64,000 bases of DNA from Anaerolineaceae bacterium (GCA_003569365.1 BGOS01000009.1:6580-70579), one strand, 5' to 3'. Positions 1 to 64,000 are shown, counted from the first letter of the stretch. The notes: generated from the sequence alone by a model not told the origin. Made by a program: numbers and translations.

Positions 1-2383
1 TGACCATCTCCGGCTCGAAGGCGTGCAGCTCGCCGCCGCGCTTGAACTTGTAGTAGCCGGGCGAAGGCATGGCCGGCTCTGTGCCAAATGCCAGCGCGTG
101 CCACGCCAGCGGAATGCGCGCCACATCGGCCAGCGTGCTGCCGCCCAGATGCGCGGGCGTGCCGCTAAAGTGCGTGTCCACGAGGTCCGCATGCAGGCCG
201 ATGCATTCAAAGATTTGTGCGCCGCAATATGCTTCGACTGTGCTGATGCCCATTTTGGACATGACTTTTAGCAGGCCTTTCTCGAGCGCTTTTATGTAGT
301 GCGCCGCTGCAAGCTCGGGCTGCTGCTTCACCAGTGTGGGCACGGCGGCCAAGGCAAGATACGGGCACACAGCACTCGCGCCATAGCCCACCAGCGCAGC
401 CGCATCATGCACGCTGCGCGGCTCGCCGCTGTCCACCACCAAACTTGTGCGGCCGCGCAGGCCGGCGCGAATAAGATGATGATGCACGGCGCCCAGCGCC
501 AGCAGCGCGGGCAGCAGGCTGTGCTGCGCGTCCACGCCGCGGTCGCTAAGAATCAACAACTGGCAGCCGCCGGCCACTGCCGTGTGCGCTGCGCTGCACA
601 GCGCGTCCAGCGCAGCCGGCAGCGCAGCGCTGCCACTGGCCACGGGCCACAGCGTGGAGAGCGTTTGCGCCGGCAAGTGCGGCTGGCTGCACAGCTGCTG
701 CAGCTGCGCATCATCCAGCAGCGGGCTGGGCAGCTGCAGGTGGCGCGTGTGCGCCGGCGTTTCGCACAGCGCATTGGCGCGCGCGCCCAGCCGCACCTGC
801 AAAGACATCACCAGCCCCTCGCGCAGCGGGTCAATTGGCGGATTGGTCACCTCGGCAAAGCGCTGCCGGAAATAATTGAAGAGCGGGCGCGGCTTGGCGC
901 TCATCACGGCGGGCGGCGTGTCGTCGCCCATGGAGCCCACCGGCTCGGCGCCTTCCTCCGCCATGGGGCGCAGGGTGAAGACCACATCATCATGTGTGTA
1001 ACCGAAGGCGAGCAGCTCCGTGGAAAGCGCTGCATGTGTGTTGGCAATGCTGCTGTTAGGGGCGGGCAGCTGCCAGTTGCACAGCCATTGGCCGTAGGGC
1101 TGGCGCGCTGCCAGCTGCGCTTTGATCTCGGCATCGCCCAACAGTTGGCCGCGCTGCGTATCCACGGCCAGCATCTGGCCCGGCCCCAGCTTGCCAAGGC
1201 ACGTCAGGCGCCCGGCATCCAGCGTCACCGCGCCAATTTCGGAGGCTGCATACACCAGGCCGTCGCGCGTGGCAGCGTAGCGCAGCGGGCGCAGGCCGTT
1301 GCGGTCCAGGGTGGCGCCCACTGTGCGCCCGTCACTGAACACAATTGCAGCCGGTCCGTCCCAGGGTTCCGCCAGGTGGGCATGGTAGGCATAGAAGTCG
1401 CGCACGGCGGGCGGCAGGTCGGGCAGCTTTTCCCACGCCATTGGCAGCAGCATGGAGAGCACATGCGGCAGGTCGCGCCCGGTCTGCCACAGCAGCTCGG
1501 CGTAGTTGTCCAGCATGGCAGAGTCGCTGCCGCTGGCATCAATCACCGGCTGCAGCGCAGCCGGCGTGAACCCGCCGCCAGCCTCCAGCTGTGCCGTGCG
1601 TGCCTGCACCCACGCCACATTGCCCTGAATGGTGTTGATCTCGCCGTTATGGCACAGCAGCCGGAAGGGCTGCGCGCGCTCCCAGGTGGGCAGCGTGTTG
1701 GTGCTGTAGCGCTGATGGAAGACAACCGACGAGACGGCGTATTGCGGATCCGCCAAGTCCAGATAGAAGCTGCCTACTTGCGGCGCGTGCAGCAAACCCT
1801 TGTATACAACCGTGCGCCCGGACATTGAAGCCACGTAGGCGGACCAGCCATGGGCGGCAGACTCGCGCTCAAATGCCTTGCGCGCCAGAAACAGGCGCTG
1901 CTCAAATTCCGCGGCTGCCAGATGCGCCGGCCGCACAATCAGCGCCTGGCGGATCAACGGGATGCGCGCCCGCGCCTGCGGGCCAAGCACATCCGGATTG
2001 ATGGGCGGCTTGCGCCACGCTGCCAGCGGCACGCCATGCGCTGCCAGCGCATGGCCAACGGCTGCCGCAGCCGGCTCCAGATGCGCCGGCCGAAAGAAGA
2101 ACATGCCGACCGCCATTCGCTCCGGCGCTGCCTGCTGCCCGGTGAGCTGCGCCAGCGCTGCGGAAAAGAAAGCGCCCGGTATTGGCGTGAGCACGCCGGC
2201 CCCGTCGCCGGTTTTATTGTCTGCGTCCAGCCCGCCGCGGTGCTGCAAGTTGACCAGCCCGGAAAGGCCCAGCTGCAAAATTTCCGCGGAAGCGCGCCCG
2301 TGCTGGTCTGCCACAAAGCCAACGCCACACGCGCCACGCTCAATCGCGTCTGCAACCGGCATTTTGAAGGCGGGAATTTTCAT
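1..2383 (-). CDS. gltB: glutamate synthase large subunit, N-terminal ~794 aa (3' part runs off the left edge)
   Basis: The minus-strand frame is open from ATG 2383 to base 1. It is missing from the ORF track because it is edge-truncated. My translation starts MKIPAFKMPVADAIERGACGVGFVADQHGRASAEIL (Ntn-amidotransferase Cys after a short propeptide). It ends ...PSPGYYKFKRGGELHAFEPEMV at the left edge, and both ends are in the same frame (2383-70 is divisible by 3). The + ORF 299..1828 is its antisense shadow. Confidence 0.9.
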   Translation of the reverse strand, partial: MKIPAFKMPVADAIERGACGVGFVADQHGRASAEILQLGLSGLVNLQHRGGLDADNKTGDGAGVLTPIPGAFFSAALAQLTGQQAAPERMAVGMFFFRPAHLEPAAAAVGHALAAHGVPLAAWRKPPINPDVLGPQARARIPLIRQALIVRPAHLAAAEFEQRLFLARKAFERESAAHGWSAYVASMSGRTVVYKGLLHAPQVGSFYLDLADPQYAVSSVVFHQRYSTNTLPTWERAQPFRLLCHNGEINTIQGNVAWVQARTAQLEAGGGFTPAALQPVIDASGSDSAMLDNYAELLWQTGRDLPHVLSMLLPMAWEKLPDLPPAVRDFYAYHAHLAEPWDGPAAIVFSDGRTVGATLDRNGLRPLRYAATRDGLVYAASEIGAVTLDAGRLTCLGKLGPGQMLAVDTQRGQLLGDAEIKAQLAARQPYGQWLCNWQLPAPNSSIANTHAALSTELLAFGYTHDDVVFTLRPMAEEGAEPVGSMGDDTPPAVMSAKPRPLFNYFRQRFAEVTNPPIDPLREGLVMSLQVRLGARANALCETPAHTRHLQLPSPLLDDAQLQQLCSQPHLPAQTLSTLWPVASGSAALPAALDALCSAAHTAVAGGCQLLILSDRGVDAQHSLLPALLALGAVHHHLIRAGLRGRTSLVVDSGEPRSVHDAAALVGYGASAVCPYLALAAVPTLVKQQPELAAAHYIKALEKGLLKVMSKMGISTVEAYCGAQIFECIGLHADLVDTHFSGTPAHLGGSTLADVARIPLAWHALAFGTEPAMPSPGYYKFKRGGELHAFEPEMV

Positions 2384-2673
2384 GGCGGTGGCTAAGCCCA
2401 CAGAATAGCACGATTCGACTGAATTTTGGGGCATTTGACGGCTCAGTTTTTGCGGGCTACGGCGGCGCCTGCATGGGCCTGCGTGCTGGCCAGCGCGGCT
2501 TGCAAATTAAGTGAGAATTTCGCCAGCCAGCAGCGCCGGGCCTTTAGCCGCGCAAACCTGTTGAAGCCGGAAGATTAAGTGCCGCGGGAAGTACGGCACC
2601 TGCTTTGTTGGCGGCGGGCACGCGGTGCCTTTCCGCAGCGCTGCGCACCACGCGCGGTGGCGCAAATTTATTT

Positions 2674-3843
2674 TTAGCGCCGGGCTGCGTTTTTTCGGCC
2701 AAGCACAAAATAAGTTTGCGTGGGGCCGATGCTCTTGACTTCGATTACTTCGCCGTCTTCCAGGTCAAACTCTGCGCGCAACAAATCTGCCGTACTGGCG
2801 CTGATGCGCACGCGGCCGCCCACACCGGAAGATTCCATGCGGCTGGCGATGTTCACCGTGTCCCCCCACACATCATAAGTAAACTTGCGGATGCCAATCA
2901 CACCGGCCACAATCGGCCCGCTGTTGATGCCCACGCGGATTTCAAAGTTGGTGCCTTGCGCCCGGTTGAGGTCCCGCACAGACTCCAGCATCTCCAGCCC
3001 CACATCCGCCACGGCCTGCGCGTGGTCTGCGCGGGCTTGCGGCACCCCGCCCACCAGCATGAAATTGTCGCCAATCGTCTTGATTTTTTCCAGCCCGCTG
3101 CGTTCCGTTATCAGGTCAAAGGCAGACATCATTTCATTTAGGAAGCTCACCAGGTCCGGCGCACTGGTTGTGCGCGAGAGTTTGGTGAACGCCACCAGAT
3201 CGGCGAACAGCACCGATACGCCATCGTGGGTGTCTGCAATCAGCTCCTCGCCCAGCTTCAGCCGGTCGGAAATAAACTTCGGCAAAATGTTGGCCAGCAG
3301 GCGTTCTGTTTTCTCCTGTTCGGCCAGCACCATTTCATGCTGGCTGCGCAGTTGCTGCATGCGCAGCTTGTCCAAGTCGCGCAGTTTCTTTTTTTCAATG
3401 GAGGTGGTGGCGCGCGCGCGCAGCAGAACGGGGCTGAAGGGCTTGGGCAGATAGTCCTCCGCCCCCAGCTCAATGCATTTGACCGCGTTGGCGATGTCTT
3501 CACCGCCGGAAATTACAATTACCGGCAGCCAGTTAATAGCGGCATCAGCGCGCATGGCGGCCAGCACTTCCATGCCGGTCATCTCGGGCATTTCCACGTC
3601 CAGCAGCATCAGGTCGAAAGTTTCGGCTTTGATGCGTTCGATTGCCGCGCGGCCATCGGCAGCTTCAAAAATATTCTGGAAACCAAGCTGCTTAAGCGAG
3701 CGCGTGATGCCCATGCGCATCATTTTGCTGTCGTCGACCACCAGCACCCGCGCCGCAAAGATCAGCTCCGGGCTGGGTGCCTCGTCCACGGGCGCAGCGG
3801 ATGGCGCTGCCGTGGTTCCAAACAGAAGTGAACGCTCATTCAT
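2674..3843 (-). CDS. response-regulator receiver domain fused to a class III adenylate cyclase (REC-CHD)
   Basis: 389-aa ORF. REC domain: RVLVVDDSKMMRMGITRSLKQLGF...FDLMLLDVEMPEMTGMEVL. A coiled linker follows (KKKLRDLDKLRMQQLRSQHEMVLAEQEKTERLLANILP). Cyclase homology domain: VSVLFADLVAFTKLS, IKTIGDNFMLVGGVP, IRVGINSGPIVAGVIG, YDVWGDTVNIASRMES. Both metal Asp, the adenine-specifying Lys/Asp and the Asn/Arg are all visible in one chain. Confidence 0.9.
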   Translation of the reverse strand: MNERSLLFGTTAAPSAAPVDEAPSPELIFAARVLVVDDSKMMRMGITRSLKQLGFQNIFEAADGRAAIERIKAETFDLMLLDVEMPEMTGMEVLAAMRADAAINWLPVIVISGGEDIANAVKCIELGAEDYLPKPFSPVLLRARATTSIEKKKLRDLDKLRMQQLRSQHEMVLAEQEKTERLLANILPKFISDRLKLGEELIADTHDGVSVLFADLVAFTKLSRTTSAPDLVSFLNEMMSAFDLITERSGLEKIKTIGDNFMLVGGVPQARADHAQAVADVGLEMLESVRDLNRAQGTNFEIRVGINSGPIVAGVIGIRKFTYDVWGDTVNIASRMESSGVGGRVRISASTADLLRAEFDLEDGEVIEVKSIGPTQTYFVLGRKNAARR

Positions 3844-3900
3844 ATGGTGGCCCCCCAGGCTTGTAGCTGCCCGAACGGCAGCTTGTTTGCAGTTTGCGGG

Positions 3901-4962
3901 TTAGCGCGGCACGCCTTCCAGCGCTTTAATAATTGCGCCCGGCATTTGGCCCAGATGCACTATTTGGTCGACCACGCCCAGCTTGGCCGCGGCGCGCGGC
4001 ATGCCATAAACCACGCAGCTGTCCTCATGTTCCGCCAGGGTGCGGCCGCCGCCGCGCTTGATTGATTGCATCCCAACTGCACCGTCGCTGCCCATGCCCG
4101 TGAGCAAAATGCCCAGCGCGTGCGCCCCGGCGGCTTCCGCTCCGGAACGAAACAAAACATCCACCGACGGCCGGCAAAACTGAATGGGCGGCGACTGTGT
4201 GAGGCGCGTAGTATAACCGCCGAGGCGCTTCACGATCATCAAATGAAAGTCTCCGGGTGCAAAGAGGCAAACACCGGCCTGCAGGGGCTCGTTGTCTGCC
4301 GCCTCTCTAACCTCGTAATCGCAGCGTTGATTGATGCGTTCCGCCATCGCCTTTGAAAAATGGGCGGGGATGTGCTGCACAACTGCAATGGGTGGCAGCC
4401 CGGCCGGCAGGCTGGGCAGTAAAAAGCGCAAGGCCTCAACCCCGCCCGTCGAGGCGCCGATTAGAATCAACCGCAAATCCGGGCCTTTGGACGGGCTGGC
4501 CACCAAGCGCAAGCTGCTGTCCGCGAGGCCGGTTTTTACCGGTGCCAGCTGCGGCTGGCGCCGGGAGCGCGCCGCAGCTTTTACATGAAACGCAAGCCGC
4601 CCCGCCAGCGAACCAATGGAATAGCTGCCGTCCGGCTTGGCCAAAATATCGCAGGCGCCGGCTTCCATTGCGTCCAGCGCCATTTGCGAGCCTTGCTGCG
4701 TTAGCGCGCTGACAACCACCACCGGGATGGTTGATTTTTCCGCTTTGAGCTTGCGCAGATATGTGAGCCCGTCCATGCGCGGCATTTCCATGTCCAGCGT
4801 AAGCACATCTGGCCGGAGCTTGGGAATTTTTTCAATCGCAATCAGCGGATCGTTGGCCGTGCCCACCACCTCGATTTCCGGGTCCAGGTGAAGGGTGTCC
4901 GTGATCGCTTTGCGCACCAGCGCCGAGTCGTCGATTACCAATACCTTGATCTTGTCAGCCAT
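3901..4962 (-). CDS. cheB: chemotaxis response regulator protein-glutamate methylesterase
   Basis: 353 aa. N-terminal REC (KVLVIDDSALVRKAI...DVLTLDMEMPRMDG) plus a CheB methylesterase domain (LILIGASTGGVEAL, GILLTGMGSDGAVG, HEDSCVVYGMPRAA). Confidence 0.92.
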   Translation of the reverse strand: MADKIKVLVIDDSALVRKAITDTLHLDPEIEVVGTANDPLIAIEKIPKLRPDVLTLDMEMPRMDGLTYLRKLKAEKSTIPVVVVSALTQQGSQMALDAMEAGACDILAKPDGSYSIGSLAGRLAFHVKAAARSRRQPQLAPVKTGLADSSLRLVASPSKGPDLRLILIGASTGGVEALRFLLPSLPAGLPPIAVVQHIPAHFSKAMAERINQRCDYEVREAADNEPLQAGVCLFAPGDFHLMIVKRLGGYTTRLTQSPPIQFCRPSVDVLFRSGAEAAGAHALGILLTGMGSDGAVGMQSIKRGGGRTLAEHEDSCVVYGMPRAAAKLGVVDQIVHLGQMPGAIIKALEGVPR

Positions 4963-5014
4963 GGCACGCCTCTATGAATAAAGTGAAACAATCAGGGCGC
5001 GATCTCATCAGATT

Positions 5015-5854
5015 TTAATTTGCACGGCGAAAAATTCCGCCCCCGAGATTATCGAAAGGATGTTGAATTCCGTGCAGGCTATCCGAAATGCCGATCACCA
5101 GGTAGCCGCCCGGAATCAATGCATCGTAGAGCCGCTTAATCAGCTGTGCCTGTGATGGCGGATCAAAATAGATCAGCACATTGCGGCAAAAAATTATGTG
5201 CTGGGGCTGCGGTACCGGATAGGCAGCTTGAAAGAGATTGGCCTGGATAAATGTGACATTGGAACTCAAGGCGGCTTTGATCCGGCATTGGCCTTCATAG
5301 GGTCCGCTGCCCTTTTGAAAATAGCGCGCCATCAGGCCGGCATCCGGCAGCTTCACTTTTGCGGCAGCGTAAATTGCTGTGCGCGCGCTAGCCAAAACCC
5401 GCCGGGAAATATCCGTGCCGTAGATGTGCCAGTCGATCCGCCGCTGCCCGCGGTTAAATTCAGAAAGGCTAATGGCCAGCGAAAACGCCTCCTCTCCGGA
5501 GGACGCAGCCGCCGACCAGCAGCGCAAGCCGTTGCGCACCGCGGGCACATGCCGCAGCAAGCCCGGCAGCAGCTGCGCTGCCAGCGCATCAAAATGCGGC
5601 TGCTCGCGGAAGAAGTAAGTGTGGTTGGTGGCGATGAGATCGACCAGCACCTCGATCTCATCGCTGTTTTTGTGCGTGTGCAGGTAGTCGCAGTATTGGT
5701 CGAACGACTTTACCCCGACTGCCTTGGGCCGGTGCGCGAGCCGGCTTGACACCAGCTGCTGCTTGGTGGCCCCCAAATAAATCCGGCTGTTCTTATAAAC
5801 TACCTCGCTGATGTAGTCGTAAGCCGCCGGTGAAATTCCAAAATCAAGCGCCAA
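5015..5854 (-). CDS. cheR: chemotaxis protein methyltransferase
   Basis: 279 aa with a TTG start, 15 nt after the MCP stop. CheR N-terminal helical domain plus SAM-MTase motifs (LRCWSAAASSGEEAFSLAI, IFCRNVLIYFD). Confidence 0.9.
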   Translation of the reverse strand: MALDFGISPAAYDYISEVVYKNSRIYLGATKQQLVSSRLAHRPKAVGVKSFDQYCDYLHTHKNSDEIEVLVDLIATNHTYFFREQPHFDALAAQLLPGLLRHVPAVRNGLRCWSAAASSGEEAFSLAISLSEFNRGQRRIDWHIYGTDISRRVLASARTAIYAAAKVKLPDAGLMARYFQKGSGPYEGQCRIKAALSSNVTFIQANLFQAAYPVPQPQHIIFCRNVLIYFDPPSQAQLIKRLYDALIPGGYLVIGISDSLHGIQHPFDNLGGGIFRRAN

Positions 5855-5869
5855 GGGAACACGGGCGGC

Positions 5870-7438
5870 TTATTGGTCTTTAAAGTGCTTGTCTGCGTCG
5901 CCGGCCGCGAGTGCAAGCGCTTTGCGCGCGGGCTGCTGGTCCTTCAGCTGGCGCGGCGCCTGCCACTCTGCCTGTGGAGCGCTGCCAATGCGCGCGCGGC
6001 GCTTGGCCGGTGCCCCGGCGCCGGTAACACCGCGCAGTTCTTCTGCCAGGTTCATCTGCTCCTTTGCCTGTGCGCTCAGCTCTTCGGCTGCGCCCGCTGT
6101 GGTTTCGGCGTTGCCAGCATTGCGCGTGGAGACCTTGCCCATCTGTCCAATTGCCGCCGCAATTTGTTCGACGCCTTGCGACTGCTCCTTGGCTGCTTGT
6201 GCAATTTCGTTCACCAAGCCATCGGTCTGGTTTACTTTTTCTGCAATTGCCGCAAAGGACTCGCCCAGCTTTACCAGGCTTTGCGACCCGTTGCGGCTGT
6301 TCATGATGGCCGCTTCAATCTTCTCGGCGGTTTCATGCGCGGCCGCGCTGCTGCGCTGCGCCAGCGAGCGCACCTCGTCTGCCACCACGGCAAACCCGGC
6401 GCCCGCCTCGCCCGCGCGCGCTGCCTCGATGGCTGCGTTCAGCGCCAGAATATTTGTCTGGAATGCAATCTCATCAATGCTCTTCACAATTTTGGCCACT
6501 TCGGCGCTGGATTGCGCAATTGACTGCATAGCCGAAGTCATTTCACCCATGGTGACAGCCCCGCTCTGTGCAGCAGAGTGCGCCTCGCTTACCAGCGCTT
6601 TGGCCTTCACAGTGTTATTGGCTGTGCCATGCAGCATGCTGGACATTTGCTCAAGCGAGGAACTCGTTTCTTCGACGGCGGCAGCCGCCTCACTGGCGCC
6701 CTCTGCCAGCTGCTGGCTGGCCTGCGCCACCTGGTCGGCAGCTATGGCTGATTGCTCAGCACCGCTTGACAGGCTGTCGGTGATGCGATCCAGCGGGCCA
6801 AAGGTTAGCCGGGTCAAATACCAGACTGCACTGCCCGCAAGCAGCAGCATGACGCCTGCACCAGCGAGGGACCACAGCAGCGCCAGGCGGTCGACCTGTA
6901 TTGCTTCGGCCTCATTTGCTGCTGCCGTACGGAGCGCAACAGCTGCAACACGGTCGATAGCATCACGCTGCTCTGCATAAGCTTTACTTAACTCAGCATA
7001 ATATGTCGTTGCCTTGTCTGTGTCGCCTGCACGAATGGCCGGCAAAAAGTGCTGATTTAGATCATTGAAGAAGTCTTCAGCTGACGAGTGCACGTCACCC
7101 ACCATGAGTGCCTTGGCTTCCTCTTCGATGTGGGTGCTGGCTTCCCATACTGCATGCCGGTCTTCGTAATCGCTCTTGAGCTTCTCAAGTTTAGCTGTGG
7201 CAGCATCAATTTCGTCGGGCGCAATCATTAGCCGTGTCGCCGTTAGGTAGCTTTCAACAACATATTCTGGCGGCGGCAGAATGTCTGCAAGTAAATCTTT
7301 ATCTGCAACTATCCGCGTATAGAGGCCGCCGCCGATTTTGGCGTCCGCCAGCAAGAAATCGGTGAGGAGTGCCGTGATCACAACGGTGACCACCATGAGC
7401 GCCAGAATAATGTACCGTAAAGTCTTAGTGTTCAGCAT
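5870..7438 (-). CDS. methyl-accepting chemotaxis protein
   Basis: 522 aa. N-terminal TM, a ~170-aa helical extracytoplasmic region, a second TM, then the MCP signalling domain with the hairpin-tip consensus [43 protein letters not shown]. Confidence 0.9.
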
Positions 7439-7513
7439 TTCTTATCTCCTGTGTTTGCTAAAATGTTGCCCGTGTTCTGGGCGGGGTAAGCGGGCATCAG
7501 CTGCGGGCGCATG

Positions 7514-8023
7514 CTAGGCAGCCTCGCGGAAAACCTGCTGCAGGTCAATGTCGCCGTCCATTGTGAGCAGCTTGTCCAGGTCCAGCAATGTTTTGACTGT
7601 GCCCTTGGTTTTGGTCATGCCGGTGATGTAGCGCGTGTCCACCAGGCTGCCAAAGTCTGGAGTGGGCTCAATTTCCGCCTCTGTGTACTGCGAGACTTCC
7701 TCAACCATATCCACAATCATTCCCATCAGGTTGGCACTGCCGTCGCCGTTATCCAGCTGCACCACAATAATGCAGACGCGATCCCGGTCCGCAAACTCTG
7801 GCAGCCGGAAGCGCGCGCGCAGGTCCAGCACGGGCACAATTTTGCCGCGCAGGTTGATGACCCCCTGAATGTAAACCGGCATGCGCGGCACCGGTGTGAT
7901 CGGGCATAGGCGCATAATCTCGCGCACCTTCAGGATCGGCAGGCTGTAGTGCTCCGCGCCAAGCATGAAGGTCAGATATTTTCCGGGCTTGGGCCGGTTG
8001 TCCGTCTGGATTTGATTTGTCAT
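7514..8023 (-). CDS. cheW: chemotaxis coupling protein CheW
   Basis: 169 aa. CheW domain: YLTFMLGAEHYSLPILKVREI...VINLRGKIVPVLDLR...IIVVQL. Confidence 0.9.
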   Translation of the reverse strand: MTNQIQTDNRPKPGKYLTFMLGAEHYSLPILKVREIMRLCPITPVPRMPVYIQGVINLRGKIVPVLDLRARFRLPEFADRDRVCIIVVQLDNGDGSANLMGMIVDMVEEVSQYTEAEIEPTPDFGSLVDTRYITGMTKTKGTVKTLLDLDKLLTMDGDIDLQQVFREAA

Positions 8024-8147
8024 GCAAACACCTGTTAAATGGCGGGCGGGTTAAATGGGAACCCGGCGCGTGGCTGCGGTTTAAAGTTGAGCCGGATGTT
8101 GGTGGCAGGCCATTGGCGGCGCCGCCCGGCGGGCAAAGCGGCGCCTG

Positions 8148-10292
8148 TCATGCGGTTGGCACCGGCTGGTTTTTGTGGTGGGCGCGTGGCGCGCCAAGGT
8201 TTTCAATGTCAAGAATTAAAGCCACCAGTCCGTCTCCCAGAATGGCTGCGCCGGACATGCTGGCCTGGCCTTTGAAGGCGGACCCCAAAGACTTGATAAC
8301 CACCTCTTGTTTTCCGATCAGCCGGTCCACCAGCAAGCCGCGCGGCTGGGATTCAGACTGGGTGACCACAATAATTCCGTCGCAGGGGTCTTTGGCCGTG
8401 GACTCAATGCCAAGCTGGTCGCCCAGCCGCACCAGCGGAATCAGTTTGCCGCGCACGCTCACCACCTCGCCGCGGCCCTGGGAGGTGGCAACCACACCGG
8501 GCAGCGGGCGGAAGGATTCGCGAATGGAAAGGCTGGGGATGATGAAGCGTTCGGTGCCAATGCCAATCAGCATGCCATCAATGATGGCCATGGTGAGCGG
8601 CAGCCGGATAGTCACAACCGAGCCCTGGCCCAGAGTGGATTGCACCTCAACCCGGCCGCGCAAACGGGAAATGCTGGCGCGGACTACATCCATGCCCACA
8701 CCGCGGCCGGAGATGTCTGTAATATTGTCCACGGTCGAGAAGCCGGGCAGGAAGATGAGGTCGAAGATTTCTTTTTCTGTGGGTGTGGCGTCGGCATCAA
8801 TCAGCCCGCGTTGAATGGCCTTGGCCAGAATGCGGTTCTGGTCCAGGCCTTTGCCGTCGTCGCTGATGGTGATCACAATCCCGCCGCCGGAGTGCATGGC
8901 ATGCAGGCGCACAGTGCCAAGCGCCGGCTTGCCCTGCGCCACGCGGACTTCGGGCATTTCGATGCCGTGGTCTACAGAGTTGCGCACCATGTGCACCAGC
9001 GGGTCGCCCAACTCCTCCACAATGTTGCGGTCAATTTCAGTTTCTTCGCCAGACAGCAGCAGCTGCACCTGCTTGCCCTGGGTCGCGGACAGGTCGCGCA
9101 CCAGCCGGTTCATTTTTTGAAAGGCACCGCGGATCTCCACCATGCGCAAAGACATGGCATTGCGCTGCAGGTCGGTGGTGATGCCATGCAGCTGGCGCAT
9201 GAAGCGCGCCAGATTGCGGTCGTTCAAAGTTTGCACCTGCGGGTGCTGCAGCACCATGGACTGGGCAATCACAAGCTCGCCCACCAGATCCACCAGCACA
9301 TCCAGCTTTTGCGTGTCCAGTTTTACAAAGCTGGCAAGGCGCTCGTTGCTGCTGCCGGGGCTGGGTTTGGTGGCGGTGGTTTTTGAGGTAACTGGCGCCG
9401 ACTTGGCTGGCGGCGGCGCAACGGCGGCGACCCGCGGCGCAACGGCAGCGACCGGCGGCGCAACGGCAGCAACCGGCGGCGCAACGGCAGCAACCGGCGG
9501 CGCAACGGCAGCGACCGGCGGCGGATTGGCTGCAGGCGCGGGGCTTTCACCCGCGAGGCGCGCTTTCACGCGCGCAATCAAGTCGCTGGTGGGCACCGTG
9601 ATGGCTTCGCCTTTCAAAGCGCCGCCCAGGCGCTTGCCAATCTCACTCAGGAATTGCTGCAGCGCATCGCGCCCGGCCAGGATCAACTCTGTGATGTAGG
9701 TGTCAATCGTCAGGTCGCCGCGGCGCGCGGCATCCAGCAAGGATTCAAGCTCATGCGCCAAATTCTTGATTGGCTCGAGGCCGAGGAAGCCCGCACCGCC
9801 CTTGAAGGTGTGAAAAGCACGAAAGACCACGTTCAGCGTGTCTGCGCTGGCGGGATTTTCTTCCAGCACCAAAACACCCTGCTCAATGTCCTGCAGCAAG
9901 TCTTTGCCTTCATTACAGAACTCGTTGAGGAGCTCGGTATCGTCACCCAGCTCCAGAGTCATGGTTGGCTCTGGCGCATCCGGTTGGGTGTCCGGCGCAG
10001 CCAGCCAGTCCTGGCAGGCTTTGTCCAGGCGTTCGTACCATTTTTGCAGCACCTGTCCCGCATCAGCTGCAAGCACGCCGCCCGCAGCAGCCACAGCCTC
10101 GGCAAATTGGGCGGCAGTGGCAATCTCTGTGGCAACTGCGGGCGGCAGCGGAGAGCCAACAAGTTTTTCCAACTCCGCCAAAACTTCGGCAATTGCGGCA
10201 AGGCTGGCTGCGCTGCCCGTTTCCACAAACGCCAGCTCAGTCGCAATCTGCTGCAGTAAATCGCCGGTCTCTTCGGTGTGTATCTTCTTCAT
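8148..10292 (-). CDS. cheA: chemotaxis histidine kinase CheA (P1-linker-P3-P4-P5; no recognisable P2)
   Basis: 714 aa. A ~115-aa helical N-terminal extension, then Hpt (FRAFHTFKGGAGFLGL). An Ala/Pro/Val repeat linker follows. Then dimerisation domain (KLDVLVDLVGELVI), HATPase (VHMVRNSVDHGIE, DDGKGLD, SGRGVGMDVV) and a C-terminal CheW-like domain. Confidence 0.92.
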   Translation of the reverse strand: MKKIHTEETGDLLQQIATELAFVETGSAASLAAIAEVLAELEKLVGSPLPPAVATEIATAAQFAEAVAAAGGVLAADAGQVLQKWYERLDKACQDWLAAPDTQPDAPEPTMTLELGDDTELLNEFCNEGKDLLQDIEQGVLVLEENPASADTLNVVFRAFHTFKGGAGFLGLEPIKNLAHELESLLDAARRGDLTIDTYITELILAGRDALQQFLSEIGKRLGGALKGEAITVPTSDLIARVKARLAGESPAPAANPPPVAAVAPPVAAVAPPVAAVAPPVAAVAPRVAAVAPPPAKSAPVTSKTTATKPSPGSSNERLASFVKLDTQKLDVLVDLVGELVIAQSMVLQHPQVQTLNDRNLARFMRQLHGITTDLQRNAMSLRMVEIRGAFQKMNRLVRDLSATQGKQVQLLLSGEETEIDRNIVEELGDPLVHMVRNSVDHGIEMPEVRVAQGKPALGTVRLHAMHSGGGIVITISDDGKGLDQNRILAKAIQRGLIDADATPTEKEIFDLIFLPGFSTVDNITDISGRGVGMDVVRASISRLRGRVEVQSTLGQGSVVTIRLPLTMAIIDGMLIGIGTERFIIPSLSIRESFRPLPGVVATSQGRGEVVSVRGKLIPLVRLGDQLGIESTAKDPCDGIIVVTQSESQPRGLLVDRLIGKQEVVIKSLGSAFKGQASMSGAAILGDGLVALILDIENLGAPRAHHKNQPVPTA
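9411..9522. repeat. 21-bp tandem repeat, about 5 copies, inside cheA
   Basis: The string gcgcaacgg recurs at 9416, 9437, 9458, 9479 and 9500, an exact 21-nt period. On the coding strand this gives (APPVAAV)x5 in the CheA P1-P3 linker. Confidence 0.9.
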
Positions 10293-10614
10293 GGGATAGC
10301 GGCTTATTGTAGGCGCGGGCCATTATACGGCATTATGCCAGCGCTGCGCCAGCGCCCTGCACAAAAACGGCGCTAAAGACCGCATCCAATTTAGATATCC
10401 GGCGGCGCACAAAATTGAATGCCTGCCTGCGGCGGGCACGCTGGCGTGATTTTTCGCCCTTGACGAACCAACTACTCCCGCTGAAACTTTGAACTGCGCT
10501 GCCAGCCAGTTTGGTGACAACCATTGCGGCTGCAGCTTAGCCCCGCCCCGGAAAGCCACCCGCGCAACTGCTGCTTGCCATTGCCCGCGCGCATTGTATT
10601 GTAATGAAGGTTGT

Positions 10615-11791
10615 GTGAAAGCAACTCATGTCCCGCCAGTGTCCGCCGCGCGGGGGATTAGCCACGCCTACTTCTTTTTGATCGGGCTGGTGGGCGTCGG
10701 GCTGTTGCCGGCGCTCATCAGAAGCTTTGAGCTCAACTTTAGTTTGTCGCACACGCGCATGGGGGCCATTCTCAGCGCCAGCTCACTGGTGATGGCCAGC
10801 GGCTCGGTGCTCTCGGGTATTTGGTATGACCGCAGCGGCCCGCGCTGGGTGCTGGGCGCAGCGCTGGCAGTCACGGCTGCGGGTGCGCTCATGGTTTGGG
10901 GCGCTGCCAGCGCGGCAGCATTCGCAGCGGCTTTGATGCTCTTTCATTTCGGGCATGGGTTGGGGGTGCCGGTTAATTCTGTTAATCAGCGAGCTGTACG
11001 GCAGCGAGCGCGCGCGTGGGTTGATTTTGATGCATGGCTTTCAAGCACTGGGGCGGCTGGGTGCGCCGGCGTTGGTGGCGGCTTGCTTTGCACTCAGTGC
11101 CGGCTGGCGCAGTGCGTTTCTGTTGTCTGCGGTTTTGTTTGGCGGCTGGGCAGCGCTGTTCATTTTCAGCCTGCAAAATTTTTCGGTGCATGCGCAGCGC
11201 AGCGCTGCGGGCGGCGGCGTGCGCGCTGTGCTGCATTATCTGGCTGATGTGCGCCTGCAGACGGGGCTGCTGGGGTTTGTGGCCGCCAGCGGCGTGGAGG
11301 GTGTTTTGATTACCTGGCTGCCCACATACCTGCAAACCGAAGGCGCTGCTTCCCAGGCGGGCGCGTTGTTGGCGCTTTCGGCAATGCTGATTGGCTACAC
11401 CATCATCCGGCTGCTGCTGGGCAGCGGCCGCTTGACAGCAACCGCGCGCTTTATTGGCGCAAGTGTGGCCGCATACCTGGCCGGCTTGGCGCTGGTGCTT
11501 AGCCTGCCCGCGCAGTTGTATGTGCTGTACCCGGCGTGTGTGTTGTTGGGGGCGGCGGTCGGCTCCTTCTGGCCGGCGCTGGCCACGCGCTTGTATGACT
11601 GCTTCCCCGACGCGCAAGGCATTATTGGCGGCTTGATTGTGAGTGCCTCGGTGCTCGGCGGCGCCACCAACGTCACGCTGGTGGGCTGGATCGGAGATGC
11701 ATTCTCGTTGCAGCAGGCGCTGCTGATCACGCCGGTTTTTGCGGTTGCTTATTGGTGGCTGTACCGCAGCGTGGCGCTGCGCATGGCCTGA
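10615..11791 (+). pseudogene. MFS transporter with an apparent single-base frameshift (pseudogene or assembly error)
   Basis: Two overlapping + ORFs in frames 1 and 2 (10489..11247 and 10955..11791) join into one MFS-like protein: ...ALMLFHFGHGLGVPVNS / LISELYGSERARGLILMHGFQALGRLGAP.... The frame switch lies between ~10962 (a G5 run) and ~10982 (gttaat..gttaat). The likely start is GTG 10615, preceded by GAAGG. Confidence 0.6.
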
Positions 11792-11848
11792 GGCGCTGCG
11801 CGGCAGCCTGGCTGCAGCGGGCGGCGGCGGGCTGCCGCGCCTGCCGGC

Positions 11849-12646
11849 TTAAAGCGCGAGCGCTTGCAGCAGCGCCGGCAGCTGCGCGGGCTGCGACCAC
11901 ACCACCGAATCCAGCTGCACCGCAGCGGCTCCGGCTGCCAGCATTGCCTGCGCCTGCTCCGCGCTGTGCACACCGCCGCCGGCCAACAGTGGCAAATCTG
12001 CAATTGCGCGCACGGCCTGCAGGTTGTGCAGCGCGCCCGGGAATACACCGTGGCCGTATAGCCGGCCGCTCACCGGGCCGGGCAGCGTGCCGCGCGGCGG
12101 CGCACTCACGCTCAACCCGTGCGCACCCGCGCGCGCTGCAATTAGCGCGCACTCCGCTGCGCGTTCAAAGGGCAGCGCTGCCAATACGGGCAGCAAGCCC
12201 ATGCAAGCAGTGCGCACCAGCTCGCTGATGGTGTGCGCATGCTCGTCTGCCCGGAAGCCCAGCTCCACCGCTGCCACATTTTCCAGCTGCTCCAGCAGCG
12301 CCAGGCATTGGGTTACTTCCGCGCCGCTATCCAGCGCCAGATGCACAATTACGGGGCAGGGCATGCGCGCCCATTTGGCGGCGCAGGTTTTCACGGCGGC
12401 GCGCAGGCCGGGGTTGGGCAGGCCGGTGTGCAGCAGCACGCCGCCGGGAAAGGCCAGTGCTGTGCGCGCGGCTGCCGGCTGGCGCGCCGCGTATGTTAGC
12501 GGGTTGGTAATGAAGGCGCCCAGCTGCGCAAAATCCAGTACGCCGGCGTACTCATCCGCAAAGCCCCAGCAGCCGGAGGCAGCCACGGCGCGGCTGCGCA
12601 GCGCCAGGCCGGTCTTGTGGTTGGGTGCCAGCTCCAGCAGTGCCAT
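11849..12646 (-). CDS. dihydroorotate dehydrogenase (class 1B catalytic subunit)-like protein lacking the canonical active-site loop
   Basis: Real start is ATG 12646 (MALLELAPNHKTGLALRSRAVAASGCWGF...). The upstream part of ORF 11849..13057 is R/C/W-rich junk. PyrD-like motifs: TGLPNPGL, and the C-terminal FMN-binding LLAGGGVHSAEQAQAMLAAGAAAVQLDS. It has VELGFRADEHAHT where class 1/2 DHODs carry N-I-S-(C/S)-P-N. Confidence 0.75.
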   Translation of the reverse strand: MALLELAPNHKTGLALRSRAVAASGCWGFADEYAGVLDFAQLGAFITNPLTYAARQPAAARTALAFPGGVLLHTGLPNPGLRAAVKTCAAKWARMPCPVIVHLALDSGAEVTQCLALLEQLENVAAVELGFRADEHAHTISELVRTACMGLLPVLAALPFERAAECALIAARAGAHGLSVSAPPRGTLPGPVSGRLYGHGVFPGALHNLQAVRAIADLPLLAGGGVHSAEQAQAMLAAGAAAVQLDSVVWSQPAQLPALLQALAL

Positions 12647-12671
12647 AACAATTTTGGTGCGGGCTGCGCGC

Positions 12672-13370
12672 TCAGGGCTGCGCCTGCAGCTCAGCCAGCG
12701 GCCACAGCAACCCGGCGGTGCACGCCAGCTTCCAGCCGGCGCGCGTGCGGATGGTGCATGCCTGGCAGGCGCCCACACCGCACGGCAGGCAAAGGTGCAG
12801 CAGCACATGCGCGTTGGGTATTTGCGCCAGCAGCGCTGCCAGCTCCGGCGCGGGCTGCGGTTCCACATGCGCAATGGCCAATGCCGGCCAGGCGCTGTGC
12901 TCGCGCACCAGTGCGGGCAGGTGCCCGATGCGCACCTCAATGCGCGCATCAAGGGATTCAACCGGGTACGGGCGCGCCAGCAGCAGCAAGGCAGCCCCGC
13001 CGGCAGCCAGCGTGGCGGCTGCAAACGGCAGCAAGCGTGCCGGCTGCGTGTTGGCAATCAGCAATATATTTCCCTTGGCAGCGGGCAGCGCTGCGGGCCG
13101 GCCCACCGGCCCCAGCAGCTCCAGGCTGCTGCCGGGTTGCAGCCAATCGCGCCCGGCTTCGCCCGGTGCCAGCTCAATGGCCCACAGCTCGTGATCAAAC
13201 GCCACCGGAAACAACACGCTGCGCAGATACGGTTCGGCGCCCGTGCCCAGGCGCGCCAGCATGCACTGGCCGGGCTGCGGCCGCACGCTGCTGCGCAGCC
13301 AGGCGCGCACGCGGCCGTGGCCCAGCAGCTCCAGCCGCACGCACTGCGCTGCAATTGCCTGCACTGGCAT
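12672..13370 (-). CDS. PyrK-like (DHOD electron-transfer subunit-like) iron-sulfur protein, divergent
   Basis: Real start is ATG 13370 (MPVQAIAAQCVRLELLGHG...). It ends 25 nt before the PyrD-like start. The C-terminal 2Fe-2S-type Cys cluster is present (HLCLPCGVGACQACTIRTRAGWKLAC). The usual RxxS FAD motif and the GGGxG NAD motif are not recognisable (LRSVLFPVA; ILLIANTQPARLLP). Confidence 0.7.
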   Translation of the reverse strand: MPVQAIAAQCVRLELLGHGRVRAWLRSSVRPQPGQCMLARLGTGAEPYLRSVLFPVAFDHELWAIELAPGEAGRDWLQPGSSLELLGPVGRPAALPAAKGNILLIANTQPARLLPFAAATLAAGGAALLLLARPYPVESLDARIEVRIGHLPALVREHSAWPALAIAHVEPQPAPELAALLAQIPNAHVLLHLCLPCGVGACQACTIRTRAGWKLACTAGLLWPLAELQAQP

Positions 13371-13384
13371 GCGCGCAATATAGC

Positions 13385-14467
13385 ATGGCGCTGTGCTATA
13401 TTGCCGCGATGGATGTGCGGCCTTTGCTGCGCTGGTACTCGCGCAACGCGCGCGCGCTGCCGTGGCGCCGCACGCGCAACCCCTACCGCATCTGGGTGAG
13501 CGAAGTGATGCTGCAGCAGACGCGCGTGGAGACGGTGAAGCCCTATTACGCGCGCTGGCTGCGCGCCTTCCCCACGCTGCAGGCGCTGGCGCACGCGCGC
13601 AGTGCGGATGTGCTGCGCGTGTGGGAGGGCCTCGGCTATTACGCGCGCGCCCACAACCTGCAGCGCGCAGCGCGCGTGGTGCTGCGCAGCCATGCCGGGC
13701 GCGTGCCGGCTGACCCGGCGCTGCTGCGGCGCCTGCCCGGCGTTGGCGCATACACGGCAGCCGCCATTGCCTCGATTGCATTTGATGTGGATGCCGCAGT
13801 GCTGGACGGCAATGTGCAGCGGGTGCTGGCGCGCCTGCACGGCGTGCGCCAGCCGGTAGAACTGCCGCGCACGCAGCGCCGGCTGCAGCAGCTGGCCGCG
13901 CAGCAACTGCCGCCCGGCAAAGCCGCGCAGTACAACCAGGCCATGATGGAACTGGGCGCGCTGGTGTGCCTGCCGCGCAACCCGCGCTGCAGCGCCTGCC
14001 CGCTGCGCTTGCAATGCAGCGCGCAGCGCAGCGGGCTGCAGGCGCTGCTGCCGGTGCGCCGCGCCAAGCCGCGCGTGCCGCACTACGATGTGACCGCCGG
14101 CATCATCCGGCGCGCCGGGCGTGTGCTGCTGGCGCAACGCCCGGCCGGCAAACTGCTGGGCGGGCTGTGGGAGTTTCCCGGCGGCAAGCGCGAGCCCGGC
14201 GAAGACCTGCCCGCCTGCCTGCAGCGCGAACTGCGCGAAGAGCTGGGCCTGCGTGTGCGCGTGGGTGCGCAAGTGCAGCAGCTGCGGCATGCCTTCACGC
14301 ATTTTAAAATCACCCTGCACGCATTTGAGTGCGCGGCCGGGCGCGCGCAGCCGCGCGCACTGCAAGCCGCAGCGCTGCGCTGGGTTTTTCCGGCTGCACT
14401 GGCGCAATATCCCATGGGCAAAGTGGACCGCCAGATTGCCATCTGGCTGGTATCCGGGATTGAATGA
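13385..14467 (+). CDS. mutY: A/G-specific adenine DNA glycosylase
   Basis: Second half of ORF 12617..14467. Motifs: LPWRRTRNPYRIWVSEVMLQQTRVETV, GLGYYARAHNL, LPGVGAYTAAAI. FeS cluster loop CLPRNPRCSACPLRLQC. C-terminal NUDIX-like domain (GLWEFPGGKREPGE). The start is ATG 13385 or ATG 13409. Confidence 0.9.
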   Translation: MALCYIAAMDVRPLLRWYSRNARALPWRRTRNPYRIWVSEVMLQQTRVETVKPYYARWLRAFPTLQALAHARSADVLRVWEGLGYYARAHNLQRAARVVLRSHAGRVPADPALLRRLPGVGAYTAAAIASIAFDVDAAVLDGNVQRVLARLHGVRQPVELPRTQRRLQQLAAQQLPPGKAAQYNQAMMELGALVCLPRNPRCSACPLRLQCSAQRSGLQALLPVRRAKPRVPHYDVTAGIIRRAGRVLLAQRPAGKLLGGLWEFPGGKREPGEDLPACLQRELREELGLRVRVGAQVQQLRHAFTHFKITLHAFECAAGRAQPRALQAAALRWVFPAALAQYPMGKVDRQIAIWLVSGIE

Positions 14468-14682
14468 GCAACCGCCCGCCGCTTTCTGCAGATGCGCGCC
14501 GCATGCTGGCGCAGGCCGGCTTATGCGCCAGCTGCCAGCACGTGCAGCTGGTGGAGAGCGCGCGCGGCAGCCTGTTTATGCTATGCGGCCTCGCCAAGGC
14601 GGACGGGCGCTTCGAAAAGTATCCGCGCCTGCCGGTGCTGCACTGCACCGGCCATGCGCCGAGCGCAGCGGATGGCGCTTAG
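14464..14682 (+). CDS. small Cys-containing protein of unknown function (72 aa)
   Basis: Its ATG overlaps the mutY TGA (ATGA at 14464-14467). Composition is normal. It has a CxxC plus two more Cys/His positions: LCASCQHVQLVESARGSLFMLCGLAKADGRFEKYPRLPVLHCTGH. Confidence 0.55.
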   Translation: MSNRPPLSADARRMLAQAGLCASCQHVQLVESARGSLFMLCGLAKADGRFEKYPRLPVLHCTGHAPSAADGA

Positions 14683-15190
14683 GCGCCTGTACGCATTCGA
14701 GCAGGCTGCCGCAGCAGAAGTGTTTGGCAGCCGGCTGGATTGCAGGCGCGTGCGCGTGTGGGAGCAGACGCCGTGGCCCAACTGGCTGGACACTGCCGGC
14801 CGTTGGCTGCTGCGGCGCCCGCCGCGCGCGCCCGGCGTGCACAACGCTGTGGCACTTGGCAACTGGTGCTGCTTCCCCGTGCAGCTGCCAGCAGCCAGCG
14901 AGCCGCTGGCGCTGGGCTGGCTGATCCATGAGCTGGCGCATGCGTGGCAGTTTCAGCAGCTGGGCTGGCGCTACCTGTGGCTGGCGCTGCGCGCGCAGCA
15001 GCAGGCTGGCGAGCGCGTCTATGATTACGGCGGCGCAGAGAACTTGCTGCGCTGCCGCGCGCAAGGCGCCACGCTGCAGCACTTTAATGTGGAGCAGCAG
15101 GCTGCCATCCTGCAGCATTATTACCAGCTGCGCTGCACTGCGCAGGACACCGCAGCGTATGCGCCCTTTGCGCGCGATGTGCGCGGCTAG
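14672..15190 (+). CDS. HExxH-motif protein (DUF4157-like putative zinc metallopeptidase fold)
   Basis: C-terminal 172 aa of ORF 14492..15190. The upstream part is junk in the frame overlapping the 72-aa gene. Motif LGWLIHELAHAWQFQQLGWRYL. The start is ATG 14672 or 14654, and both overlap the end of the preceding gene. Confidence 0.6.
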   Translation: MALRRLYAFEQAAAAEVFGSRLDCRRVRVWEQTPWPNWLDTAGRWLLRRPPRAPGVHNAVALGNWCCFPVQLPAASEPLALGWLIHELAHAWQFQQLGWRYLWLALRAQQQAGERVYDYGGAENLLRCRAQGATLQHFNVEQQAAILQHYYQLRCTAQDTAAYAPFARDVRG

Positions 15191-15322
15191 CACCCGCCCG
15201 CCTTCGGGCATTTGTCTCTGTGGGCTGCGCAGCGCGGGCATGCGCTGCAAAACATTCAGCAAACGCAGCCGGCCGCGGGCTACGCTGCAAATTTTGTAAG
15301 CTGCAATAAACCGGAGGCTGAC

Positions 15323-16816
15323 ATGTTCGCAGAAGCTGCGCCGCGCATCAATGACAAACGCGAAATTTTCGGCTGGGCCATGTATGACTGGGCCATCAGC
15401 GCCTTCAGCACCACGGTGGGCACCGTGTTCCTTGGCCCGTACCTGGCAGCGCTGGCGCGCACCGCTGCCGATGCCAGCGGCATGGTGTATGTGCTGGGCG
15501 TGCCCATCGCACCCGGATCTTTTTTGCCGTATTGCATTTCAATCTCGGTGGGCATGCAGGCCATGTTCCTGCCGATGCTGGGCGCGGTGGCGGATTATTC
15601 CAACCAGCGCAAAAAGATGCTGATGTTTTTTGCGGTGCTGGGCGGCGTGGCCACCACGCTGCTCTTTTTTGTGCAGGGCAATCTTTGGTGGCTGGGCGGC
15701 CTGCTGTATGTGATTGCAAATCTTTGTTACGGTGCTGCAATTGTTTTTTATAACGCATACCTGCCGGAGATCGCCAGCCCGGACCAGCGTGACCGCGTGT
15801 CTTCCTACGGCTGGGGCATTGGCTATCTTGGCGGCGGCCTGCTGCTGCTGCTCAACCTGATCCTGTACACCTTCAGCGACCGGATTTTGGGCCCGGACTC
15901 GGGCGGGCTGGCGGTGCGCATCAACCTGGGTTCGGCCGGCATCTGGTGGCTGGGCTGGCAGCTGATTACTTTCTCGCGCCTCGGTGAGCGCCATGCCACG
16001 CGCGAGCTGCCCCCCGGCGAAAACTTCCTGACGATTGGCTACATGCAGCTGGGGCGCCTGATGCAGGTGCCAACCTGGCAGGTGGCGCTGCTCTCGCTGC
16101 TGCCGCTGGCCACGCCTGCGCTGGTGCTGCTGGGGCTGCCCATCTGGCTGGCAGTGCTGCCCATTCTGGGCCCGCTGGGTGTGCTGATTATATTTTTGGT
16201 GCGCAAGTATCCGGTGATGCCGCAGACGGTGAAGTATCTGGTGGCCTACTTGTTCTTCAATGACGGCGTGCAGACGGTGATTGGCGTGGCGGCCATCTTT
16301 GGCGCGGAAGAGCTGCACCTTGAGCAGGGCACGCTCATCCAGGTGATTTTGATGGTGCAGTTTGTGGCCTTTGGCGGCGCGCTGCTCTTTGGCCGGCTGG
16401 CGGGCTGGTTTGGCACGCAGCGCGCGCTGATTGGCAGCCTTGTGGTGTGGGCGGCCGTGAGCATCTATGCGTACCAGTTCCTCACCGATGCATTCCAGTT
16501 CTGGCTGCTGGGCGCGGTGATTGCGCTGGTACTGGGCGGCAGCCAGGCGCTCAGCCGCAGCCTCTTTGCACAAATGATTCCGCCCACGCAGGAAGCCGAG
16601 TTCTACGGCTTCTATGAAATCAGCGAGCGCGGCACATCATGGTGGGGCACGCTGCTGTTCGGGCTGGTGAACCAAATCTACGGCAGCATGCGCCTCGCAA
16701 TCCTTTCCACAATTGTGTTTTTCATTGTGGGGTTGATACTTCTGCCGTTTGTGAATGTGGAAGCGGCGATTGCGGATGCCAAGAAAAGTGCCAAGCCGCA
16801 CGCAGCGGAGGCTTAA
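15323..16816 (+). CDS. MFS transporter, UMF1/Atg22-like family
   Basis: ATG 15323 is preceded by GGAGG (15313-15317). N-terminus KREIFGWAMYDWAISAFSTTVGTVFLGPY is typical of the family, with ~12 TM segments. Confidence 0.85.
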   Translation: MFAEAAPRINDKREIFGWAMYDWAISAFSTTVGTVFLGPYLAALARTAADASGMVYVLGVPIAPGSFLPYCISISVGMQAMFLPMLGAVADYSNQRKKMLMFFAVLGGVATTLLFFVQGNLWWLGGLLYVIANLCYGAAIVFYNAYLPEIASPDQRDRVSSYGWGIGYLGGGLLLLLNLILYTFSDRILGPDSGGLAVRINLGSAGIWWLGWQLITFSRLGERHATRELPPGENFLTIGYMQLGRLMQVPTWQVALLSLLPLATPALVLLGLPIWLAVLPILGPLGVLIIFLVRKYPVMPQTVKYLVAYLFFNDGVQTVIGVAAIFGAEELHLEQGTLIQVILMVQFVAFGGALLFGRLAGWFGTQRALIGSLVVWAAVSIYAYQFLTDAFQFWLLGAVIALVLGGSQALSRSLFAQMIPPTQEAEFYGFYEISERGTSWWGTLLFGLVNQIYGSMRLAILSTIVFFIVGLILLPFVNVEAAIADAKKSAKPHAAEA

Positions 16817-16909
16817 GCCGCAGCGTGCCGGCAGCTGCCGGGCAGCGGGCTGGGGCCGCCGCCGCGCGCTGCCTTGCCGGCAATTTCAAATCTGGCAGCG
16901 CTGTGATAT

Positions 16910-17944
16910 ATGCAGCTCGCTGACTTCCGGCCGCGCGCCGTGCTGGCAACCAAGGCCACGCGCGTGCTGCGTGCGCGCTTCCCGGTGGTGGATGCGCACA
17001 ACCATTTGGCTGAGCCGTTTGGCGGTGGCTGGGACAAGCGCCCGCTGGCTGCGCTGTTGGATGCATTGGACGAGGCCGGTGTCACCGCTTACGTGGACCT
17101 TGATGGCGGCTGGGGCACGGACATCCTGCACGCGCACCTCGATCATTTTAAGCAGGGCGCACCGCAGCGCTTCCAAATTTTTGGCGGGGTGGAGTGGGCG
17201 CAATGGCCCGCCCACGGCGACCGCTTTGGCGAGTGGGCGGCAGCGCAGCTGCGCCTGCAGGCTGCGCGCGGTGCGCAGGGCCTCAAAATCTGGAAGCCGC
17301 TGGGCTTGCATGTGCGCGACCAGCACAATGAACTTGTGAGCCCGGACGATGCGCGCCTGGATGCGCTGTGGGCGGCAGCCGGTGAGCTGCGCCTGCCGGT
17401 GATGGTGCACGTGGCGGACCCCGTGGCTTTCTTTGATCCGCTGGATGCAACCAATGAGCGGTGGGAAGAACTGCACGCGCATCCAGACTGGCAGTTTCCC
17501 GCGCCGCCATTCCCGCCCTTTCTTAATATTGTGAATGCGCTGGCGCGGGTTGTGGAGCGCCACCCGCAAACTACGTTTATTGGCGCGCATGTGGGCTGCT
17601 ATGCAGAGAACCTGGGCTGGGTGGCTGCCCTGCTGGCGCGCTGCCCGAACTTTTACATTGACTTCAGTGCGCGCATCGGCGAGCTGGGGCGCCAGCCCTA
17701 CAGTGCGCGGCGCTTCTTTGTGCAGCACGCAGACCGGATTTTATTTGGCACGGACCAGGGACCGGATGTGCCGGGTTATCAGCTGTACTACCGCTTTCTG
17801 GAAACTGATGACGAGTATTTTGACTATGGCACCGGCGCGGTGCCGGGCCAGGGGCGCTGGCAGGTGTACGGCCTGCATTTGCCGGATGACGTGCTGGAGA
17901 AAATTTACAACGGCAACGCGCGGCGGGTGCTGGGCCTGGGTTGA
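16910..17944 (+). CDS. metal-dependent amidohydrolase (TIM-barrel, amidohydrolase-2-like)
   Basis: 344 aa. FPVVDAHNHL metal-binding HxH, VMVHVADP, FIGAHVG, ILFGTDQG. Confidence 0.8.
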   Translation: MQLADFRPRAVLATKATRVLRARFPVVDAHNHLAEPFGGGWDKRPLAALLDALDEAGVTAYVDLDGGWGTDILHAHLDHFKQGAPQRFQIFGGVEWAQWPAHGDRFGEWAAAQLRLQAARGAQGLKIWKPLGLHVRDQHNELVSPDDARLDALWAAAGELRLPVMVHVADPVAFFDPLDATNERWEELHAHPDWQFPAPPFPPFLNIVNALARVVERHPQTTFIGAHVGCYAENLGWVAALLARCPNFYIDFSARIGELGRQPYSARRFFVQHADRILFGTDQGPDVPGYQLYYRFLETDDEYFDYGTGAVPGQGRWQVYGLHLPDDVLEKIYNGNARRVLGLG

Positions 17945-18013
17945 TGCGCCTGCCGTGTGCTGCAACCGCAGCTGGCTGAATGCTGGCTGCATGAACGCAC
18001 GCATAATACTGAC

Positions 18014-19237
18014 ATGAACACTGATCCACCACCCGGCGCAGCCGGCCAGCCGTTGCTGCAGGGCGTGCGCGTTATTGACCTGTCGCGGGTGCTGGCCGGG
18101 CCGTACTGCACACAGCTGCTGGGGGACTTGGGCGCGGATGTGATCAAGATTGAGCAGCCCGGGCGCGGCGATGACACGCGCCAGTGGGGCCCGCCCTACA
18201 CCGCCAGCGGCGAGGCCGCTTATTTTTTGAGCGCCAACCGCAACAAGCGCAGCCTCACGCTGAATCTGAAGCACGCGCGCGGGCTGGAGATTTTGCGCGC
18301 GCTCATCGGCCACGGGGATGTGCTGGTGGAAAACTTTAAAGCCGGCACGCTGGAAGAATGGGGGCTGGACTACGCCGCGCTGCAGCAGCTGCGCCCGGGA
18401 TTGATCTGCTGCAGCATTACCGGCTACGGGCAGACCGGCCCCTATGCAGCGCGCCCCGGCTATGACTTCATTGCGCAGGCGATGAGCGGCTTTATGAGCG
18501 TGACCGGCGCACCGGACGGCGAGCCGCAGCGCGCGGGTGTGGCGATTGCGGATCTTTCTGCCGGCTTGTTTGCGAGCAATGCAATTCTGGCAGCGCTGGT
18601 GGCGCGCGCCAACGGCGGCGGCGGGCAGCGCATAGATGTTGCGCTGCTGGACAGCCAGATTGCGCTGCTGTCTTATGTGATGAGCAACTTTCTGGTGTCC
18701 GGCCAGCTGCCGCAGCGCCAGGGCAATGCGCACCCGAACATTGTGCCGTACCAGGAGTTCAAGGCGCGCGACATTTTCTTTGCGTTCGCAGCCGGCAATG
18801 ACCTGCAATGGCAGAAGTTTTGCGCAGCTGCCGGGCGTGCAGCGTGGGCCGCGGATGAGCGCTTCGCAACCAACCCGGCGCGCGTGCAGCATCGCGCGGA
18901 GGTGGGGCGCATGCTAAGCGAGCTGTTTGCAACGCGGGACGCCGCCGAGTGGATTGCGCTGTGCGAGCAGGCGGGTATTCCGGCCGGGCCGATCAATACC
19001 CTGGAGCGCGTGTTTGCCGACCCGCAAGTGCAGGCGCGCGCCATGCGCGTGGATGTGCCGCACGCACTGGATGGCAGCGTGCCGCTGGTGGGCTCGCCGC
19101 TAAAAATACCAACGGCGCCGGTGCAGATGCGCCATGCGCCGCCGCCACTGGGCCATCACACGCAGGAAATTTTGGGCGAGCTGCTGGGCTTCACTGCAGC
19201 GCAGGTGGCGGAACTGCGCAGCGCCGGCGTGGTTTAA
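18014..19237 (+). CDS. CoA-transferase family III (CaiB/BaiF-like)
   Basis: Start ATG 18014 (MNTDPPPG...). LQGVRVIDLSRVLAGPYCTQLLGDLGADVIKIE, YFLSANRNKRS, GYDFIAQAMSG. Confidence 0.88.
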   Translation: MNTDPPPGAAGQPLLQGVRVIDLSRVLAGPYCTQLLGDLGADVIKIEQPGRGDDTRQWGPPYTASGEAAYFLSANRNKRSLTLNLKHARGLEILRALIGHGDVLVENFKAGTLEEWGLDYAALQQLRPGLICCSITGYGQTGPYAARPGYDFIAQAMSGFMSVTGAPDGEPQRAGVAIADLSAGLFASNAILAALVARANGGGGQRIDVALLDSQIALLSYVMSNFLVSGQLPQRQGNAHPNIVPYQEFKARDIFFAFAAGNDLQWQKFCAAAGRAAWAADERFATNPARVQHRAEVGRMLSELFATRDAAEWIALCEQAGIPAGPINTLERVFADPQVQARAMRVDVPHALDGSVPLVGSPLKIPTAPVQMRHAPPPLGHHTQEILGELLGFTAAQVAELRSAGVV

Positions 19238-19263
19238 GCAGCCGGCCGGGAGCAGGCTGCAAG

Positions 19264-21717
19264 TCAGGCGCGCAGGCGCGCGCCGTCCGGATCAAACAAC
19301 GGTTCAGCAGCAACGGTTGCGGGCAGCGCCGCGCCAAAATATTCAATCTCCACAGCACAACCGGGCACAGCCAGCGCAGCCGGCAGCAGTGCGTATGCCA
19401 CATTGCGCCCCACGCTGTAGCCGGAGTTTGCAGACGTGACGTAGCCAACGGGTTTGCCGGCGTGCAGCACCGGCTCGCGGCCCAGCACCACATCCCGGGC
19501 GTGGTTGAGCGTGAGGCATGCCAGCTTTTTATCGGGCGGCGTTTCGCGGCGTGCCAGCAGCGCAGCGCGCCCGCAAAAGTCGCCTTTCTTCCAGCGCACC
19601 ACATGCAGCAGGTCCACTTCAAACGGCGTGATGTTGGCGTCGGTGTCAAATGTGAGGCGGCGGTAGCCCTTCTCAATGCGCAGGCTGTCCATTGCGCCGG
19701 TGCCGGCGGCAATCAGGCCGTGCGCGCGGCCGGCTTCCCAAAGTGCGTCCCACACGTGCAGGCTGTACTCGGCTGGTGTGTATAGCTCCCAACCCAGCTC
19801 GCCCACATAAGAGACGCGCATGGCAAGGCATGGCGCCATGCCCACGGTTATGGGCTGCGCACTGTAGTACGGGAAGGCGCTGTTATCCAGCGCGGCATTC
19901 GTGGCGCCGGCCAGTACGGCGCGCGCCTGCGGCCCCCAAATGCCCAGTGCGCCGTAGGCCGATGTCACATCGCGGATGCGCACATCCAGATTGCGCGTGC
20001 GCGCGTGCAGGCGCAGCCAAGCCAGGTCGCGCGGGCCGGCCCCGGCGCCGCTCAACACGCGGAAGTGTTCCGGCGCCAGGCGCACCACAGTCATATCGGA
20101 CCGGATGCCGCCGTGCTGCTCGAGCAGCAGCGTGTACACCACGCGCCCCGGCGCGATGTCCATGTTGTTTGTGAACACCCACTGCAGCAGCGCAAGTGCA
20201 TCGCGTCCTTCAACTTCTATTTTGCAAAAGGTGGACATGTCAAAGAGCGCGGCGGCGCTGCGCGTGAGCAGGTGCTCGTGCGCCTGCACTGCCGACCAGT
20301 GCTGCGCGGCCCAGCCGCTGCGCAGCGGCAGGCTGCCGCTGCCGCCAACGCCCGCATTGGCGTTGCACCATGCGGCGCGCTCCCAGCCCGCCACCTCCAC
20401 AAAGTGCGCGCCTTGCGCGGCGAAGCGCGCGTGAAACGGCGTGTGGCGCAGCGCGCGCGGGCGCTTCATGGGCTCGGCCGGATGGTAGATGGTGTGCGTG
20501 TTGAGATAGGTTTCGTCGCCGCGCACGCGCACATACGGGCGCGTGAGGGCGTGCGGCTGAAAGCGGCTCACATCCGCCTCGCGCAGATCCAAGCTGGGCG
20601 CGCCGCAGTCCAGCCACTCTGCCAGAGCGCGCCCGGCGCCGGCTGCATGCGTGATCCAAAGCGCCTCAGCCAGCCACAAGCCCTGCACATCCGGGTGCGG
20701 CCCCATGATCGGCATCGAGTCCGGCGTGAAGCAAAACATCCCGTTGAAGCCGTCCACAATCGGCTTGCCGCGCAGCGCCGGCATCAACTCGCACAGCTGC
20801 GCGTGCGGCCCGGCAAAGTCCTGTGGCGTGAACGCATGCTTGGAGGGGTCAGCGGTTTCGCGGTGGCTGCGAATGGCATGCGGCTCCACCGGCAGTGGCG
20901 CGTGGTTGTAGCTGCCCACGCCAAAGAACTCGCGATGCTGGCGGCAGTACATCAGCAAATCATGAATGCGCGTGATCGGCAGGCCAATCTCAACGCCGTT
21001 GGCAGCCAGCTCCGGCACCGGCCCCAGCCGCACGTACTGGTGCTCCAGCGGCATCAACGGCACTTCCACCCCGGCCATGCGCCCCAGCAGCGGTCCCCAA
21101 ATTCCACCGGCCAGCACAACGGCTTCAGTGTTGATGCGGCCTTGATCAGTGATGATGGCGCGCACTTTGGCGCCGTTTACCTCGATTGCAGTGATGGTAG
21201 TCTGGCCGTGGAAGCTGGCAGCCCCGTGCAGGCTGGCTGCCGCTGCCATGGCGGCGCACGCCACCAGCGCGTTGCCTACGCCGGCACCGGGGTCAAACAG
21301 TCCGCCGTGCAGCTTGCCGGCATCCAGCAGCGGATTGCGCGCCTGGCACTCGCGCGCATCCAGCAAGTGCGCATCCAGCCCGAAGGCCTTGGCCCAGCCG
21401 GCGCGGCGCTGCAGTTCCTGCCAGCGGTCTGCCGTGCACGCCACTTCCAGCCCGCCCACCAGCACCGCGCCCTTTTGCTGCTCAAACTCCAGCTGCGCAT
21501 ACAGCGGCACACTGTAGCGCGCAAACTCCGCCAGCATGCGCGAGCTGCTGATGCGGCTCAGCCCGCCGGGCGCATGGCTGGTGGAGCCGCCGGTGTGAAA
21601 CAGCGGGCCCTGGTCCAGCACCACAATATCGCGCCAGCCGCTCAGCGCCAGATGGTAGGCCACGCTGCAGCCGGCAATGCCGGCTCCGATGACTACAACG
21701 CGTGCTTGGGACTGCAT
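19264..21717 (-). CDS. FAD-dependent oxidoreductase fused to an aminomethyltransferase (GcvT) fold: dimethylglycine/sarcosine dehydrogenase-like
   Basis: The 830-aa ORF begins with TTG at 21756. ATG 21717 (MQSQARVVVIGAGIAGCSVAYHLA) is the likelier start. N-terminal DAO-type FAD domain and a C-terminal GcvT-like domain (GRVVYTLLLEQHGGIRSDMTVVRL...). Confidence 0.85.
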   Translation of the reverse strand: MQSQARVVVIGAGIAGCSVAYHLALSGWRDIVVLDQGPLFHTGGSTSHAPGGLSRISSSRMLAEFARYSVPLYAQLEFEQQKGAVLVGGLEVACTADRWQELQRRAGWAKAFGLDAHLLDARECQARNPLLDAGKLHGGLFDPGAGVGNALVACAAMAAAASLHGAASFHGQTTITAIEVNGAKVRAIITDQGRINTEAVVLAGGIWGPLLGRMAGVEVPLMPLEHQYVRLGPVPELAANGVEIGLPITRIHDLLMYCRQHREFFGVGSYNHAPLPVEPHAIRSHRETADPSKHAFTPQDFAGPHAQLCELMPALRGKPIVDGFNGMFCFTPDSMPIMGPHPDVQGLWLAEALWITHAAGAGRALAEWLDCGAPSLDLREADVSRFQPHALTRPYVRVRGDETYLNTHTIYHPAEPMKRPRALRHTPFHARFAAQGAHFVEVAGWERAAWCNANAGVGGSGSLPLRSGWAAQHWSAVQAHEHLLTRSAAALFDMSTFCKIEVEGRDALALLQWVFTNNMDIAPGRVVYTLLLEQHGGIRSDMTVVRLAPEHFRVLSGAGAGPRDLAWLRLHARTRNLDVRIRDVTSAYGALGIWGPQARAVLAGATNAALDNSAFPYYSAQPITVGMAPCLAMRVSYVGELGWELYTPAEYSLHVWDALWEAGRAHGLIAAGTGAMDSLRIEKGYRRLTFDTDANITPFEVDLLHVVRWKKGDFCGRAALLARRETPPDKKLACLTLNHARDVVLGREPVLHAGKPVGYVTSANSGYSVGRNVAYALLPAALAVPGCAVEIEYFGAALPATVAAEPLFDPDGARLRA

Positions 21718-21899
21718 CAATAACTTGCCGAAAAATTTTGCGCGCGCAGTTTGCAACGGCGCGGCGCATTTACGGCACGCGCGATTTTACTGCAGGCGCC
21801 CGGCCGCTGCAGTGCGCCTGTGGCAAAGTGTTTGTGTTTCGCGGCGGCGGGTAGCGCGTAGATCTTGGCTATACTCCGTGCCACAGAGGCAATAATTTT

Positions 21900-22367
21900 A
21901 TGCGCAACCACAGCCGCCCGAAAAGACTGGATGAAATGGACGACCTGCGCGACATGGGCCGCTTTCCAGTTGTGGTTTATATGGGCGCGACAGGCAACAT
22001 CCTGTTTGCCATTTGCCTCACCTTTCTTGTGCATGCGCGCTATGCCCAAGCCTGGGTGATGCTGGCGTGGGCGGCGGGCGTGGCAGCCGGCAATGTGCTG
22101 CCCGTGGTGTTTTTGCGCTGGCGCATGCGGCCGGATGCGCATTACCCAATTATTGAAGAGATGGGTTTCTTTGGCGACCAGCACAAGTTTGCAACATGGG
22201 TATATGCAGTGGCCGTGGCCAATATGTTTTTCTGGATTGTGCTGGCGTGGACCGCATTTACTGTGAGCCGCGCACCGGTGATGTTGGCTGCGGTGCTGGC
22301 GTTAGCATTTGTGTGCACCTTCTTTCCGGCCTGGGTGCGCATCTTTGCGCGTCCTGCAGCGCACTAA
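21900..22367 (+). CDS. small integral membrane protein, unknown function
   Basis: 155 aa with about 4 hydrophobic segments and a normal composition. No family recognised. Confidence 0.55.
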   Translation: MRNHSRPKRLDEMDDLRDMGRFPVVVYMGATGNILFAICLTFLVHARYAQAWVMLAWAAGVAAGNVLPVVFLRWRMRPDAHYPIIEEMGFFGDQHKFATWVYAVAVANMFFWIVLAWTAFTVSRAPVMLAAVLALAFVCTFFPAWVRIFARPAAH

Positions 22368-22415
22368 ACCAATCCGCTAAAAAACAACTGTGGCGCGGTG
22401 GCGCGCACGCGCACA

Positions 22416-23951
22416 ATGAGCAACATGAAAACAGTCCCGGGCTTGCAATGGCTGCCAATTGGGTTGTATTTGTACCCTGTAATTGCGGGGTTTACCGTAA
22501 CGTCAGAAACCGCCACAGTTCTTGGGAAATACTCAACGTCGTGGTTTGTCTTGCACCTGGTCAATCTTTGCCTGTTCCCGGCTTTTTACTGGATTTCAAA
22601 GAAACAACACCTGTTTGGAAAATGCGCGGTACTACTGCTGATCTGCAGCATAACCGTCTTTACGCTGGCCAAAGTGCAGATGCGGGCATTGGCCGGCATT
22701 GAGTTGATATGGCCGCTCATCCGGCTGGCCGCTGGCTTTAGTTTATTTACAATTGGAGTTGAATTCTTTGAGGCAAACCGCAAGCACTCAATGCTGCCCG
22801 TGTTTTTAGTTTCAGTTGGATTAATTGCGGCTTCGGCGACTGATGTCGTCGCCTGGGGGGCTGCACGCTTTTCGAGCAAGCCTGCCTCAAAGAGCTCCGA
22901 GCGGGCGCCTGCGCTCCCATTTACGATTAATGACGAAGCATTGGGGTTAGCAAGCAATTCCGAAAACCAGACATCGGTCATTTCGGAAATTCCCGCTGCT
23001 GACGCGATAGAGCCAGCTCCGGTGATGGGCAGTACATTGGCGCCGGCAAACTTGGGAGTTCCCACCACAGACACAAAGCCCGCCAAAGCCAACACAAATG
23101 AAATTTCTGGTACGGTAACGCCAGTCACTGCGGCTACAACTGTGGCCAATGGCATTTCGCCTCAAGTGGTTCCTGGCTGCTACGTCCGATTAAATAGTGG
23201 TTTTCAGCTATACGCTAATTATGGTGACCCACGCCTCTTTGACCTTGCGGATATTTTGATAGTTGGAGACTCCGTTGTAGATGGTACAGGAGTAGTTGCT
23301 AAGGATACGTTTGCTTGCCAACTTGAAGTGATCTTGTCAGAGAGGAGTCCTCAAGCAACGGTGCATGTACTTTCTTTCCCGGGCGGATCTTTAAGTGCAT
23401 ACGCAAGTCTGCTTGAGCTGTTGCCGGACCCAGTGCGCCTTGAGCGGATTGTAGTTGGGTTCAACTACGACGATTTTCCGAGTGACCCATCGGCTTTCAC
23501 AATTAACAAGTTCGTACAGTTTTCCCTTGCGAAGGGAAGCTACACACAGCGTGCGTTAGCTCGGATGTTGATGGGCCTTTCTAGCCAGAACCCGGATCAG
23601 TTTTACGCGGACCAAATCAGAAATTATGATCGAAACAATCCGACCTTCCAGCGGCGGTGGGATGATGTTCGGGTTCAGCTCCTAAGACTTAGGGCGTTGG
23701 CCTCAAAACACAGCGCACAACCGCCGATCCTGATAATTTTTCCGCTTATGATTTCTTTTGAAAACTATCCGGTTGAAGAAGCCCAAGCAGCTTTGGCTGA
23801 GTTGGCGGTTCAAGTGGGCTTTCAACCCCTGAATGTTTTTTCAATTATGAAGGCGAAGCATCTGGATGGGCTGGAGAACCGTGAAGGCACTCATTTCAAT
23901 TCAATCGTGCATCACATTATTGCAGAGCAGCTCGCCCGCCAGCTAGATTGA
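22416..23951 (+). CDS. membrane-anchored SGNH/GDSL-like hydrolase
   Basis: ATG 22416 (the ORF track starts at GTG 22398). About 5 N-terminal TM segments, then a Pro/Ala/Thr linker. SGNH blocks: ILIVGDSVVDG (block I GDS), VVGFNYDDF (block III-like), NREGTHFNSIVHHIIAEQL (block V with E-x-x-H). The gene is visibly AT-richer (~47-48% GC in sampled 60-mers) than its surroundings. Confidence 0.7.
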   Translation: MSNMKTVPGLQWLPIGLYLYPVIAGFTVTSETATVLGKYSTSWFVLHLVNLCLFPAFYWISKKQHLFGKCAVLLLICSITVFTLAKVQMRALAGIELIWPLIRLAAGFSLFTIGVEFFEANRKHSMLPVFLVSVGLIAASATDVVAWGAARFSSKPASKSSERAPALPFTINDEALGLASNSENQTSVISEIPAADAIEPAPVMGSTLAPANLGVPTTDTKPAKANTNEISGTVTPVTAATTVANGISPQVVPGCYVRLNSGFQLYANYGDPRLFDLADILIVGDSVVDGTGVVAKDTFACQLEVILSERSPQATVHVLSFPGGSLSAYASLLELLPDPVRLERIVVGFNYDDFPSDPSAFTINKFVQFSLAKGSYTQRALARMLMGLSSQNPDQFYADQIRNYDRNNPTFQRRWDDVRVQLLRLRALASKHSAQPPILIIFPLMISFENYPVEEAQAALAELAVQVGFQPLNVFSIMKAKHLDGLENREGTHFNSIVHHIIAEQLARQLD

Positions 23952-24164
23952 GGCGACGCTAGGGAAAGACTGGCGACTTACCTGCTCAGGCGTGCTGGGT
24001 TGATGTGGGCGGCCGGACTATGCCTAAAATGGTTGTCTGCTGGAGCGTTTAATCTTGGCTTGCAACCTGCCGGAGTTAGAAGCCGAGCAATAAACCGTGC
24101 CGTAGAAATTGCGCGTGAGAAATCTCATGCAGCGGCCTCTGCAATGCGCGTAAACTTGTATGCC

Positions 24165-25007
24165 ATGCAATCTTCACCGCTTGAGTTGGCGCCTGCAGAT
24201 ACCAAGCGGCACTGGCTGGCTGCGCAGCTTGCCGAAATATTGCGTGACCGGCTTGTAATGGTGAGCATGGGCATTTGGGTACTGGTAATTGTTGCCACGC
24301 CGATTGCGCTCTGGACGATGGGGCAGCCCGGTTTGCTGGCAGCGCTGCAAGCCGGCGTACTTACGCAGGTGGTGACGGTGCTGCTGGTGCTGGTGCGCGC
24401 CGGCCTGTTGCGGCAGGCGCTGCTGGCGGGCGCGGCAGTGCCGTTGCTCGGCTGGCTTGTGGAAGTTGTTGGCCAGGCTAGCGGCTTTCCCTTTGGCTCC
24501 TACCAATACACGCCGCTGTTGCAGCCGCAGCTGGCGGGCGTGCCGGTACTGATCCCGCTGGCATGGCTGATGATGATGCCGCCGGCCTGGGCGATGGCGC
24601 TTGTGATTGCCGGCGCGCAGCCCGGCTGGCGCGCGCGCGTGCGGCGCGCTGCGGTGGCCGCGCTGGCGTTCACCGCCTGGGATTTATTTTTGGATCCGCA
24701 AATGGTGGCTTGGAATGCGTGGGTGTGGGCCGTGCCCGGCGTTTACTTTGGCATTCCGCTGCTTAACTTTGCGGGCTGGCTGCTGGTGGCGTTTTGTGTT
24801 TCGCTGCTGCTGGCACCGGGCTGGCTGCCGCTGGCACCGTTGATCATGATTTACGCCGTCACTTGCGTGCTGCAAACCATCGGCCAGCTTTTGTTTTGGC
24901 AGCTGGCTGGCCCGGGCGTGGCTGGGCTGGCAGGCATGGGCGGCATGCTGGCGTGGGCTTATGCGCGCCGCACCATAGTGCGCGTCGCCGAGCCCGCAGC
25001 AAATTAA
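24165..25007 (+). CDS. cruF: carotenoid biosynthesis membrane protein, CruF-like (carotenoid 1,2-hydratase family)
   Basis: Internal ATG 24165 (or 24144) of ORF 24000..25007 gives ~280 aa. Family signature: GQASGFPFGSYQYTPLL...GVPVLIPLAWLMMMPPAW...FTAWDLFLDPQMV...GIPLLNFAGW. Confidence 0.75.
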   Translation: MQSSPLELAPADTKRHWLAAQLAEILRDRLVMVSMGIWVLVIVATPIALWTMGQPGLLAALQAGVLTQVVTVLLVLVRAGLLRQALLAGAAVPLLGWLVEVVGQASGFPFGSYQYTPLLQPQLAGVPVLIPLAWLMMMPPAWAMALVIAGAQPGWRARVRRAAVAALAFTAWDLFLDPQMVAWNAWVWAVPGVYFGIPLLNFAGWLLVAFCVSLLLAPGWLPLAPLIMIYAVTCVLQTIGQLLFWQLAGPGVAGLAGMGGMLAWAYARRTIVRVAEPAAN

Positions 25008-25054
25008 ATTGTTCACTCCAACCAATCATCCGCAGCCGGGTGCCAGTGCTTGAA

Positions 25055-25672
25055 ATGTTGGTGATGCCGTCCTCGATTGGATTGCCCGCGCTGACCGTGT
25101 TTGCATTGCTCTGCGGGTCGCTGCCGCTTTCGCTGTGGGCGGGCCGCTGGCTGGCCGGGCGCGATGTGCGCGAGGCCGGCGACCACAATCCGGGCGCCAC
25201 CAATGCGCTGCGCGTGGGCGGTTGGCGCGTTGGCTTGGTTGCGTTCGCGCTTGATATTTCCAAAGGTGCGCTGCCGGTGGGGCTGGCGCAATATGTGTTT
25301 GCCTATAGCGGCCTGCCGTTGTTGCTGGTTGCGCTGGCCCCTTTGGTGGGCAGCGTGTACTCGCCATTCCTGCACTTTCGCGGCGGCAAGTCGCTGTCAG
25401 TGTCGTTGGGAATATGGATTGGATTGACGCTGTGGCGGGTGCCCTTCGTGGCGATCGTGGCGCTCTCGGGCGCTTACATCACGATGGACAATCCGGGGCT
25501 GGCAGTGCTGACCGCACTGCTGGCAATGGGCGCATACTTGGTGCTGGTGCAGCCGGACAGAGTGCTGCTGGTGGTGTGGGGCATTATGTGCATCCTGCTG
25601 CTGGCGAAGCACCGCGCAGATTTTGGGCGCAAGGTGGCGTTGCGCAGCTGGGTCAAGCGCTGGCTGTCCTGA
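25055..25672 (+). CDS. plsY: PlsY-family acyltransferase (glycerol-3-phosphate acyltransferase-like)
   Basis: ATG 25055 inside ORF 24794..25672, about 205 aa. GDHNPGATNALRVGGWRVGLVAFALDISKGALPV...SPFLHFRGGKSLSVSLG matches the PlsY signature. Confidence 0.8.
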   Translation: MLVMPSSIGLPALTVFALLCGSLPLSLWAGRWLAGRDVREAGDHNPGATNALRVGGWRVGLVAFALDISKGALPVGLAQYVFAYSGLPLLLVALAPLVGSVYSPFLHFRGGKSLSVSLGIWIGLTLWRVPFVAIVALSGAYITMDNPGLAVLTALLAMGAYLVLVQPDRVLLVVWGIMCILLLAKHRADFGRKVALRSWVKRWLS

Positions 25673-25676
25673 CGCC

Positions 25677-26834
25677 ATGCTGGCTGCTTTCAATGTACTG
25701 GTGGCGATTGTTGCCGTGGCGTTGCTTGTGTTTGGGCTCACAGCTTTGTTGAATGTGTTTACATTTCCGCGCCTCAGCGGCGTGGCTGCGCCTGCGCCGG
25801 ATGCCGCTGCCGGCGCCGGGCTCGGGCGCATTTCGGTCTGCATTCCCATGCGCAATGAAGTGGACGGCATCGCCCGCACGATACGCGCCTGGCGTGCGCA
25901 ATCGCATTCAAACTTCGAGCTGCTGCTGCTCGACGACGAATCAACTGATGGCACGCACGCCGCAGCGCACGCAGCGGCTGCCGGCGATGCCCGCGTGCGC
26001 GTGCTGGCCGGGCTGCCGTTGCCGGCCGGCTGGCTGGGAAAAAACTGGGCCTGCCAGCAGCTGGCGGATGCCGCACAGGGCAACATACTGGTCTTCACAG
26101 ATGCAGATGTAACCTGGGAGCCGCTGGCACTTGCGGCGCTTGCCACTGCAATGCAAGCACTGAACGCTGACTTGCTCACGGTGTGGCCAACGCAGCAAAC
26201 GGACACCTGGGCGGAGCGCCTGCTGGTGCCATTGATGGCGCTGGCCGTGCTGGCCTATCTGCCGCTGCTGGCCGTGCATTATCTGCCGTGGCCGGTGTTT
26301 GCGGCTGCCAACGGCCAGTGCCTTGCATTCCGGCGCAGTGCCTACTTGCGCAGCGGCGGGCATGCAGCCGTGCGCGCCAACATTGTGGAAGACATGGCCT
26401 TTGCATACGCCATCAAGCGCAACCGCCTGCAGCTGCGCATGGCGGACGGCAATGGCCTGGTGCGCGCGCGCATGTACACGGATTGGAGTAGCGTGCGCGA
26501 TGGCTTTGCAAAAAACATTCGTGCCGGGCATGGCGGCACCGCGGCACTGCTGCTCTCCACGCTGCTGCACTGCGCGGTGTTTGTGCTGCCGGCGGCTTGG
26601 CTGCTGCTGGGCTGGCTGGCGCCGCTGCCTGGCTATCCGCTGCTGGCGCTGCTGCTCAGCGCGCTGGGCATTGGCGTGCGCGCGCTGACGGCTGCATTTT
26701 CGCGCCAGCGCGTTTGGGATGCACTGCTGATGCCGGTGTCTGCGCTGCTGATGACGGTGGTAGCACTGCGCGCATTGCAATGGCACTGGCGCGGCGGCGC
26801 AAGTTGGAAAGGGCGCACGTATGCCGGCGCCTGA
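25677..26834 (+). CDS. family-2 glycosyltransferase (carotenoid glycosyltransferase CruC/CrtQ-like by context)
   Basis: ATG 25677, 4 nt after the plsY-family stop. ISVCIPMRNEVDGIARTIRAWRAQSHSNFELLLLDDESTDGT, LVFTDADV. N- and C-terminal TM segments. Confidence 0.8.
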   Translation: MLAAFNVLVAIVAVALLVFGLTALLNVFTFPRLSGVAAPAPDAAAGAGLGRISVCIPMRNEVDGIARTIRAWRAQSHSNFELLLLDDESTDGTHAAAHAAAAGDARVRVLAGLPLPAGWLGKNWACQQLADAAQGNILVFTDADVTWEPLALAALATAMQALNADLLTVWPTQQTDTWAERLLVPLMALAVLAYLPLLAVHYLPWPVFAAANGQCLAFRRSAYLRSGGHAAVRANIVEDMAFAYAIKRNRLQLRMADGNGLVRARMYTDWSSVRDGFAKNIRAGHGGTAALLLSTLLHCAVFVLPAAWLLLGWLAPLPGYPLLALLLSALGIGVRALTAAFSRQRVWDALLMPVSALLMTVVALRALQWHWRGGASWKGRTYAGA

Positions 26835-28308
26835 CACGGTGGTGATTGGGGCCGGCTTGGGCGGGCTGGCTGCCGCCATCCGGCTGGCTGCCGCTGGCCA
26901 GCGCGTGCTGGTGCTGGAGCGCAACGCAGCCGTGGGCGGAAAAATGTCCGAGGTGCGCGCTGACGGCTTTCGCTTTGACACCGGCCCGTCCGTGATCACC
27001 ATGCGCGCCGTGCTGGAAGATTTGTTTGCCGCAGCCGGGCAGCGCATGCAAGACCACCTGGAACTGCTGCCGGTTGATCCGCTGACGCGCTACTTCTTCG
27101 CGGACGGAAGCACGCTGGATATTGCGCGCAGTTTGCCGGACACGCTGGCGCAAATTGCGCGCCTGGATGAACGCGATGTGGCCGGCTACCAAAAGTATCT
27201 GGCGTATGCTGCGCGCCTGTACAACATCACTGCTCCGGTGTTTACTTTTGGTCCACCGCCGGCGCTTGCCAGCCTGCGGCAGGTGCCGGCTGCAGATGCG
27301 CTCTTTGCGGGCGGGCAGGCCTTGCGCAGCATGCAGGCTGCCATCTGCGCCCATGTGCAGCATCCGCATTTGCGCCAGCTGCTGGGGCGCTTTGCAACCT
27401 ATGTGGGCGCCAGCCCATATCTGGCAACTGCGCTGCTATCAGTGGTGGCGCACGTGGAGTTGAATGGCGGTGTGTGGTATCCGCGCGGCGGTGTGTATGC
27501 CATTGCCGCCGCGCTGGCAGGCGTGGCACAGAAGCTGGGGGTGGAGATCCGCACTGGTGCAGCGGTAACTGCGATTGAGCTGCATGCGCAACCCAAGCGG
27601 CAGCGCGTGGCCGGCGTGCGGCTGGCAAGCGGGGAGCTGATTGCTGCCCGCGCAGTGATTGCAAACACGGATGTTGCCAGCGTGTATGCACAGCTGCTGC
27701 CCGCAGCGTTTGGCGCGCGCGCGGCCCGCCTGGCCCGCCGCAAAGTTTCCTGCTCCGGCTTCATCATGCTGTTGGGAGTGGCGGCGCAGCATGCGCAGCT
27801 TGCGCATCACAACATTTTGTTCTCGGCAGATTATGCGCGCGAGTTCCAGCAGCTGTTTGCACAGGAAATTCCACCGGACGACCCGACCGTGTATGTGGCC
27901 ATCACATCCAAGACCGATGCCGCGCATGCGCCGGCTGGCTGCGAAAACTGGTTTGTTCTCGCCAACGTGCCCGCCAGCAGTGCGCATTACAACTGGGAGG
28001 AGGGACGCGCGCGCTATGCGGAGCTGGTGCTGGCGCGGCTGGCGCGGCTGGGCTTGGATGCGCGCACACTGCGCTTCAGCACCAGTTTCACCCCGCCGGA
28101 TTTGGAGCGCATGAGCGGCGCGCGCCGCGGCGCATTGTATGGCGTCTCATTCAACCACCGGCTGGCGCCGTTTGTGCGGCCGCGCAATGCAGCGCCGGAT
28201 GTGGGCGGCCTGTACTTTGCAGGCGGCACCACGCATCCAGGCGGTGGCGTGCCGCTGGTGCTGCTCTCCGGCAAGCTGGCCGCCGAGCTGGTGCTGCAGC
28301 AGGTTTAG
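26821..28308 (+). CDS. phytoene-desaturase-family FAD oxidoreductase (CrtI/CrtD-like)
   Basis: 495 aa, overlapping the GT2 stop by 14 nt. DTVVIGAGLGGLAAAIRLAAAGQRVLVLERNAAVGGK. C-terminal GLYFAGGTTHPGGGVPLVLLSG. Confidence 0.88.
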   Translation: MPAPDTVVIGAGLGGLAAAIRLAAAGQRVLVLERNAAVGGKMSEVRADGFRFDTGPSVITMRAVLEDLFAAAGQRMQDHLELLPVDPLTRYFFADGSTLDIARSLPDTLAQIARLDERDVAGYQKYLAYAARLYNITAPVFTFGPPPALASLRQVPAADALFAGGQALRSMQAAICAHVQHPHLRQLLGRFATYVGASPYLATALLSVVAHVELNGGVWYPRGGVYAIAAALAGVAQKLGVEIRTGAAVTAIELHAQPKRQRVAGVRLASGELIAARAVIANTDVASVYAQLLPAAFGARAARLARRKVSCSGFIMLLGVAAQHAQLAHHNILFSADYAREFQQLFAQEIPPDDPTVYVAITSKTDAAHAPAGCENWFVLANVPASSAHYNWEEGRARYAELVLARLARLGLDARTLRFSTSFTPPDLERMSGARRGALYGVSFNHRLAPFVRPRNAAPDVGGLYFAGGTTHPGGGVPLVLLSGKLAAELVLQQV

Positions 28309-28380
28309 GGGCCGTCAACAATCAACAACTGCTGAGTGCGTAGTTGTTACGTTGGCTCAATGCTCAACTGACTTCGCCTG

Positions 28381-30312
28381 ATGGTTAGCCCCGATAACCC
28401 GCCGCCAACAAACTCCACCGCCGCGCTGCGCAATCTGGCTGCCATCTGGCTGGTTGTTGCCGTGGCCGCAGCGCTGCGACTGCACAACATTAACTGGAAC
28501 AGCCTGAACTCTGACGAGGCTTTCAGTTGGTTAATTTCCAACAAACCGCTGCTGCAGCTGCTCTCTGACTCGTTTTTCCTGCGCCGCGACCCGCACCCGC
28601 CGGTTTACTGGCTGCTGCTGCGCCTATGGCAGTTACTTGCGGGCTCGACCGAAGTGGCGCTGCGCTGGCCCTCAGCGATGGCCGGCACTGTTTTTGTTGC
28701 GCTGATCTATGCGCTTGGGCACAGGCTGTTTTCGCGGACGGCGGCGCTGGCCGCAGCTGCCTTCAGCGCACTCAGTGCGTTTTTTATTTGGAACAGCCAG
28801 GATGCGCGCATGTACACGCTTGGTGGTACGCTGGCGCTTGCCGGCCTGGTGTGCCTCATCAACGGTTTGCGCAGCGGGCAGCGGCGCTGGCTCGCAGGTT
28901 ATTTTGTTTTCACGGCGCTTGCGTGTTACACGCATATTGCCGGCAGCTTCCTGCTCCCTTTCGAAGGCCTGGCAATATTGCTGTATTTGGTTTTGGCGCG
29001 CGATGTGCGGCAACGCCAGACTGGACGGGGTGCCTTGCTCGCCATTGTAGCCGCAGGTTTGGTGTATGCGCCGTATGCCTTGAATGCGTGGCGGGCGTCG
29101 GCCGTAGCGAGCATCATCCGCCATACGCCGGCATATTTTGAGCTTGCGGCAGCGGTGCTGCAGCGCGCAACGCTGAACATGGAATTGTCGCCGGGTTGGT
29201 GGTGGTTTGTTACAGCGCTTGTGGGTGGCTGCTTTGCGCTCGGCGGTGTTGGCGCGCATGAACAGCAGCGGTTGCCACGCGGATTTGCGCGTGCATTTGT
29301 GACGCTGTTTCTTTTTGCAACACTCGCCGTAATTTCAATTCTTTCAGTGCGGCAGTCCGTGTTTGAGCCCAAGACCATCACGTTCTATGGTGCTGCCGTT
29401 GCCTTGGGAGTGGGCGCGGGTTGGGCGCGTCTTTGGCAATGGCATAAGCTGATTGCCAGCGTCGCGGGAGTTGCGCTTGCGGGCGCGCTCATCTTTGGCC
29501 TTACGTTTGTGTGGCGGCCTGGCTTTCAAAAGGAGGACTGGCGCCATGCAGCTGCGTATGTTGCCGCGCACGCTGGCCCCAATGACGCGGTTGTCGTGCA
29601 TCTTGAGTACTACCGCGTGCCGTTCAGTTATTACTTTCGCGGCCGCGCACTCACGCCGTTTGGCAGCCACGTAAATAGCATGGATGAAGTGGGGCGCGGC
29701 TTTGCGCCCCTGCTGCGTTCGGACAACATTTGGCTGGTGCAGTCCGGCGAGTTCCTCACCGATCCGGATAAGCTGGTGCAGAACTGGCTGGCGCTGCGCT
29801 ACGGGCTGGGCACCGAACAATTTCCGCAGAGCATCTCCGTGCGGCAGTACGTAGTCCAGCCGGCAGCTGCCAGCTTGCCGGCAGCCGCCCGCCCGCTGTC
29901 GGTCGAATTTGATTCTGGTTTGCAGCTTGTGGGCAGCCAGTTGGATGCGCAGCAGTTGTCTGCCACCGACCAATGGCTGCATCCGCCGAGCAACTATTTG
30001 CACTTGCGCCTGTACTGGTCTACAACGCGCGCGCTGACTGCGGAGCCAGTGGTGCAGGTGATGCTGGAGGATGGGCCGGGCAATCAGTGGGGCGGATTGC
30101 TGCAGCGGCCGGGCACGGTGCGTGCGTTTGATCCGCTGGTGCGCCTGCCGGCAGGTGCGCTGCTGCGCGATGAGCTGGATCTGATTGTGAACCCAGCGGC
30201 CAAGGCGGGCGTGTACAAGCTGGTGCTGCGCGTTACGAACCCGGATGGCAGCGCAATGCTGGCGAACGGACAGAGTTACATAATTTTGGACGAGGTGCTG
30301 CTATTGCCCTAA
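28381..30312 (+). CDS. GT-C fold glycosyltransferase (family 39/83, ArnT/PMT-like) with a C-terminal extracytoplasmic domain
   Basis: 643 aa. NSDEAFSWLIS...RRDPHPPVYWLLLRLW...LRWPSAMAGTVFVALIYALGHRLFS. Many TM segments. Paralogous to 56709..58568. Confidence 0.8.
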   Translation: MVSPDNPPPTNSTAALRNLAAIWLVVAVAAALRLHNINWNSLNSDEAFSWLISNKPLLQLLSDSFFLRRDPHPPVYWLLLRLWQLLAGSTEVALRWPSAMAGTVFVALIYALGHRLFSRTAALAAAAFSALSAFFIWNSQDARMYTLGGTLALAGLVCLINGLRSGQRRWLAGYFVFTALACYTHIAGSFLLPFEGLAILLYLVLARDVRQRQTGRGALLAIVAAGLVYAPYALNAWRASAVASIIRHTPAYFELAAAVLQRATLNMELSPGWWWFVTALVGGCFALGGVGAHEQQRLPRGFARAFVTLFLFATLAVISILSVRQSVFEPKTITFYGAAVALGVGAGWARLWQWHKLIASVAGVALAGALIFGLTFVWRPGFQKEDWRHAAAYVAAHAGPNDAVVVHLEYYRVPFSYYFRGRALTPFGSHVNSMDEVGRGFAPLLRSDNIWLVQSGEFLTDPDKLVQNWLALRYGLGTEQFPQSISVRQYVVQPAAASLPAAARPLSVEFDSGLQLVGSQLDAQQLSATDQWLHPPSNYLHLRLYWSTTRALTAEPVVQVMLEDGPGNQWGGLLQRPGTVRAFDPLVRLPAGALLRDELDLIVNPAAKAGVYKLVLRVTNPDGSAMLANGQSYIILDEVLLLP

Positions 30313-30360
30313 TCTGAGCTGGCTGCGGTCGCAAACAATCGTTCACGGTATATTCCTATC

Positions 30361-31071
30361 ATGCAGCCGGGGCGATTGTTGTTGGCGGTGTTTGTGGGTG
30401 CCTTGAGTGCGTGCGCTTCCAGCCCGGTACAAATCAAGCTGGCTGCGCGTGCAACTTTGCCCGCTGTTGCCGTGGCATCAAGTGCAGCACCAACCGCCGC
30501 CCCTAAAGATTTGGAGACTGAAACGGCCATGCCAAATGCCACGCCCGAGCCCGCGCCAGCGACGGCGCAACCGACAGAACCTGCGCCCGAGACGCGCATG
30601 CTTTTTGACTTTCGCGACCCGAACACGGTGCGCAACTGGCAGAATATCGACGATCCGGTGATGGGCGGCGTATCTTCAAGCCGCATTACCCAAGGCGAAT
30701 CTTTTGCCGTTTTTGCCGGGCGCCTGTCATTGGAAAACAATGGCGGCTTTGCATCGGTGCGCGGCCGGGTGGTGCCGGCTGATCTGACCAGCTTTGAAAA
30801 GTTGGTTGCGCGCGTGCGTGGCGATGGCAAGATTTACGTGTGCCAGCTGCGCACACGCGATGCCGTGTACTGGCTGCGCTTCGAAACCCGCGCGGGCGGG
30901 TGGCAGGAGTTTGCGCTGCCGTTTGCAGAATTTGTGCCCACTTATTTTGGCGTGCCACGCCCCAACAGTACGCCACTGAACCCGGCTGCAATTGGCGAGT
31001 ATGGCTTTTTGATCGCGGACAAACAGGAAGGCCCGTTTTCACTTGAGGTGGCGTGGATCGTGGCGGGCTAG
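30361..31071 (+). CDS. CIA30-domain lipoprotein
   Basis: Lipobox in MQPGRLLLAVFVGALSAC. CIA30-like core: FDFRDPNTVRNWQNIDDPVMGGVSSS...GGFASVR...FLIADKQEGPFSLEVAWI. Confidence 0.8.
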   Translation: MQPGRLLLAVFVGALSACASSPVQIKLAARATLPAVAVASSAAPTAAPKDLETETAMPNATPEPAPATAQPTEPAPETRMLFDFRDPNTVRNWQNIDDPVMGGVSSSRITQGESFAVFAGRLSLENNGGFASVRGRVVPADLTSFEKLVARVRGDGKIYVCQLRTRDAVYWLRFETRAGGWQEFALPFAEFVPTYFGVPRPNSTPLNPAAIGEYGFLIADKQEGPFSLEVAWIVAG

Positions 31072-31235
31072 TGCGCCACAGGCGGACTGTAAGCCACTGT
31101 GAATCCCCAGCTTGGGTTCTGCACTGCGCAGCACCGCAAGCTCGGCCAGCCAGGCAGCGCTGTGTAAAATTCTGCGCAGCAAATTTGTAGGCGCCAGCTG
31201 CGCCCGCATTTTCCCAGCGTGAAGGAGGCCGATCG

Positions 31236-32513
31236 ATGGCTCTAGAAACTGCATTTACAATCGATACGTCAAGCATTAAGTATGGCCCGGGTGTGACGCG
31301 CGAAGTGGGCCACGACATGCGCCGGCTGGGCGCGCGGCGTGTGATGCTGCTGACGGATGCGCAGCAGGCGCAGAGCGCTGCCGTTGCAACAGCCATGGCT
31401 GCGTTGAAGGCGGCGGGCATTGATGCCGTATTGTTTGATCAGGTGCGGGTGGAGCCAACCAGTGGCTCTTTTATGCAGGCGATTGAGTTTGCCCGCAGTG
31501 GCAAATTTGACGGCTACTTGGCGGTGGGTGGCGGGTCGGTGATCGACACTGCCAAGGCAGCCAACTTGTACGCAACCTATCCCGCCGATCTGCTGGCATA
31601 CGTGAACCCGCCGATTGGCAGGGGCGAGCCCGTGCCCGGGCCGCTTAAGCCGCTGATAGCCGTGCCCACCACTGCCGGCACTGGCAGCGAGACCACCGGC
31701 GTCGCAATCTTCGATTACACAGAGATGCATGCCAAGACGGGCATTGCGCACCGTGCGCTGCGCCCGAACCTTGGAATTCTGGATCCGGATAACACGCGCA
31801 CAATGCCCAAGCTGGTGGCTGCCAGCTCGGGGCTGGATGTTTTGTCTCATGCTCTTGAGTCGCTCACAGCGCTGCCTTATCACGAGCGTGTGGCACCAGC
31901 CGCACCGGAGCTGCGGCCGGCTTACCAAGGCGCAAATCCCATCAGTGACATTTGGTGCAGCAAGGCTATTCAAATGGTTGCCGCCAACATCGTGCGTGCG
32001 ATTCAAGATCCAGACGATGTGGAAGCGCGCAGCCAGATGCTGCTGGCGGCAGCCTATGCCGGAATTGGTTTTGGAAATGCCGGTGTGCACCTGCCGCATG
32101 GCATGTCCTACCCGGTGTCCGGCATGGTGCGCGCCTATAACCCGGCGGGCTACCCCGCTGATCACCCCATCGTTCCACATGGCATGTCGGTAATCCTGAA
32201 TGCGCCGGCGGTGTTTCGTTTTACCGCGCCGGCCAATCCGCAGCGCCACCTGCTGGGTGCGCAGCTGATGGGGGTTGATATTTCCAATGTGGCGGAAGCA
32301 GATGCTGGCCAAGCGCTGGCCAGCGCAGTTATTTCACTGATGCAGCAAACCGGCGTACCCAATGGCCTTGGCGCGATTGGCTTTACTAAGGAGGACATTC
32401 CAGCTCTGGTGGAAGGAACGTTGCCACAGCATCGCGTTACAAAACTCTCGCCGCGCCCGGCAACTGCTGCCCATTTGCAAGCGCTCTTCGAAGATGCGCT
32501 GCGCTATTGGTAG
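31236..32513 (+). CDS. iron-containing alcohol dehydrogenase (hydroxyacid-oxoacid transhydrogenase-like)
   Basis: 425 aa with SD GAAGGAGG upstream. AVGGGSVIDTAKAANL, PTTAGTGSE, GVHLPHGMSYPVSG. Confidence 0.88.
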   Translation: MALETAFTIDTSSIKYGPGVTREVGHDMRRLGARRVMLLTDAQQAQSAAVATAMAALKAAGIDAVLFDQVRVEPTSGSFMQAIEFARSGKFDGYLAVGGGSVIDTAKAANLYATYPADLLAYVNPPIGRGEPVPGPLKPLIAVPTTAGTGSETTGVAIFDYTEMHAKTGIAHRALRPNLGILDPDNTRTMPKLVAASSGLDVLSHALESLTALPYHERVAPAAPELRPAYQGANPISDIWCSKAIQMVAANIVRAIQDPDDVEARSQMLLAAAYAGIGFGNAGVHLPHGMSYPVSGMVRAYNPAGYPADHPIVPHGMSVILNAPAVFRFTAPANPQRHLLGAQLMGVDISNVAEADAGQALASAVISLMQQTGVPNGLGAIGFTKEDIPALVEGTLPQHRVTKLSPRPATAAHLQALFEDALRYW

Positions 32514-32773
32514 GGGCGGAGGGGAGGATCGAACCTCAAACTATTGGTGAGCGAACCAGCAAGGAGATATCGGGCTTGGTAGACGACTGTGAACGAGCCG
32601 CAATGTTACTGATGGGGTGAGTTTGTGCGCGGGAAACCAGCTTAGAAGGCGGTGCGTTGACCAATCATAAATCTAACTGTTGTGCGCGACCGTGGGCGCA
32701 GCTTTCTCGAGTTGGACCGCGTTCTGCCTCAAAATCTGAGGCACTCGTCCGTAATCACGAAAGCGACAAAAGT

Positions 32774-34077
32774 TTATAGTGCTACCTTTTCCAACAAACC
32801 CTCTTGCTCTAATCTAACTGCAGCCGCTGCACACTCCATCATATCCACGCCAATAATCTCTGAAATGGCGAGCAAGTCAGTCTGGCCATCCGCGTAAGCC
32901 AAAACGTTCATCAATGTCCGCGGCACCACCACGTTCTTGGTGCTCAACGTCGGTTTTATGCCGCGCCTGCCAAGTTGCGGCTCGCATGGCATCGTGGCCT
33001 TATAAACATAGTTCGCTTCAAGAGCCTGCAGGCAGCTTTGCAAAATGTTAAATGCACCCTCAAGCCCCGCCGGGCTGATAACCGAAAGGTCGTCGAGCGA
33101 GGTGTGGTATTCAGATAAGACCCAAATTTGGTGCGCATAACTAAAACCACCGGTAGATCAATCAGGGCGCTGCAATATTGGCGCTCATCCGCTCCGCGGT
33201 CCAGAAAACTGTAGCGGGCATAATCTATTCCGTGCTGTTTTAGTGTCTGTTCCGCAACTCTGTCCGCAAGTGTGCCGCCTTTGCGTGATGGCAAAAAAGA
33301 ATATGCGCGGTCGTCACCCACGCAAGAGATCTCAAAGCCAGCAACTGTCTTCTGCATCATATGCCCGCTATTTTTACTTAAATAAACAATTGCGCCAACA
33401 GTCTCGGGGACAAAGACGATACGGTATGTGAAGCGCCGGTTCTGGAGGCTCTGCAACCACTGCGCGAGCGCCGCAGTCACCACAGGCCCGGAGAGCTCAT
33501 TGTTGGCCATTGATGGATGGCAGATGTAGGTGGAAAGTAATATTTCCGAATCTTCCTTCCCGGGAAGTATTAGGTCTGCGTAGTTGAGGACACCTGGCTT
33601 GAGATCGCTATCAATGACCACATGGTATCTGCCGCTCGGAAGCGCCTTTCGTTGGTGATGGGGCAGACAAAATCCCCAGAGCCGGTTGTAGTAACTTGTA
33701 ATGTACGGAATTGCATCAGGCTGTTCCGGCAGGGAATACAAATGCTCATCTAGTTCGGCGAGGCTGAGCCAGGTATCGACTGGTTCAGAATAGCCGACCA
33801 CATGCAGATTGTGTTTGTTGTAATCAATAACTTTGTGTCCTGCGTCGTCCGCAATGTATGCATCCCGGATGGTCCATTCATCGGGGACAGTCCAGTCGAA
33901 TGCTTGCGTGCCCGACGGCACTGCGTGGACCACCAATCCCGGCAGAAGGTTGGCCAAGTATGCGAGTGTTTCGCGCACGCCAGCGCCTGTGATGCTGCGG
34001 TGGATCGGGAAGAGGTCCTGAGCCCAGCCGTACATTTCTGCACCGGTGTCCACCTTCGTTTCTGTTTTATTGGACAT
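32774..34077 (-). pseudogene. aminopeptidase-like (M28-like fold, DUF2172/DUF4910-type) protein with a 1-nt frameshift
   Basis: ORF 32956..34077 reads correctly up to ...[11 protein letters not shown] and then goes out of frame. Shifting the frame at ~33114 gives [52 protein letters not shown].... This runs straight into ORF 32774..33043. The sequence tat-ctg-aat looks like tat-cCt-gaa with one base lost. The gene is ~42-50% GC and has no SD. Confidence 0.7.
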
Positions 34078-34450
34078 TTTACTTTTTGGCTTGTGAACTT
34101 AGTTCCATTTTGTAGTGTGGTCTTTGGCTGTTGCGGTAGGTGTTTTTTGCCCAGTTGTACGCAGTTCTTAATGTAATAAGTCTGTCCGGGTGCGATGCTT
34201 TGGTATTGCGCCCGGCGACGACTTCTGGCAAACGCAGAGACTGCACGGCCGTGGCTTTCCTCTTATTATCATAACGCTAAATCGTGTGGAGCCAGTGAAT
34301 GTGCCGCCAAAGTTACCCCGATAGCCACTGATCATCAAAGTACTTTCTGTTGGCACAGTTTGCAATTAGGCACACGGAATCATTTGTATCGCGGGACTGT
34401 GAGATCTCCCAGTCCGCAGCCCGACTCACGCTCGATGCCCGCGCACTCAC

Positions 34451-35530
34451 TTACCCTGCCGCCAGCTCTGCCAGCGAGCGCGCCCCGCGCTGCGCGAGCA
34501 TTTGCACCAGGCCGCGGTTGATGGCTTGCAACAAGCCCGGACCTTGGTACACGAGACCAGTGTATACCTGCAGTAGATTGGCTCCCGCACTCAATTTTTC
34601 CAGCGCCGCTGCGGCGCAATCAATGCCGCCGGCGCCAATAATAGCGAGCTGGTTTCCGGAATATTTGCGAATGTGGCGAATGGCGGCGGTCGATGCTGGC
34701 TGGAGCGGCACGCCGCTGAGGCCGCCTTCCGCGCCTGCGGCCGGGCTGCGCAAGTTCGGGCGCGCTGTGGTGGTGTTTGTGGCAATCACTCCGGCAATGT
34801 CATTAGCCAGGGCAGCGTCCAGCAGTTCGTCCAGTTGTGCCGGGCTGAGATCGGGTGCGATCTTTACGAACAGTGGCAGGCGCGGGCAGTGCTGCCGGCG
34901 CAGCTGCTGCAGTGCGCCCAGCAATGGCGCCAGCGCAGCACTGCTCTGCAAAGTGCGCAAGCCGGGCGTGTTGGGCGAGCTGATGTTGATGGCAATGTAA
35001 TCTGCAAACGGATGCACTTGTTGCAGCAGGGTGCTGTAATCTTCGAGTGCAAGCTCCAGCGGTGTGTCGCGCCCCTTGCCGATGTTGATGCCCAACGGCG
35101 CAGCGTGGCCGCGAGCGCGCAGTGCAGCCAGGCGTGGCAGTGCCGCAACTATGCCAGCGTTGGGAAACCCCAGGCGGTTGATGAGCGCGGCATCTTGCGC
35201 CAGCCGAAACACGCGCGGACGCGCATTGCCGCGTTGCGCAAGCGGCGTCAGCGTGCCAACCTCCACATGCCCGGCGCCCAGCGCAGACAGCCCCGGCACG
35301 CATGCCGCATTCTTGTCGTAGCCGGCAGCGATGCCTATCGGATTGCGAAAGCGCAGCCCGCATACCTCGGTGCGCAGGCGCGCATCTTCAAACGCAAACA
35401 TGCGCGTCAGTATGCGCAGCAGCGCCGGCGAGTGCTGTACAGCGCGCAATGCTTGCAGCGTGATTGCGTGCGCCGTCTCCGCATCCAGCTGGAAGAGCAG
35501 CGGGCGCAGCGCCGGATAGAAGCTGGTCAC
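34451..35530 (-). CDS. pyrD: dihydroorotate dehydrogenase (quinone), class 2
   Basis: GTG 35530 overlaps the upstream stop (GTGA). [49 protein letters not shown], and the active-site loop AINISSPNTPGLR. Confidence 0.9.
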   Translation of the reverse strand: MTSFYPALRPLLFQLDAETAHAITLQALRAVQHSPALLRILTRMFAFEDARLRTEVCGLRFRNPIGIAAGYDKNAACVPGLSALGAGHVEVGTLTPLAQRGNARPRVFRLAQDAALINRLGFPNAGIVAALPRLAALRARGHAAPLGINIGKGRDTPLELALEDYSTLLQQVHPFADYIAINISSPNTPGLRTLQSSAALAPLLGALQQLRRQHCPRLPLFVKIAPDLSPAQLDELLDAALANDIAGVIATNTTTARPNLRSPAAGAEGGLSGVPLQPASTAAIRHIRKYSGNQLAIIGAGGIDCAAAALEKLSAGANLLQVYTGLVYQGPGLLQAINRGLVQMLAQRGARSLAELAAG

Positions 35531-36948
35531 CCGGCGGGCGCTGCCGCGATGTAGCGCAGCACATTGGCGTGCTGGCTGCTGTCCACCGCGCCGGCGCGCA
35601 GCCATTCGTCCAGCAGCTGCCGGATTGTGGCAGCTGCCTGCAAGCGGCAGCCAGTGCCGGCAAGTGCCGCTGCGGAATCATTGCTGCGATCGATCAACAC
35701 CACAATGTCTTTTACAACCAATCCCGCGCTTTGCAGCTGCGCAATTGTTTCCAGTTTGCTCAAGCCCGAAGTGATCAAGTCATCCAGCACGACGGCGGTT
35801 TCGCCGGGATGCCATTCGCCTTCGATGTTTGCGCGCGTGCCGTAGGCTTTGGCCTCGCGGCGCGGATAGATGAGCGAAAAGTTGCCGGCGAGGGCGACGG
35901 CGGTGCCGATGGGCAGCGCGGCATATGGGATGGCGGCAATGCGGTCGAAGGACAGCGTACGCAAGAGCGGCAAAAGTGCGAGTGCCACGGTGTGCAGCGC
36001 TGCGGGGAATGACGCGAGGCGGCGCAGGTCAATGTAGATGGGCGATTGCTGGCCGGACTTTAGTGTGAACTCGCCGAACTTTACACAACCCGAGGTGTGG
36101 AGCGCTGCGGCCAACGCTTGCACGCCGGCTGCTGCTGGCGCTGCGCGCCCGGCGTTGGTTTTGCGCAGCGCGTTGATTTCGTTTTGCAGGCGCGCGGCTT
36201 CGACAGCCGGGTCTTTGGCTTCGGCGATGCTGCGCGATACCGTGAGCAGCACGCCGAGCCCGTCGGCGCGCAAGCCGGCGTGGAGCGCAGCAGCCAGCTG
36301 GCCGCCTTGGGCACCAACGCCGGGCACCAAAAACCAAAGCTGGGGCGCAGCGGCGCGCACCTGCGCCAATGCTCCAACGTCGGTGGCGCCCATCACCAAC
36401 CCGATGTTGTCGGATTGTGACCACGCGGGTGCGCGCCGCGCAACTTGCATGAAGAGCGGCTCGCCGTCAACGGGCAGCAGCTGCAGGTCGCCCGCGCCGG
36501 GGTTGGACGTTTTGCAAAGCACAAACACGCCGCGGTCGGCGCGCGCTGTGAACGGCGCAATCGAGTCAGCGCCCAGGTAGGGGCTGGCGGTGATGGCGTG
36601 CGCACCCAGCGTGTCAAACGCGGCGCGTGCGTAGGCCGCAGCTGTGCTGGCAATGTCGCCGCGCTTGGCGTCCAGCACCACCGGAATGCCGGCAGGCACG
36701 GCAGCAATCACCTCCGCAAGGGCTTGCATGCCTGCTGCGCCATGCACTTCAAAGAAGGCGCTGTTGGGTTTAAATGCGCACGCGTGTGGCGCGCAGGCTG
36801 CAATCAGGCGCAGGCAATAATCGCGCGCAGCCGCCGCGCTTGGTTCGGGCAGCTGGTCCGGGTGCGGATCCAGCCCCACGCACAGCAGCGAGTTGCACGC
36901 GCGCGCGCGCTGTGCCAGCGCCGCAAAAAATGGCGCCGCAGTTGTCAC
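35527..36948 (-). CDS. pyrFE: bifunctional orotidine-5'-phosphate decarboxylase / orotate phosphoribosyltransferase (PyrF-PyrE fusion)
   Basis: 473 aa. The GTG start overlaps the pyrB stop (GTGA). N-terminal half is type-2 OMP decarboxylase ([32 protein letters not shown]). C-terminal half is OPRTase ([32 protein letters not shown]). Confidence 0.88.
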
Positions 36949-37925
36949 GCTTTGCCCAGCACCAGAGCCAGCAGCGCCATGCGCACAAACATGCCGTACT
37001 CCATCTGGCGAAAATATGCGGCGCGCGGATCGTTGTCGACTTCCATGTCAATCTCGCCGACACGCGGCAGCGGGTGCATCACAATCATGCGTTCGCGCGC
37101 ACTGCGCAGCAGCGCAGCGTTGATTACGTAGCTGCCTTGAATGCGCTCGTACTCCGCCATATCTGTGAAGCGCTCCTTCTGCACGCGCGTCACATACAGC
37201 ACGTCGGTTTCGGGCAGCACAGCGGCCAGATCCGGCTGCTGGCGCTGCTCCACGCCGGCAGCTGCCAGTTGTGCCTGCAAGGCGGCGGGCAGCCGCAGGC
37301 TTTCCGGGGACACATAATTCAGGCGCACATTGTGCAGCGCCAGCAGTTGCACCAGTGAGTGCACCGTGCGCCCGTGTTTCAAGTCGCCCACCAGCGTCAC
37401 AGTGAGGCCGTCCAGCTGCCCCAGCTCCTCGCGAATGGTGAAAGTATCCAGCAGAGCCTGCGTGGGATGCTCGCCCGGCCCGTCGCCGGCGTTGATGATG
37501 GGCTTGCGCGCATAGCGGGCTGCTGTGTCGGCTGAGCCGCGCTCGGGATGGCGCAGCACAATTGCATCCGAATATGCCTCAAGCGTGCGGATGGTGTCGG
37601 GCAGCGATTCGCCTTTGGATACGGAGGAGAACTGCACATTGTTGATTTGAATGACCGAGCCGCCGAGGCGCTGCATTGCGGCCGCAAATGACGACGAGGT
37701 GCGCGTGGACGGCTCATAGAAAAGATTGGTGAGCACTTTGCCCTTGAGCAAGTCAAACGAGCCAACGCGCTGCACCATGGCGCGCATCTCTTGCGCCACC
37801 TCAAAAATAGTTGCCAGATCGGTTTTGTCAAATTGTGCGACCGTCAGGATGTGCTGGCCGTAGAAGCGGCTGTCGCGCTTTTCGCCAAAGGGCAGATGGC
37901 GGCTGATGTTGCTGTTGTTTGCCAT
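36945..37925 (-). CDS. pyrB: aspartate carbamoyltransferase catalytic subunit
   Basis: ATG 37925 is preceded by AGGAGAT. The upstream part of ORF 36945..38039 is junk. [35 protein letters not shown]. Confidence 0.9.
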
Positions 37926-37951
37926 GTTGATCTCCTGCTTGCCCCCAAAAA

Positions 37952-39028
37952 TTATACGGGCGGCAGCGCAGCCAGCTTGCCGCTGCCGGGGGCTGCCAGC
38001 ACCTGCCCGTCTGCGAACGCCAGCTGCCCGCGCACGCAAACACGCTGCACCCGGCCGGTGAGCTGCCAGCCTTCAAACGGCGACCACTTTGCGCGCGAAT
38101 GAAAATCGGCGCCGCGGACTTCCCATCTTTGCTGCGGGTCCACTTCAACCCAGGTGTCGGGCTGCGGTTGCAGGCCAAAGATGCGCGCCGGGTTGGTGTG
38201 CAGCAGCGCAACCAATTGCGCGTGCGAGAGGCGCCGGGGCGCGGGTGCGCTGAGCAAGAGCGCCAGCGCAGTTTCGAGTCCTGGAAAGCCGGGCGGGGGC
38301 TGCGGCCCGTCTTTTTCGGCTGGCAGGTGCGGCGCGTGATCGGTGGCAATGCAATCCACAACGCCGTCTTGCATGGCCTGCCACAAGGCAGCCTGGTCGG
38401 CTGCGTTGTTGAGCGCCGGGCGCACTTCGGCACGGCCAGCGCTGAGCGCTGCGGCATCCGCTGGCGTCAGAAGTAAATGGTGCGGGGTTACCTCGCAGGT
38501 GACAGGCAGCCCGCGCGCTTTGGCCGCCCGGATCACGGCGATCTCCGCCGCCCGACTGACGTGGCAGATGTGCACGCTGCGCTGCGCAAGCATAGCCAGC
38601 AAAATGGCGGCGGGCACGTGGTGGCCTTCGGCGTGGCACAGCAGCGGGCGCGTGGCAGGCCACGCGTGCATGTGCGCCTGCAGCGCGCCCAAGTCTTCAA
38701 TGCGCAGCGGGCCGTAAGTTTCGTTGAGGTAGAGCTTGAGGCCGGCGGTGTGCGGCGCAAGCGCTGCGACCGCAGCCGCGTTCAGTTCTGTTCCGCCGGC
38801 GTACACGCCGTAGTCGCAGCGCGCATTGGATGCCGCGGCGGATAGCGTGGTTTGCAGGCTGGTGTTGTCCGTCAGCGGCGGTTGCGTGTTGGGCATTGCC
38901 AGCACGCAGGTGAACCCGCCGGCCAGCGCTGCGGCGGTGCCGCTGCTCCAATCTTCCTTGTGTGTGGCGCCGGGGTCGCGCAGGTGCACATGCGCATCAA
39001 TCAGGCCGGGAAAGCGCAGCCGGCTCAT
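37952..39028 (-). CDS. pyrC: dihydroorotase
   Basis: [27 protein letters not shown].... I prefer ATG 39028 over the ORF-track TTG 39043, because 39042-39066 is an intrinsic-terminator structure. Confidence 0.88.
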
Positions 39029-39093
39029 CGGGCTGTGGCGCAAAAAAAGAGAGCCGCATGGCTCTCGATCTGCTTAGTTTTGGCGGGCGCCAT
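39025..39093 (-). CDS. candidate pyr leader peptide (22 codons)
   Basis: Hand translation gives ATG GCG CCC GCC AAA ACT AAG CAG ATC GAG AGC CAT GCG GCT CTC TTT TTT TGC GCC ACA GCC CGA TGA, i.e. [22 protein letters not shown]. It reads through the terminator hairpin and the T7 tract. Its TGA overlaps the pyrC ATG (ATGA). No clear SD. Confidence 0.3.
   Translation of the reverse strand: MAPAKTKQIESHAALFFCATAR
39042..39066 (-). terminator. intrinsic terminator / attenuator immediately upstream of pyrC
   Basis: The minus strand reads GAGAGCC-ATGC-GGCTCTC followed by TTTTTTT: a 7-bp stem, 4-nt loop and T7 tract. The tract ends 13 nt before the pyrC ATG. Confidence 0.7.
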
Positions 39094-39115
39094 TATTATC
39101 AAAGGCACACTGTAG

Positions 39116-39143
39116 ATTCTATTTGAAAAATGGGCGGCGTCAA
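39116..39143 (-). promoter_or_regulatory. sigma70-like promoter candidate for the pyr operon
   Basis: Minus strand: TTGACG (39143-39138), a 16-nt spacer, then TAGAAT (39121-39116). It lies downstream of the stop of the 562-aa gene and upstream of the terminator hairpin. Confidence 0.45.
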
Positions 39144-39162
39144 GCGGGGCTTGTGCCGGCGC

Positions 39163-40851
39163 CTAATCATCCGGGGCAGCATCTGTCTCCACCAGCTCGC
39201 AGTCCAGCAGCAAGCCGTATTCCAGTAATGCGGCGCGCAACTTTTCCCAGCTGCGTTCGGGCACCATCACCGTTAGCGGCCCCAAACGCTCGCCTAAAAA
39301 GCTGCCCACGTGCGGGTGTTGCTGCAGCTGTTGCAGCAGTGCCTCACTGCTCACGCGCAGCACAACTGTGGGCTGCAGGCGCGCCTCGCTGCTGTGCTGC
39401 GCAAAGCGCTGCAGCGCGCGCTGGACGGCCGGCGGCAGCGGAGCTCCACTGGCGCGCTGCAGGAATGCCAGTGCCTGCCTGACGTCAATGCCCTGCAGTT
39501 GCGCGCGCCGCAAGCTGGCAGTTGTAATCTGGTAGGAATAACTTTCGGGCTGCAGGGGCAGCTGCCAATCCGCCAGGCGCGCAGCTTGGTAGCGGTCCGC
39601 CTGCGGTGCATTTACCGGAACTGTGATGCTGCCAGCCGCATGCAGCACAAGCTGCTGCGAGTTTTCCGGCACCAAAAACTCCGCGTTACTTAGTAATGAA
39701 AAGAAATGCGGCGTGAGCCGAAACTCACTTGCCGGTGCATTGGCTTCAGCGCCCGCCAAATCCGCCAGGCCCAGCCAGTGCAGCGGGCCGCAAACCAAAA
39801 AGCGCACCAGCGCACCATCAATTTGCTCCCAGTGCGCCGCGCCGCGCAAGGCTGCGCCGGTTTGCGCATCGCGCACATACCACGCGTCGTAATCGCCGGG
39901 GGCGCGCTGAAAATCCGGCGCTGTGCTGCGCACAAGCGTCACGAAGTCATTCAGGCTGTGCCAGGTGTTCGCCGCCACGGGCAGCAGGGCAAGCAGCAGC
40001 TGGCGCGTTTGCACGGCAGCGGTTTGTGGCGGCGCTGCGGAGTCAAAGTGCAGGCTGGGCACCTGCAACAGGTCATTCCACTCCTGGCAACTTAGCCATG
40101 CCTGCGCCAGCTGGCACAGCTGCGCTGCGCGCGATGCCAGCAAAAAGCTGCGCAGCGCCTGGCTGTGGGCCGGATCGTCGCCCGGCAGCTGCAGCGAGCG
40201 CAGCAATTCGAGCACGAGCGGCAAGGCTTGCGGCTTGCGTAAAAAGCTGCGCAGGCGCCGGGCATCTGCGGTGGCAAGACCGCCGCGCGCCAGATTGCTG
40301 GCGCCAAAGCTGCGCGCATACGCCAGCACGGTCACGGCGTCATCCACCAAAGCGGAGTCTGCGGTGCGCACATCCACGCCGGGCTCGGTGGGCAGTACCT
40401 CAGGTTTGGCTGCAGCACTCGCAGGCAACAGCGCACGCAGCTCCTCCGGCACAAAAAAGAAATCCTGCAGGCGGCCCGCATGCGTCTGCTGCATTTTTCC
40501 CATCAAGCCGGCATACCACAATGCCTCGCTGGCATTGGCTGGCACAAGGTGCGGCCGCTCGCGCTCGCGCGCACCCGCGCCCAAGGGCCGCAGCGCGCCA
40601 AAGCGGCGGGAAAACGCGGCTGCCGGCAGCCCAAGAGCCGGGCCCGCCAGCAGGCTTTGCAATGCAGTCTGCGCTTCTTTGGTCAGCGCAGCAGCCACCT
40701 GCAGCGCAAAACCAGCGGCTAGCATTTGGCTCGCAAGCGCGTTGGCGGCCTGACGCGCGGTGGAGCCGCGCAGTTCAACGGCCAGTGCTTCCGCAACTGC
40801 GCGCAGCATGCTCAGGTCGTGCTCGCCGTAAGCTTGTTGCAGGGTGGGCAT
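39163..40851 (-). CDS. hypothetical 562-aa soluble protein, possibly of the helicase-associated XPB-N-terminal-like domain family
   Basis: Long ORF with normal Leu/Ala-rich composition. The C-terminal segment (YQITTASLRRAQLQGIDVRQALAFLQRASGAPLPPAVQRALQRF...VMVPERSWEKLRAALLEYGLLLD) resembles, from memory, the N-terminal region of bacterial XPB-type helicases and their partner proteins. This is not verifiable here. Confidence 0.6.
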   Translation of the reverse strand: MPTLQQAYGEHDLSMLRAVAEALAVELRGSTARQAANALASQMLAAGFALQVAAALTKEAQTALQSLLAGPALGLPAAAFSRRFGALRPLGAGARERERPHLVPANASEALWYAGLMGKMQQTHAGRLQDFFFVPEELRALLPASAAAKPEVLPTEPGVDVRTADSALVDDAVTVLAYARSFGASNLARGGLATADARRLRSFLRKPQALPLVLELLRSLQLPGDDPAHSQALRSFLLASRAAQLCQLAQAWLSCQEWNDLLQVPSLHFDSAAPPQTAAVQTRQLLLALLPVAANTWHSLNDFVTLVRSTAPDFQRAPGDYDAWYVRDAQTGAALRGAAHWEQIDGALVRFLVCGPLHWLGLADLAGAEANAPASEFRLTPHFFSLLSNAEFLVPENSQQLVLHAAGSITVPVNAPQADRYQAARLADWQLPLQPESYSYQITTASLRRAQLQGIDVRQALAFLQRASGAPLPPAVQRALQRFAQHSSEARLQPTVVLRVSSEALLQQLQQHPHVGSFLGERLGPLTVMVPERSWEKLRAALLEYGLLLDCELVETDAAPDD

Positions 40852-41122
40852 GGGTTTTCAGGCCAAAGCTGCTGCTGGCATGCTAATTGCAGTATCCCCA
40901 ACATGGCCGCCCGGTTGGCGGCAAAAAATCTGTTGAAAATTGATGGCGGACCATTGTTGACCGAATAACACTAGATGGGAGCTGATTTTTATGGTAATAT
41001 TTACGCGCTTCCCCGGCGGTGGTCTCATAATGGAGACACTGCTAATGTTACCTATTAATCGGCCCGTCCAATTTAATATCTTAGGCAACAGCTAACCACC
41101 AACTAAGGGGAGTATATTTATC

Positions 41123-41602
41123 ATGGAAGATCCTGAAGAAACCAACAATCGCACGTTTATGATTGCGTCCATTGCGTTGGGCGGCATTTTTGTGGCCGGG
41201 CTGGTGGCGCTGGGCATATATATGTTCCGCATCCGGCCGGCGCAGATGGCAGCCTCTGCCGCACGCACTGCCGAGATCAACCTGCAGAACACGCAGGTGG
41301 CCGTGGACGCGCAGGCAACTGCGGACGGAATGGCGGTGGCGGCAGTGGTTGCCACGCCCGTGCCAGTGCAGAACGTGGCCGCAGTGCCGACTGTGGCACC
41401 CACGGCAGTAGTAGCTCCGACAGCCACAATGGCAGCGGTATCCGCTGCGGTGGTGGCGCCTACGGCTGCGCCCGCTAATAGCAAGACCCTGCCGGACACC
41501 GGCTTTGCCGATGACATCGGCCTGCCAACGCTTTTGATGTCCGTGGCCGGTTTGCTGGGCGTGATTGTGGTCACGCGCTCCATTCGGCGCTTCGCAAACT
41601 AG
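41123..41602 (+). CDS. small LPXTG-type sortase substrate with an N-terminal membrane anchor
   Basis: 159 aa with SD AAGGGGAG upstream. N-terminal TM FMIASIALGGIFVAGLVALGIYMF. An Ala/Val/Thr/Pro-rich middle section. C-terminal sorting signal: LPDTG, then hydrophobic LPTLLMSVAGLLGVIVV, then RSIRR. Confidence 0.75.
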   Translation: MEDPEETNNRTFMIASIALGGIFVAGLVALGIYMFRIRPAQMAASAARTAEINLQNTQVAVDAQATADGMAVAAVVATPVPVQNVAAVPTVAPTAVVAPTATMAAVSAAVVAPTAAPANSKTLPDTGFADDIGLPTLLMSVAGLLGVIVVTRSIRRFAN

Positions 41603-41609
41603 CACAGCT

Positions 41610-41647
41610 GCAGCCGGCCCGGCGGCAATTGCCGTTGGGCCGGCTGC
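41610..41647. terminator. 11-bp GC-rich hairpin between convergent genes (candidate bidirectional terminator)
   Basis: gcagccggccc (41610-41620) pairs perfectly with gggccggctgc (41637-41647). The loop contains ggcaattgcc. There is no U tract on either side. Confidence 0.45.
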
Positions 41648-41656
41648 GGTTCGCCG

Positions 41657-43114
41657 TCAGGCGCGCTGCGCCACCAGTTTGCCATAATCCAGCAGGGCCG
41701 CGAGGTCCTGCTCTGTGCGGGCTTCGGCATATACGCGCAGCACCGGCTCGGTGCCGGAGGCGCGGATTAGCAGCCACGAGTCATCCTCCATCAGGTACTT
41801 CACGCCATCCAGCGATTGCACTTCGCGCATGCGCAGCGCACCAATTTGCTGCGGCGCTTGTTCGCATAACTCGCGGGTGAGCGCAGCGCGGCTCACCGGC
41901 CGCGCCAGGCGCAGGTCCGCGCGCTCATAAAGCGCCGGCCCAAAATCCACCAGCAGCTGCTCCACCAGCTCGTGCAGGGGCGCGCCGTATGCTGCCATCA
42001 GCTCCAGCAGCAGCAAGCCCATCATGATGCCGTCACCTTCTGGAATGTGGCCATGGATGCTGATGCCGCCCGACTCTTCGCCGCCGATCAGCACTTTCTC
42101 AGACAGCATGCGATCTGCAATGTGATTGAACCCAACCGGCGTCTCGTGCAATGCCAGCTTGTATTGCAGCGCCTGGCGATTGAGCATGCGCGTGGTTGAG
42201 ACCGTCTTTACAACCGCGCCATTGCGCTGCTTGCGTTCCACCAGGTAACGCAGGCACAGCGCCATAATTTTGTGCGGATCCACAAACTGGCCGCGGCCGT
42301 CCATCGCGCCGATGCGGTCGGCGTCGCCGTCGGTTATCAGCCCCACATCCCCATGCCCGCTGGCAATTGCGCTCGCCGTGGGCCCCAGATACTTAAGGAT
42401 TGGCTCCGGATGCACGCCGCCAAAACCGGGGTTCATCTCGCCGCGAATCTCCAGCACCTCCACGCCGCTGCCGCCGAGCAAGGCTTTAATGTAGCCGCGC
42501 CCTGATCCGTACATCGCATCGGCAACCACGTGCAAGCGCCCGGGGTGCGCTGCAATCTGGTCAAAGTCCAGCAGGCTGCGCAACGCGTCCGCGTACGGCT
42601 GCATCGGATTGAAGCGCACGATGCGCCCCGCCGCAACTGCCTGGTCATAGTCCATCAAGTTCGGTCCGCGCGCGCGGTTCTCGTTGTCGTTCAGGCACAC
42701 CTCCACCGCGCGGCACTGGTCCGGCAGTGCACTGCCACCGTACGCAGCCTTAAGTTTGATGCCGTTGTAGCGCGGTGCGTTGTGCGACGCAGTCACCATC
42801 ACGCCGGCTGCGGCGCGTTGTTGCAGCACCGCATGCGACAACACCGGCGTGGGCACATCCGTGTGCGTCAGCAGCACTTGCAGCCCGTTGGCCGCCAGTA
42901 CCCGCGCCACCTCCACCGCGTAGCGGTCGGACAGGAAGCGCGTGTCAAAGCCCACCAGCACTTTGCGCGCATCGTGGCTTTGGTGCTGCGCAGCCAGCCA
43001 GTCAGAGGAGTTGACCGCGTCCGCAACCGCCTGTGACACGAGGCGCAGGTTGTTGAACGTGAAGGTGTCGGAAATTACCGCCCGCCAGCCGTCGGTGCCA
43101 AATTGGATAGTCAT
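41657..43114 (-). CDS. alpha-D-phosphohexomutase (phosphoglucomutase/phosphomannomutase family)
   Basis: 485 aa. MTIQFGTDGWRAVISD, the phosphoserine loop GVMVTASHNAPRYNGIK, and the metal loop ITDGDADR. Confidence 0.9.
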   Translation of the reverse strand: MTIQFGTDGWRAVISDTFTFNNLRLVSQAVADAVNSSDWLAAQHQSHDARKVLVGFDTRFLSDRYAVEVARVLAANGLQVLLTHTDVPTPVLSHAVLQQRAAAGVMVTASHNAPRYNGIKLKAAYGGSALPDQCRAVEVCLNDNENRARGPNLMDYDQAVAAGRIVRFNPMQPYADALRSLLDFDQIAAHPGRLHVVADAMYGSGRGYIKALLGGSGVEVLEIRGEMNPGFGGVHPEPILKYLGPTASAIASGHGDVGLITDGDADRIGAMDGRGQFVDPHKIMALCLRYLVERKQRNGAVVKTVSTTRMLNRQALQYKLALHETPVGFNHIADRMLSEKVLIGGEESGGISIHGHIPEGDGIMMGLLLLELMAAYGAPLHELVEQLLVDFGPALYERADLRLARPVSRAALTRELCEQAPQQIGALRMREVQSLDGVKYLMEDDSWLLIRASGTEPVLRVYAEARTEQDLAALLDYGKLVAQRA

Positions 43115-43361
43115 AGTTTTACTTGAGGCGGTGAAGTCTAAGGCCGGTGATCAGGCTGTGGTGCGGGCGCTTGCGCCGGCTGGCTGCCAGCCCCGCGCCG
43201 GGTGCCAGCGTAAAGTTGCCCGCAGGCAACACTTAGCGGGCCGGAAAAGTGCGCTGAGCCGTTTTGCTCCCAGTAGCCGCCAGTATAACACCGGCGGCGT
43301 TTTATTTGACTTTGGCCCATGCATGCTTTAGCATTGCCTTTGCCCGCATTAATTTTTCATT

Positions 43362-44591
43362 ATGAGTGCGCAGTTCCCGCTCTTTGCTGCTGAACCGGTC
43401 TGGTCAGTGGCTGCGCTCACGCACTTTGTGCGCGAGCTGTTTGATTCAAATTCGCAGATGCAGGATCTTTCTGTCGAGGGTGAAGTCTCCAATCTCACGC
43501 GTTCCACGGCCGGGCACCTGTACTTTACTTTGCGCGATGCGCAGGCTGCGCTCAGTTGCGTTGTGTGGCGTGCGGACGCGCAGCAGCTGGCGCGCCAGCC
43601 AATTAACGGTGATCAGGTGGTGGCTTTCGGATCGGTCAGTGTTTACGAGCAGACGGGCCGCTACCAGTTGTACGCTACCAGCGTGCAGTTGGCTGGCTTG
43701 GGCGAGCGCCTGCGCCAGCTAGAGGAGCTCAAGCGCCGGCTGGCGGCGGAGGGCTTGTTTGACGCAGGGCGCAAGCGCGCACTGCCCGCTATGCCGCGCC
43801 ATATTGCGCTTGTCACCTCGCCGCGCGGCGCGGCCGTGAGCGACATGCGCCGCGTGCTGGCGCGGCGCTGGCCGCTGGCACTGGTGTCACTGCTGCCCGC
43901 CGTGGTGCAGGGCGACAGTGCACCGGATGAAATTGTGGCGGCGCTGCAGGCCGCAAACCGCAAGCAGCCGGATGTAATTCTGCTGGCGCGTGGCGGCGGT
44001 GCAATCGAGGATTTGTGGGCCTTCAACGATGAGCGCGTTGTGCGCGCGATTGTGGCGTCAGCTGCGCCGGTGGTGACAGGCGTCGGGCATGAGACGGATG
44101 TGACTCTTGCAGATTTTGCAGCGGATGTGCGCGCTGCCACGCCATCCGTGGCGGCCGAGCTGGCCACGCCCAACCAGTATGACGTGCGCCAGCAGCTTGA
44201 TCGCAGCAGCGCGCGCCTGAATTCCCTGATGCGCGGCGCCCTGACGCACCACAACGCAGCTTTGCTTGATGCCTTGCGCATGCTGCAGGCCCTCTCGCCG
44301 CGCGCGCAGCTGCGCGCAACCGCTGCGCGCCTGCAGGGTTTGCAAGTGCGCCTGCAGCGCGGCCTGCAAAGCCGCCTGCAGCTGCAGCGCGCACACTTGG
44401 ACCGGATGCAGCAGCTGCTGCTAACGCTGGGCCCCGCTCCCACGCTGGCCCGCGGTTACGCTATAGTGACACATGCGGGCGTTGTGGTGCGGCAGGCGCA
44501 AGCAGTGCCGCCGCCGGCACAAGTGCAGGTCCGGCTGGCGCAGGGTTCTTTTACGGCCGAAGTGCAGGAGATTACAGCCACGGGTGGCTAG
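43362..44591 (+). CDS. xseA: exodeoxyribonuclease VII large subunit
   Basis: 409 aa. SVEGEVSNLTRSTAGHLYFTLRD, IALVTSPRGAAVSD, LLARGGGAIEDLWAFNDE, GVGHETD. Confidence 0.9.
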   Translation: MSAQFPLFAAEPVWSVAALTHFVRELFDSNSQMQDLSVEGEVSNLTRSTAGHLYFTLRDAQAALSCVVWRADAQQLARQPINGDQVVAFGSVSVYEQTGRYQLYATSVQLAGLGERLRQLEELKRRLAAEGLFDAGRKRALPAMPRHIALVTSPRGAAVSDMRRVLARRWPLALVSLLPAVVQGDSAPDEIVAALQAANRKQPDVILLARGGGAIEDLWAFNDERVVRAIVASAAPVVTGVGHETDVTLADFAADVRAATPSVAAELATPNQYDVRQQLDRSSARLNSLMRGALTHHNAALLDALRMLQALSPRAQLRATAARLQGLQVRLQRGLQSRLQLQRAHLDRMQQLLLTLGPAPTLARGYAIVTHAGVVVRQAQAVPPPAQVQVRLAQGSFTAEVQEITATGG

Positions 44592-44602
44592 CTGACAAAA
44601 AC

Positions 44603-44839
44603 ATGAAAGCAGTTTCCAAGCTTACATTTGAAGAAGCAGCTGCGGAGCTGGACAGTATTGTGGTGCAGATGGAGGGTGGTGAGGTGCCGCTGGAGGCGGC
44701 GCTCAAGCTGTATGAACGCGGACAGGCGCTGGCGCAGCACTGCCAGGCACTGCTGCAGGCAGCAGAAAAGAAGGTGCGCAAACTGCAGCCGGATGGCGCC
44801 GAAGAGGCGGACGCGGATGAAGACGGGGACGATGCCTGA
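44603..44839 (+). CDS. xseB: exodeoxyribonuclease VII small subunit
   Basis: 78 aa, 11 nt after xseA. FEEAAAELDSIVVQMEGGEVPLEAALKLYERGQALAQHCQ. Confidence 0.88.
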   Translation: MKAVSKLTFEEAAAELDSIVVQMEGGEVPLEAALKLYERGQALAQHCQALLQAAEKKVRKLQPDGAEEADADEDGDDA

Positions 44840-44885
44840 GCGCCGCCAAACGCCGCCGCAGATAGTTGGCACCGCACACTAAACC

Positions 44886-45335
44886 ATGCATCTAAACCAG
44901 CCTTTGCTCGCGGCGCTTGTGGCGTGGCTGATGGCACAAGCCCTGAAGCTGCCACTCGAATATTGGCACACTGGCGAATGGCATTTCGAAATTTTGTTCA
45001 GCAGCGGCGGCATGCCCAGCTCGCATTCCGCGCTGGTTGCCGGCCTGGCGTGGGGCTTTGGCCTGCACAGCGGGTTTGCCACCAATGAGTTTGCCGTGGC
45101 AGTTGTGCTGGCAATGATTGTGATCTATGACGCCACCGGCATCCGGCGCGCAGCTGGTGAGCAGGCGCGGGTGATCAACCGCCTGCTGCGCGAACTGGCT
45201 GCCGGACACCCGCCCAAAGAGGAAGAGCTGCGCGAGCTGCTGGGCCACACGCCGCTGCAAGTGGCAGCGGGCACGCTGCTGGGAATATTGGTGGCGTGGG
45301 TTCTGTGGAGCGGCTTCTTGCAGCGCCTACTCTGA
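44886..45335 (+). CDS. divergent PAP2 family membrane protein (acid phosphatase/vanadium haloperoxidase-related)
   Basis: 149 aa. SGGMPSSHSALVAGLA...VIYDATGIRRAAGEQA.... Confidence 0.8.
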   Translation: MHLNQPLLAALVAWLMAQALKLPLEYWHTGEWHFEILFSSGGMPSSHSALVAGLAWGFGLHSGFATNEFAVAVVLAMIVIYDATGIRRAAGEQARVINRLLRELAAGHPPKEEELRELLGHTPLQVAAGTLLGILVAWVLWSGFLQRLL

Positions 45336-46895
45336 TTCTGGCTGGCGGCGCAGCAGCAGCTGTGGCAGCAGGCGCGCCTCCGGGCTGGCCAGCGCCAGCG
45401 TGGCAACCCAGTAAACCGTGGCACCCAGCAGCAGCCCAACCAGGCTTGTAACCAGTGTTGAGGCCGGCGCAACAGCCAGCCAGGCTGCCAGCGCTGCGCT
45501 CATCAGCAGCGTTGCTGTGCTGGAGCGCAGCAGCGTCTGGCGCAAGGCAGCGCGATTGGCAGCCCCGGGCTGCAGCGCGCTGCGCAGCCAGAGCAGTAGC
45601 AGCGCCAGCTCCAGCGTAGTGGCAATGGTGTTGGCCAGTGCGGGTCCGCCATGTGGCAGCCAGTGCGCGCGCGTGAACCACAAAGCCAGCAGCGGGCTTA
45701 AGCCCACATTGAGCGCCACGGCCATGCCGCCGGCCAGCAGCGGCGTGCGCGTATCCTGTACGGCGTAATAAGCGCGCGCTGCCAGCTCCACCCCGCAATG
45801 CGCCGCCAGCCCCAGCGCATACCAAGCCAACGCCCAGTAGACCATCTGTGTGGCGGCGGCATCAAACGCGCTGCTTTCAAACAGCAGGCGCAGCAGCGGC
45901 CCGCCCAGCAGCCACATGCCCGCGGTGGCTGGCAACGCCAGGTATAGAACTGCGCGCAGGCTGGCAGCCAGCGTGTCGCGCAGTGCGGCATATTCGCCGC
46001 GCGCCGCCATCGCAGAGAAGCGCGGAAACAGCGCTGTGGCCAGTGCCTGCGCAATCACCGCCTGCGGAAAAGTAAAAATCTGGAAGGCAATCACAAGCGC
46101 AGCCAGGCTGCCCGCCGGCAGCGTGGAAGCAACCGCAGTGTTTACCCAAAAATTAATTTGCCACGCTGCCAAACCCAAAACGCGCGGCACCATCAAGGCA
46201 GCCACGCGCCGCAGCTGCGGGTTGGCCAGCCCCAGATGCGCGCGGTACTGCGGTGCATAGCGCCGAAGTGGCGGCAGCTGCGCTGCCAAATGCAGCAGTG
46301 CGCCGAGCACCACGCCGTATGCCAGGCCGCTCACTCCGTAGTGCGGTGCCAGCCACACCGCGCCGGCCGCGATGCCGGCGTTATACAAGACTGGTGCCAG
46401 AGCCGGCGCTAGAAAGTGATTGTGCGCGTGATGCACGCTCATCAATACGCTGCTTGCGCCAAACACCGCTGTTGAGAGCAGCATGATGCGCATCAACTGT
46501 ACGGTGCGCGCCACTTGCTGCGCATCCCAGCCCGGCGCCAGCAGCGTGCGCGTGATGGCAGGCGCAAACCATGCTGCCAGGCCCGCCAGCAGCAAGAGCA
46601 CAATGCACAGCGAGTTGAGCAGGGCACTGGCCAGCGCCCACGCAGCTGGCCGTGAGTTGCCTAGCAGCTGCGCAGTGAACACCGGCAGAAAAGCAGAGCC
46701 CAGCGCGCCGCCAGCCAGCAAATTGAACAGCAGGTCTGGCACGCGGAACGCGGCAAAGTATTCGTCCAGTGCGGCGCCGGTACCGAAGGCGCGGTTGATG
46801 AGCACCTGGCGCAGCAAGCCGGCGAGATTTGCCGCCACAAAAGCTGCCATCAAAATGCCGGCAGAGCGCGCCATGGAGCGGTTGTTCTGGGTCAC
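45327..46895 (-). CDS. murJ: lipid II flippase MurJ
   Basis: 522 aa. GTG 46895, or ATG 46874 (MARSAGILMAAF...). LRQVLINRAFGTGAALDEYFAAFRVPDLLFNLL, about 14 TM. Its 3' end overlaps the PAP2 gene by 9 nt. Confidence 0.88.
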   Translation of the reverse strand: MTQNNRSMARSAGILMAAFVAANLAGLLRQVLINRAFGTGAALDEYFAAFRVPDLLFNLLAGGALGSAFLPVFTAQLLGNSRPAAWALASALLNSLCIVLLLLAGLAAWFAPAITRTLLAPGWDAQQVARTVQLMRIMLLSTAVFGASSVLMSVHHAHNHFLAPALAPVLYNAGIAAGAVWLAPHYGVSGLAYGVVLGALLHLAAQLPPLRRYAPQYRAHLGLANPQLRRVAALMVPRVLGLAAWQINFWVNTAVASTLPAGSLAALVIAFQIFTFPQAVIAQALATALFPRFSAMAARGEYAALRDTLAASLRAVLYLALPATAGMWLLGGPLLRLLFESSAFDAAATQMVYWALAWYALGLAAHCGVELAARAYYAVQDTRTPLLAGGMAVALNVGLSPLLALWFTRAHWLPHGGPALANTIATTLELALLLLWLRSALQPGAANRAALRQTLLRSSTATLLMSAALAAWLAVAPASTLVTSLVGLLLGATVYWVATLALASPEARLLPQLLLRRQPESE

Positions 46896-46936
46896 GGGGC
46901 AGTGCGCCCGACACGCGGCGCGCTAAGAATTATAGA

Positions 46937-46953
46937 CCGCACAATTTGTGCGG
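46937..46953. promoter_or_regulatory. perfect 7-3-7 inverted repeat in the murJ / LysM-gene divergent intergenic region
   Basis: ccgcaca-att-tgtgcgg read directly from the sequence. It could be an operator-like site or a small hairpin. Confidence 0.3.
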
Positions 46954-47029
46954 AATACAGCGTCCGTGCGCCGTCTTTACAAAATTTTTACGGCAGAATT
47001 GCGCGCAATTTTCAATGATGTTCGGCACA

Positions 47030-47229
47030 TTAATTCAAGCTGCGCCGCCCGCACTCCTGTGTTTTTGGTTGGTTATGCTTTGGTCGGTTCAGTTTTGGCA
47101 TGCCATGGCCGACAACTAACCCACCGTGGGCGTTTGACCGCAGTGACCTTGCTGCAAAAAATGCCGAACTCTATGATATATTTATCGTCTCTCTGATGAA
47201 GCGGTTTTCCCATTTAATTCAAGCTGCGC
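47030..47229 (+). repeat. 16-nt exact direct repeat (ttaattcaagctgcgc) at 47030-47045 and 47214-47229
   Basis: The second copy encodes residues LIQAA of the signal peptide of the 47196 gene. The first copy sits in a 34-codon upstream ORF (47015..47119, MMFGTLIQAAPPALLCFWLVMLWSVQFWHAMADN). Confidence 0.8.
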
Positions 47230-49610
47230 TGGTGCTGGCCGTAATGTGTGCTTTACTGCCCAGCGCGACGGTTGTGGTGCAGGCCGCACCCGCATCTGAG
47301 GTTATTTACACCGTCCAGCGTGGCGACACACTTTCGACGATTGCAGCGCGCTATGGCGTGACGGTTGCAGCCCTGCAGCAAGTCAACGGTTTGGCGGGCA
47401 CTGTCATCGTTGTGGGGCAGCGCTTGATTGTGCCGGAGACCGCTGCGGTTGCAGCGGCAGCGCCGGGCGAGCAGTTTCGCTATGTTGTGAAGCGTGGTGA
47501 CACGCTTTTTCGGCTGGCCCAAGCTTATGGCACCAGTGTGCTGGGCATCCAGCGTGCCAGCGGGATCACCGGCACCCGCCTGGAGATCGGCGACGTGCTC
47601 ATGATTCCGGGCACAGGAGCGATCGCAGGTCCCGTTGGAGTTGCGCCAGTGGCAACCTTGGTGCCGGCGGAGGGTGTGACGGGCGCCAAGACCGAGGTCA
47701 CCGTTACGTTGACCCCGACACCGGGCAAAGGACTGAACACCAGTACGCCGGCTCCCGCACAAATCAGTTCGCGCAACTTGCTGACGAATCCGGACTACGA
47801 GGGCAGTTTCGTAAAGTATAAGGACAGCATCGACCAGCAGGTTGCCACGGGGTGGACACCATGGTGGCTGGAAAACGGCACCTGCACCAATCAGGTCCCT
47901 CGGTACTCCGGTGTGAACGCCAGCATGCTGCCAGAGCGCGTCTACGCCGGTTACAAAGCACAGCTTGTTAACGTCTCCGGGGGCAGCTCCTTCCAGGGCG
48001 GCCTGTCTCAAACTGTGACGGGGATTACTGCTGGCAGCCGCATTCGTTTTACTGCGTGGGGCAGTGCCTGGTCCAGCACCGGCACTGACCCGGATGTTTC
48101 ACTTGGCGCTGGTTCCATCAACATGCGCGTGGGCATTGCGGACGGGCTGGTGGATGCTTCCAGTCCGAATATTGTCTGGTCGCGTTACAAGAATTATATT
48201 GACACGTATGGCCAGCTAAGCGTGGAGTTCATTGCTGCATCCACAAGTGTGACCGTGTTCACCTCCGCCTATCCATCGCTGTGCCTGACAAATAATCAGG
48301 TGTTCTGGGATGAGGCCGCGCTTACCTCTGTGGTCAGCACGCGCTACGCTTCGCTGAATGACTTGGTAGGCACCGTGGAGATGCGCAAGAGCATCAGTGG
48401 CTTTGGCTTGGCCGGAGACGGCCAGGACCTGGGTGTTGGCAGCCAAGTTCGCACCGGCCCGGATAGCCGCGCGCGGGTTGAGCTAACCGAGGGCACCATC
48501 ATCAGCATGGACAAAAACACAACGCTGACGCTGGCAGCGCTGGGGCAGGATCTGAAGTCGCCCTACACGCGCCTGCAGTTGGCTAGTGGACGGATTTGGG
48601 TGATGCATCCGGCGGGCACTGTGGATGTTGAGACCAAGTCCGGCACCGCTTCTGTGCAGGGCGGCATGTTGAGTGTCTCGCATGTGGCATTCCCGCGTTT
48701 TGTCACCACCAGCACCTGTCTCGACGGTTATTGCGCACTTGAGTCGGCTGGTGTGAAAGCGCAGGTTCCACCGGGCGCCACGGGCACGGTTAAAAAGAAT
48801 CCGTACCTGCGGCTGCTCTCCAATCCGGTGCCGCAGATTACTGCCAGCATTGAAACTGCGGAGTACGCACAGTGGGTGTCAAACAATCCGGAGGCGATGG
48901 ATGCGCTTGAGGCACTGGTGCCGGATGCCACGCTTGAGATTCCAGCGCGCCTTGCAACCAACACGGCCACAACCACGGTTACTGTAACGCCCTCTGTCAC
49001 GGGCACCGTGACGCGCACCAGTTCGCCCACCACCACTTCAACGGTTACTGGCACGCCGCCAACCTCCACATCGTCGCCGACTGCCACTTCAACCACGACA
49101 CCGACGGTTACGACCACACCCACGAGTACGTTTACTCCGACCGCTACGTGGAACTCATTGACTTCCACCAACACCCCCACCCCAACGTCTACCAGTACGC
49201 CGACGCCAACCAGTACGTCTATCCCCGTGATTGCAATGGCCGGGGTGACCGCGCAAGAGGGTAGCACGGGCGCCACGAACTCCGTGGCGGTGACCATTAC
49301 CCTTACCAAGACGGGACTTAGCGCCTCTGTTATGGCCATCACCTACAGCACATCCACCAGCGCAGGCACGGCCACGGGCGGTACCACCTGCCAGGCTGGT
49401 GTGGACTACATAAATACCACCGGTACCCTCAATTGGGCGGCACTTGAGAACGCCAGCAAGACCTTTACCATTGGCGTCTGCGGCGACACCACCAATGAAC
49501 CGCACGAGACGGTCATCATCACGCTGAGTGGTGTGTACCCCACGGACACCCTGGTAACGCCGGCGGTCTCCACCACCACCGGACTTCTCACCATCGTCAA
49601 CGACGACTAA
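47196..49610 (+). CDS. secreted multidomain protein: 2x LysM, CBM4/9-like jelly-roll, FecR-like domain, Thr/Pro linker, Calx-beta
   Basis: ATG 47196 with a signal peptide (MKRFSHLIQAALVLAVMCALLPSATVVVQA). LysM: YTVQRGDTLSTIAARYGV and YVVKRGDTLFRLAQAYG. FecR-like: VRTGPDSRARVELTEGTIISMDKNTTLTL...GRIWV. Calx-beta: GVDYINTTGTLNWAALENASKTFTIGVCGDTTNEPHETVIITL. Confidence 0.85.
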   Translation: MKRFSHLIQAALVLAVMCALLPSATVVVQAAPASEVIYTVQRGDTLSTIAARYGVTVAALQQVNGLAGTVIVVGQRLIVPETAAVAAAAPGEQFRYVVKRGDTLFRLAQAYGTSVLGIQRASGITGTRLEIGDVLMIPGTGAIAGPVGVAPVATLVPAEGVTGAKTEVTVTLTPTPGKGLNTSTPAPAQISSRNLLTNPDYEGSFVKYKDSIDQQVATGWTPWWLENGTCTNQVPRYSGVNASMLPERVYAGYKAQLVNVSGGSSFQGGLSQTVTGITAGSRIRFTAWGSAWSSTGTDPDVSLGAGSINMRVGIADGLVDASSPNIVWSRYKNYIDTYGQLSVEFIAASTSVTVFTSAYPSLCLTNNQVFWDEAALTSVVSTRYASLNDLVGTVEMRKSISGFGLAGDGQDLGVGSQVRTGPDSRARVELTEGTIISMDKNTTLTLAALGQDLKSPYTRLQLASGRIWVMHPAGTVDVETKSGTASVQGGMLSVSHVAFPRFVTTSTCLDGYCALESAGVKAQVPPGATGTVKKNPYLRLLSNPVPQITASIETAEYAQWVSNNPEAMDALEALVPDATLEIPARLATNTATTTVTVTPSVTGTVTRTSSPTTTSTVTGTPPTSTSSPTATSTTTPTVTTTPTSTFTPTATWNSLTSTNTPTPTSTSTPTPTSTSIPVIAMAGVTAQEGSTGATNSVAVTITLTKTGLSASVMAITYSTSTSAGTATGGTTCQAGVDYINTTGTLNWAALENASKTFTIGVCGDTTNEPHETVIITLSGVYPTDTLVTPAVSTTTGLLTIVNDD
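48955..49222 (+). repeat. Thr/Pro/Ser low-complexity linker coding region
   Basis: Encodes ...TNTATTTVTVTPSVTGTVTRTSSPTTTSTVTGTPPTSTSSPTATSTTTPTVTTTPTSTFTPTATWNSLTSTNTPTPTSTSTPTPTSTSIP. Confidence 0.7.
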
Positions 49611-49691
49611 GCGGCTTGCACGCTGCGGCGCTTGCGCCGCCAATCGGCCGGGGTGCAAACTCTACATTGCCCGCCCCCACTTGTTTCAAAC

Positions 49692-50969
49692 ATGCCCCGC
49701 ATAACAATTTTTGACCGGCGCGCACTGTGGCTGGCGCTCGCGCTGCTTGCCTCCATCAACAGCTGGCACATGCTGGTCACCATGGCGGACCGCGAAAAAT
49801 ATTTTGTGGATGAGATGTGGAACTCAAACGCCGGCCTGAGCTTTGTGACCGGTTTGAACTATTCACAAAACTATGGCGGGCAGGCCATCAGCGGCGGCAT
49901 CTCCACCGGCATTGTGGGCTCGCTGCCCAGCGGGCTGGCTTGGCTGCTGGGCGCCAACTTGTTTGGCGCGCGCCTGGTGGCGGGTGCGGCGGTGTGGCTG
50001 CTGGCGCTGGCGCTCGGGATGCGCTTTTTGCGCGGTGCCGGCTTTGCAGCGCGCACGGCGCTGCTGCTCAGCAGCGCTCTTTGGTCTGTGACTGTGATGC
50101 CGCTGCTGGGATTCCCGTACTGGCATGGTTTTTTGCTGACGCTGGGTGAACTTGCAGGGGCGCTGTGGCTGGGCTGGGGCTTGGTGGTAATGCCCGAACG
50201 CCCGGCGCGCGCGGCGTTTCTGTGGGGGCTGGCAGTGTGGCATTGCAAATTTATTTATGCGCCGCTGGCTGCGGGATTTATTGTGCTCAATAGTGCGCTG
50301 GTTCAGCCAGACTTGCGCAGCAAGCTGCGCCGCCTGCTGCTGCTGGCGAGCGCCTGCTTGCTGCCACTTGCGGCGTGGGCGCTGCTCATCTTTCTGCGCT
50401 TTGGGTTTGCGGGGCTCAGCGGCTGGGTGCGCGAGTACAGCGGCTTTATTTTGGCCGGGCGCCAGCGGCTGGACCAGCCGGGCTCGTTCTTTCAGCTGCT
50501 GGCAGCGCGGCTTATATCGCCGGAATTAGAGTGGTCTTCACTCTCCGCGGGTTACCGCTTCAAGATGCTGGCCCTATCGCTGGGTGCGGTTATAGCCGCG
50601 CCGCTGGCAATGCGGACGGTGCTGTCAGCGCGGCCGCACCTGCGCAGTGCTGCGCTTTATTCCGGTGTGGTGATGGCGGCGATCGTTGCGTATTCTTACT
50701 GGTATTTTTGGCTGCATCTTACAATGTGGACGCGCCACTTTCAGCCGGCGCTATACAGCGGGCTGGGCCTTTTAGTGTTTTGGGGCATCTGGCTTTACCG
50801 AATCCGGCTGCGGCCGCAGGCCGGCATGGCGCAGCGCCTGCAGCTAGCACTAATTTTGCTGCTGGCGCTGCAGACCGTGCTGGTATGGCAGGTGCCGCTG
50901 CTGGAGGCCGGAACCTCGTTTGCGCGCGGCTGCACCGATCTGGCCAGCGCGTCCTGCGCGCGCCACTAA
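49692..50969 (+). CDS. polytopic integral membrane protein, unknown function (possibly GT-C-like)
   Basis: ATG 49692 (MPRITIFDRRALWLALALLASINSW...). About 11 hydrophobic segments. No diagnostic motif recognised. Confidence 0.6.
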   Translation: MPRITIFDRRALWLALALLASINSWHMLVTMADREKYFVDEMWNSNAGLSFVTGLNYSQNYGGQAISGGISTGIVGSLPSGLAWLLGANLFGARLVAGAAVWLLALALGMRFLRGAGFAARTALLLSSALWSVTVMPLLGFPYWHGFLLTLGELAGALWLGWGLVVMPERPARAAFLWGLAVWHCKFIYAPLAAGFIVLNSALVQPDLRSKLRRLLLLASACLLPLAAWALLIFLRFGFAGLSGWVREYSGFILAGRQRLDQPGSFFQLLAARLISPELEWSSLSAGYRFKMLALSLGAVIAAPLAMRTVLSARPHLRSAALYSGVVMAAIVAYSYWYFWLHLTMWTRHFQPALYSGLGLLVFWGIWLYRIRLRPQAGMAQRLQLALILLLALQTVLVWQVPLLEAGTSFARGCTDLASASCARH

Positions 50970-51130
50970 GCGTACGGCCGGCAGCGGCGCAGCATTGTGC
51001 GCCTGTATTGCGCAACGCAAACTGCAGGCATCCGTTTGCGGGCATGACTGCGCACGCCTAGCCGTATAATTTGCGCAGCAGGCTGCACGCAGCCTGCGCA
51101 ACTCATTCGCTCTGCGTCTGCGTAAATCCG

Positions 51131-51646
51131 ATGCAAAAAACAGACCGCTTCTTGCTGGGCTTTGTACTGGGTGCGCTGCTGTTGGTGGCGCTTGTGCTGG
51201 TGTTGGCCGTGCGCCGTCCGGCGCCAGAGTACCAACCTGAGGACAAGCCGGAAAATGTTGCACTTAATTACCTGTTGGCGCTGCAGCGCGCAGACTACCC
51301 GCGCGCTTATGCCGCGCTCTCGCCGGCACTGCGCCATTACCCCGCGTCGGCGGCAGAGTTCGCACACCTGATCGCCGTTAACTCGTGGATCATTCCAGGG
51401 GGTGCAGGTGGCTCAGTCATGCTGCGCGCCGCGGACACCCGGCGTTTGGATGCGTCTGCCTTTGTCACTGTGCGCGAGACGCTGCTGGTGTCGCAGGGTT
51501 TGTTCGGCAGCCAGGAGCAGACGAACAATTTTCAAATGGAGCTGCGCCTGGCCGAAGGGAAGTGGCAGCTGATACACGCCGACAGCTACTGGCTCTTTTG
51601 CATGGAAGACCCGGCGGGCTGCGATAGCACCGTCTATCCTGATTAG
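51131..51646 (+). CDS. membrane-anchored hypothetical protein
   Basis: ATG 51131 (MQKTDRFLLGFVLGALLLVALVLVLAV...). One N-terminal TM and a ~140-aa soluble domain of normal composition. Confidence 0.6.
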   Translation: MQKTDRFLLGFVLGALLLVALVLVLAVRRPAPEYQPEDKPENVALNYLLALQRADYPRAYAALSPALRHYPASAAEFAHLIAVNSWIIPGGAGGSVMLRAADTRRLDASAFVTVRETLLVSQGLFGSQEQTNNFQMELRLAEGKWQLIHADSYWLFCMEDPAGCDSTVYPD

Positions 51647-51696
51647 TCCGCAGCTTTTAGTAAACATGCGCCTGCCGCCGCCAATACTCAGCGCCC

Positions 51697-53544
51697 GTGT
51701 TTAGACGCTGGTATCTGCACGTGGTCAGCGGAATCACGCTGCAGGCTGTTACCTGGGCGGTGATCGGGCTGCTGCGCGGATTGTTGGCCGGCGCAGGCGG
51801 CGCGCTGCCCCAGTCCACATCTCTGCAGCTTTCTGTGGTGTTGATCGGCCTGCCCATTTTTGGGATGCACTGGCGTTGGGCGCAGCGTGAAGCGTCCGAT
51901 CCGGAGCTGGGGCAGCGCAACGAGGCGCGCCCGGTGTATGTGCATGTGATGCTGCTTGCATTTGCCGTTCCGTGGCTTTTTAGTGCGTATTGGCTGATTG
52001 AGGCTGCCCTGCAGCAGCTGCCGAACGCAAGCCGCGCCAGCTTCGTTGTGGATGCAACCGCGGGCGAGAGTGTTGTGGCGCTGCTGGTGCTGGCCGGCAT
52101 GCTCTGGTACTTCAATGCACAACGCCTGGATTTGGCAGCGCGCTTTGCTGATGAAGTGTTCTTCTGCGGTGTGCAGCGCCTCGCTGCCCTGCTGCTCGCT
52201 TTCTTTTCCCTTTCCGTGGTACTCAGCAATGCAGCCAGCCTGCTGGGCTGGCTGCTGTTTGAGCTCAGCCCGCAGCCTTCAGGCATGATGATTGCTGCGC
52301 TGCCGCGCACGGAAGTAGCGGCGCTGCTAACAGGCATGGGCGCATGGCTGCTGGCGTGGCGCTTTGCCCAGCGCCTGTTTGCCGGCGGGGCGGTTGTAGA
52401 GCTGCAGTCGGTGGTGCGCAAGCTGTACCTGTATGTGCTGCTGTTTGCCGGCATGTTCACAACCGTTACAAATCTGGCGCTGGTGTTGGGCGGCGCATTG
52501 CGTGTGCTGCTGGGCTTGCCCGCGGCCGGAGACTGGCAGCCGCTGGCAGCAGCCGTGACAGTGTTTGGGTTTATTTGGGCCTACCATGCGGCCGTGCTGC
52601 GCGCAGATGATGCGCAGGCGCAACTGCTTGGCGGGCAGCTGGCAGTGCGGCGCTTGTACCTGTATCTGGCTGCAGCGCTGGGACTGGGCGCAGTGCTGGT
52701 GGGTTTGGGCGGCCTGCTGACTGTGCTCATTCGCTGGCCGTACGAAAGCGACCAGCGCGAGCCGCTGGCTGTGGTGAGCGCAGTGCTGCTGGCCGGCCTG
52801 CCGGTGTGGGCCCTGGCCTGGCGCGCCGTGCAGGCCGCTGCGCATGCCAGTGCGGCCGAGCGCCACAGCAGCCTCCGGCGTGGCTACCTGTATTTCTTTA
52901 TGCTGCTGGCAGTGCTGGGCGTGCTAACCAGCACTGTGTTTGTGGTTGCGCGCCTCATCAACCTGATGCTGGCTGTGGATGCGCAGGACTTGCTGCCGGG
53001 CACCGCCCAGGCTGTGGGCTATGGCTTGCTGAGCGCCAGCTTGTGGCTGGTGCAGCAGCGCCTACTGGCTGCCGATCGCGCGGCGCAAGATGCGCTGGCA
53101 CTAACTGCACTGGCGGGGCAGCGCGCCACGTTGCTGCTGCCGGCTGGGGATGCATTTACGCAGGCGCTGCAAAGTGCGCTGCAGGCGGCGCACCCCGGCC
53201 TGCAAGTGCTGGTGCAATCCCCGGCACCCGGCGATGCGCTGCCCGACAGCGGCTTGCTGCTGCTGCCGGCCACACTGGCCGCGCGCATTCCTGCCGGGCC
53301 CCGTGCGCTGCTGCTGCCGCTGCCCGTGCCCGGTGCGGACTGGGTGGCGCTGGAGCCCGCGAAAGAGCCGGAGCTGCTGCGCCATGCTGTTGCGGCGGTC
53401 ACACAGCTGCTGGCGGGTGAGCCCGTCCGCCCGTTGCGCGGCTGGACTGTCGGCACATTCATTGCGGTTGCCGCCGGCGGCCTGCTGCTGCTGGCCCTGC
53501 TTGCGATTCCGCTCGTGATGGGCATCACCCTGCTGCTGGATTAG
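51697..53544 (+). CDS. polytopic membrane protein built from repeated R-x-x-Y-L-Y transmembrane modules (DUF5671-like)
   Basis: 615 aa with a GTG start. Recurring module starts: RRWYLHVVSG, RPVYVHVMLLAF, RKLYLYVLLFAG, RRLYLYLAAALG, RRGYLYFFMLLA. Each is followed by hydrophobic hairpins. Confidence 0.7.
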   Translation: MFRRWYLHVVSGITLQAVTWAVIGLLRGLLAGAGGALPQSTSLQLSVVLIGLPIFGMHWRWAQREASDPELGQRNEARPVYVHVMLLAFAVPWLFSAYWLIEAALQQLPNASRASFVVDATAGESVVALLVLAGMLWYFNAQRLDLAARFADEVFFCGVQRLAALLLAFFSLSVVLSNAASLLGWLLFELSPQPSGMMIAALPRTEVAALLTGMGAWLLAWRFAQRLFAGGAVVELQSVVRKLYLYVLLFAGMFTTVTNLALVLGGALRVLLGLPAAGDWQPLAAAVTVFGFIWAYHAAVLRADDAQAQLLGGQLAVRRLYLYLAAALGLGAVLVGLGGLLTVLIRWPYESDQREPLAVVSAVLLAGLPVWALAWRAVQAAAHASAAERHSSLRRGYLYFFMLLAVLGVLTSTVFVVARLINLMLAVDAQDLLPGTAQAVGYGLLSASLWLVQQRLLAADRAAQDALALTALAGQRATLLLPAGDAFTQALQSALQAAHPGLQVLVQSPAPGDALPDSGLLLLPATLAARIPAGPRALLLPLPVPGADWVALEPAKEPELLRHAVAAVTQLLAGEPVRPLRGWTVGTFIAVAAGGLLLLALLAIPLVMGITLLLD

Positions 53545-53547
53545 TTC

Positions 53548-54792
53548 ATGATTGCAAGCCGCCCCGTTGATGTTACGGTAGTTCCGGTTTCATTTCGTGA
53601 TCTTGTGCCGGAGATCACTGCTTCAGCTTATCTGACGCACGGGCTGTACTACTACCCCGCCAAATTTATTCCGCACGCGGTGCGCTATTGCCTGCAACAA
53701 TTCACGCAGCCGGGCGATACAGTTGTCGATCCATTTGCGGGCAGCGGCACGGTGGGGTTGGAGGCCTGCCTGTGCGGCCGGCGCGCATTCTTGCTGGACC
53801 TCAACTATCTGCTCGACCATATTATTCCGCTGAAAATTTATCAGGGGCGGCTTGCGCTTTCTCCGGCAGTGTTGGAAGAGCGCCTGCACGCCATTTTTTC
53901 CGGCGGCACAGAGTTCCATCCGCACTGGGACACGATTGGCTACTGGTATGCGCCCGAAATTCTGGCCGGCCTGCAGCGCTTGTGGGGCGCACAAAAGCAG
54001 CTGCCGCACGACACCTACGCGCTGGTGCTGGAGGCGGCGCTGCTCAAGGTGAGCAAGCACTTTTCCTACGCCGAGCACCGCCTGCCCAAACTATTTCGCT
54101 CCAAGAGCAAGCGCCTTTACATCGACGGGCTGCTGCAAGGCGATTGGCAAACGCGCCTGCACCGCCAGCTGCGCACGCAGGCGCAAAATATCCTGGAGGA
54201 CGTAAACGAGCTGGTGGAGAAGTTGAATGGCAGCGTGCCCGCACTTGTGCATCAGGGCGGTGTCGACTCCGGCAGTTATGAGTTCCGGCCTGGCATGGAG
54301 TTTCAGGCGTTGATCAGCTCGCCGCCGTACCTGCAAGCGCAGGAGTACGTGCGCACATTCAAGCTGGACCTGTACTGGCTGGGCTACAAGCAGCGCGATA
54401 TTCAGCGCATCACCGCGCTTGAGATCCCGTACCGCAAAGCATCGCGTATTGTGGAGACGCACACGCTCAACGCAGTGCGCGCACACCTTAGCAGTGCCAA
54501 ACTTTCGGGCATGCTGGATTCTTACTTTTGCCACACGCTCAATGTGTTTGACAATGCGATGGCGCAGCTGGTGCGTGGCGCGCGCGCATGCATCTTCATT
54601 GGCAACCCGCGCGTAGATGGGCTGGAGGTGGAGATCTGGCGCGTCTTCATGGAGTATTTTTCCGACCGTGGCTTCGAGTGCGAGGCGGTGCTTGAGGACC
54701 GCATCAAGGCGCGCCAGTTGTTTAGCGCGCGCAAAAACAAAAATCCAGACGGCATGAAGAGCGAGTTCATGCTTATATTGAGGAAACAATGA
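53548..54792 (+). CDS. SAM-dependent methyltransferase with DPFAGSGT and SPPY motifs (putative orphan N4-cytosine/N6-adenine DNA methyltransferase)
   Basis: 414 aa. The ATG is 3 nt after the upstream stop. YYYPAKFIPHAVRYCLQQFTQPGDTVVDPFAGSGTVGLEA (motif X/I) lies at aa ~33-73. ALISSPPYLQAQEY (motif IV) lies at aa ~255-268. The stop overlaps the next gene's ATG (ATGA). Confidence 0.75.
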   Translation: MIASRPVDVTVVPVSFRDLVPEITASAYLTHGLYYYPAKFIPHAVRYCLQQFTQPGDTVVDPFAGSGTVGLEACLCGRRAFLLDLNYLLDHIIPLKIYQGRLALSPAVLEERLHAIFSGGTEFHPHWDTIGYWYAPEILAGLQRLWGAQKQLPHDTYALVLEAALLKVSKHFSYAEHRLPKLFRSKSKRLYIDGLLQGDWQTRLHRQLRTQAQNILEDVNELVEKLNGSVPALVHQGGVDSGSYEFRPGMEFQALISSPPYLQAQEYVRTFKLDLYWLGYKQRDIQRITALEIPYRKASRIVETHTLNAVRAHLSSAKLSGMLDSYFCHTLNVFDNAMAQLVRGARACIFIGNPRVDGLEVEIWRVFMEYFSDRGFECEAVLEDRIKARQLFSARKNKNPDGMKSEFMLILRKQ

Positions 54793-55682
54793 GCGAAACG
54801 GTTGGCTTTATTGGGATGGGAATCATGGGGCGCGGCATGGCGCTAAACCTGCGGCGCGCCGGCTTTGCGCTGGTGGTTTGGAACCGCACTGCCGGGCGCA
54901 CGGCAGACGTGGAAGCTGCAGGCGCAACCGTGGCCACCAGCCCGGCGCAGGTTGCAGCGCAGTGCGATGTGATCATCACTTGTGTGAGTGACACAGCGGA
55001 TGTGGAGGCGGTGCTGTTGGGAACGGAAGGCGCAGTGCACGGCCTGCGCCGCGGTGCGCTGATTGTGGACATGAGCACCATCAGCCCGCAGGCCACGCGT
55101 GCGATTGGTGCGCAGCTGGCTGCGCATGGTGCCAGCTTGCTCGATGCGCCCGTGAGCGGCGGCTCCGAGGGCGCAGCCAAGGGCACGCTTAGCATCATGG
55201 TCGGCGGCGCGGCAGCGGATGTGGAGCGCGCGCGCCCGATGTTTGCAGCGATGGGCAAGACCATCACGCATGTGGGTGCCTTGGGGTGCGGCCAGATGGT
55301 GAAGCTGGTGAACCAGATACTGGTGGTGGGCAATGCGCTGGCGATGAGCGAGGCGCTGCTGTTTGCGGCAGCCGGCGGGCTGGATCTGGACAAGACGCTG
55401 GCAGCCGTTTCCGGCGGGGCAGCGGGCAGCTGGATGCTCTCCAACCGCGGCCCACAAATTCTAAAGCGCGACTGGCGCCCGGGTTTCTCCATCGACTTGC
55501 AGCAAAAAGATGTGCGCCTTGTGCTGCAGGCTGCGGATGAGCTGGGCGTGCCGCTGCCGGCCACGCACATGGTTGCGCAGTTTTACCGCGTGCTGCAGCT
55601 GCAGGGGCTGGGGCATGAAGGCAACCATGCGCTGATCAAGGCGCTCGAGCGCCTCACCGGTATTACGGTGGGCAGCGCGTAG
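54789..55682 (+). CDS. NAD(P)-dependent 3-hydroxyisobutyrate dehydrogenase-family oxidoreductase
   Basis: 297 aa. VGFIGMGIMGRGMALNLRRAGFALVVWNRT, DAPVSGG, GAGQ-like GCGQMVKLVNQ. Confidence 0.88.
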   Translation: MSETVGFIGMGIMGRGMALNLRRAGFALVVWNRTAGRTADVEAAGATVATSPAQVAAQCDVIITCVSDTADVEAVLLGTEGAVHGLRRGALIVDMSTISPQATRAIGAQLAAHGASLLDAPVSGGSEGAAKGTLSIMVGGAAADVERARPMFAAMGKTITHVGALGCGQMVKLVNQILVVGNALAMSEALLFAAAGGLDLDKTLAAVSGGAAGSWMLSNRGPQILKRDWRPGFSIDLQQKDVRLVLQAADELGVPLPATHMVAQFYRVLQLQGLGHEGNHALIKALERLTGITVGSA

Positions 55683-55698
55683 CGCCAAGGCTGGCAGC

Positions 55699-56664
55699 AT
55701 GCACGCCATCCTCGTCCTGCCGGACCAAGCGCTGCAGTGGGGCGAGTGCCCCGACCTGCAGCCCGCACCGGGCGAAGTGCTGGTGCGCGTGCAAGCCACT
55801 GCGCTCAACCGCGCGGACTTGATGCAGCGCGCTGGCCACTATCCGCCGCCGGCCGGTGCATCAGAAGTGCTGGGGCTGGAGATGGCCGGCCGCATTGTTG
55901 GCGTGGGTGCCGGGGTTACTGCTTGGGGCGCCGGCCAGGATGTGTGTGCGCTGCTGCCGGGTGGCGGCTACGCAAGCCTCGCTAGTGTGCCGGCGGACAT
56001 GCTGCTGCCCATGCCGCCCGGTTGGAGTTATGCACAGGCAGCAGCGCTGCCGGAAGCTGCCCTGACCGCATTTGTAAACCTGTATGTGGAGGCTGCACTG
56101 CAGCCAGCTGAGACCGTGCTGGTGCATGCCGGTGCAAGCGGAGTCGGCACGGCTGCCATCCAGCTTTGCAAGGCCAGCGGCAATGCGGTGTACGCCACCG
56201 TGGGCAGCGCGCAAAAAGCAGCGCACTGCCTTGCCGTGGGTGCGCTGCAGGCGCTTGACCACCACACGCTGGATTTCGCAGCCGAACTTTTGCGCACCGC
56301 AGGTGCAGTGGACGTAATTTTGGATCCGGTGGGCGCCGGCTACTTTGAGCGCAACCTGCAATTGCTGCGCGTGCGCGGCCGTTTGGTTTTGATCTCCACA
56401 TTGAGCGGTGCGCAGGCAGCGCTGGACTTGCGCGTGCTGATGGGCAAGCGCCTGCGCGTGATCGGGTCTGTGCTGCGCAGCCGGACGCTGGCTGAGAAGG
56501 TGGCGATCACGCGCGCATTTGTGGAGCGCTTCTGGCCGGCGGTGGTGGATGGCAGGCTGCTGCCCGTGATTGACTCAGAGTTTGCAATCACGGAGGCAGC
56601 GGCGGCGCACGCCCGCATGGCAGCCAACCTCAACATCGGCAAGATTGTGCTGCACATGCCGTGA
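55699..56664 (+). CDS. NADPH:quinone oxidoreductase (MDR superfamily)
   Basis: 321 aa. ALNRADLMQRAGHYPPP, VLVHAGASGVGTAAIQL, GKIVL at the C-terminus. Confidence 0.88.
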   Translation: MHAILVLPDQALQWGECPDLQPAPGEVLVRVQATALNRADLMQRAGHYPPPAGASEVLGLEMAGRIVGVGAGVTAWGAGQDVCALLPGGGYASLASVPADMLLPMPPGWSYAQAAALPEAALTAFVNLYVEAALQPAETVLVHAGASGVGTAAIQLCKASGNAVYATVGSAQKAAHCLAVGALQALDHHTLDFAAELLRTAGAVDVILDPVGAGYFERNLQLLRVRGRLVLISTLSGAQAALDLRVLMGKRLRVIGSVLRSRTLAEKVAITRAFVERFWPAVVDGRLLPVIDSEFAITEAAAAHARMAANLNIGKIVLHMP

Positions 56665-56708
56665 ACCGCGCTGTGCTGCCTGCGCCTAAATCTTTTTTCG
56701 CTGCCTGA

Positions 56709-58568
56709 ATGTTGATGCGCGAGGCTGCTGCAATGGCTGCACCCGGCCAGCAGCAACGCACGCTGGCTGTGTGCGCTGCGCTTGTGCTGCTGGCATTTGC
56801 GCTGCGCGTGGCGGGCATGCAGCGCCAGGACTTGTGGGGCGATGAGGCCTTTAGCGTGCGCTTCAGCGCGCAGGCGCTGCCCCAAATTGTGCGGCCGGGC
56901 GTAGAGACACATCCGCCGCTTTACCACGCCCTGCTGCATTACTGGATGGCAGTGGCCGGCAACCGGCCACTGGCCGTGCGCTACCTCTCTGTGCTCACAG
57001 GAACGCTGCTGGTGGCCACATGCTGCAAGTTGGGCCGCAGTCTTTTTCTGCGCCCGGTTGGCGTCACAACCGCAGCCATTGCTTCGGTTTCTGCGTTTGG
57101 CATTTACTACAGCCAGGAAGCGCGCATGTATGCACTGGCTGCATTGTTGTGCGCGCTGGCGACGCTGCTACTGCTGCGCCTTCAGGCCCGGCCGCGGCAA
57201 ACCGGGCGCCTGTGGACCTGGCTGCTGGCGGTGACGCTGGCGCTGTTTACACACTACTACTGTGCGCTGGTGTGGCTGGCGCATTTGTTTTTGCTGGCAG
57301 CAAGACGCAGCCTGCGCAGCCGGCTGTGGCTGGGCATACTGCCCGGTGCCGCGCTGGCGGTGTGGGTGCTCGCACAGCGCGCGTTTTTAGGCGAGCGCGC
57401 CGGACTGCGCTGGCAGGCGTGGGATTGGGCGGGCAGCCGCGCCATCTGGCTGGATGCACCGCGCGCACTGCTGGCCGGCGCCACCCTGCCGCCCGCCCAA
57501 GCGTGGCCCGCTTACGGGTTGCTTGCCGTTGCACTTTGGGGCGTGTGGCAGGTGCGGCACACCACACAACGCTGGCTGGCTTTATGCGTGCTGCTGCCGC
57601 TGCTGGGTGCATGGCTGCTGGCGCCGGTCATGCCGTTCTTTAATGTGCGCTTCTTGATTGTGGCGCTGCCCGCGTTCTGGGTACTGCTGGCTGCCGGCGT
57701 GCAGGCGGCGCCGCGCGGGCTGCGGCCGCTGTTGCTGGCTGCAGTGCTGTGCATTAATCTACTTGGGCTCTATCACTATCACTTCACCGCTGCGTTTGCC
57801 AAAGGCGGCTATGGGCGGCTGCTGGATACCGTGCGCGCGCAGGCGCAGGCGGGAGATGGATTGCTGCTGGCCCACAGCGCACAATCCGCATTGTATGAAT
57901 ATTACGGCCCGGTTGCGCTGCCGCTTTACAAGCTGGCGTGGGATTTTCCGTGGACGGATGCGCGCAGCACTGCGCTGCTGGATACGGCGGCCAACGCGCA
58001 CACGCGCCTGTGGCTGCTGAGCTTTGGCGACGCGCAAGCGTATGACCCGCAGCGCAGCTTTCAGCAGGGCTTGAGCCAGCGCGCATTTCTGGCGTGGCAT
58101 GGCGACTTTACGGATGCAACGCTGGATTTATTTGTGCGCGGCGATACGCGGCCAAACCGGGCCCGGTCCGCCACTTTTGCCGGCCAGCTGCGGCTGGATG
58201 CGTTTGGCCTGAGTGCCGACCAGCTGCCCGCCGGCAGCAGCTTGCAAGTGGCAACCCGCTGGCAGGCGCTGGCGGCGCCGGCTGCGAACTACACACTGTT
58301 CACGCATCTCCTTGGCGCGGACGGCAGCCTTGTTGCCCAAGTGGACGGGCAGCCGCAAGGCGGCTTGCGGCCCACCGGCAGCTGGCCGGTGGGCGCGCAG
58401 ATTACCGAGCGCGTGGCGCTGCAACTGCCGCGCACAATGCAACCCGGCAGCTATGCCGTGCAGGTGGGTTGGTACCGGCTGGATACGCTGCAGCGCCTGG
58501 CCGTGGACGGCAGCGGCGGGCTGCAGAACAGTGTGGAGCTGGGCAGTGTGGTGGTGACGGCACCATAG
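56709..58568 (+). CDS. GT-C fold glycosyltransferase (family 39/83-like), paralog of 28381..30312
   Basis: 619 aa. QDLWGDEAFSV...ETHPPLYHALLHYW...VRYLSVLTGTLLVATCCKLGRSLF. Many TM segments. The C-terminal ~150-aa soluble domain is similar in pattern to the other paralog. Confidence 0.8.
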   Translation: MLMREAAAMAAPGQQQRTLAVCAALVLLAFALRVAGMQRQDLWGDEAFSVRFSAQALPQIVRPGVETHPPLYHALLHYWMAVAGNRPLAVRYLSVLTGTLLVATCCKLGRSLFLRPVGVTTAAIASVSAFGIYYSQEARMYALAALLCALATLLLLRLQARPRQTGRLWTWLLAVTLALFTHYYCALVWLAHLFLLAARRSLRSRLWLGILPGAALAVWVLAQRAFLGERAGLRWQAWDWAGSRAIWLDAPRALLAGATLPPAQAWPAYGLLAVALWGVWQVRHTTQRWLALCVLLPLLGAWLLAPVMPFFNVRFLIVALPAFWVLLAAGVQAAPRGLRPLLLAAVLCINLLGLYHYHFTAAFAKGGYGRLLDTVRAQAQAGDGLLLAHSAQSALYEYYGPVALPLYKLAWDFPWTDARSTALLDTAANAHTRLWLLSFGDAQAYDPQRSFQQGLSQRAFLAWHGDFTDATLDLFVRGDTRPNRARSATFAGQLRLDAFGLSADQLPAGSSLQVATRWQALAAPAANYTLFTHLLGADGSLVAQVDGQPQGGLRPTGSWPVGAQITERVALQLPRTMQPGSYAVQVGWYRLDTLQRLAVDGSGGLQNSVELGSVVVTAP

Positions 58569-58592
58569 CGCCGCCGCAAGCAGCGGAGCGTT

Positions 58593-60254
58593 TTAGCTGG
58601 CTGGTACCGGGTACAGCACGCTGTCGATTACGTGGATTACACCGTTGGTGCAGGCGATATCTGCCTGCGTGACGCTGGCGGCGCCATAGTAAACCTTGGT
58701 GCCGTCTTTGCGCGCCGTAACTGCCACACCCGCCAGCGAGGTTACGCTTTGGGATGCTGTAATACCGGAAGTGCTCAGGCTTACACCAAGTGTGTGGTAC
58801 TTCAGCAAGCGGGCTAAGCCGGTTGTATCCAGCAGCAGAAAATCGAGTGCGCCGTTTGGCATGCCGCTGAAAGCGGTGTTGGTGGGTGCAAACAGCGTAT
58901 AGGTGCCCGTGCTTAGTGTGGGCGCGAGCCCGGCTTTCTCCAGCGCGTTGATTAAAGTGGAGAAGCGCGTGGTGTCGGCGCGCAGCGTGGACATGATATC
59001 TGTGGTTGCGCCGGCGGTGGGGCTGGGCGTGGGCGTTGTTCCCGCTGCGGGCGAGGCTGCGGGCGAGGGAGCAGCGGTTGGTGTGGTGCTCCCCGCCAAC
59101 GTGGCAGTGCCAGACACGGCCGCAGTGGGGCTAACCACAACTGTGGCGCTGGCAGCCAGCGTAGCGCTGGGAACGGAGGTGGCTACCACCGTGGCGGATG
59201 CAGCCGCGATCGATGTAGGTGCAGCCGTTGCTGCAGCTGCGCTTGTCGGTGTAGCTGCGGGTTGTTCGGTTGCCGCAATTGTGGCCGTCGGGACTGCAGT
59301 TGGCATCAGTGCGCGCACCGCTGCGCTGGATGATGGCAATACTTCAAGCCAGATCGGCAGCGCATCGAGCTCGACGGGTGTTCCCTCGGGCGTAAGCAGC
59401 CCGTCCTTTGTGATGATGTAGGTTCGGCCGCCTTCCAGCAGGTACTCTTGCTGCTTGATGCGCAAAATTCCCTTGCTGTCAAGCAGTGTGATGGTCATGC
59501 GCGCGGGCTCGGCGGGCGCTGCCGCAGCGGGTTCTGTGAGCCCATCCGCAGCAGCTGCTTCCGGTGTGGCTTCAACTGGCGCATCGTGGCCGGCAGCTGC
59601 TGGCGCTGCGTGGCCACCCTCCGCCGCAGCGCCAGCGTCGTGCCCGCTCTTTTCTCCGGTAAGGACCGCGAGATCGACGGCGTCTTCCGCCAGCCCGCCC
59701 AGCTGCAGGCTGGCATTAAATTCTTTAAGTGTTTTGGCGTCATAGCTGACGCGCATTGCCGAGGCGCGGATTTCCACCAAGGCGAGCGGCGTTTGCACCT
59801 GCAGCGTGCCTTCGGACAGGGCTACGAACACCTCACCCGTTAGCAGTGTGAGCAGCGTGAATTTTTCTTTGATGCTGGCCGGCAGTTGGGTGACGCCTAC
59901 CAGGCTGTCGGGGGCCACATACAGCTCGCCTTCATCGGAGACGGCGAAGCGCGCAGCGCTGCCCGCCACGGTGTGCACCAGCCCGCCCATGCGCAACAGC
60001 TGGTCCTTTTGGGCGGCCGCCAGCCGGATGCCGGGCCCCGGGCTCACCTTTGGGTGCAGCGTAAAGTTCACGACGCGAAGTCTGCGTTCGAGAATTTGGG
60101 TGGCGGTGGGCGCGACCACAACGGTGGGCTGGAAGATACGGTAGCGCGCCGCTGCCATGTATCCGGTGAAGCTGATGATCATGACCGCCAGGCCAATTGC
60201 AACTGCGACACCAAATGCGGATAAAACCAGAGCGGCCGGGTTGGCGTTGCGCAT
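58593..60254 (-). CDS. membrane-anchored FecR-like / fasciclin (FAS1) domain surface protein
   Basis: 553 aa. N-terminal TM and a FecR-like segment (HTVAGSAARFAVSDEGELYV...EVFVALSEGTLQVQTPLALVEIRASAMRV). A long Ala/Thr/Pro linker follows. C-terminal FAS1: TYTLFAPTNTAFSGMP, LLKYHTLG, NGVIHVIDSVL. Confidence 0.85.
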   Translation of the reverse strand: MRNANPAALVLSAFGVAVAIGLAVMIISFTGYMAAARYRIFQPTVVVAPTATQILERRLRVVNFTLHPKVSPGPGIRLAAAQKDQLLRMGGLVHTVAGSAARFAVSDEGELYVAPDSLVGVTQLPASIKEKFTLLTLLTGEVFVALSEGTLQVQTPLALVEIRASAMRVSYDAKTLKEFNASLQLGGLAEDAVDLAVLTGEKSGHDAGAAAEGGHAAPAAAGHDAPVEATPEAAAADGLTEPAAAAPAEPARMTITLLDSKGILRIKQQEYLLEGGRTYIITKDGLLTPEGTPVELDALPIWLEVLPSSSAAVRALMPTAVPTATIAATEQPAATPTSAAAATAAPTSIAAASATVVATSVPSATLAASATVVVSPTAAVSGTATLAGSTTPTAAPSPAASPAAGTTPTPSPTAGATTDIMSTLRADTTRFSTLINALEKAGLAPTLSTGTYTLFAPTNTAFSGMPNGALDFLLLDTTGLARLLKYHTLGVSLSTSGITASQSVTSLAGVAVTARKDGTKVYYGAASVTQADIACTNGVIHVIDSVLYPVPAS

Positions 60255-60692
60255 TTTTATAAACCGACAAGGGGCGACGGCAGTATATCAGGATTGAAGC
60301 GCATGGCGATTTATGCGCAGTTGGGGTGGAGGGAGGGCCGGTGCGCTCGACGCGCGGGTGCTGCGCCCCAAAAACCTTAGATTCCAGTAATTATTTGGGG
60401 ACTAGAGTTTTGCATTGCGCTGCTGACGGCACGCAATTATTTACGCAATCTTGGCGCCCGGCTGGGGACGCGCGCGATGGAGTGACAATTCTGTACAGCC
60501 TGGCAAAGCAGCTGCTACGCGCAAGTGGCGGTAAATCTTACCGGTCGTAACTTTATGGTGAGGCGCTGGAAGTGAGTGGGCACGGCCGATCCGCTAGTTG
60601 CACGAGCCCGGAAATTTTTGCAACTGTGTGGACGCGCACAGCGCGTGAAGCTGCGGCGCTAAACTGCCCACAGTGCAGCTGCGCGCTGCGCT

Positions 60693-62087
60693 TTACGCTG
60701 CTCTATCACCCCCCAGTATTTTTCCCGGGTTCAAAATATCGTTGGAGTCGAAGAGTGTTTTGATGCGGCGCATTAAGTCCAGGGTGGGTGCGCCGTGTTC
60801 GCGCAGCATGTACTTTTGTTTGCCAATGCCCACGCCGTGCTCGCCGGTGCACGTACCGCCTAGCGCAAGTGCTTTCTCCACCAGGCGGTCGTTGACCATG
60901 CGCTCCAGTTGTGCGCGGTCGGCAGCATCATCTGCAAAGCAAATGTGCGAGTGCAAGTTGCCGTCCCCGGCGTGGCCAAACAAGTAGCCGCTCACGCCTT
61001 CCAGTTGCGCAAGGATTGCGGTGCCCTCAGCCACAAGCGCTGCATATTGCGAGATCGGCACGGCCACATCCGTAATCAGATAGCCTTGGCCGGGATGGAT
61101 GCGCTTGAATAGCTCGCCCAGCCCATGGCGCGCGGCCCACAGCCGGTCACGGGCGGCGCGCCCCACACCGGATTGAAAGCTGCTGCACTGCAGCTCGCGG
61201 CAAATTTCCTCCACCATGCCCAACTCCGCAGCCAGCGTGGCCTCGCTGGCTGCATGAAATTCCACAAACAGAGTTGGTGATGGATGCAGCCCGAGCGCGT
61301 CGGCATTGTTGATTGCGGTGACTGTGGCCGTGTCCAGCAACTCCAGCGCAGCGGGGTTAAGCCCGGAGCCCATAATTCCGAACACTGCTTGCGCGGCTTC
61401 GTTGGTGGTTGGAAAGGCTGCCACCACCGCACTAAAGTGTTCGGGCAGCGGAGCGAGGCGCAGCGTGGCCTCGGTTACAAGCGCCAGCGTGCCCTCTGAG
61501 CCCACCAAGAGGCGCGTGAGGTCATAACCCGCGGACTGTTTTGTGGAGCGGCAGCCGGTGCGCAGTATCTGGCCGTCTGCCAGCACAACTTCAAGCGCCA
61601 GCACATTGTCGCGTGTGGCACCATACTTTACGGTGCGCGTGCCGGCCGCATTGTTTGCAACCATGCCGCCAATGCTGGCGTTGGCGCCGGGATCCGGCGC
61701 AAAGAACAACCCGCTTTTGGCAAGCGCCTTGTTCATATCTTTATAAAAGATGCCGGGCTGCACAACCACCTGAAAATCCGCCGCGTGCAGCGCGAGCACG
61801 CGATTCATGTGCGTGAAGTCCATAACGATGCCGCCGTGCACTGGAATGGAATTGCCCTCCAAGCTGCTGCCAGCGCCCCATGCGGTAATGCCAATGCGCT
61901 GCCGGTTGGCAAGGGCTGCAATGCTGCTGACTTCGGCGGTTGTCTCCGGCCACACCACCGCATCCGGCTGGTGCGCCGCATGTGAAGACTGGTCTTGGCT
62001 GTGCTGGTCCAGGTGCGCTGGCGCAGCCGAGGCACGCTGCGCACTGGTCAGCGCCTGCAGCTCGGCAATCAGAGCTTCACGATTCAT
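60693..62087 (-). CDS. FAD-linked oxidase (GlcD / D-lactate dehydrogenase family)
   Basis: I prefer ATG 62087 (MNREALIAELQAL...) over the ORF-track TTG 62141. FAD_binding_4 pattern: ITAWGAGSSLEGNSIPVHGGIVMDFTHMNRVL. C-terminal GTCTGEHGVGIGK. Confidence 0.88.
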   Translation of the reverse strand: MNREALIAELQALTSAQRASAAPAHLDQHSQDQSSHAAHQPDAVVWPETTAEVSSIAALANRQRIGITAWGAGSSLEGNSIPVHGGIVMDFTHMNRVLALHAADFQVVVQPGIFYKDMNKALAKSGLFFAPDPGANASIGGMVANNAAGTRTVKYGATRDNVLALEVVLADGQILRTGCRSTKQSAGYDLTRLLVGSEGTLALVTEATLRLAPLPEHFSAVVAAFPTTNEAAQAVFGIMGSGLNPAALELLDTATVTAINNADALGLHPSPTLFVEFHAASEATLAAELGMVEEICRELQCSSFQSGVGRAARDRLWAARHGLGELFKRIHPGQGYLITDVAVPISQYAALVAEGTAILAQLEGVSGYLFGHAGDGNLHSHICFADDAADRAQLERMVNDRLVEKALALGGTCTGEHGVGIGKQKYMLREHGAPTLDLMRRIKTLFDSNDILNPGKILGGDRAA

Positions 62088-62141
62088 TTTTGTTGCACGG
62101 AGATTGGCAGGCTGCGCAATGGCTGCGCTATGCGTGCGCAA

Positions 62142-63203
62142 TCACTCAAGTGCCTGAAAGCCACGCCCGAGAATTTCCTGCGCGGGCGACACAATTATGA
62201 AGGCGTTGGGGTCGGCAGCGCGCACCAGCGCTTTGAGGTGCGCCAGCTCTGTGGTGGTTACAGCCACCATCAGCACTTCGCGCTCCTGCTGCGCGTACAT
62301 ACCCATGCCGTGCAACGCCGTGACACCGCGGCGCATGTCCGCATGCACCCGGTCCGCAATTTCGCGCGGCTTGCTGGAAATTATCAGCGCCAGCAGCTGC
62401 TGGCGTTTGCGGCCGCTGCGCGCTGCAGCGCGTGGCGCCTGGGCAACGCCTTCGGGCACTTCCATCGAGCGCCACAGCGAGCTGAGTAGCGGAAATTCCC
62501 CCCACTTGGGCAGCACCTCACCAGTGGACTGGCTGAGCCCCGCAGTGACCAGGCCCAGCGCGAGGAGCGCTGCGTTGTAGGAAAATCCAATTGTCAGCAT
62601 CACCCAGCCGGGGATGGGGCCGATTGCGGAGCGCTGCATGAACTCCGCCCAGCTGGCGGCCGGCAGCGGATGCAAAAATGACTTGAGCATCCAGGCAGCC
62701 AGCAGAACGAGGAAGATCCACAAATAGTTGCGGCGATAGCGGCGCCCGAACGCCTCCCACATGCTGATGGGAAAGTCCGGCTGCAACAGGCTTTCGGCCA
62801 GGCTCTCGGCCCAGTCCGGGCTGGGCGCAAACGGCGGCACGAGCATGGCGGCAAAAAAATCTGTCTCCATCAGGCGCACGCGATGGCTCCACAACTCGTA
62901 GTAGCGGTAGCGCCGTGCCTCAATCCAAACAAACAGCGTCACGAGCAGAGTGTCCAGGAGGATCAGGCCGTAGTGATGGCTGGGGTCGGCCAGCACAAAT
63001 GAGATCGCCGCGCCAGCCGCCACCACCGCCCAGTTGGTGGTGTTGTCCAGCCGCAGGCGCCAGGTGTTGGAGCGCTGGATCTCGGCGCGATAGTAGTGCA
63101 CCATGGCGGTGTTGAACTCCGCGGGGCGCATCTGGTAGCCGCGGAAGGTCCAAACCGGATCGCCATCCGGCGCCTCTGATGGTGGTGCGTCCTCAGTCGT
63201 CAA
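62142..63203 (-). CDS. membrane protein fusing a DUF2270-like domain to a DUF2179-like C-terminal domain
   Basis: 353 aa with a TTG start. N-terminal half: HYYRAEIQRSNTWRLRLDNTTNWAV...WIEARRYRYYELWSHRVRLME. C-terminal ~90 aa: ALIISSKPREIADRVHADMRRGVTALHGMGMYAQQEREVLMVAVTTTELAHLKALVRAADPNAFIIVSPAQEILGRGF. Family names are from memory. Confidence 0.7.
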   Translation of the reverse strand: MTTEDAPPSEAPDGDPVWTFRGYQMRPAEFNTAMVHYYRAEIQRSNTWRLRLDNTTNWAVVAAGAAISFVLADPSHHYGLILLDTLLVTLFVWIEARRYRYYELWSHRVRLMETDFFAAMLVPPFAPSPDWAESLAESLLQPDFPISMWEAFGRRYRRNYLWIFLVLLAAWMLKSFLHPLPAASWAEFMQRSAIGPIPGWVMLTIGFSYNAALLALGLVTAGLSQSTGEVLPKWGEFPLLSSLWRSMEVPEGVAQAPRAAARSGRKRQQLLALIISSKPREIADRVHADMRRGVTALHGMGMYAQQEREVLMVAVTTTELAHLKALVRAADPNAFIIVSPAQEILGRGFQALE

Positions 63204-63781
63204 AGCAGTGCCTGGTCAAGCTGATGCTCCGTCAAAAATCAGCTCAAGACTGGCAATGCTACCACCAAGAGTTGGCATGCGTTGCAACGCGGGCAGCTTA
63301 AGACGGGGAACGTTGCGGCTGTGCAGGCTCGGGTTGGTCTTGGATGTGCCGAGCTGCGAGCTGCAGTAAACAAAATTTAGGGCGAGGATGGTTTTTGGAT
63401 GCGGTTGCCAGGGTACAGAACGCAGTGTGAGGATTGAAAAGATCTTTATTGCAATTGGATGTTCCGGAGGTACTTTTAGGGCTTTATGCCGTTGGCAAAA
63501 GCAAGGACAAACAAGCGCAGCGGGCGGTCAAATACTGGAACCGCCGTTCGCACGAAGCGCCAAGTCATTGATCACCGGCCGAAGTAATGTTCGCGGCGCA
63601 GCTGTATTGCTCCGCACGCGGTGAATCCGTTGCATTTGGAACTTGAGCCCACAGCGTGGCGCAGCTGCGGTACTGGCGCCGCAGCCCTAGTCGGCTAATG
63701 CAAACTCGGGAGTGCGCATTCACAACTACCCAGAAAGTAGCACGGGCTTGACTTGCCCATCAAATCTGTGCGGTTGACTGG

Positions 63782-64000
63782 CTATCCCATAGTAATAATG
63801 ACACAGCCTCTCTTTTCACCGGCTTCCAAATAGCGGTGTGCATCAGCGGTCTTGTCCAGTGGAAAGCGCCGGTCAATGATTGTTTTCAGCTCGCTGCTTT
63901 CGATCAGGGTTTTATGAAAAGCAGATCGTCCAATGTTTCGCCTGAAAGTGCGCAGATCACTTTTTTGATGCTGTTTCTGGTCAAGAGCATTTGCAAAAGC
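63782..64000 (-). CDS. C-terminal end of a zinc-type/MDR alcohol dehydrogenase or quinone reductase (5' part outside the window)
   Basis: The minus frame is open to the right edge. My translation is ...AFANALDQKQHQKKVICALSGETLDDLLFHKTLIESSELKTIIDRRFPLDKTADAHRYLEAGEKRGCVIITMG*, with the stop at 63782-63784. AT-richer than the bulk of the window. Confidence 0.6.
   Translation of the reverse strand, partial: AFANALDQKQHQKSDLRTFRRNIGRSAFHKTLIESSELKTIIDRRFPLDKTADAHRYLEAGEKRGCVIITMG

What the first reader, a model, noticed from the sequence alone, without database searches (positions are those of the whole stretch)
2674..10292. Chemosensory (Che-like) operon whose only dedicated output in the cluster is a receiver-adenylate cyclase fusion
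Six co-directional, closely spaced genes run cheA, cheW, mcp, cheR, cheB, then a REC domain fused to a complete class III cyclase domain.

- The cyclase has both metal Asp, Lys/Asp adenine specificity, and Asn/Arg.
- No single-domain cheY, cheZ/C/X or flagellar/pilus gene lies in or next to the cluster.
- CheA lacks a recognisable P2 domain and has an extra N-terminal helical region.

Together this looks like an alternative-cellular-function Che pathway that turns MCP signalling, with CheR/CheB adaptation, into cAMP synthesis. Che pathways with REC-GGDEF output (Wsp-type) are well established. A direct REC-CHD output is at least uncommon, and I know of no characterised example.
Basis: partly seen in the sequence, partly recalled or inferred. 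Interest (0 to 1): 0.7.

Follow-up and report, generated by a model that had tools for sequence, protein, structure and literature searches.

The report
Chemoreceptor pathway wired to cAMP synthesis
A six-gene chemotaxis-type signalling cluster in a freshwater Chloroflexota genome ends in a response-regulator/adenylate-cyclase fusion, and the same linkage in bacteria of several phyla suggests a widespread, untested pathway that turns chemoreceptor signals into cAMP.

Summary
Six minus-strand genes (2674-10292) encode CheA, CheW, a two-TM MCP, CheR, CheB and a REC-class III cyclase with every phospho-acceptor and catalytic residue intact.

No other REC, cheY/Z/X/C, flagellar, pilus, CRP or phosphodiesterase gene lies in the 64 kb.

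The cyclase linkage is conserved:
- All 10 gene-context look-ups that could show a che cluster did. Nine started from cyclase homologues of 58-97% identity, one from a CheA homologue.
- In a tree of REC-cyclases, che-linked ones fall in one clade (17 of 19 leaves, against 2 of 52 elsewhere).
- Relatives add a phosphodiesterase and two cNMP-binding genes, or cheX-cheY.
- Two relatives fuse a CheA-type P1 domain (41% identical to this CheA's P1) directly to the REC-cyclase.

Best reading: CheA~P phosphorylates D82 of the cyclase, so receptor signalling with methylation adaptation is converted into cAMP.

- The family is widespread, not rare.
- One such cluster was tabulated in 2012.
- The MCP is heptad class 36H, which points to the F7 lineage.
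- Lack of P2 is ordinary.

An orphan CheY elsewhere in the genome cannot be excluded. No characterised example was found. It is a new variant of a known kind.

The parts
8148..10292 (-). cheA (714 aa): N-terminal four-helix domain, P1/Hpt, disordered linker without P2, then P3-P4-P5.
   Evidence: Pfam finds Hpt, H-kinase_dim, HATPase_c and CheW. The best PDB match is E. coli CheA at 392 bits. Motifs found: H161 in FHTFKGG, N-box HMVRN 434, G1 DDGKG 478, G2 GRGVGMD 529. AF2 model.
9993..10292 (-). CheA N-terminal domain (residues about 1-100), specific to this CheA family, with a conserved ELAF..G motif.
   Evidence: It is conserved in 7 of 7 CheAs from cyclase-linked clusters and nearly invariant in 45 homologues: L13, Q14, A17, T18, E19, A21, F22. 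AF2 predicts four helices (2-21, 29-45, 51-69, 78-98) at pLDDT 63-88. It has no Pfam hit and no similarity to the protein's own P1.
9555..9938 (-). CheA P1 (Hpt) domain carrying the phospho-histidine H161.
   Evidence: It is 41% identical (E 1e-28) to the Hpt domain fused to a REC-cyclase in locus L001.
9411..9523 (-). 21-bp tandem repeat, 5.4 copies, encoding PPVAAVA repeats in the P1-P3 linker.
   Evidence: Tandem Repeats Finder. CheAs in the 90% identity cluster have lengths 699, 706, 713 and 720, which differ by 7 aa.
7514..8023 (-). cheW (169 aa), coupling protein.
   Evidence: Pfam CheW at E 5.9e-36.
5870..7438 (-). mcp (522 aa): TM1 about 7-30, periplasmic helical domain of about 155 aa, TM2 about 185-208, no HAMP, 36H signalling domain with hairpin tip EAARAGE at 338-344.
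   Evidence: Pfam MCPsignal. It aligns without gaps to E. coli Tsr 260-507. Ten family members share the same length with no gaps. There is a weak 4HB_MCP_1 hit at E 0.07.
5015..5854 (-). cheR (279 aa), methyltransferase without TPR.
   Evidence: Pfam CheR_N plus CheR.
3901..4962 (-). cheB (353 aa), REC plus methylesterase.
   Evidence: Pfam. It passes the NCBIfam CheB subfamily cut-off, 383 bits against 293. REC residues D11, D12 and D57 and the catalytic motifs GASTGG 169, VVQH 194 and GMGSDG 289 are present.
2674..3843 (-). REC-adenylate cyclase fusion (389 aa), the proposed pathway output.
   Evidence: Pfam. Alignment A1 invariants. AF2 model at pLDDT 82.9. PDB matches.
3412..3747 (-). Receiver domain (residues 33-144) with D37, D38, D82 (acceptor), S112, Y131 and K134.
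3235..3411 (-). Signalling helix plus cyclase-transducer element (residues 145-203; LLANILPK at 182-189).
   Evidence: In the AF2 model, REC helix alpha5 continues as one helix over 138-186, followed by a helix at 189-196. The segment aligns with the pre-catalytic helices of tmAC and mycobacterial Cya. Homologues have HNOBA hits.
2701..3234 (-). Class III cyclase homology domain (residues 204-381) with D215, D259, K255, D324, N331 and R335.

Best explanation
This is a complete chemosensory pathway whose dedicated response regulator is an adenylate cyclase.

Proposed mechanism:
1. A two-TM, HAMP-less, 36H chemoreceptor with a small periplasmic helical sensor forms signalling complexes with CheW and CheA.
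2. Ligand occupancy sets the rate of CheA autophosphorylation at H161.
3. The phosphoryl group passes from P1 to D82 of the REC-cyclase and to D57 of CheB.
4. Phosphorylation of the REC domain changes the pairing or register of the long helix that runs from REC alpha5 into the cyclase-transducer element.
5. This switches the homodimeric class IIIa catalytic domain, most likely on, and changes cAMP synthesis.
6. CheR and phospho-CheB reset receptor methylation, so the cAMP output should adapt and report changes in stimulus more than absolute level.

Shown here: gene content, intact catalytic and phospho-acceptor residues, conserved linkage, and the fusions.

Inferred: the phosphotransfer itself, the sign of regulation, cAMP as the product, the adapting output, and the downstream targets. 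The targets are unknown in this genome. In relatives they are probably the co-encoded single-domain cNMP-binding proteins, with a co-encoded phosphodiesterase terminating the signal.

The host is a freshwater Chloroflexota (Anaerolineae-type) bacterium. It probably acquired the cassette by horizontal transfer.
For: Domains and residues.

Conserved linkage:
- A homologue 97% identical, on contig L081, has the same six genes.
- A 68% homologue, L082-85, has the same six genes with different flanking genes.
- Homologues of 58-61% (L086, L088, L089, L170-173, L175) all lie directly after cheA-cheW-mcp-cheR-cheB.
- The reverse test also holds. A 56% CheA homologue on a 4.49 Mb contig (L176) is followed by cheW-mcp-cheR-cheB-REC-cyclase, a 275-aa gene without a Pfam hit, and two cNMP_binding genes.
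- Six exact contig-length coincidences link the top-120 cyclase hits to the top-120 CheA hits.

Phylogeny: 17 of 19 leaves of one REC-cyclase clade have che neighbours, against 2 of 52 outside it. Fisher p is 2.6e-12, or 1.1e-10 after collapsing near-identical leaves.

A cAMP module travels with the cluster in relatives:
- A PDEase_I-like gene and two cNMP_binding genes follow the cyclase.
- L175 carries a REC-CHD-PDE fusion.

P1-cyclase fusions: L001 and L174 encode Hpt-REC-CHD proteins. The L001 Hpt domain is 41% identical (E 1e-28) to this CheA's P1.

Cyclase type:
- The domain is 46-48% identical to the mycobacterial Cya soluble domain, including the pre-catalytic helix.
- The K/D substrate pair is invariant.

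No competing regulator is present in the window.
Against: - Nothing biochemical is shown. Phosphotransfer, the sign of regulation and the product are all inferred.
- Only 64 kb of the genome is visible. An orphan cheY, a second che system or flagellar genes may lie elsewhere.
- If the host is the CL500-11 lineage, which is my guess from the names of cluster members, published MAGs carry flagellar genes.
- Several relatives keep cheX-cheY between cheB and the cyclase. In those, the cyclase is one of two outputs.
- The MCP and CheA resemble the E. coli-type (F7, 36H) proteins. By sequence, the system belongs to a lineage that includes motility systems.
- No cAMP receptor or phosphodiesterase gene lies in the window.
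- Most REC-cyclases outside the clade are not next to che genes.
Confidence: 0.75

Rival explanations
1. The cluster is mainly a flagellar chemotaxis system of the F7/36H lineage. Its motor-directed CheY is encoded elsewhere in the genome, and the REC-cyclase is a side branch or a phosphate sink.
For: - The MCP is 36H and CheA is closest to E. coli CheA, and the literature ties 36H to F7 systems.
- Relatives carry cheX-cheY in the same operon.
- Freshwater CL500-11 Chloroflexi are reported to carry flagellar genes, if that is the host.
Against: - There is no cheY or motility gene in 64 kb.
- The window lineage and the 68% relative lack cheX-cheY yet keep the cyclase.
- The betaproteobacterial-type variants have a phosphodiesterase and cNMP-binding genes in place of cheY.
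- A sink would not need six invariant catalytic residues.
- This rival partly overlaps the main explanation, because both outputs could coexist.
Confidence: 0.2
2. The REC-cyclase is phosphorylated by an unrelated histidine kinase, and its position beside cheB is an accident of gene order.
For: Most REC-cyclases outside the clade lie away from che genes. Their kinases were not looked at here.
Against: - Adjacency is kept across phyla with changing flanking genes.
- The clade-level association has p of about 1e-10.
- P1-REC-cyclase fusions exist.
- No other kinase gene lies in the window.
Confidence: 0.03
3. The cyclase domain is inactive, or it makes a nucleotide other than cAMP, such as cGMP.
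For: Only experiment settles substrate choice in class III cyclases. Pfam does not separate AC from GC.
Against: - Both metal Asp, the transition-state Asn and Arg, and the Lys/Asp adenine pair are invariant in 43 homologues.
- The closest solved relatives are adenylate cyclases.
Confidence: 0.05

Closest known systems
Wsp system of Pseudomonas aeruginosa (WspA-F with WspR, a REC-GGDEF regulator)
   Same: Both are chemosensory clusters with an MCP, CheW, CheA, CheR and CheB. In both, the dedicated response regulator is a REC domain joined by a helical stalk to a second-messenger cyclase (WspR: PMC3663191; the rest is my own knowledge). The logic is the same: receptor array, then phospho-REC, then nucleotide messenger.
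   Different: The output domain here is a class III adenylate cyclase and not GGDEF. CheA has no C-terminal REC. There is one CheW and not two. CheR has no TPR. The MCP is 36H and lacks HAMP. The messenger is cAMP and not c-di-GMP.
Pil-Chp system of P. aeruginosa, which controls the adenylate cyclase CyaB
   Same: A Che-like pathway that raises cAMP (titles and abstracts; the details are my own knowledge).
   Different: In Pil-Chp the link is indirect, running through single-domain regulators to a separate membrane cyclase, and the system is tied to type IV pili. Here the REC and cyclase are one polypeptide, and no pilus gene is nearby.
Ancestral F7 systems (P. aeruginosa Che2, V. cholerae cluster III) with 36H Aer2 receptors
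   Same: Both have a 36H receptor signalling domain. The best NCBIfam hit of the MCP is Vibrio Aer2. The function of ancestral F7 systems is described as unclear and not motor control.
   Different: Those systems use a soluble PAS-HAMP Aer2 receptor, a cheY and cheD. This one has a two-TM receptor without HAMP, no cheY, and a REC-cyclase. Class membership was not tested with MiST models.
The che cluster of delta proteobacterium NaphS2 with a 'REC - CHD mononucleotidyl cyclase' regulator (PMC3447774, Table S2)
   Same: It is a che gene cluster whose response regulator is REC-CHD. It is the only earlier record I found.
   Different: That cluster was found through a CheR-TPR protein, and here CheR has no TPR. 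It is a table entry only, with no analysis or experiment.
Class IIIa adenylate cyclases: mycobacterial Cya/Rv1625c and mammalian membrane ACs
   Same: The catalytic domain and the pre-catalytic helix match. Identity to 5o5k/5o5l is 46-48%, with TM-scores of 0.84-0.89 over the target. All catalytic residues are present.
   Different: Those enzymes are driven by membrane domains or G proteins. Here the input is a receiver domain. No REC-CHD structure is in the PDB.
Two-component-regulated cyclases: Dictyostelium ACR and cyanobacterial CyaC
   Same: Receiver domains sit in the same polypeptide as a class III cyclase domain (ACR: PMC3009899; CyaC: my own knowledge).
   Different: Those proteins carry their own histidine kinase domain and have no link to chemoreceptors, CheA or methylation adaptation.

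Membership tests
Chemosensory (Che) pathway core | CheA with P1 (Hpt), P3, P4 and P5 domains and a phosphorylatable His | tested here: met
   Pfam finds Hpt, H-kinase_dim, HATPase_c and CheW. H161 lies in FHTFKGG, and the N, G1 and G2 boxes are present.
Chemosensory (Che) pathway core | CheW and an MCP with a signalling hairpin | tested here: met
   Pfam CheW at E 6e-36 and MCPsignal at E 1e-40. The tip motif EAARAGE is at 338-344.
Chemosensory (Che) pathway core | Adaptation enzymes CheR and CheB, with methylation sites on the MCP | tested here: met
   CheR and CheB have their domains and CheB has its catalytic motifs. One strict consensus site, AAVEETSSS at 253-261, was found. Methylation itself was not tested.
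ACF class of Wuichet and Zhulin (a sequence class) | CheA, CheW, CheB and CheR assigned to the ACF class by the class-specific (MiST) profiles | not testable with these tools
   No MiST class models are available. The 36H receptor indirectly points to F7 and not ACF.
F7 chemosensory class | Receptor of heptad class 36H | tested here: met
   MCP residues 213-460 align without gaps to E. coli Tsr 260-507. Ten family members have identical length over this stretch. The 36H-F7 association comes from PMC7184735.
F7 chemosensory class | Class assignment of the CheA/CheB/CheR core by phylogeny | not tested
   The only pointers are best hits to E. coli-type CheA in NCBIfam and the PDB. These do not discriminate: E. 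coli P3-P5 scores 326 bits and T. maritima 307 bits.
Wsp-type system | REC-GGDEF output regulator | tested here: not met
   The output domain is Guanylate_cyc (PF00211). There is no GGDEF hit.
Wsp-type system | CheA-REC hybrid kinase, two CheW paralogues and CheR-TPR | tested here: not met
   CheA ends after P5, there is one cheW, and CheR is 279 aa without TPR.
Class III nucleotidyl cyclase, adenylate-specific | Two metal Asp, transition-state Asn and Arg, and a Lys/Asp substrate pair, all in one chain (active as a homodimer) | tested here: met
   D215, D259, N331, R335, K255 and D324 are present and invariant in 43 sequences.
Class III nucleotidyl cyclase, adenylate-specific | cAMP formation by the enzyme | not testable with these tools
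   This needs an enzyme assay.
Class IIIa/b cyclases with a cyclase-transducer element | A conserved helical segment directly before the catalytic domain | tested here: met
   Residues about 166-203 align with the pre-catalytic helices of tmAC and Cya. AF2 predicts helices at 138-186 and 189-196. Homologues have HNOBA hits. The name and definition of the element come from my own knowledge.
Phosphorylatable receiver domain | Acidic pocket, acceptor Asp, and conserved Ser/Thr and Lys | tested here: met
   D37, D38, D82, S112 and K134 are invariant in A1, and Y131 occupies the switch position.
Pil-Chp/CyaB type cAMP control | Type IV pilus genes, PilG/PilH regulators and a separate membrane cyclase | tested here: not met
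   None of these is in the window.

The most novel reading that the evidence does not exclude
The window holds one member of a distinct, widespread functional class of chemosensory system.

- It is a 36H, F7-related receptor array.
- Its CheA carries a family-specific N-terminal four-helix domain.
- The CheA feeds a REC-adenylate cyclase directly.
- With CheR/CheB adaptation, and in many relatives a co-encoded phosphodiesterase and cNMP-binding effectors, it would produce adapting cAMP pulses in response to extracellular ligands.

This would be a bacterial counterpart of receptor-driven, self-terminating cAMP signalling. It would also suggest a possible function for non-motor systems of the F7 lineage.
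Probability: 0.55. Interest if true: 0.75.

Novelty: new variant of a known kind. Interest (0 to 1): 0.62.

Why it matters
Chemosensory pathways with non-motility outputs are known mainly through c-di-GMP (Wsp), transcription and development.

A direct, adapting link from a chemoreceptor array to cAMP has not been characterised, as far as ten literature searches could show. If it is real, bacteria in several phyla would read extracellular chemistry into cAMP with the gain and adaptation of a chemotaxis array.

The relatives found here make the idea testable:
- Operons that carry the cyclase, a phosphodiesterase and small cNMP-binding proteins give a complete candidate module.
- The P1-REC-cyclase fusions name the phosphotransfer pair that should be assayed.

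The finding also raises a candidate function for non-motor systems of the 36H/F7 lineage, whose ancestral role is described in the literature as unclear.

For the host, an abundant uncultured freshwater Chloroflexota lineage, it points to an unexplored sensing route.

Tried and rejected
- Rfam scan of the window: no hits.
- Promoter and terminator scan of 2300-11000: counts are no higher than in shuffled sequence, so nothing can be said about operon boundaries.
- CheA N-terminal domain:
  - It has no Pfam family.
  - It has no BLAST similarity to the protein's own P1, so a recent P1 duplication is rejected.
  - phmmer against 1.84 billion representatives gave only two weak hits.
  - hhalign of the N-domain profile against the N-terminus of the L001 fusion was weak (probability 6%, E 0.006). 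Homology there is left open.
They served as the negative background and not as a census.
- Polynucleobacter nymphae (L004) looked like a culturable model. It has only cheB-cheR-REC-cyclase after the nuo operon, with no cheA, cheW or mcp within 10 kb.
- Papers by Wuichet and Zhulin (2010) and Denef et al. (2016) could not be fetched.
- The idea that gltB downstream belongs to the system is rejected, because the downstream gene differs in every relative.
- The host's identity as CL500-11 could not be verified, because the window has no rRNA gene.

Full report
**What is in the sequence.** The interval 2674-10292 holds six co-directional ORFs on the minus strand. In order of transcription they are:
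- cheA, 8148-10292, 714 aa
- cheW, 7514-8023
- an mcp, 5870-7438, 522 aa
- cheR, 5015-5854
- cheB, 3901-4962
- a 389-aa REC-cyclase, 2674-3843

Pfam assigns every expected domain with strong scores. NCBIfam places CheB above its subfamily cut-off. Intergenic gaps are 15-124 nt.

All of the following residues are present:
- CheA: the phospho-histidine H161 in FHTFKGG, and the ATP-binding boxes.
- CheB: the REC acidic residues, and the motifs around the expected catalytic Ser, His and Asp.
- Cyclase receiver: D37, D38, D82, S112 and K134.
- Cyclase catalytic domain: metal D215 and D259, adenine pair K255 and D324, and N331 and R335.

The cyclase residues are invariant in an alignment of 43 homologues of 56-97% identity.

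**Surroundings.**
- Downstream, 239 nt away on the same strand, lies gltB, which runs off the window.
- Upstream lies a divergent MFS transporter gene.
- Pfam scans of the other called genes of the 64-kb window and tblastn with CheY, CheX, phosphodiesterase and cNMP-binding queries find only two receiver domains, those of CheB and the cyclase.
- There is no cheY/Z/X/C, flagellar, pilus, CRP-like or phosphodiesterase gene in the window.
- The che genes have 58.9% G+C, against 63.5% for the other genes of the window (Mann-Whitney p = 0.0016). The difference in GC3 is not significant.

**Host.** Members of the 90% identity clusters of several window proteins are named Chloroflexota, Anaerolineaceae or Anaerolineae MAGs, some of them from lake metagenomes. 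I suspect the freshwater CL500-11 lineage. The window has no rRNA gene, so this stays a guess. If it is right, published MAGs of that lineage carry flagellar genes. That matters for the main rival explanation.

**Anatomy of the individual proteins.**

*The MCP.*
- It has two TM segments (about 7-30 and 185-208) around a helical periplasmic domain of about 155 residues. That domain hits 4HB_MCP_1 only weakly here and clearly in relatives.
- Residues 213-460 align without a single gap to E. coli Tsr 260-507. The signalling domain therefore has the same length as in E. coli Tsr, which I take to be heptad class 36H (my own knowledge).
- TM2 runs almost directly into that domain, so there is no HAMP.
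- Ten receptors from related clusters have exactly the same length and the same HAMP-less junction.
- The literature ties 36H receptors to F7 systems and calls the function of ancestral F7 systems unclear. 'ACF' thus fits this system as a description of function, but probably not as a sequence class. I could not run the class profiles.

*CheA.*
- It has no P2. Residues 252-326 are Pro/Ala/Val-rich, are predicted disordered, and contain a 21-bp tandem repeat.
- This is unremarkable, because P2 was found in fewer than half of 13,673 CheAs.
- The N-terminal extension is real. AF2 predicts four helices over residues 2-98.
- The segment is conserved, with an ELAF..G motif, in all seven CheAs taken from cyclase-linked clusters and in 45 homologues.
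- It has no Pfam family and no similarity to P1.

*The REC-cyclase.*
- AF2 models it at pLDDT 82.9. It shows a receiver whose last helix continues as one long helix (138-186), then a short helix (189-196), then the catalytic domain.
- The catalytic domain and the preceding helix are closest to mycobacterial Cya/Rv1625c (46-48% identity) and mammalian membrane cyclases, that is class IIIa.
- No REC-cyclase structure exists in the PDB.

Eleven of the twelve gene-context look-ups bear on it. The twelfth, starting from the fusion protein P0106 (locus L174, below), found no che genes nearby.

- *97% homologue:* it sits on an 8-kb contig with the same six genes.
- *68% homologue:* it has the same six genes but different neighbours, with ruvB downstream and an extra divergent mcp upstream.
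- *Homologues of 58-61% identity:* these come in two elaborated forms.
  - One form is cheA-(cheW-CZB)-cheW-mcp-cheR-cheB-cheX-cheY-cyclase.
  - The other is (hemerythrin)-cheA-cheW-mcp-cheR-cheB-cyclase-PDEase_I-like-cNMP_binding-cNMP_binding.
  - In L175 the cyclase and the phosphodiesterase are fused into one 676-aa protein.
- *Reverse direction:* a 56% CheA homologue on a 4.49-Mb contig is followed by cheW, mcp, cheR, cheB, the REC-cyclase, a 275-aa gene without a Pfam hit, and two cNMP-binding genes.
- *Background set:* 169 loci came from the genome and metagenome scans and the first look-ups. Among them, most REC-cyclases of 50% identity or less have no che neighbour.
- *Tree:* in an NJ tree of 71 full-length REC-cyclases, the che-linked ones fall into one clade. 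In that clade 17 of 19 leaves have che genes alongside. Elsewhere the figure is 2 of 52, and those two are a cyanobacterial pair. Fisher p is 2.6e-12, or 1.1e-10 after collapsing near-identical leaves.
- *A second group inside that clade:* these cyclases are 48-53% identical to the window protein and come from Ferrovum, Polynucleobacter and others. Their gene order differs (mcp-cheA-cheW-cheB-cheR-cyclase), and their Che proteins are only about 30-38% identical to those here. The cyclase is therefore associated with more than one kind of Che core.

**Rosetta-stone fusions.** Two Verrucomicrobiota-type loci encode a single protein with an N-terminal region, an Hpt domain, REC and the cyclase domain (L001; L174/P0106; Pfam). 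The Hpt part of L001 is 41% identical (E 1e-28) to P1 of the window CheA, including the segments on either side of the helical bundle. A CheA-type P1 fused to this REC-cyclase is the strongest available sequence argument that P1 is the phospho-donor for the cyclase receiver.

**Mechanism proposed.**
1. Ligand binding at the periplasmic four-helix domain modulates CheA in a receptor-CheW-CheA complex.
2. P1~P (at H161) donates to D82 of the cyclase and to D57 of CheB.
3. Phospho-REC changes the pairing or register of the long helix and the cyclase-transducer element in a homodimer, and so changes cAMP synthesis.
4. CheR and CheB~P reset receptor methylation, so the cAMP signal should adapt.
5. 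No CheZ, CheX or CheC is present here, so signal decay would depend on the intrinsic lifetime of the phospho-aspartate and on CheB competing for phosphoryl groups.

Steps 1 and 4 follow from established knowledge of E. coli-type arrays. Steps 2 and 3, the sign of regulation and the product are inferences. Downstream effectors are unknown in this genome. In relatives the co-encoded small cNMP-binding proteins and the phosphodiesterase are the obvious candidates.

**Rivals.**
- *Dual output.* The serious rival is that the system also, or mainly, drives a motor through an orphan CheY encoded elsewhere. The 36H/E. coli-like core, the cheX-cheY pair in some relatives and a possibly flagellated host all speak for it. 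Against it are the loss of cheX-cheY with retention of the cyclase in this lineage, and the phosphodiesterase and cNMP-binding genes that stand in place of cheY in other relatives. The two readings are not exclusive.
- *Accidental adjacency* is made unlikely by the comparative data.
- *A dead or non-adenylate cyclase* is made unlikely by the residue data.

**Comparison with what is known.** In its logic the system works like Wsp, where a receptor array signals through phospho-REC to a messenger cyclase. It fails the features that define Wsp: it has no GGDEF, no hybrid CheA, no second CheW and no CheR-TPR. It differs from Pil-Chp/CyaB, where cAMP control is indirect and tied to pili.

The only earlier record I found is a line in Table S2 of a 2012 survey of CheR-TPR clusters. 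It lists 'REC - CHD Mononucleotidyl cyclase' for delta proteobacterium NaphS2.

Ten full-text searches found no characterised Che-to-REC-cyclase pathway. The library lacks most subscription journals, so 'not found' is not proof of absence.

**Verdict.** The system is better described as one member of a widespread, conserved and experimentally untouched family than as a rarity. I rate it a new variant of a known kind. Interest is moderate to high.

Noticed in passing
L001:about 1900-3911; L174:2382-4247: Single proteins that fuse an N-terminal region, a CheA-type Hpt (P1) domain, REC and a class III cyclase domain. The L001 Hpt is 41% identical to the window CheA's P1. L174 has no che genes beside it, with a topoisomerase gene upstream. 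The kinase core that would charge this P1 is not visible.
   Followed up: partly
L175:8106-10136: A REC-cyclase fused to a PDEase_I-like C-terminal domain (676 aa). It lies at the end of cheA-cheW-mcp-cheR-cheB and is followed by two cNMP_binding genes. Synthesis and breakdown of the messenger sit in one polypeptide.
   Followed up: partly
window 9411-9523 (minus-strand cheA): A 21-bp tandem repeat of 5.4 copies encodes PPVAAVA units in the CheA P1-P3 linker. Near-identical CheAs from other samples are 699, 706, 713 and 720 aa long, in steps of 7 aa. This suggests that repeat copy number varies in natural populations.
   Followed up: partly
window 5870-7438, and MCPs of L081, L082, L086, L088, L170-172, L175, L176: All ten receptors of this cluster family are 36H. 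They join TM2 almost directly to the signalling domain with no HAMP domain.
   Followed up: yes
L170:2940-3464; L172:3027-3509; L086:4055-4909; L171:3898-4698: Relatives place a hemerythrin gene just upstream of cheA, or carry a CheW-CZB (zinc-binding) fusion inside the cluster. These hint at oxygen, iron or zinc inputs. Neither is present in the window.
   Followed up: no
L004:7965-11095 (Polynucleobacter nymphae): A cultured freshwater betaproteobacterium carries cheB-cheR-REC-cyclase directly after the nuo operon, a NUDIX gene and a DUF1178 gene. No cheA, cheW or mcp lies within 10 kb.
   Followed up: partly
L171:470-1426: A cNMP_binding-GAF protein, next to a T2SSE-type ATPase gene, lies immediately upstream of cheA in one cyclase-linked cluster.
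   Followed up: no
window 24000-28308: Three genes in a row: a Caroten_synth family gene, a family-2 glycosyltransferase and a flavin amine-oxidase (CrtI-like) gene. This looks like a carotenoid-modification cluster.
   Followed up: no
window 34451-39043: A run of minus-strand pyrimidine-biosynthesis genes: dihydroorotate dehydrogenase, OMP decarboxylase, aspartate carbamoyltransferase and an amidohydrolase (dihydroorotase-like). My calls for 34451-35605 and 35527-36948 overlap by about 80 nt, so start codons need checking.
   Followed up: no
window 11849-14467: Long ORFs overlap on both strands in a stretch of 70% G+C. The plus-strand ORF 12617-14467 carries HhH-GPD plus NUDIX_4 (MutY-like), so my composition-based call of 13058-14407 on the minus strand is probably spurious.
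   Followed up: partly
window 22001-24000 and 32001-34000: Two stretches have markedly lower G+C (52% and 54%) than the window average of about 63%. The second holds a DUF4910/DUF2172 gene (32956-34077).
   Followed up: no
window 47100-49610 and 58593-60254: Two large proteins with FecR domains in unusual company: LysM x2-FecR-Calx-beta, and FecR-fasciclin.
   Followed up: no
window 16910-21756: An amidohydrolase, a family III CoA-transferase and a DAO-GCV_T fusion (like dimethylglycine or sarcosine dehydrogenase). This fits a lifestyle based on nitrogen-rich organic matter and methylated amines.
   Followed up: no
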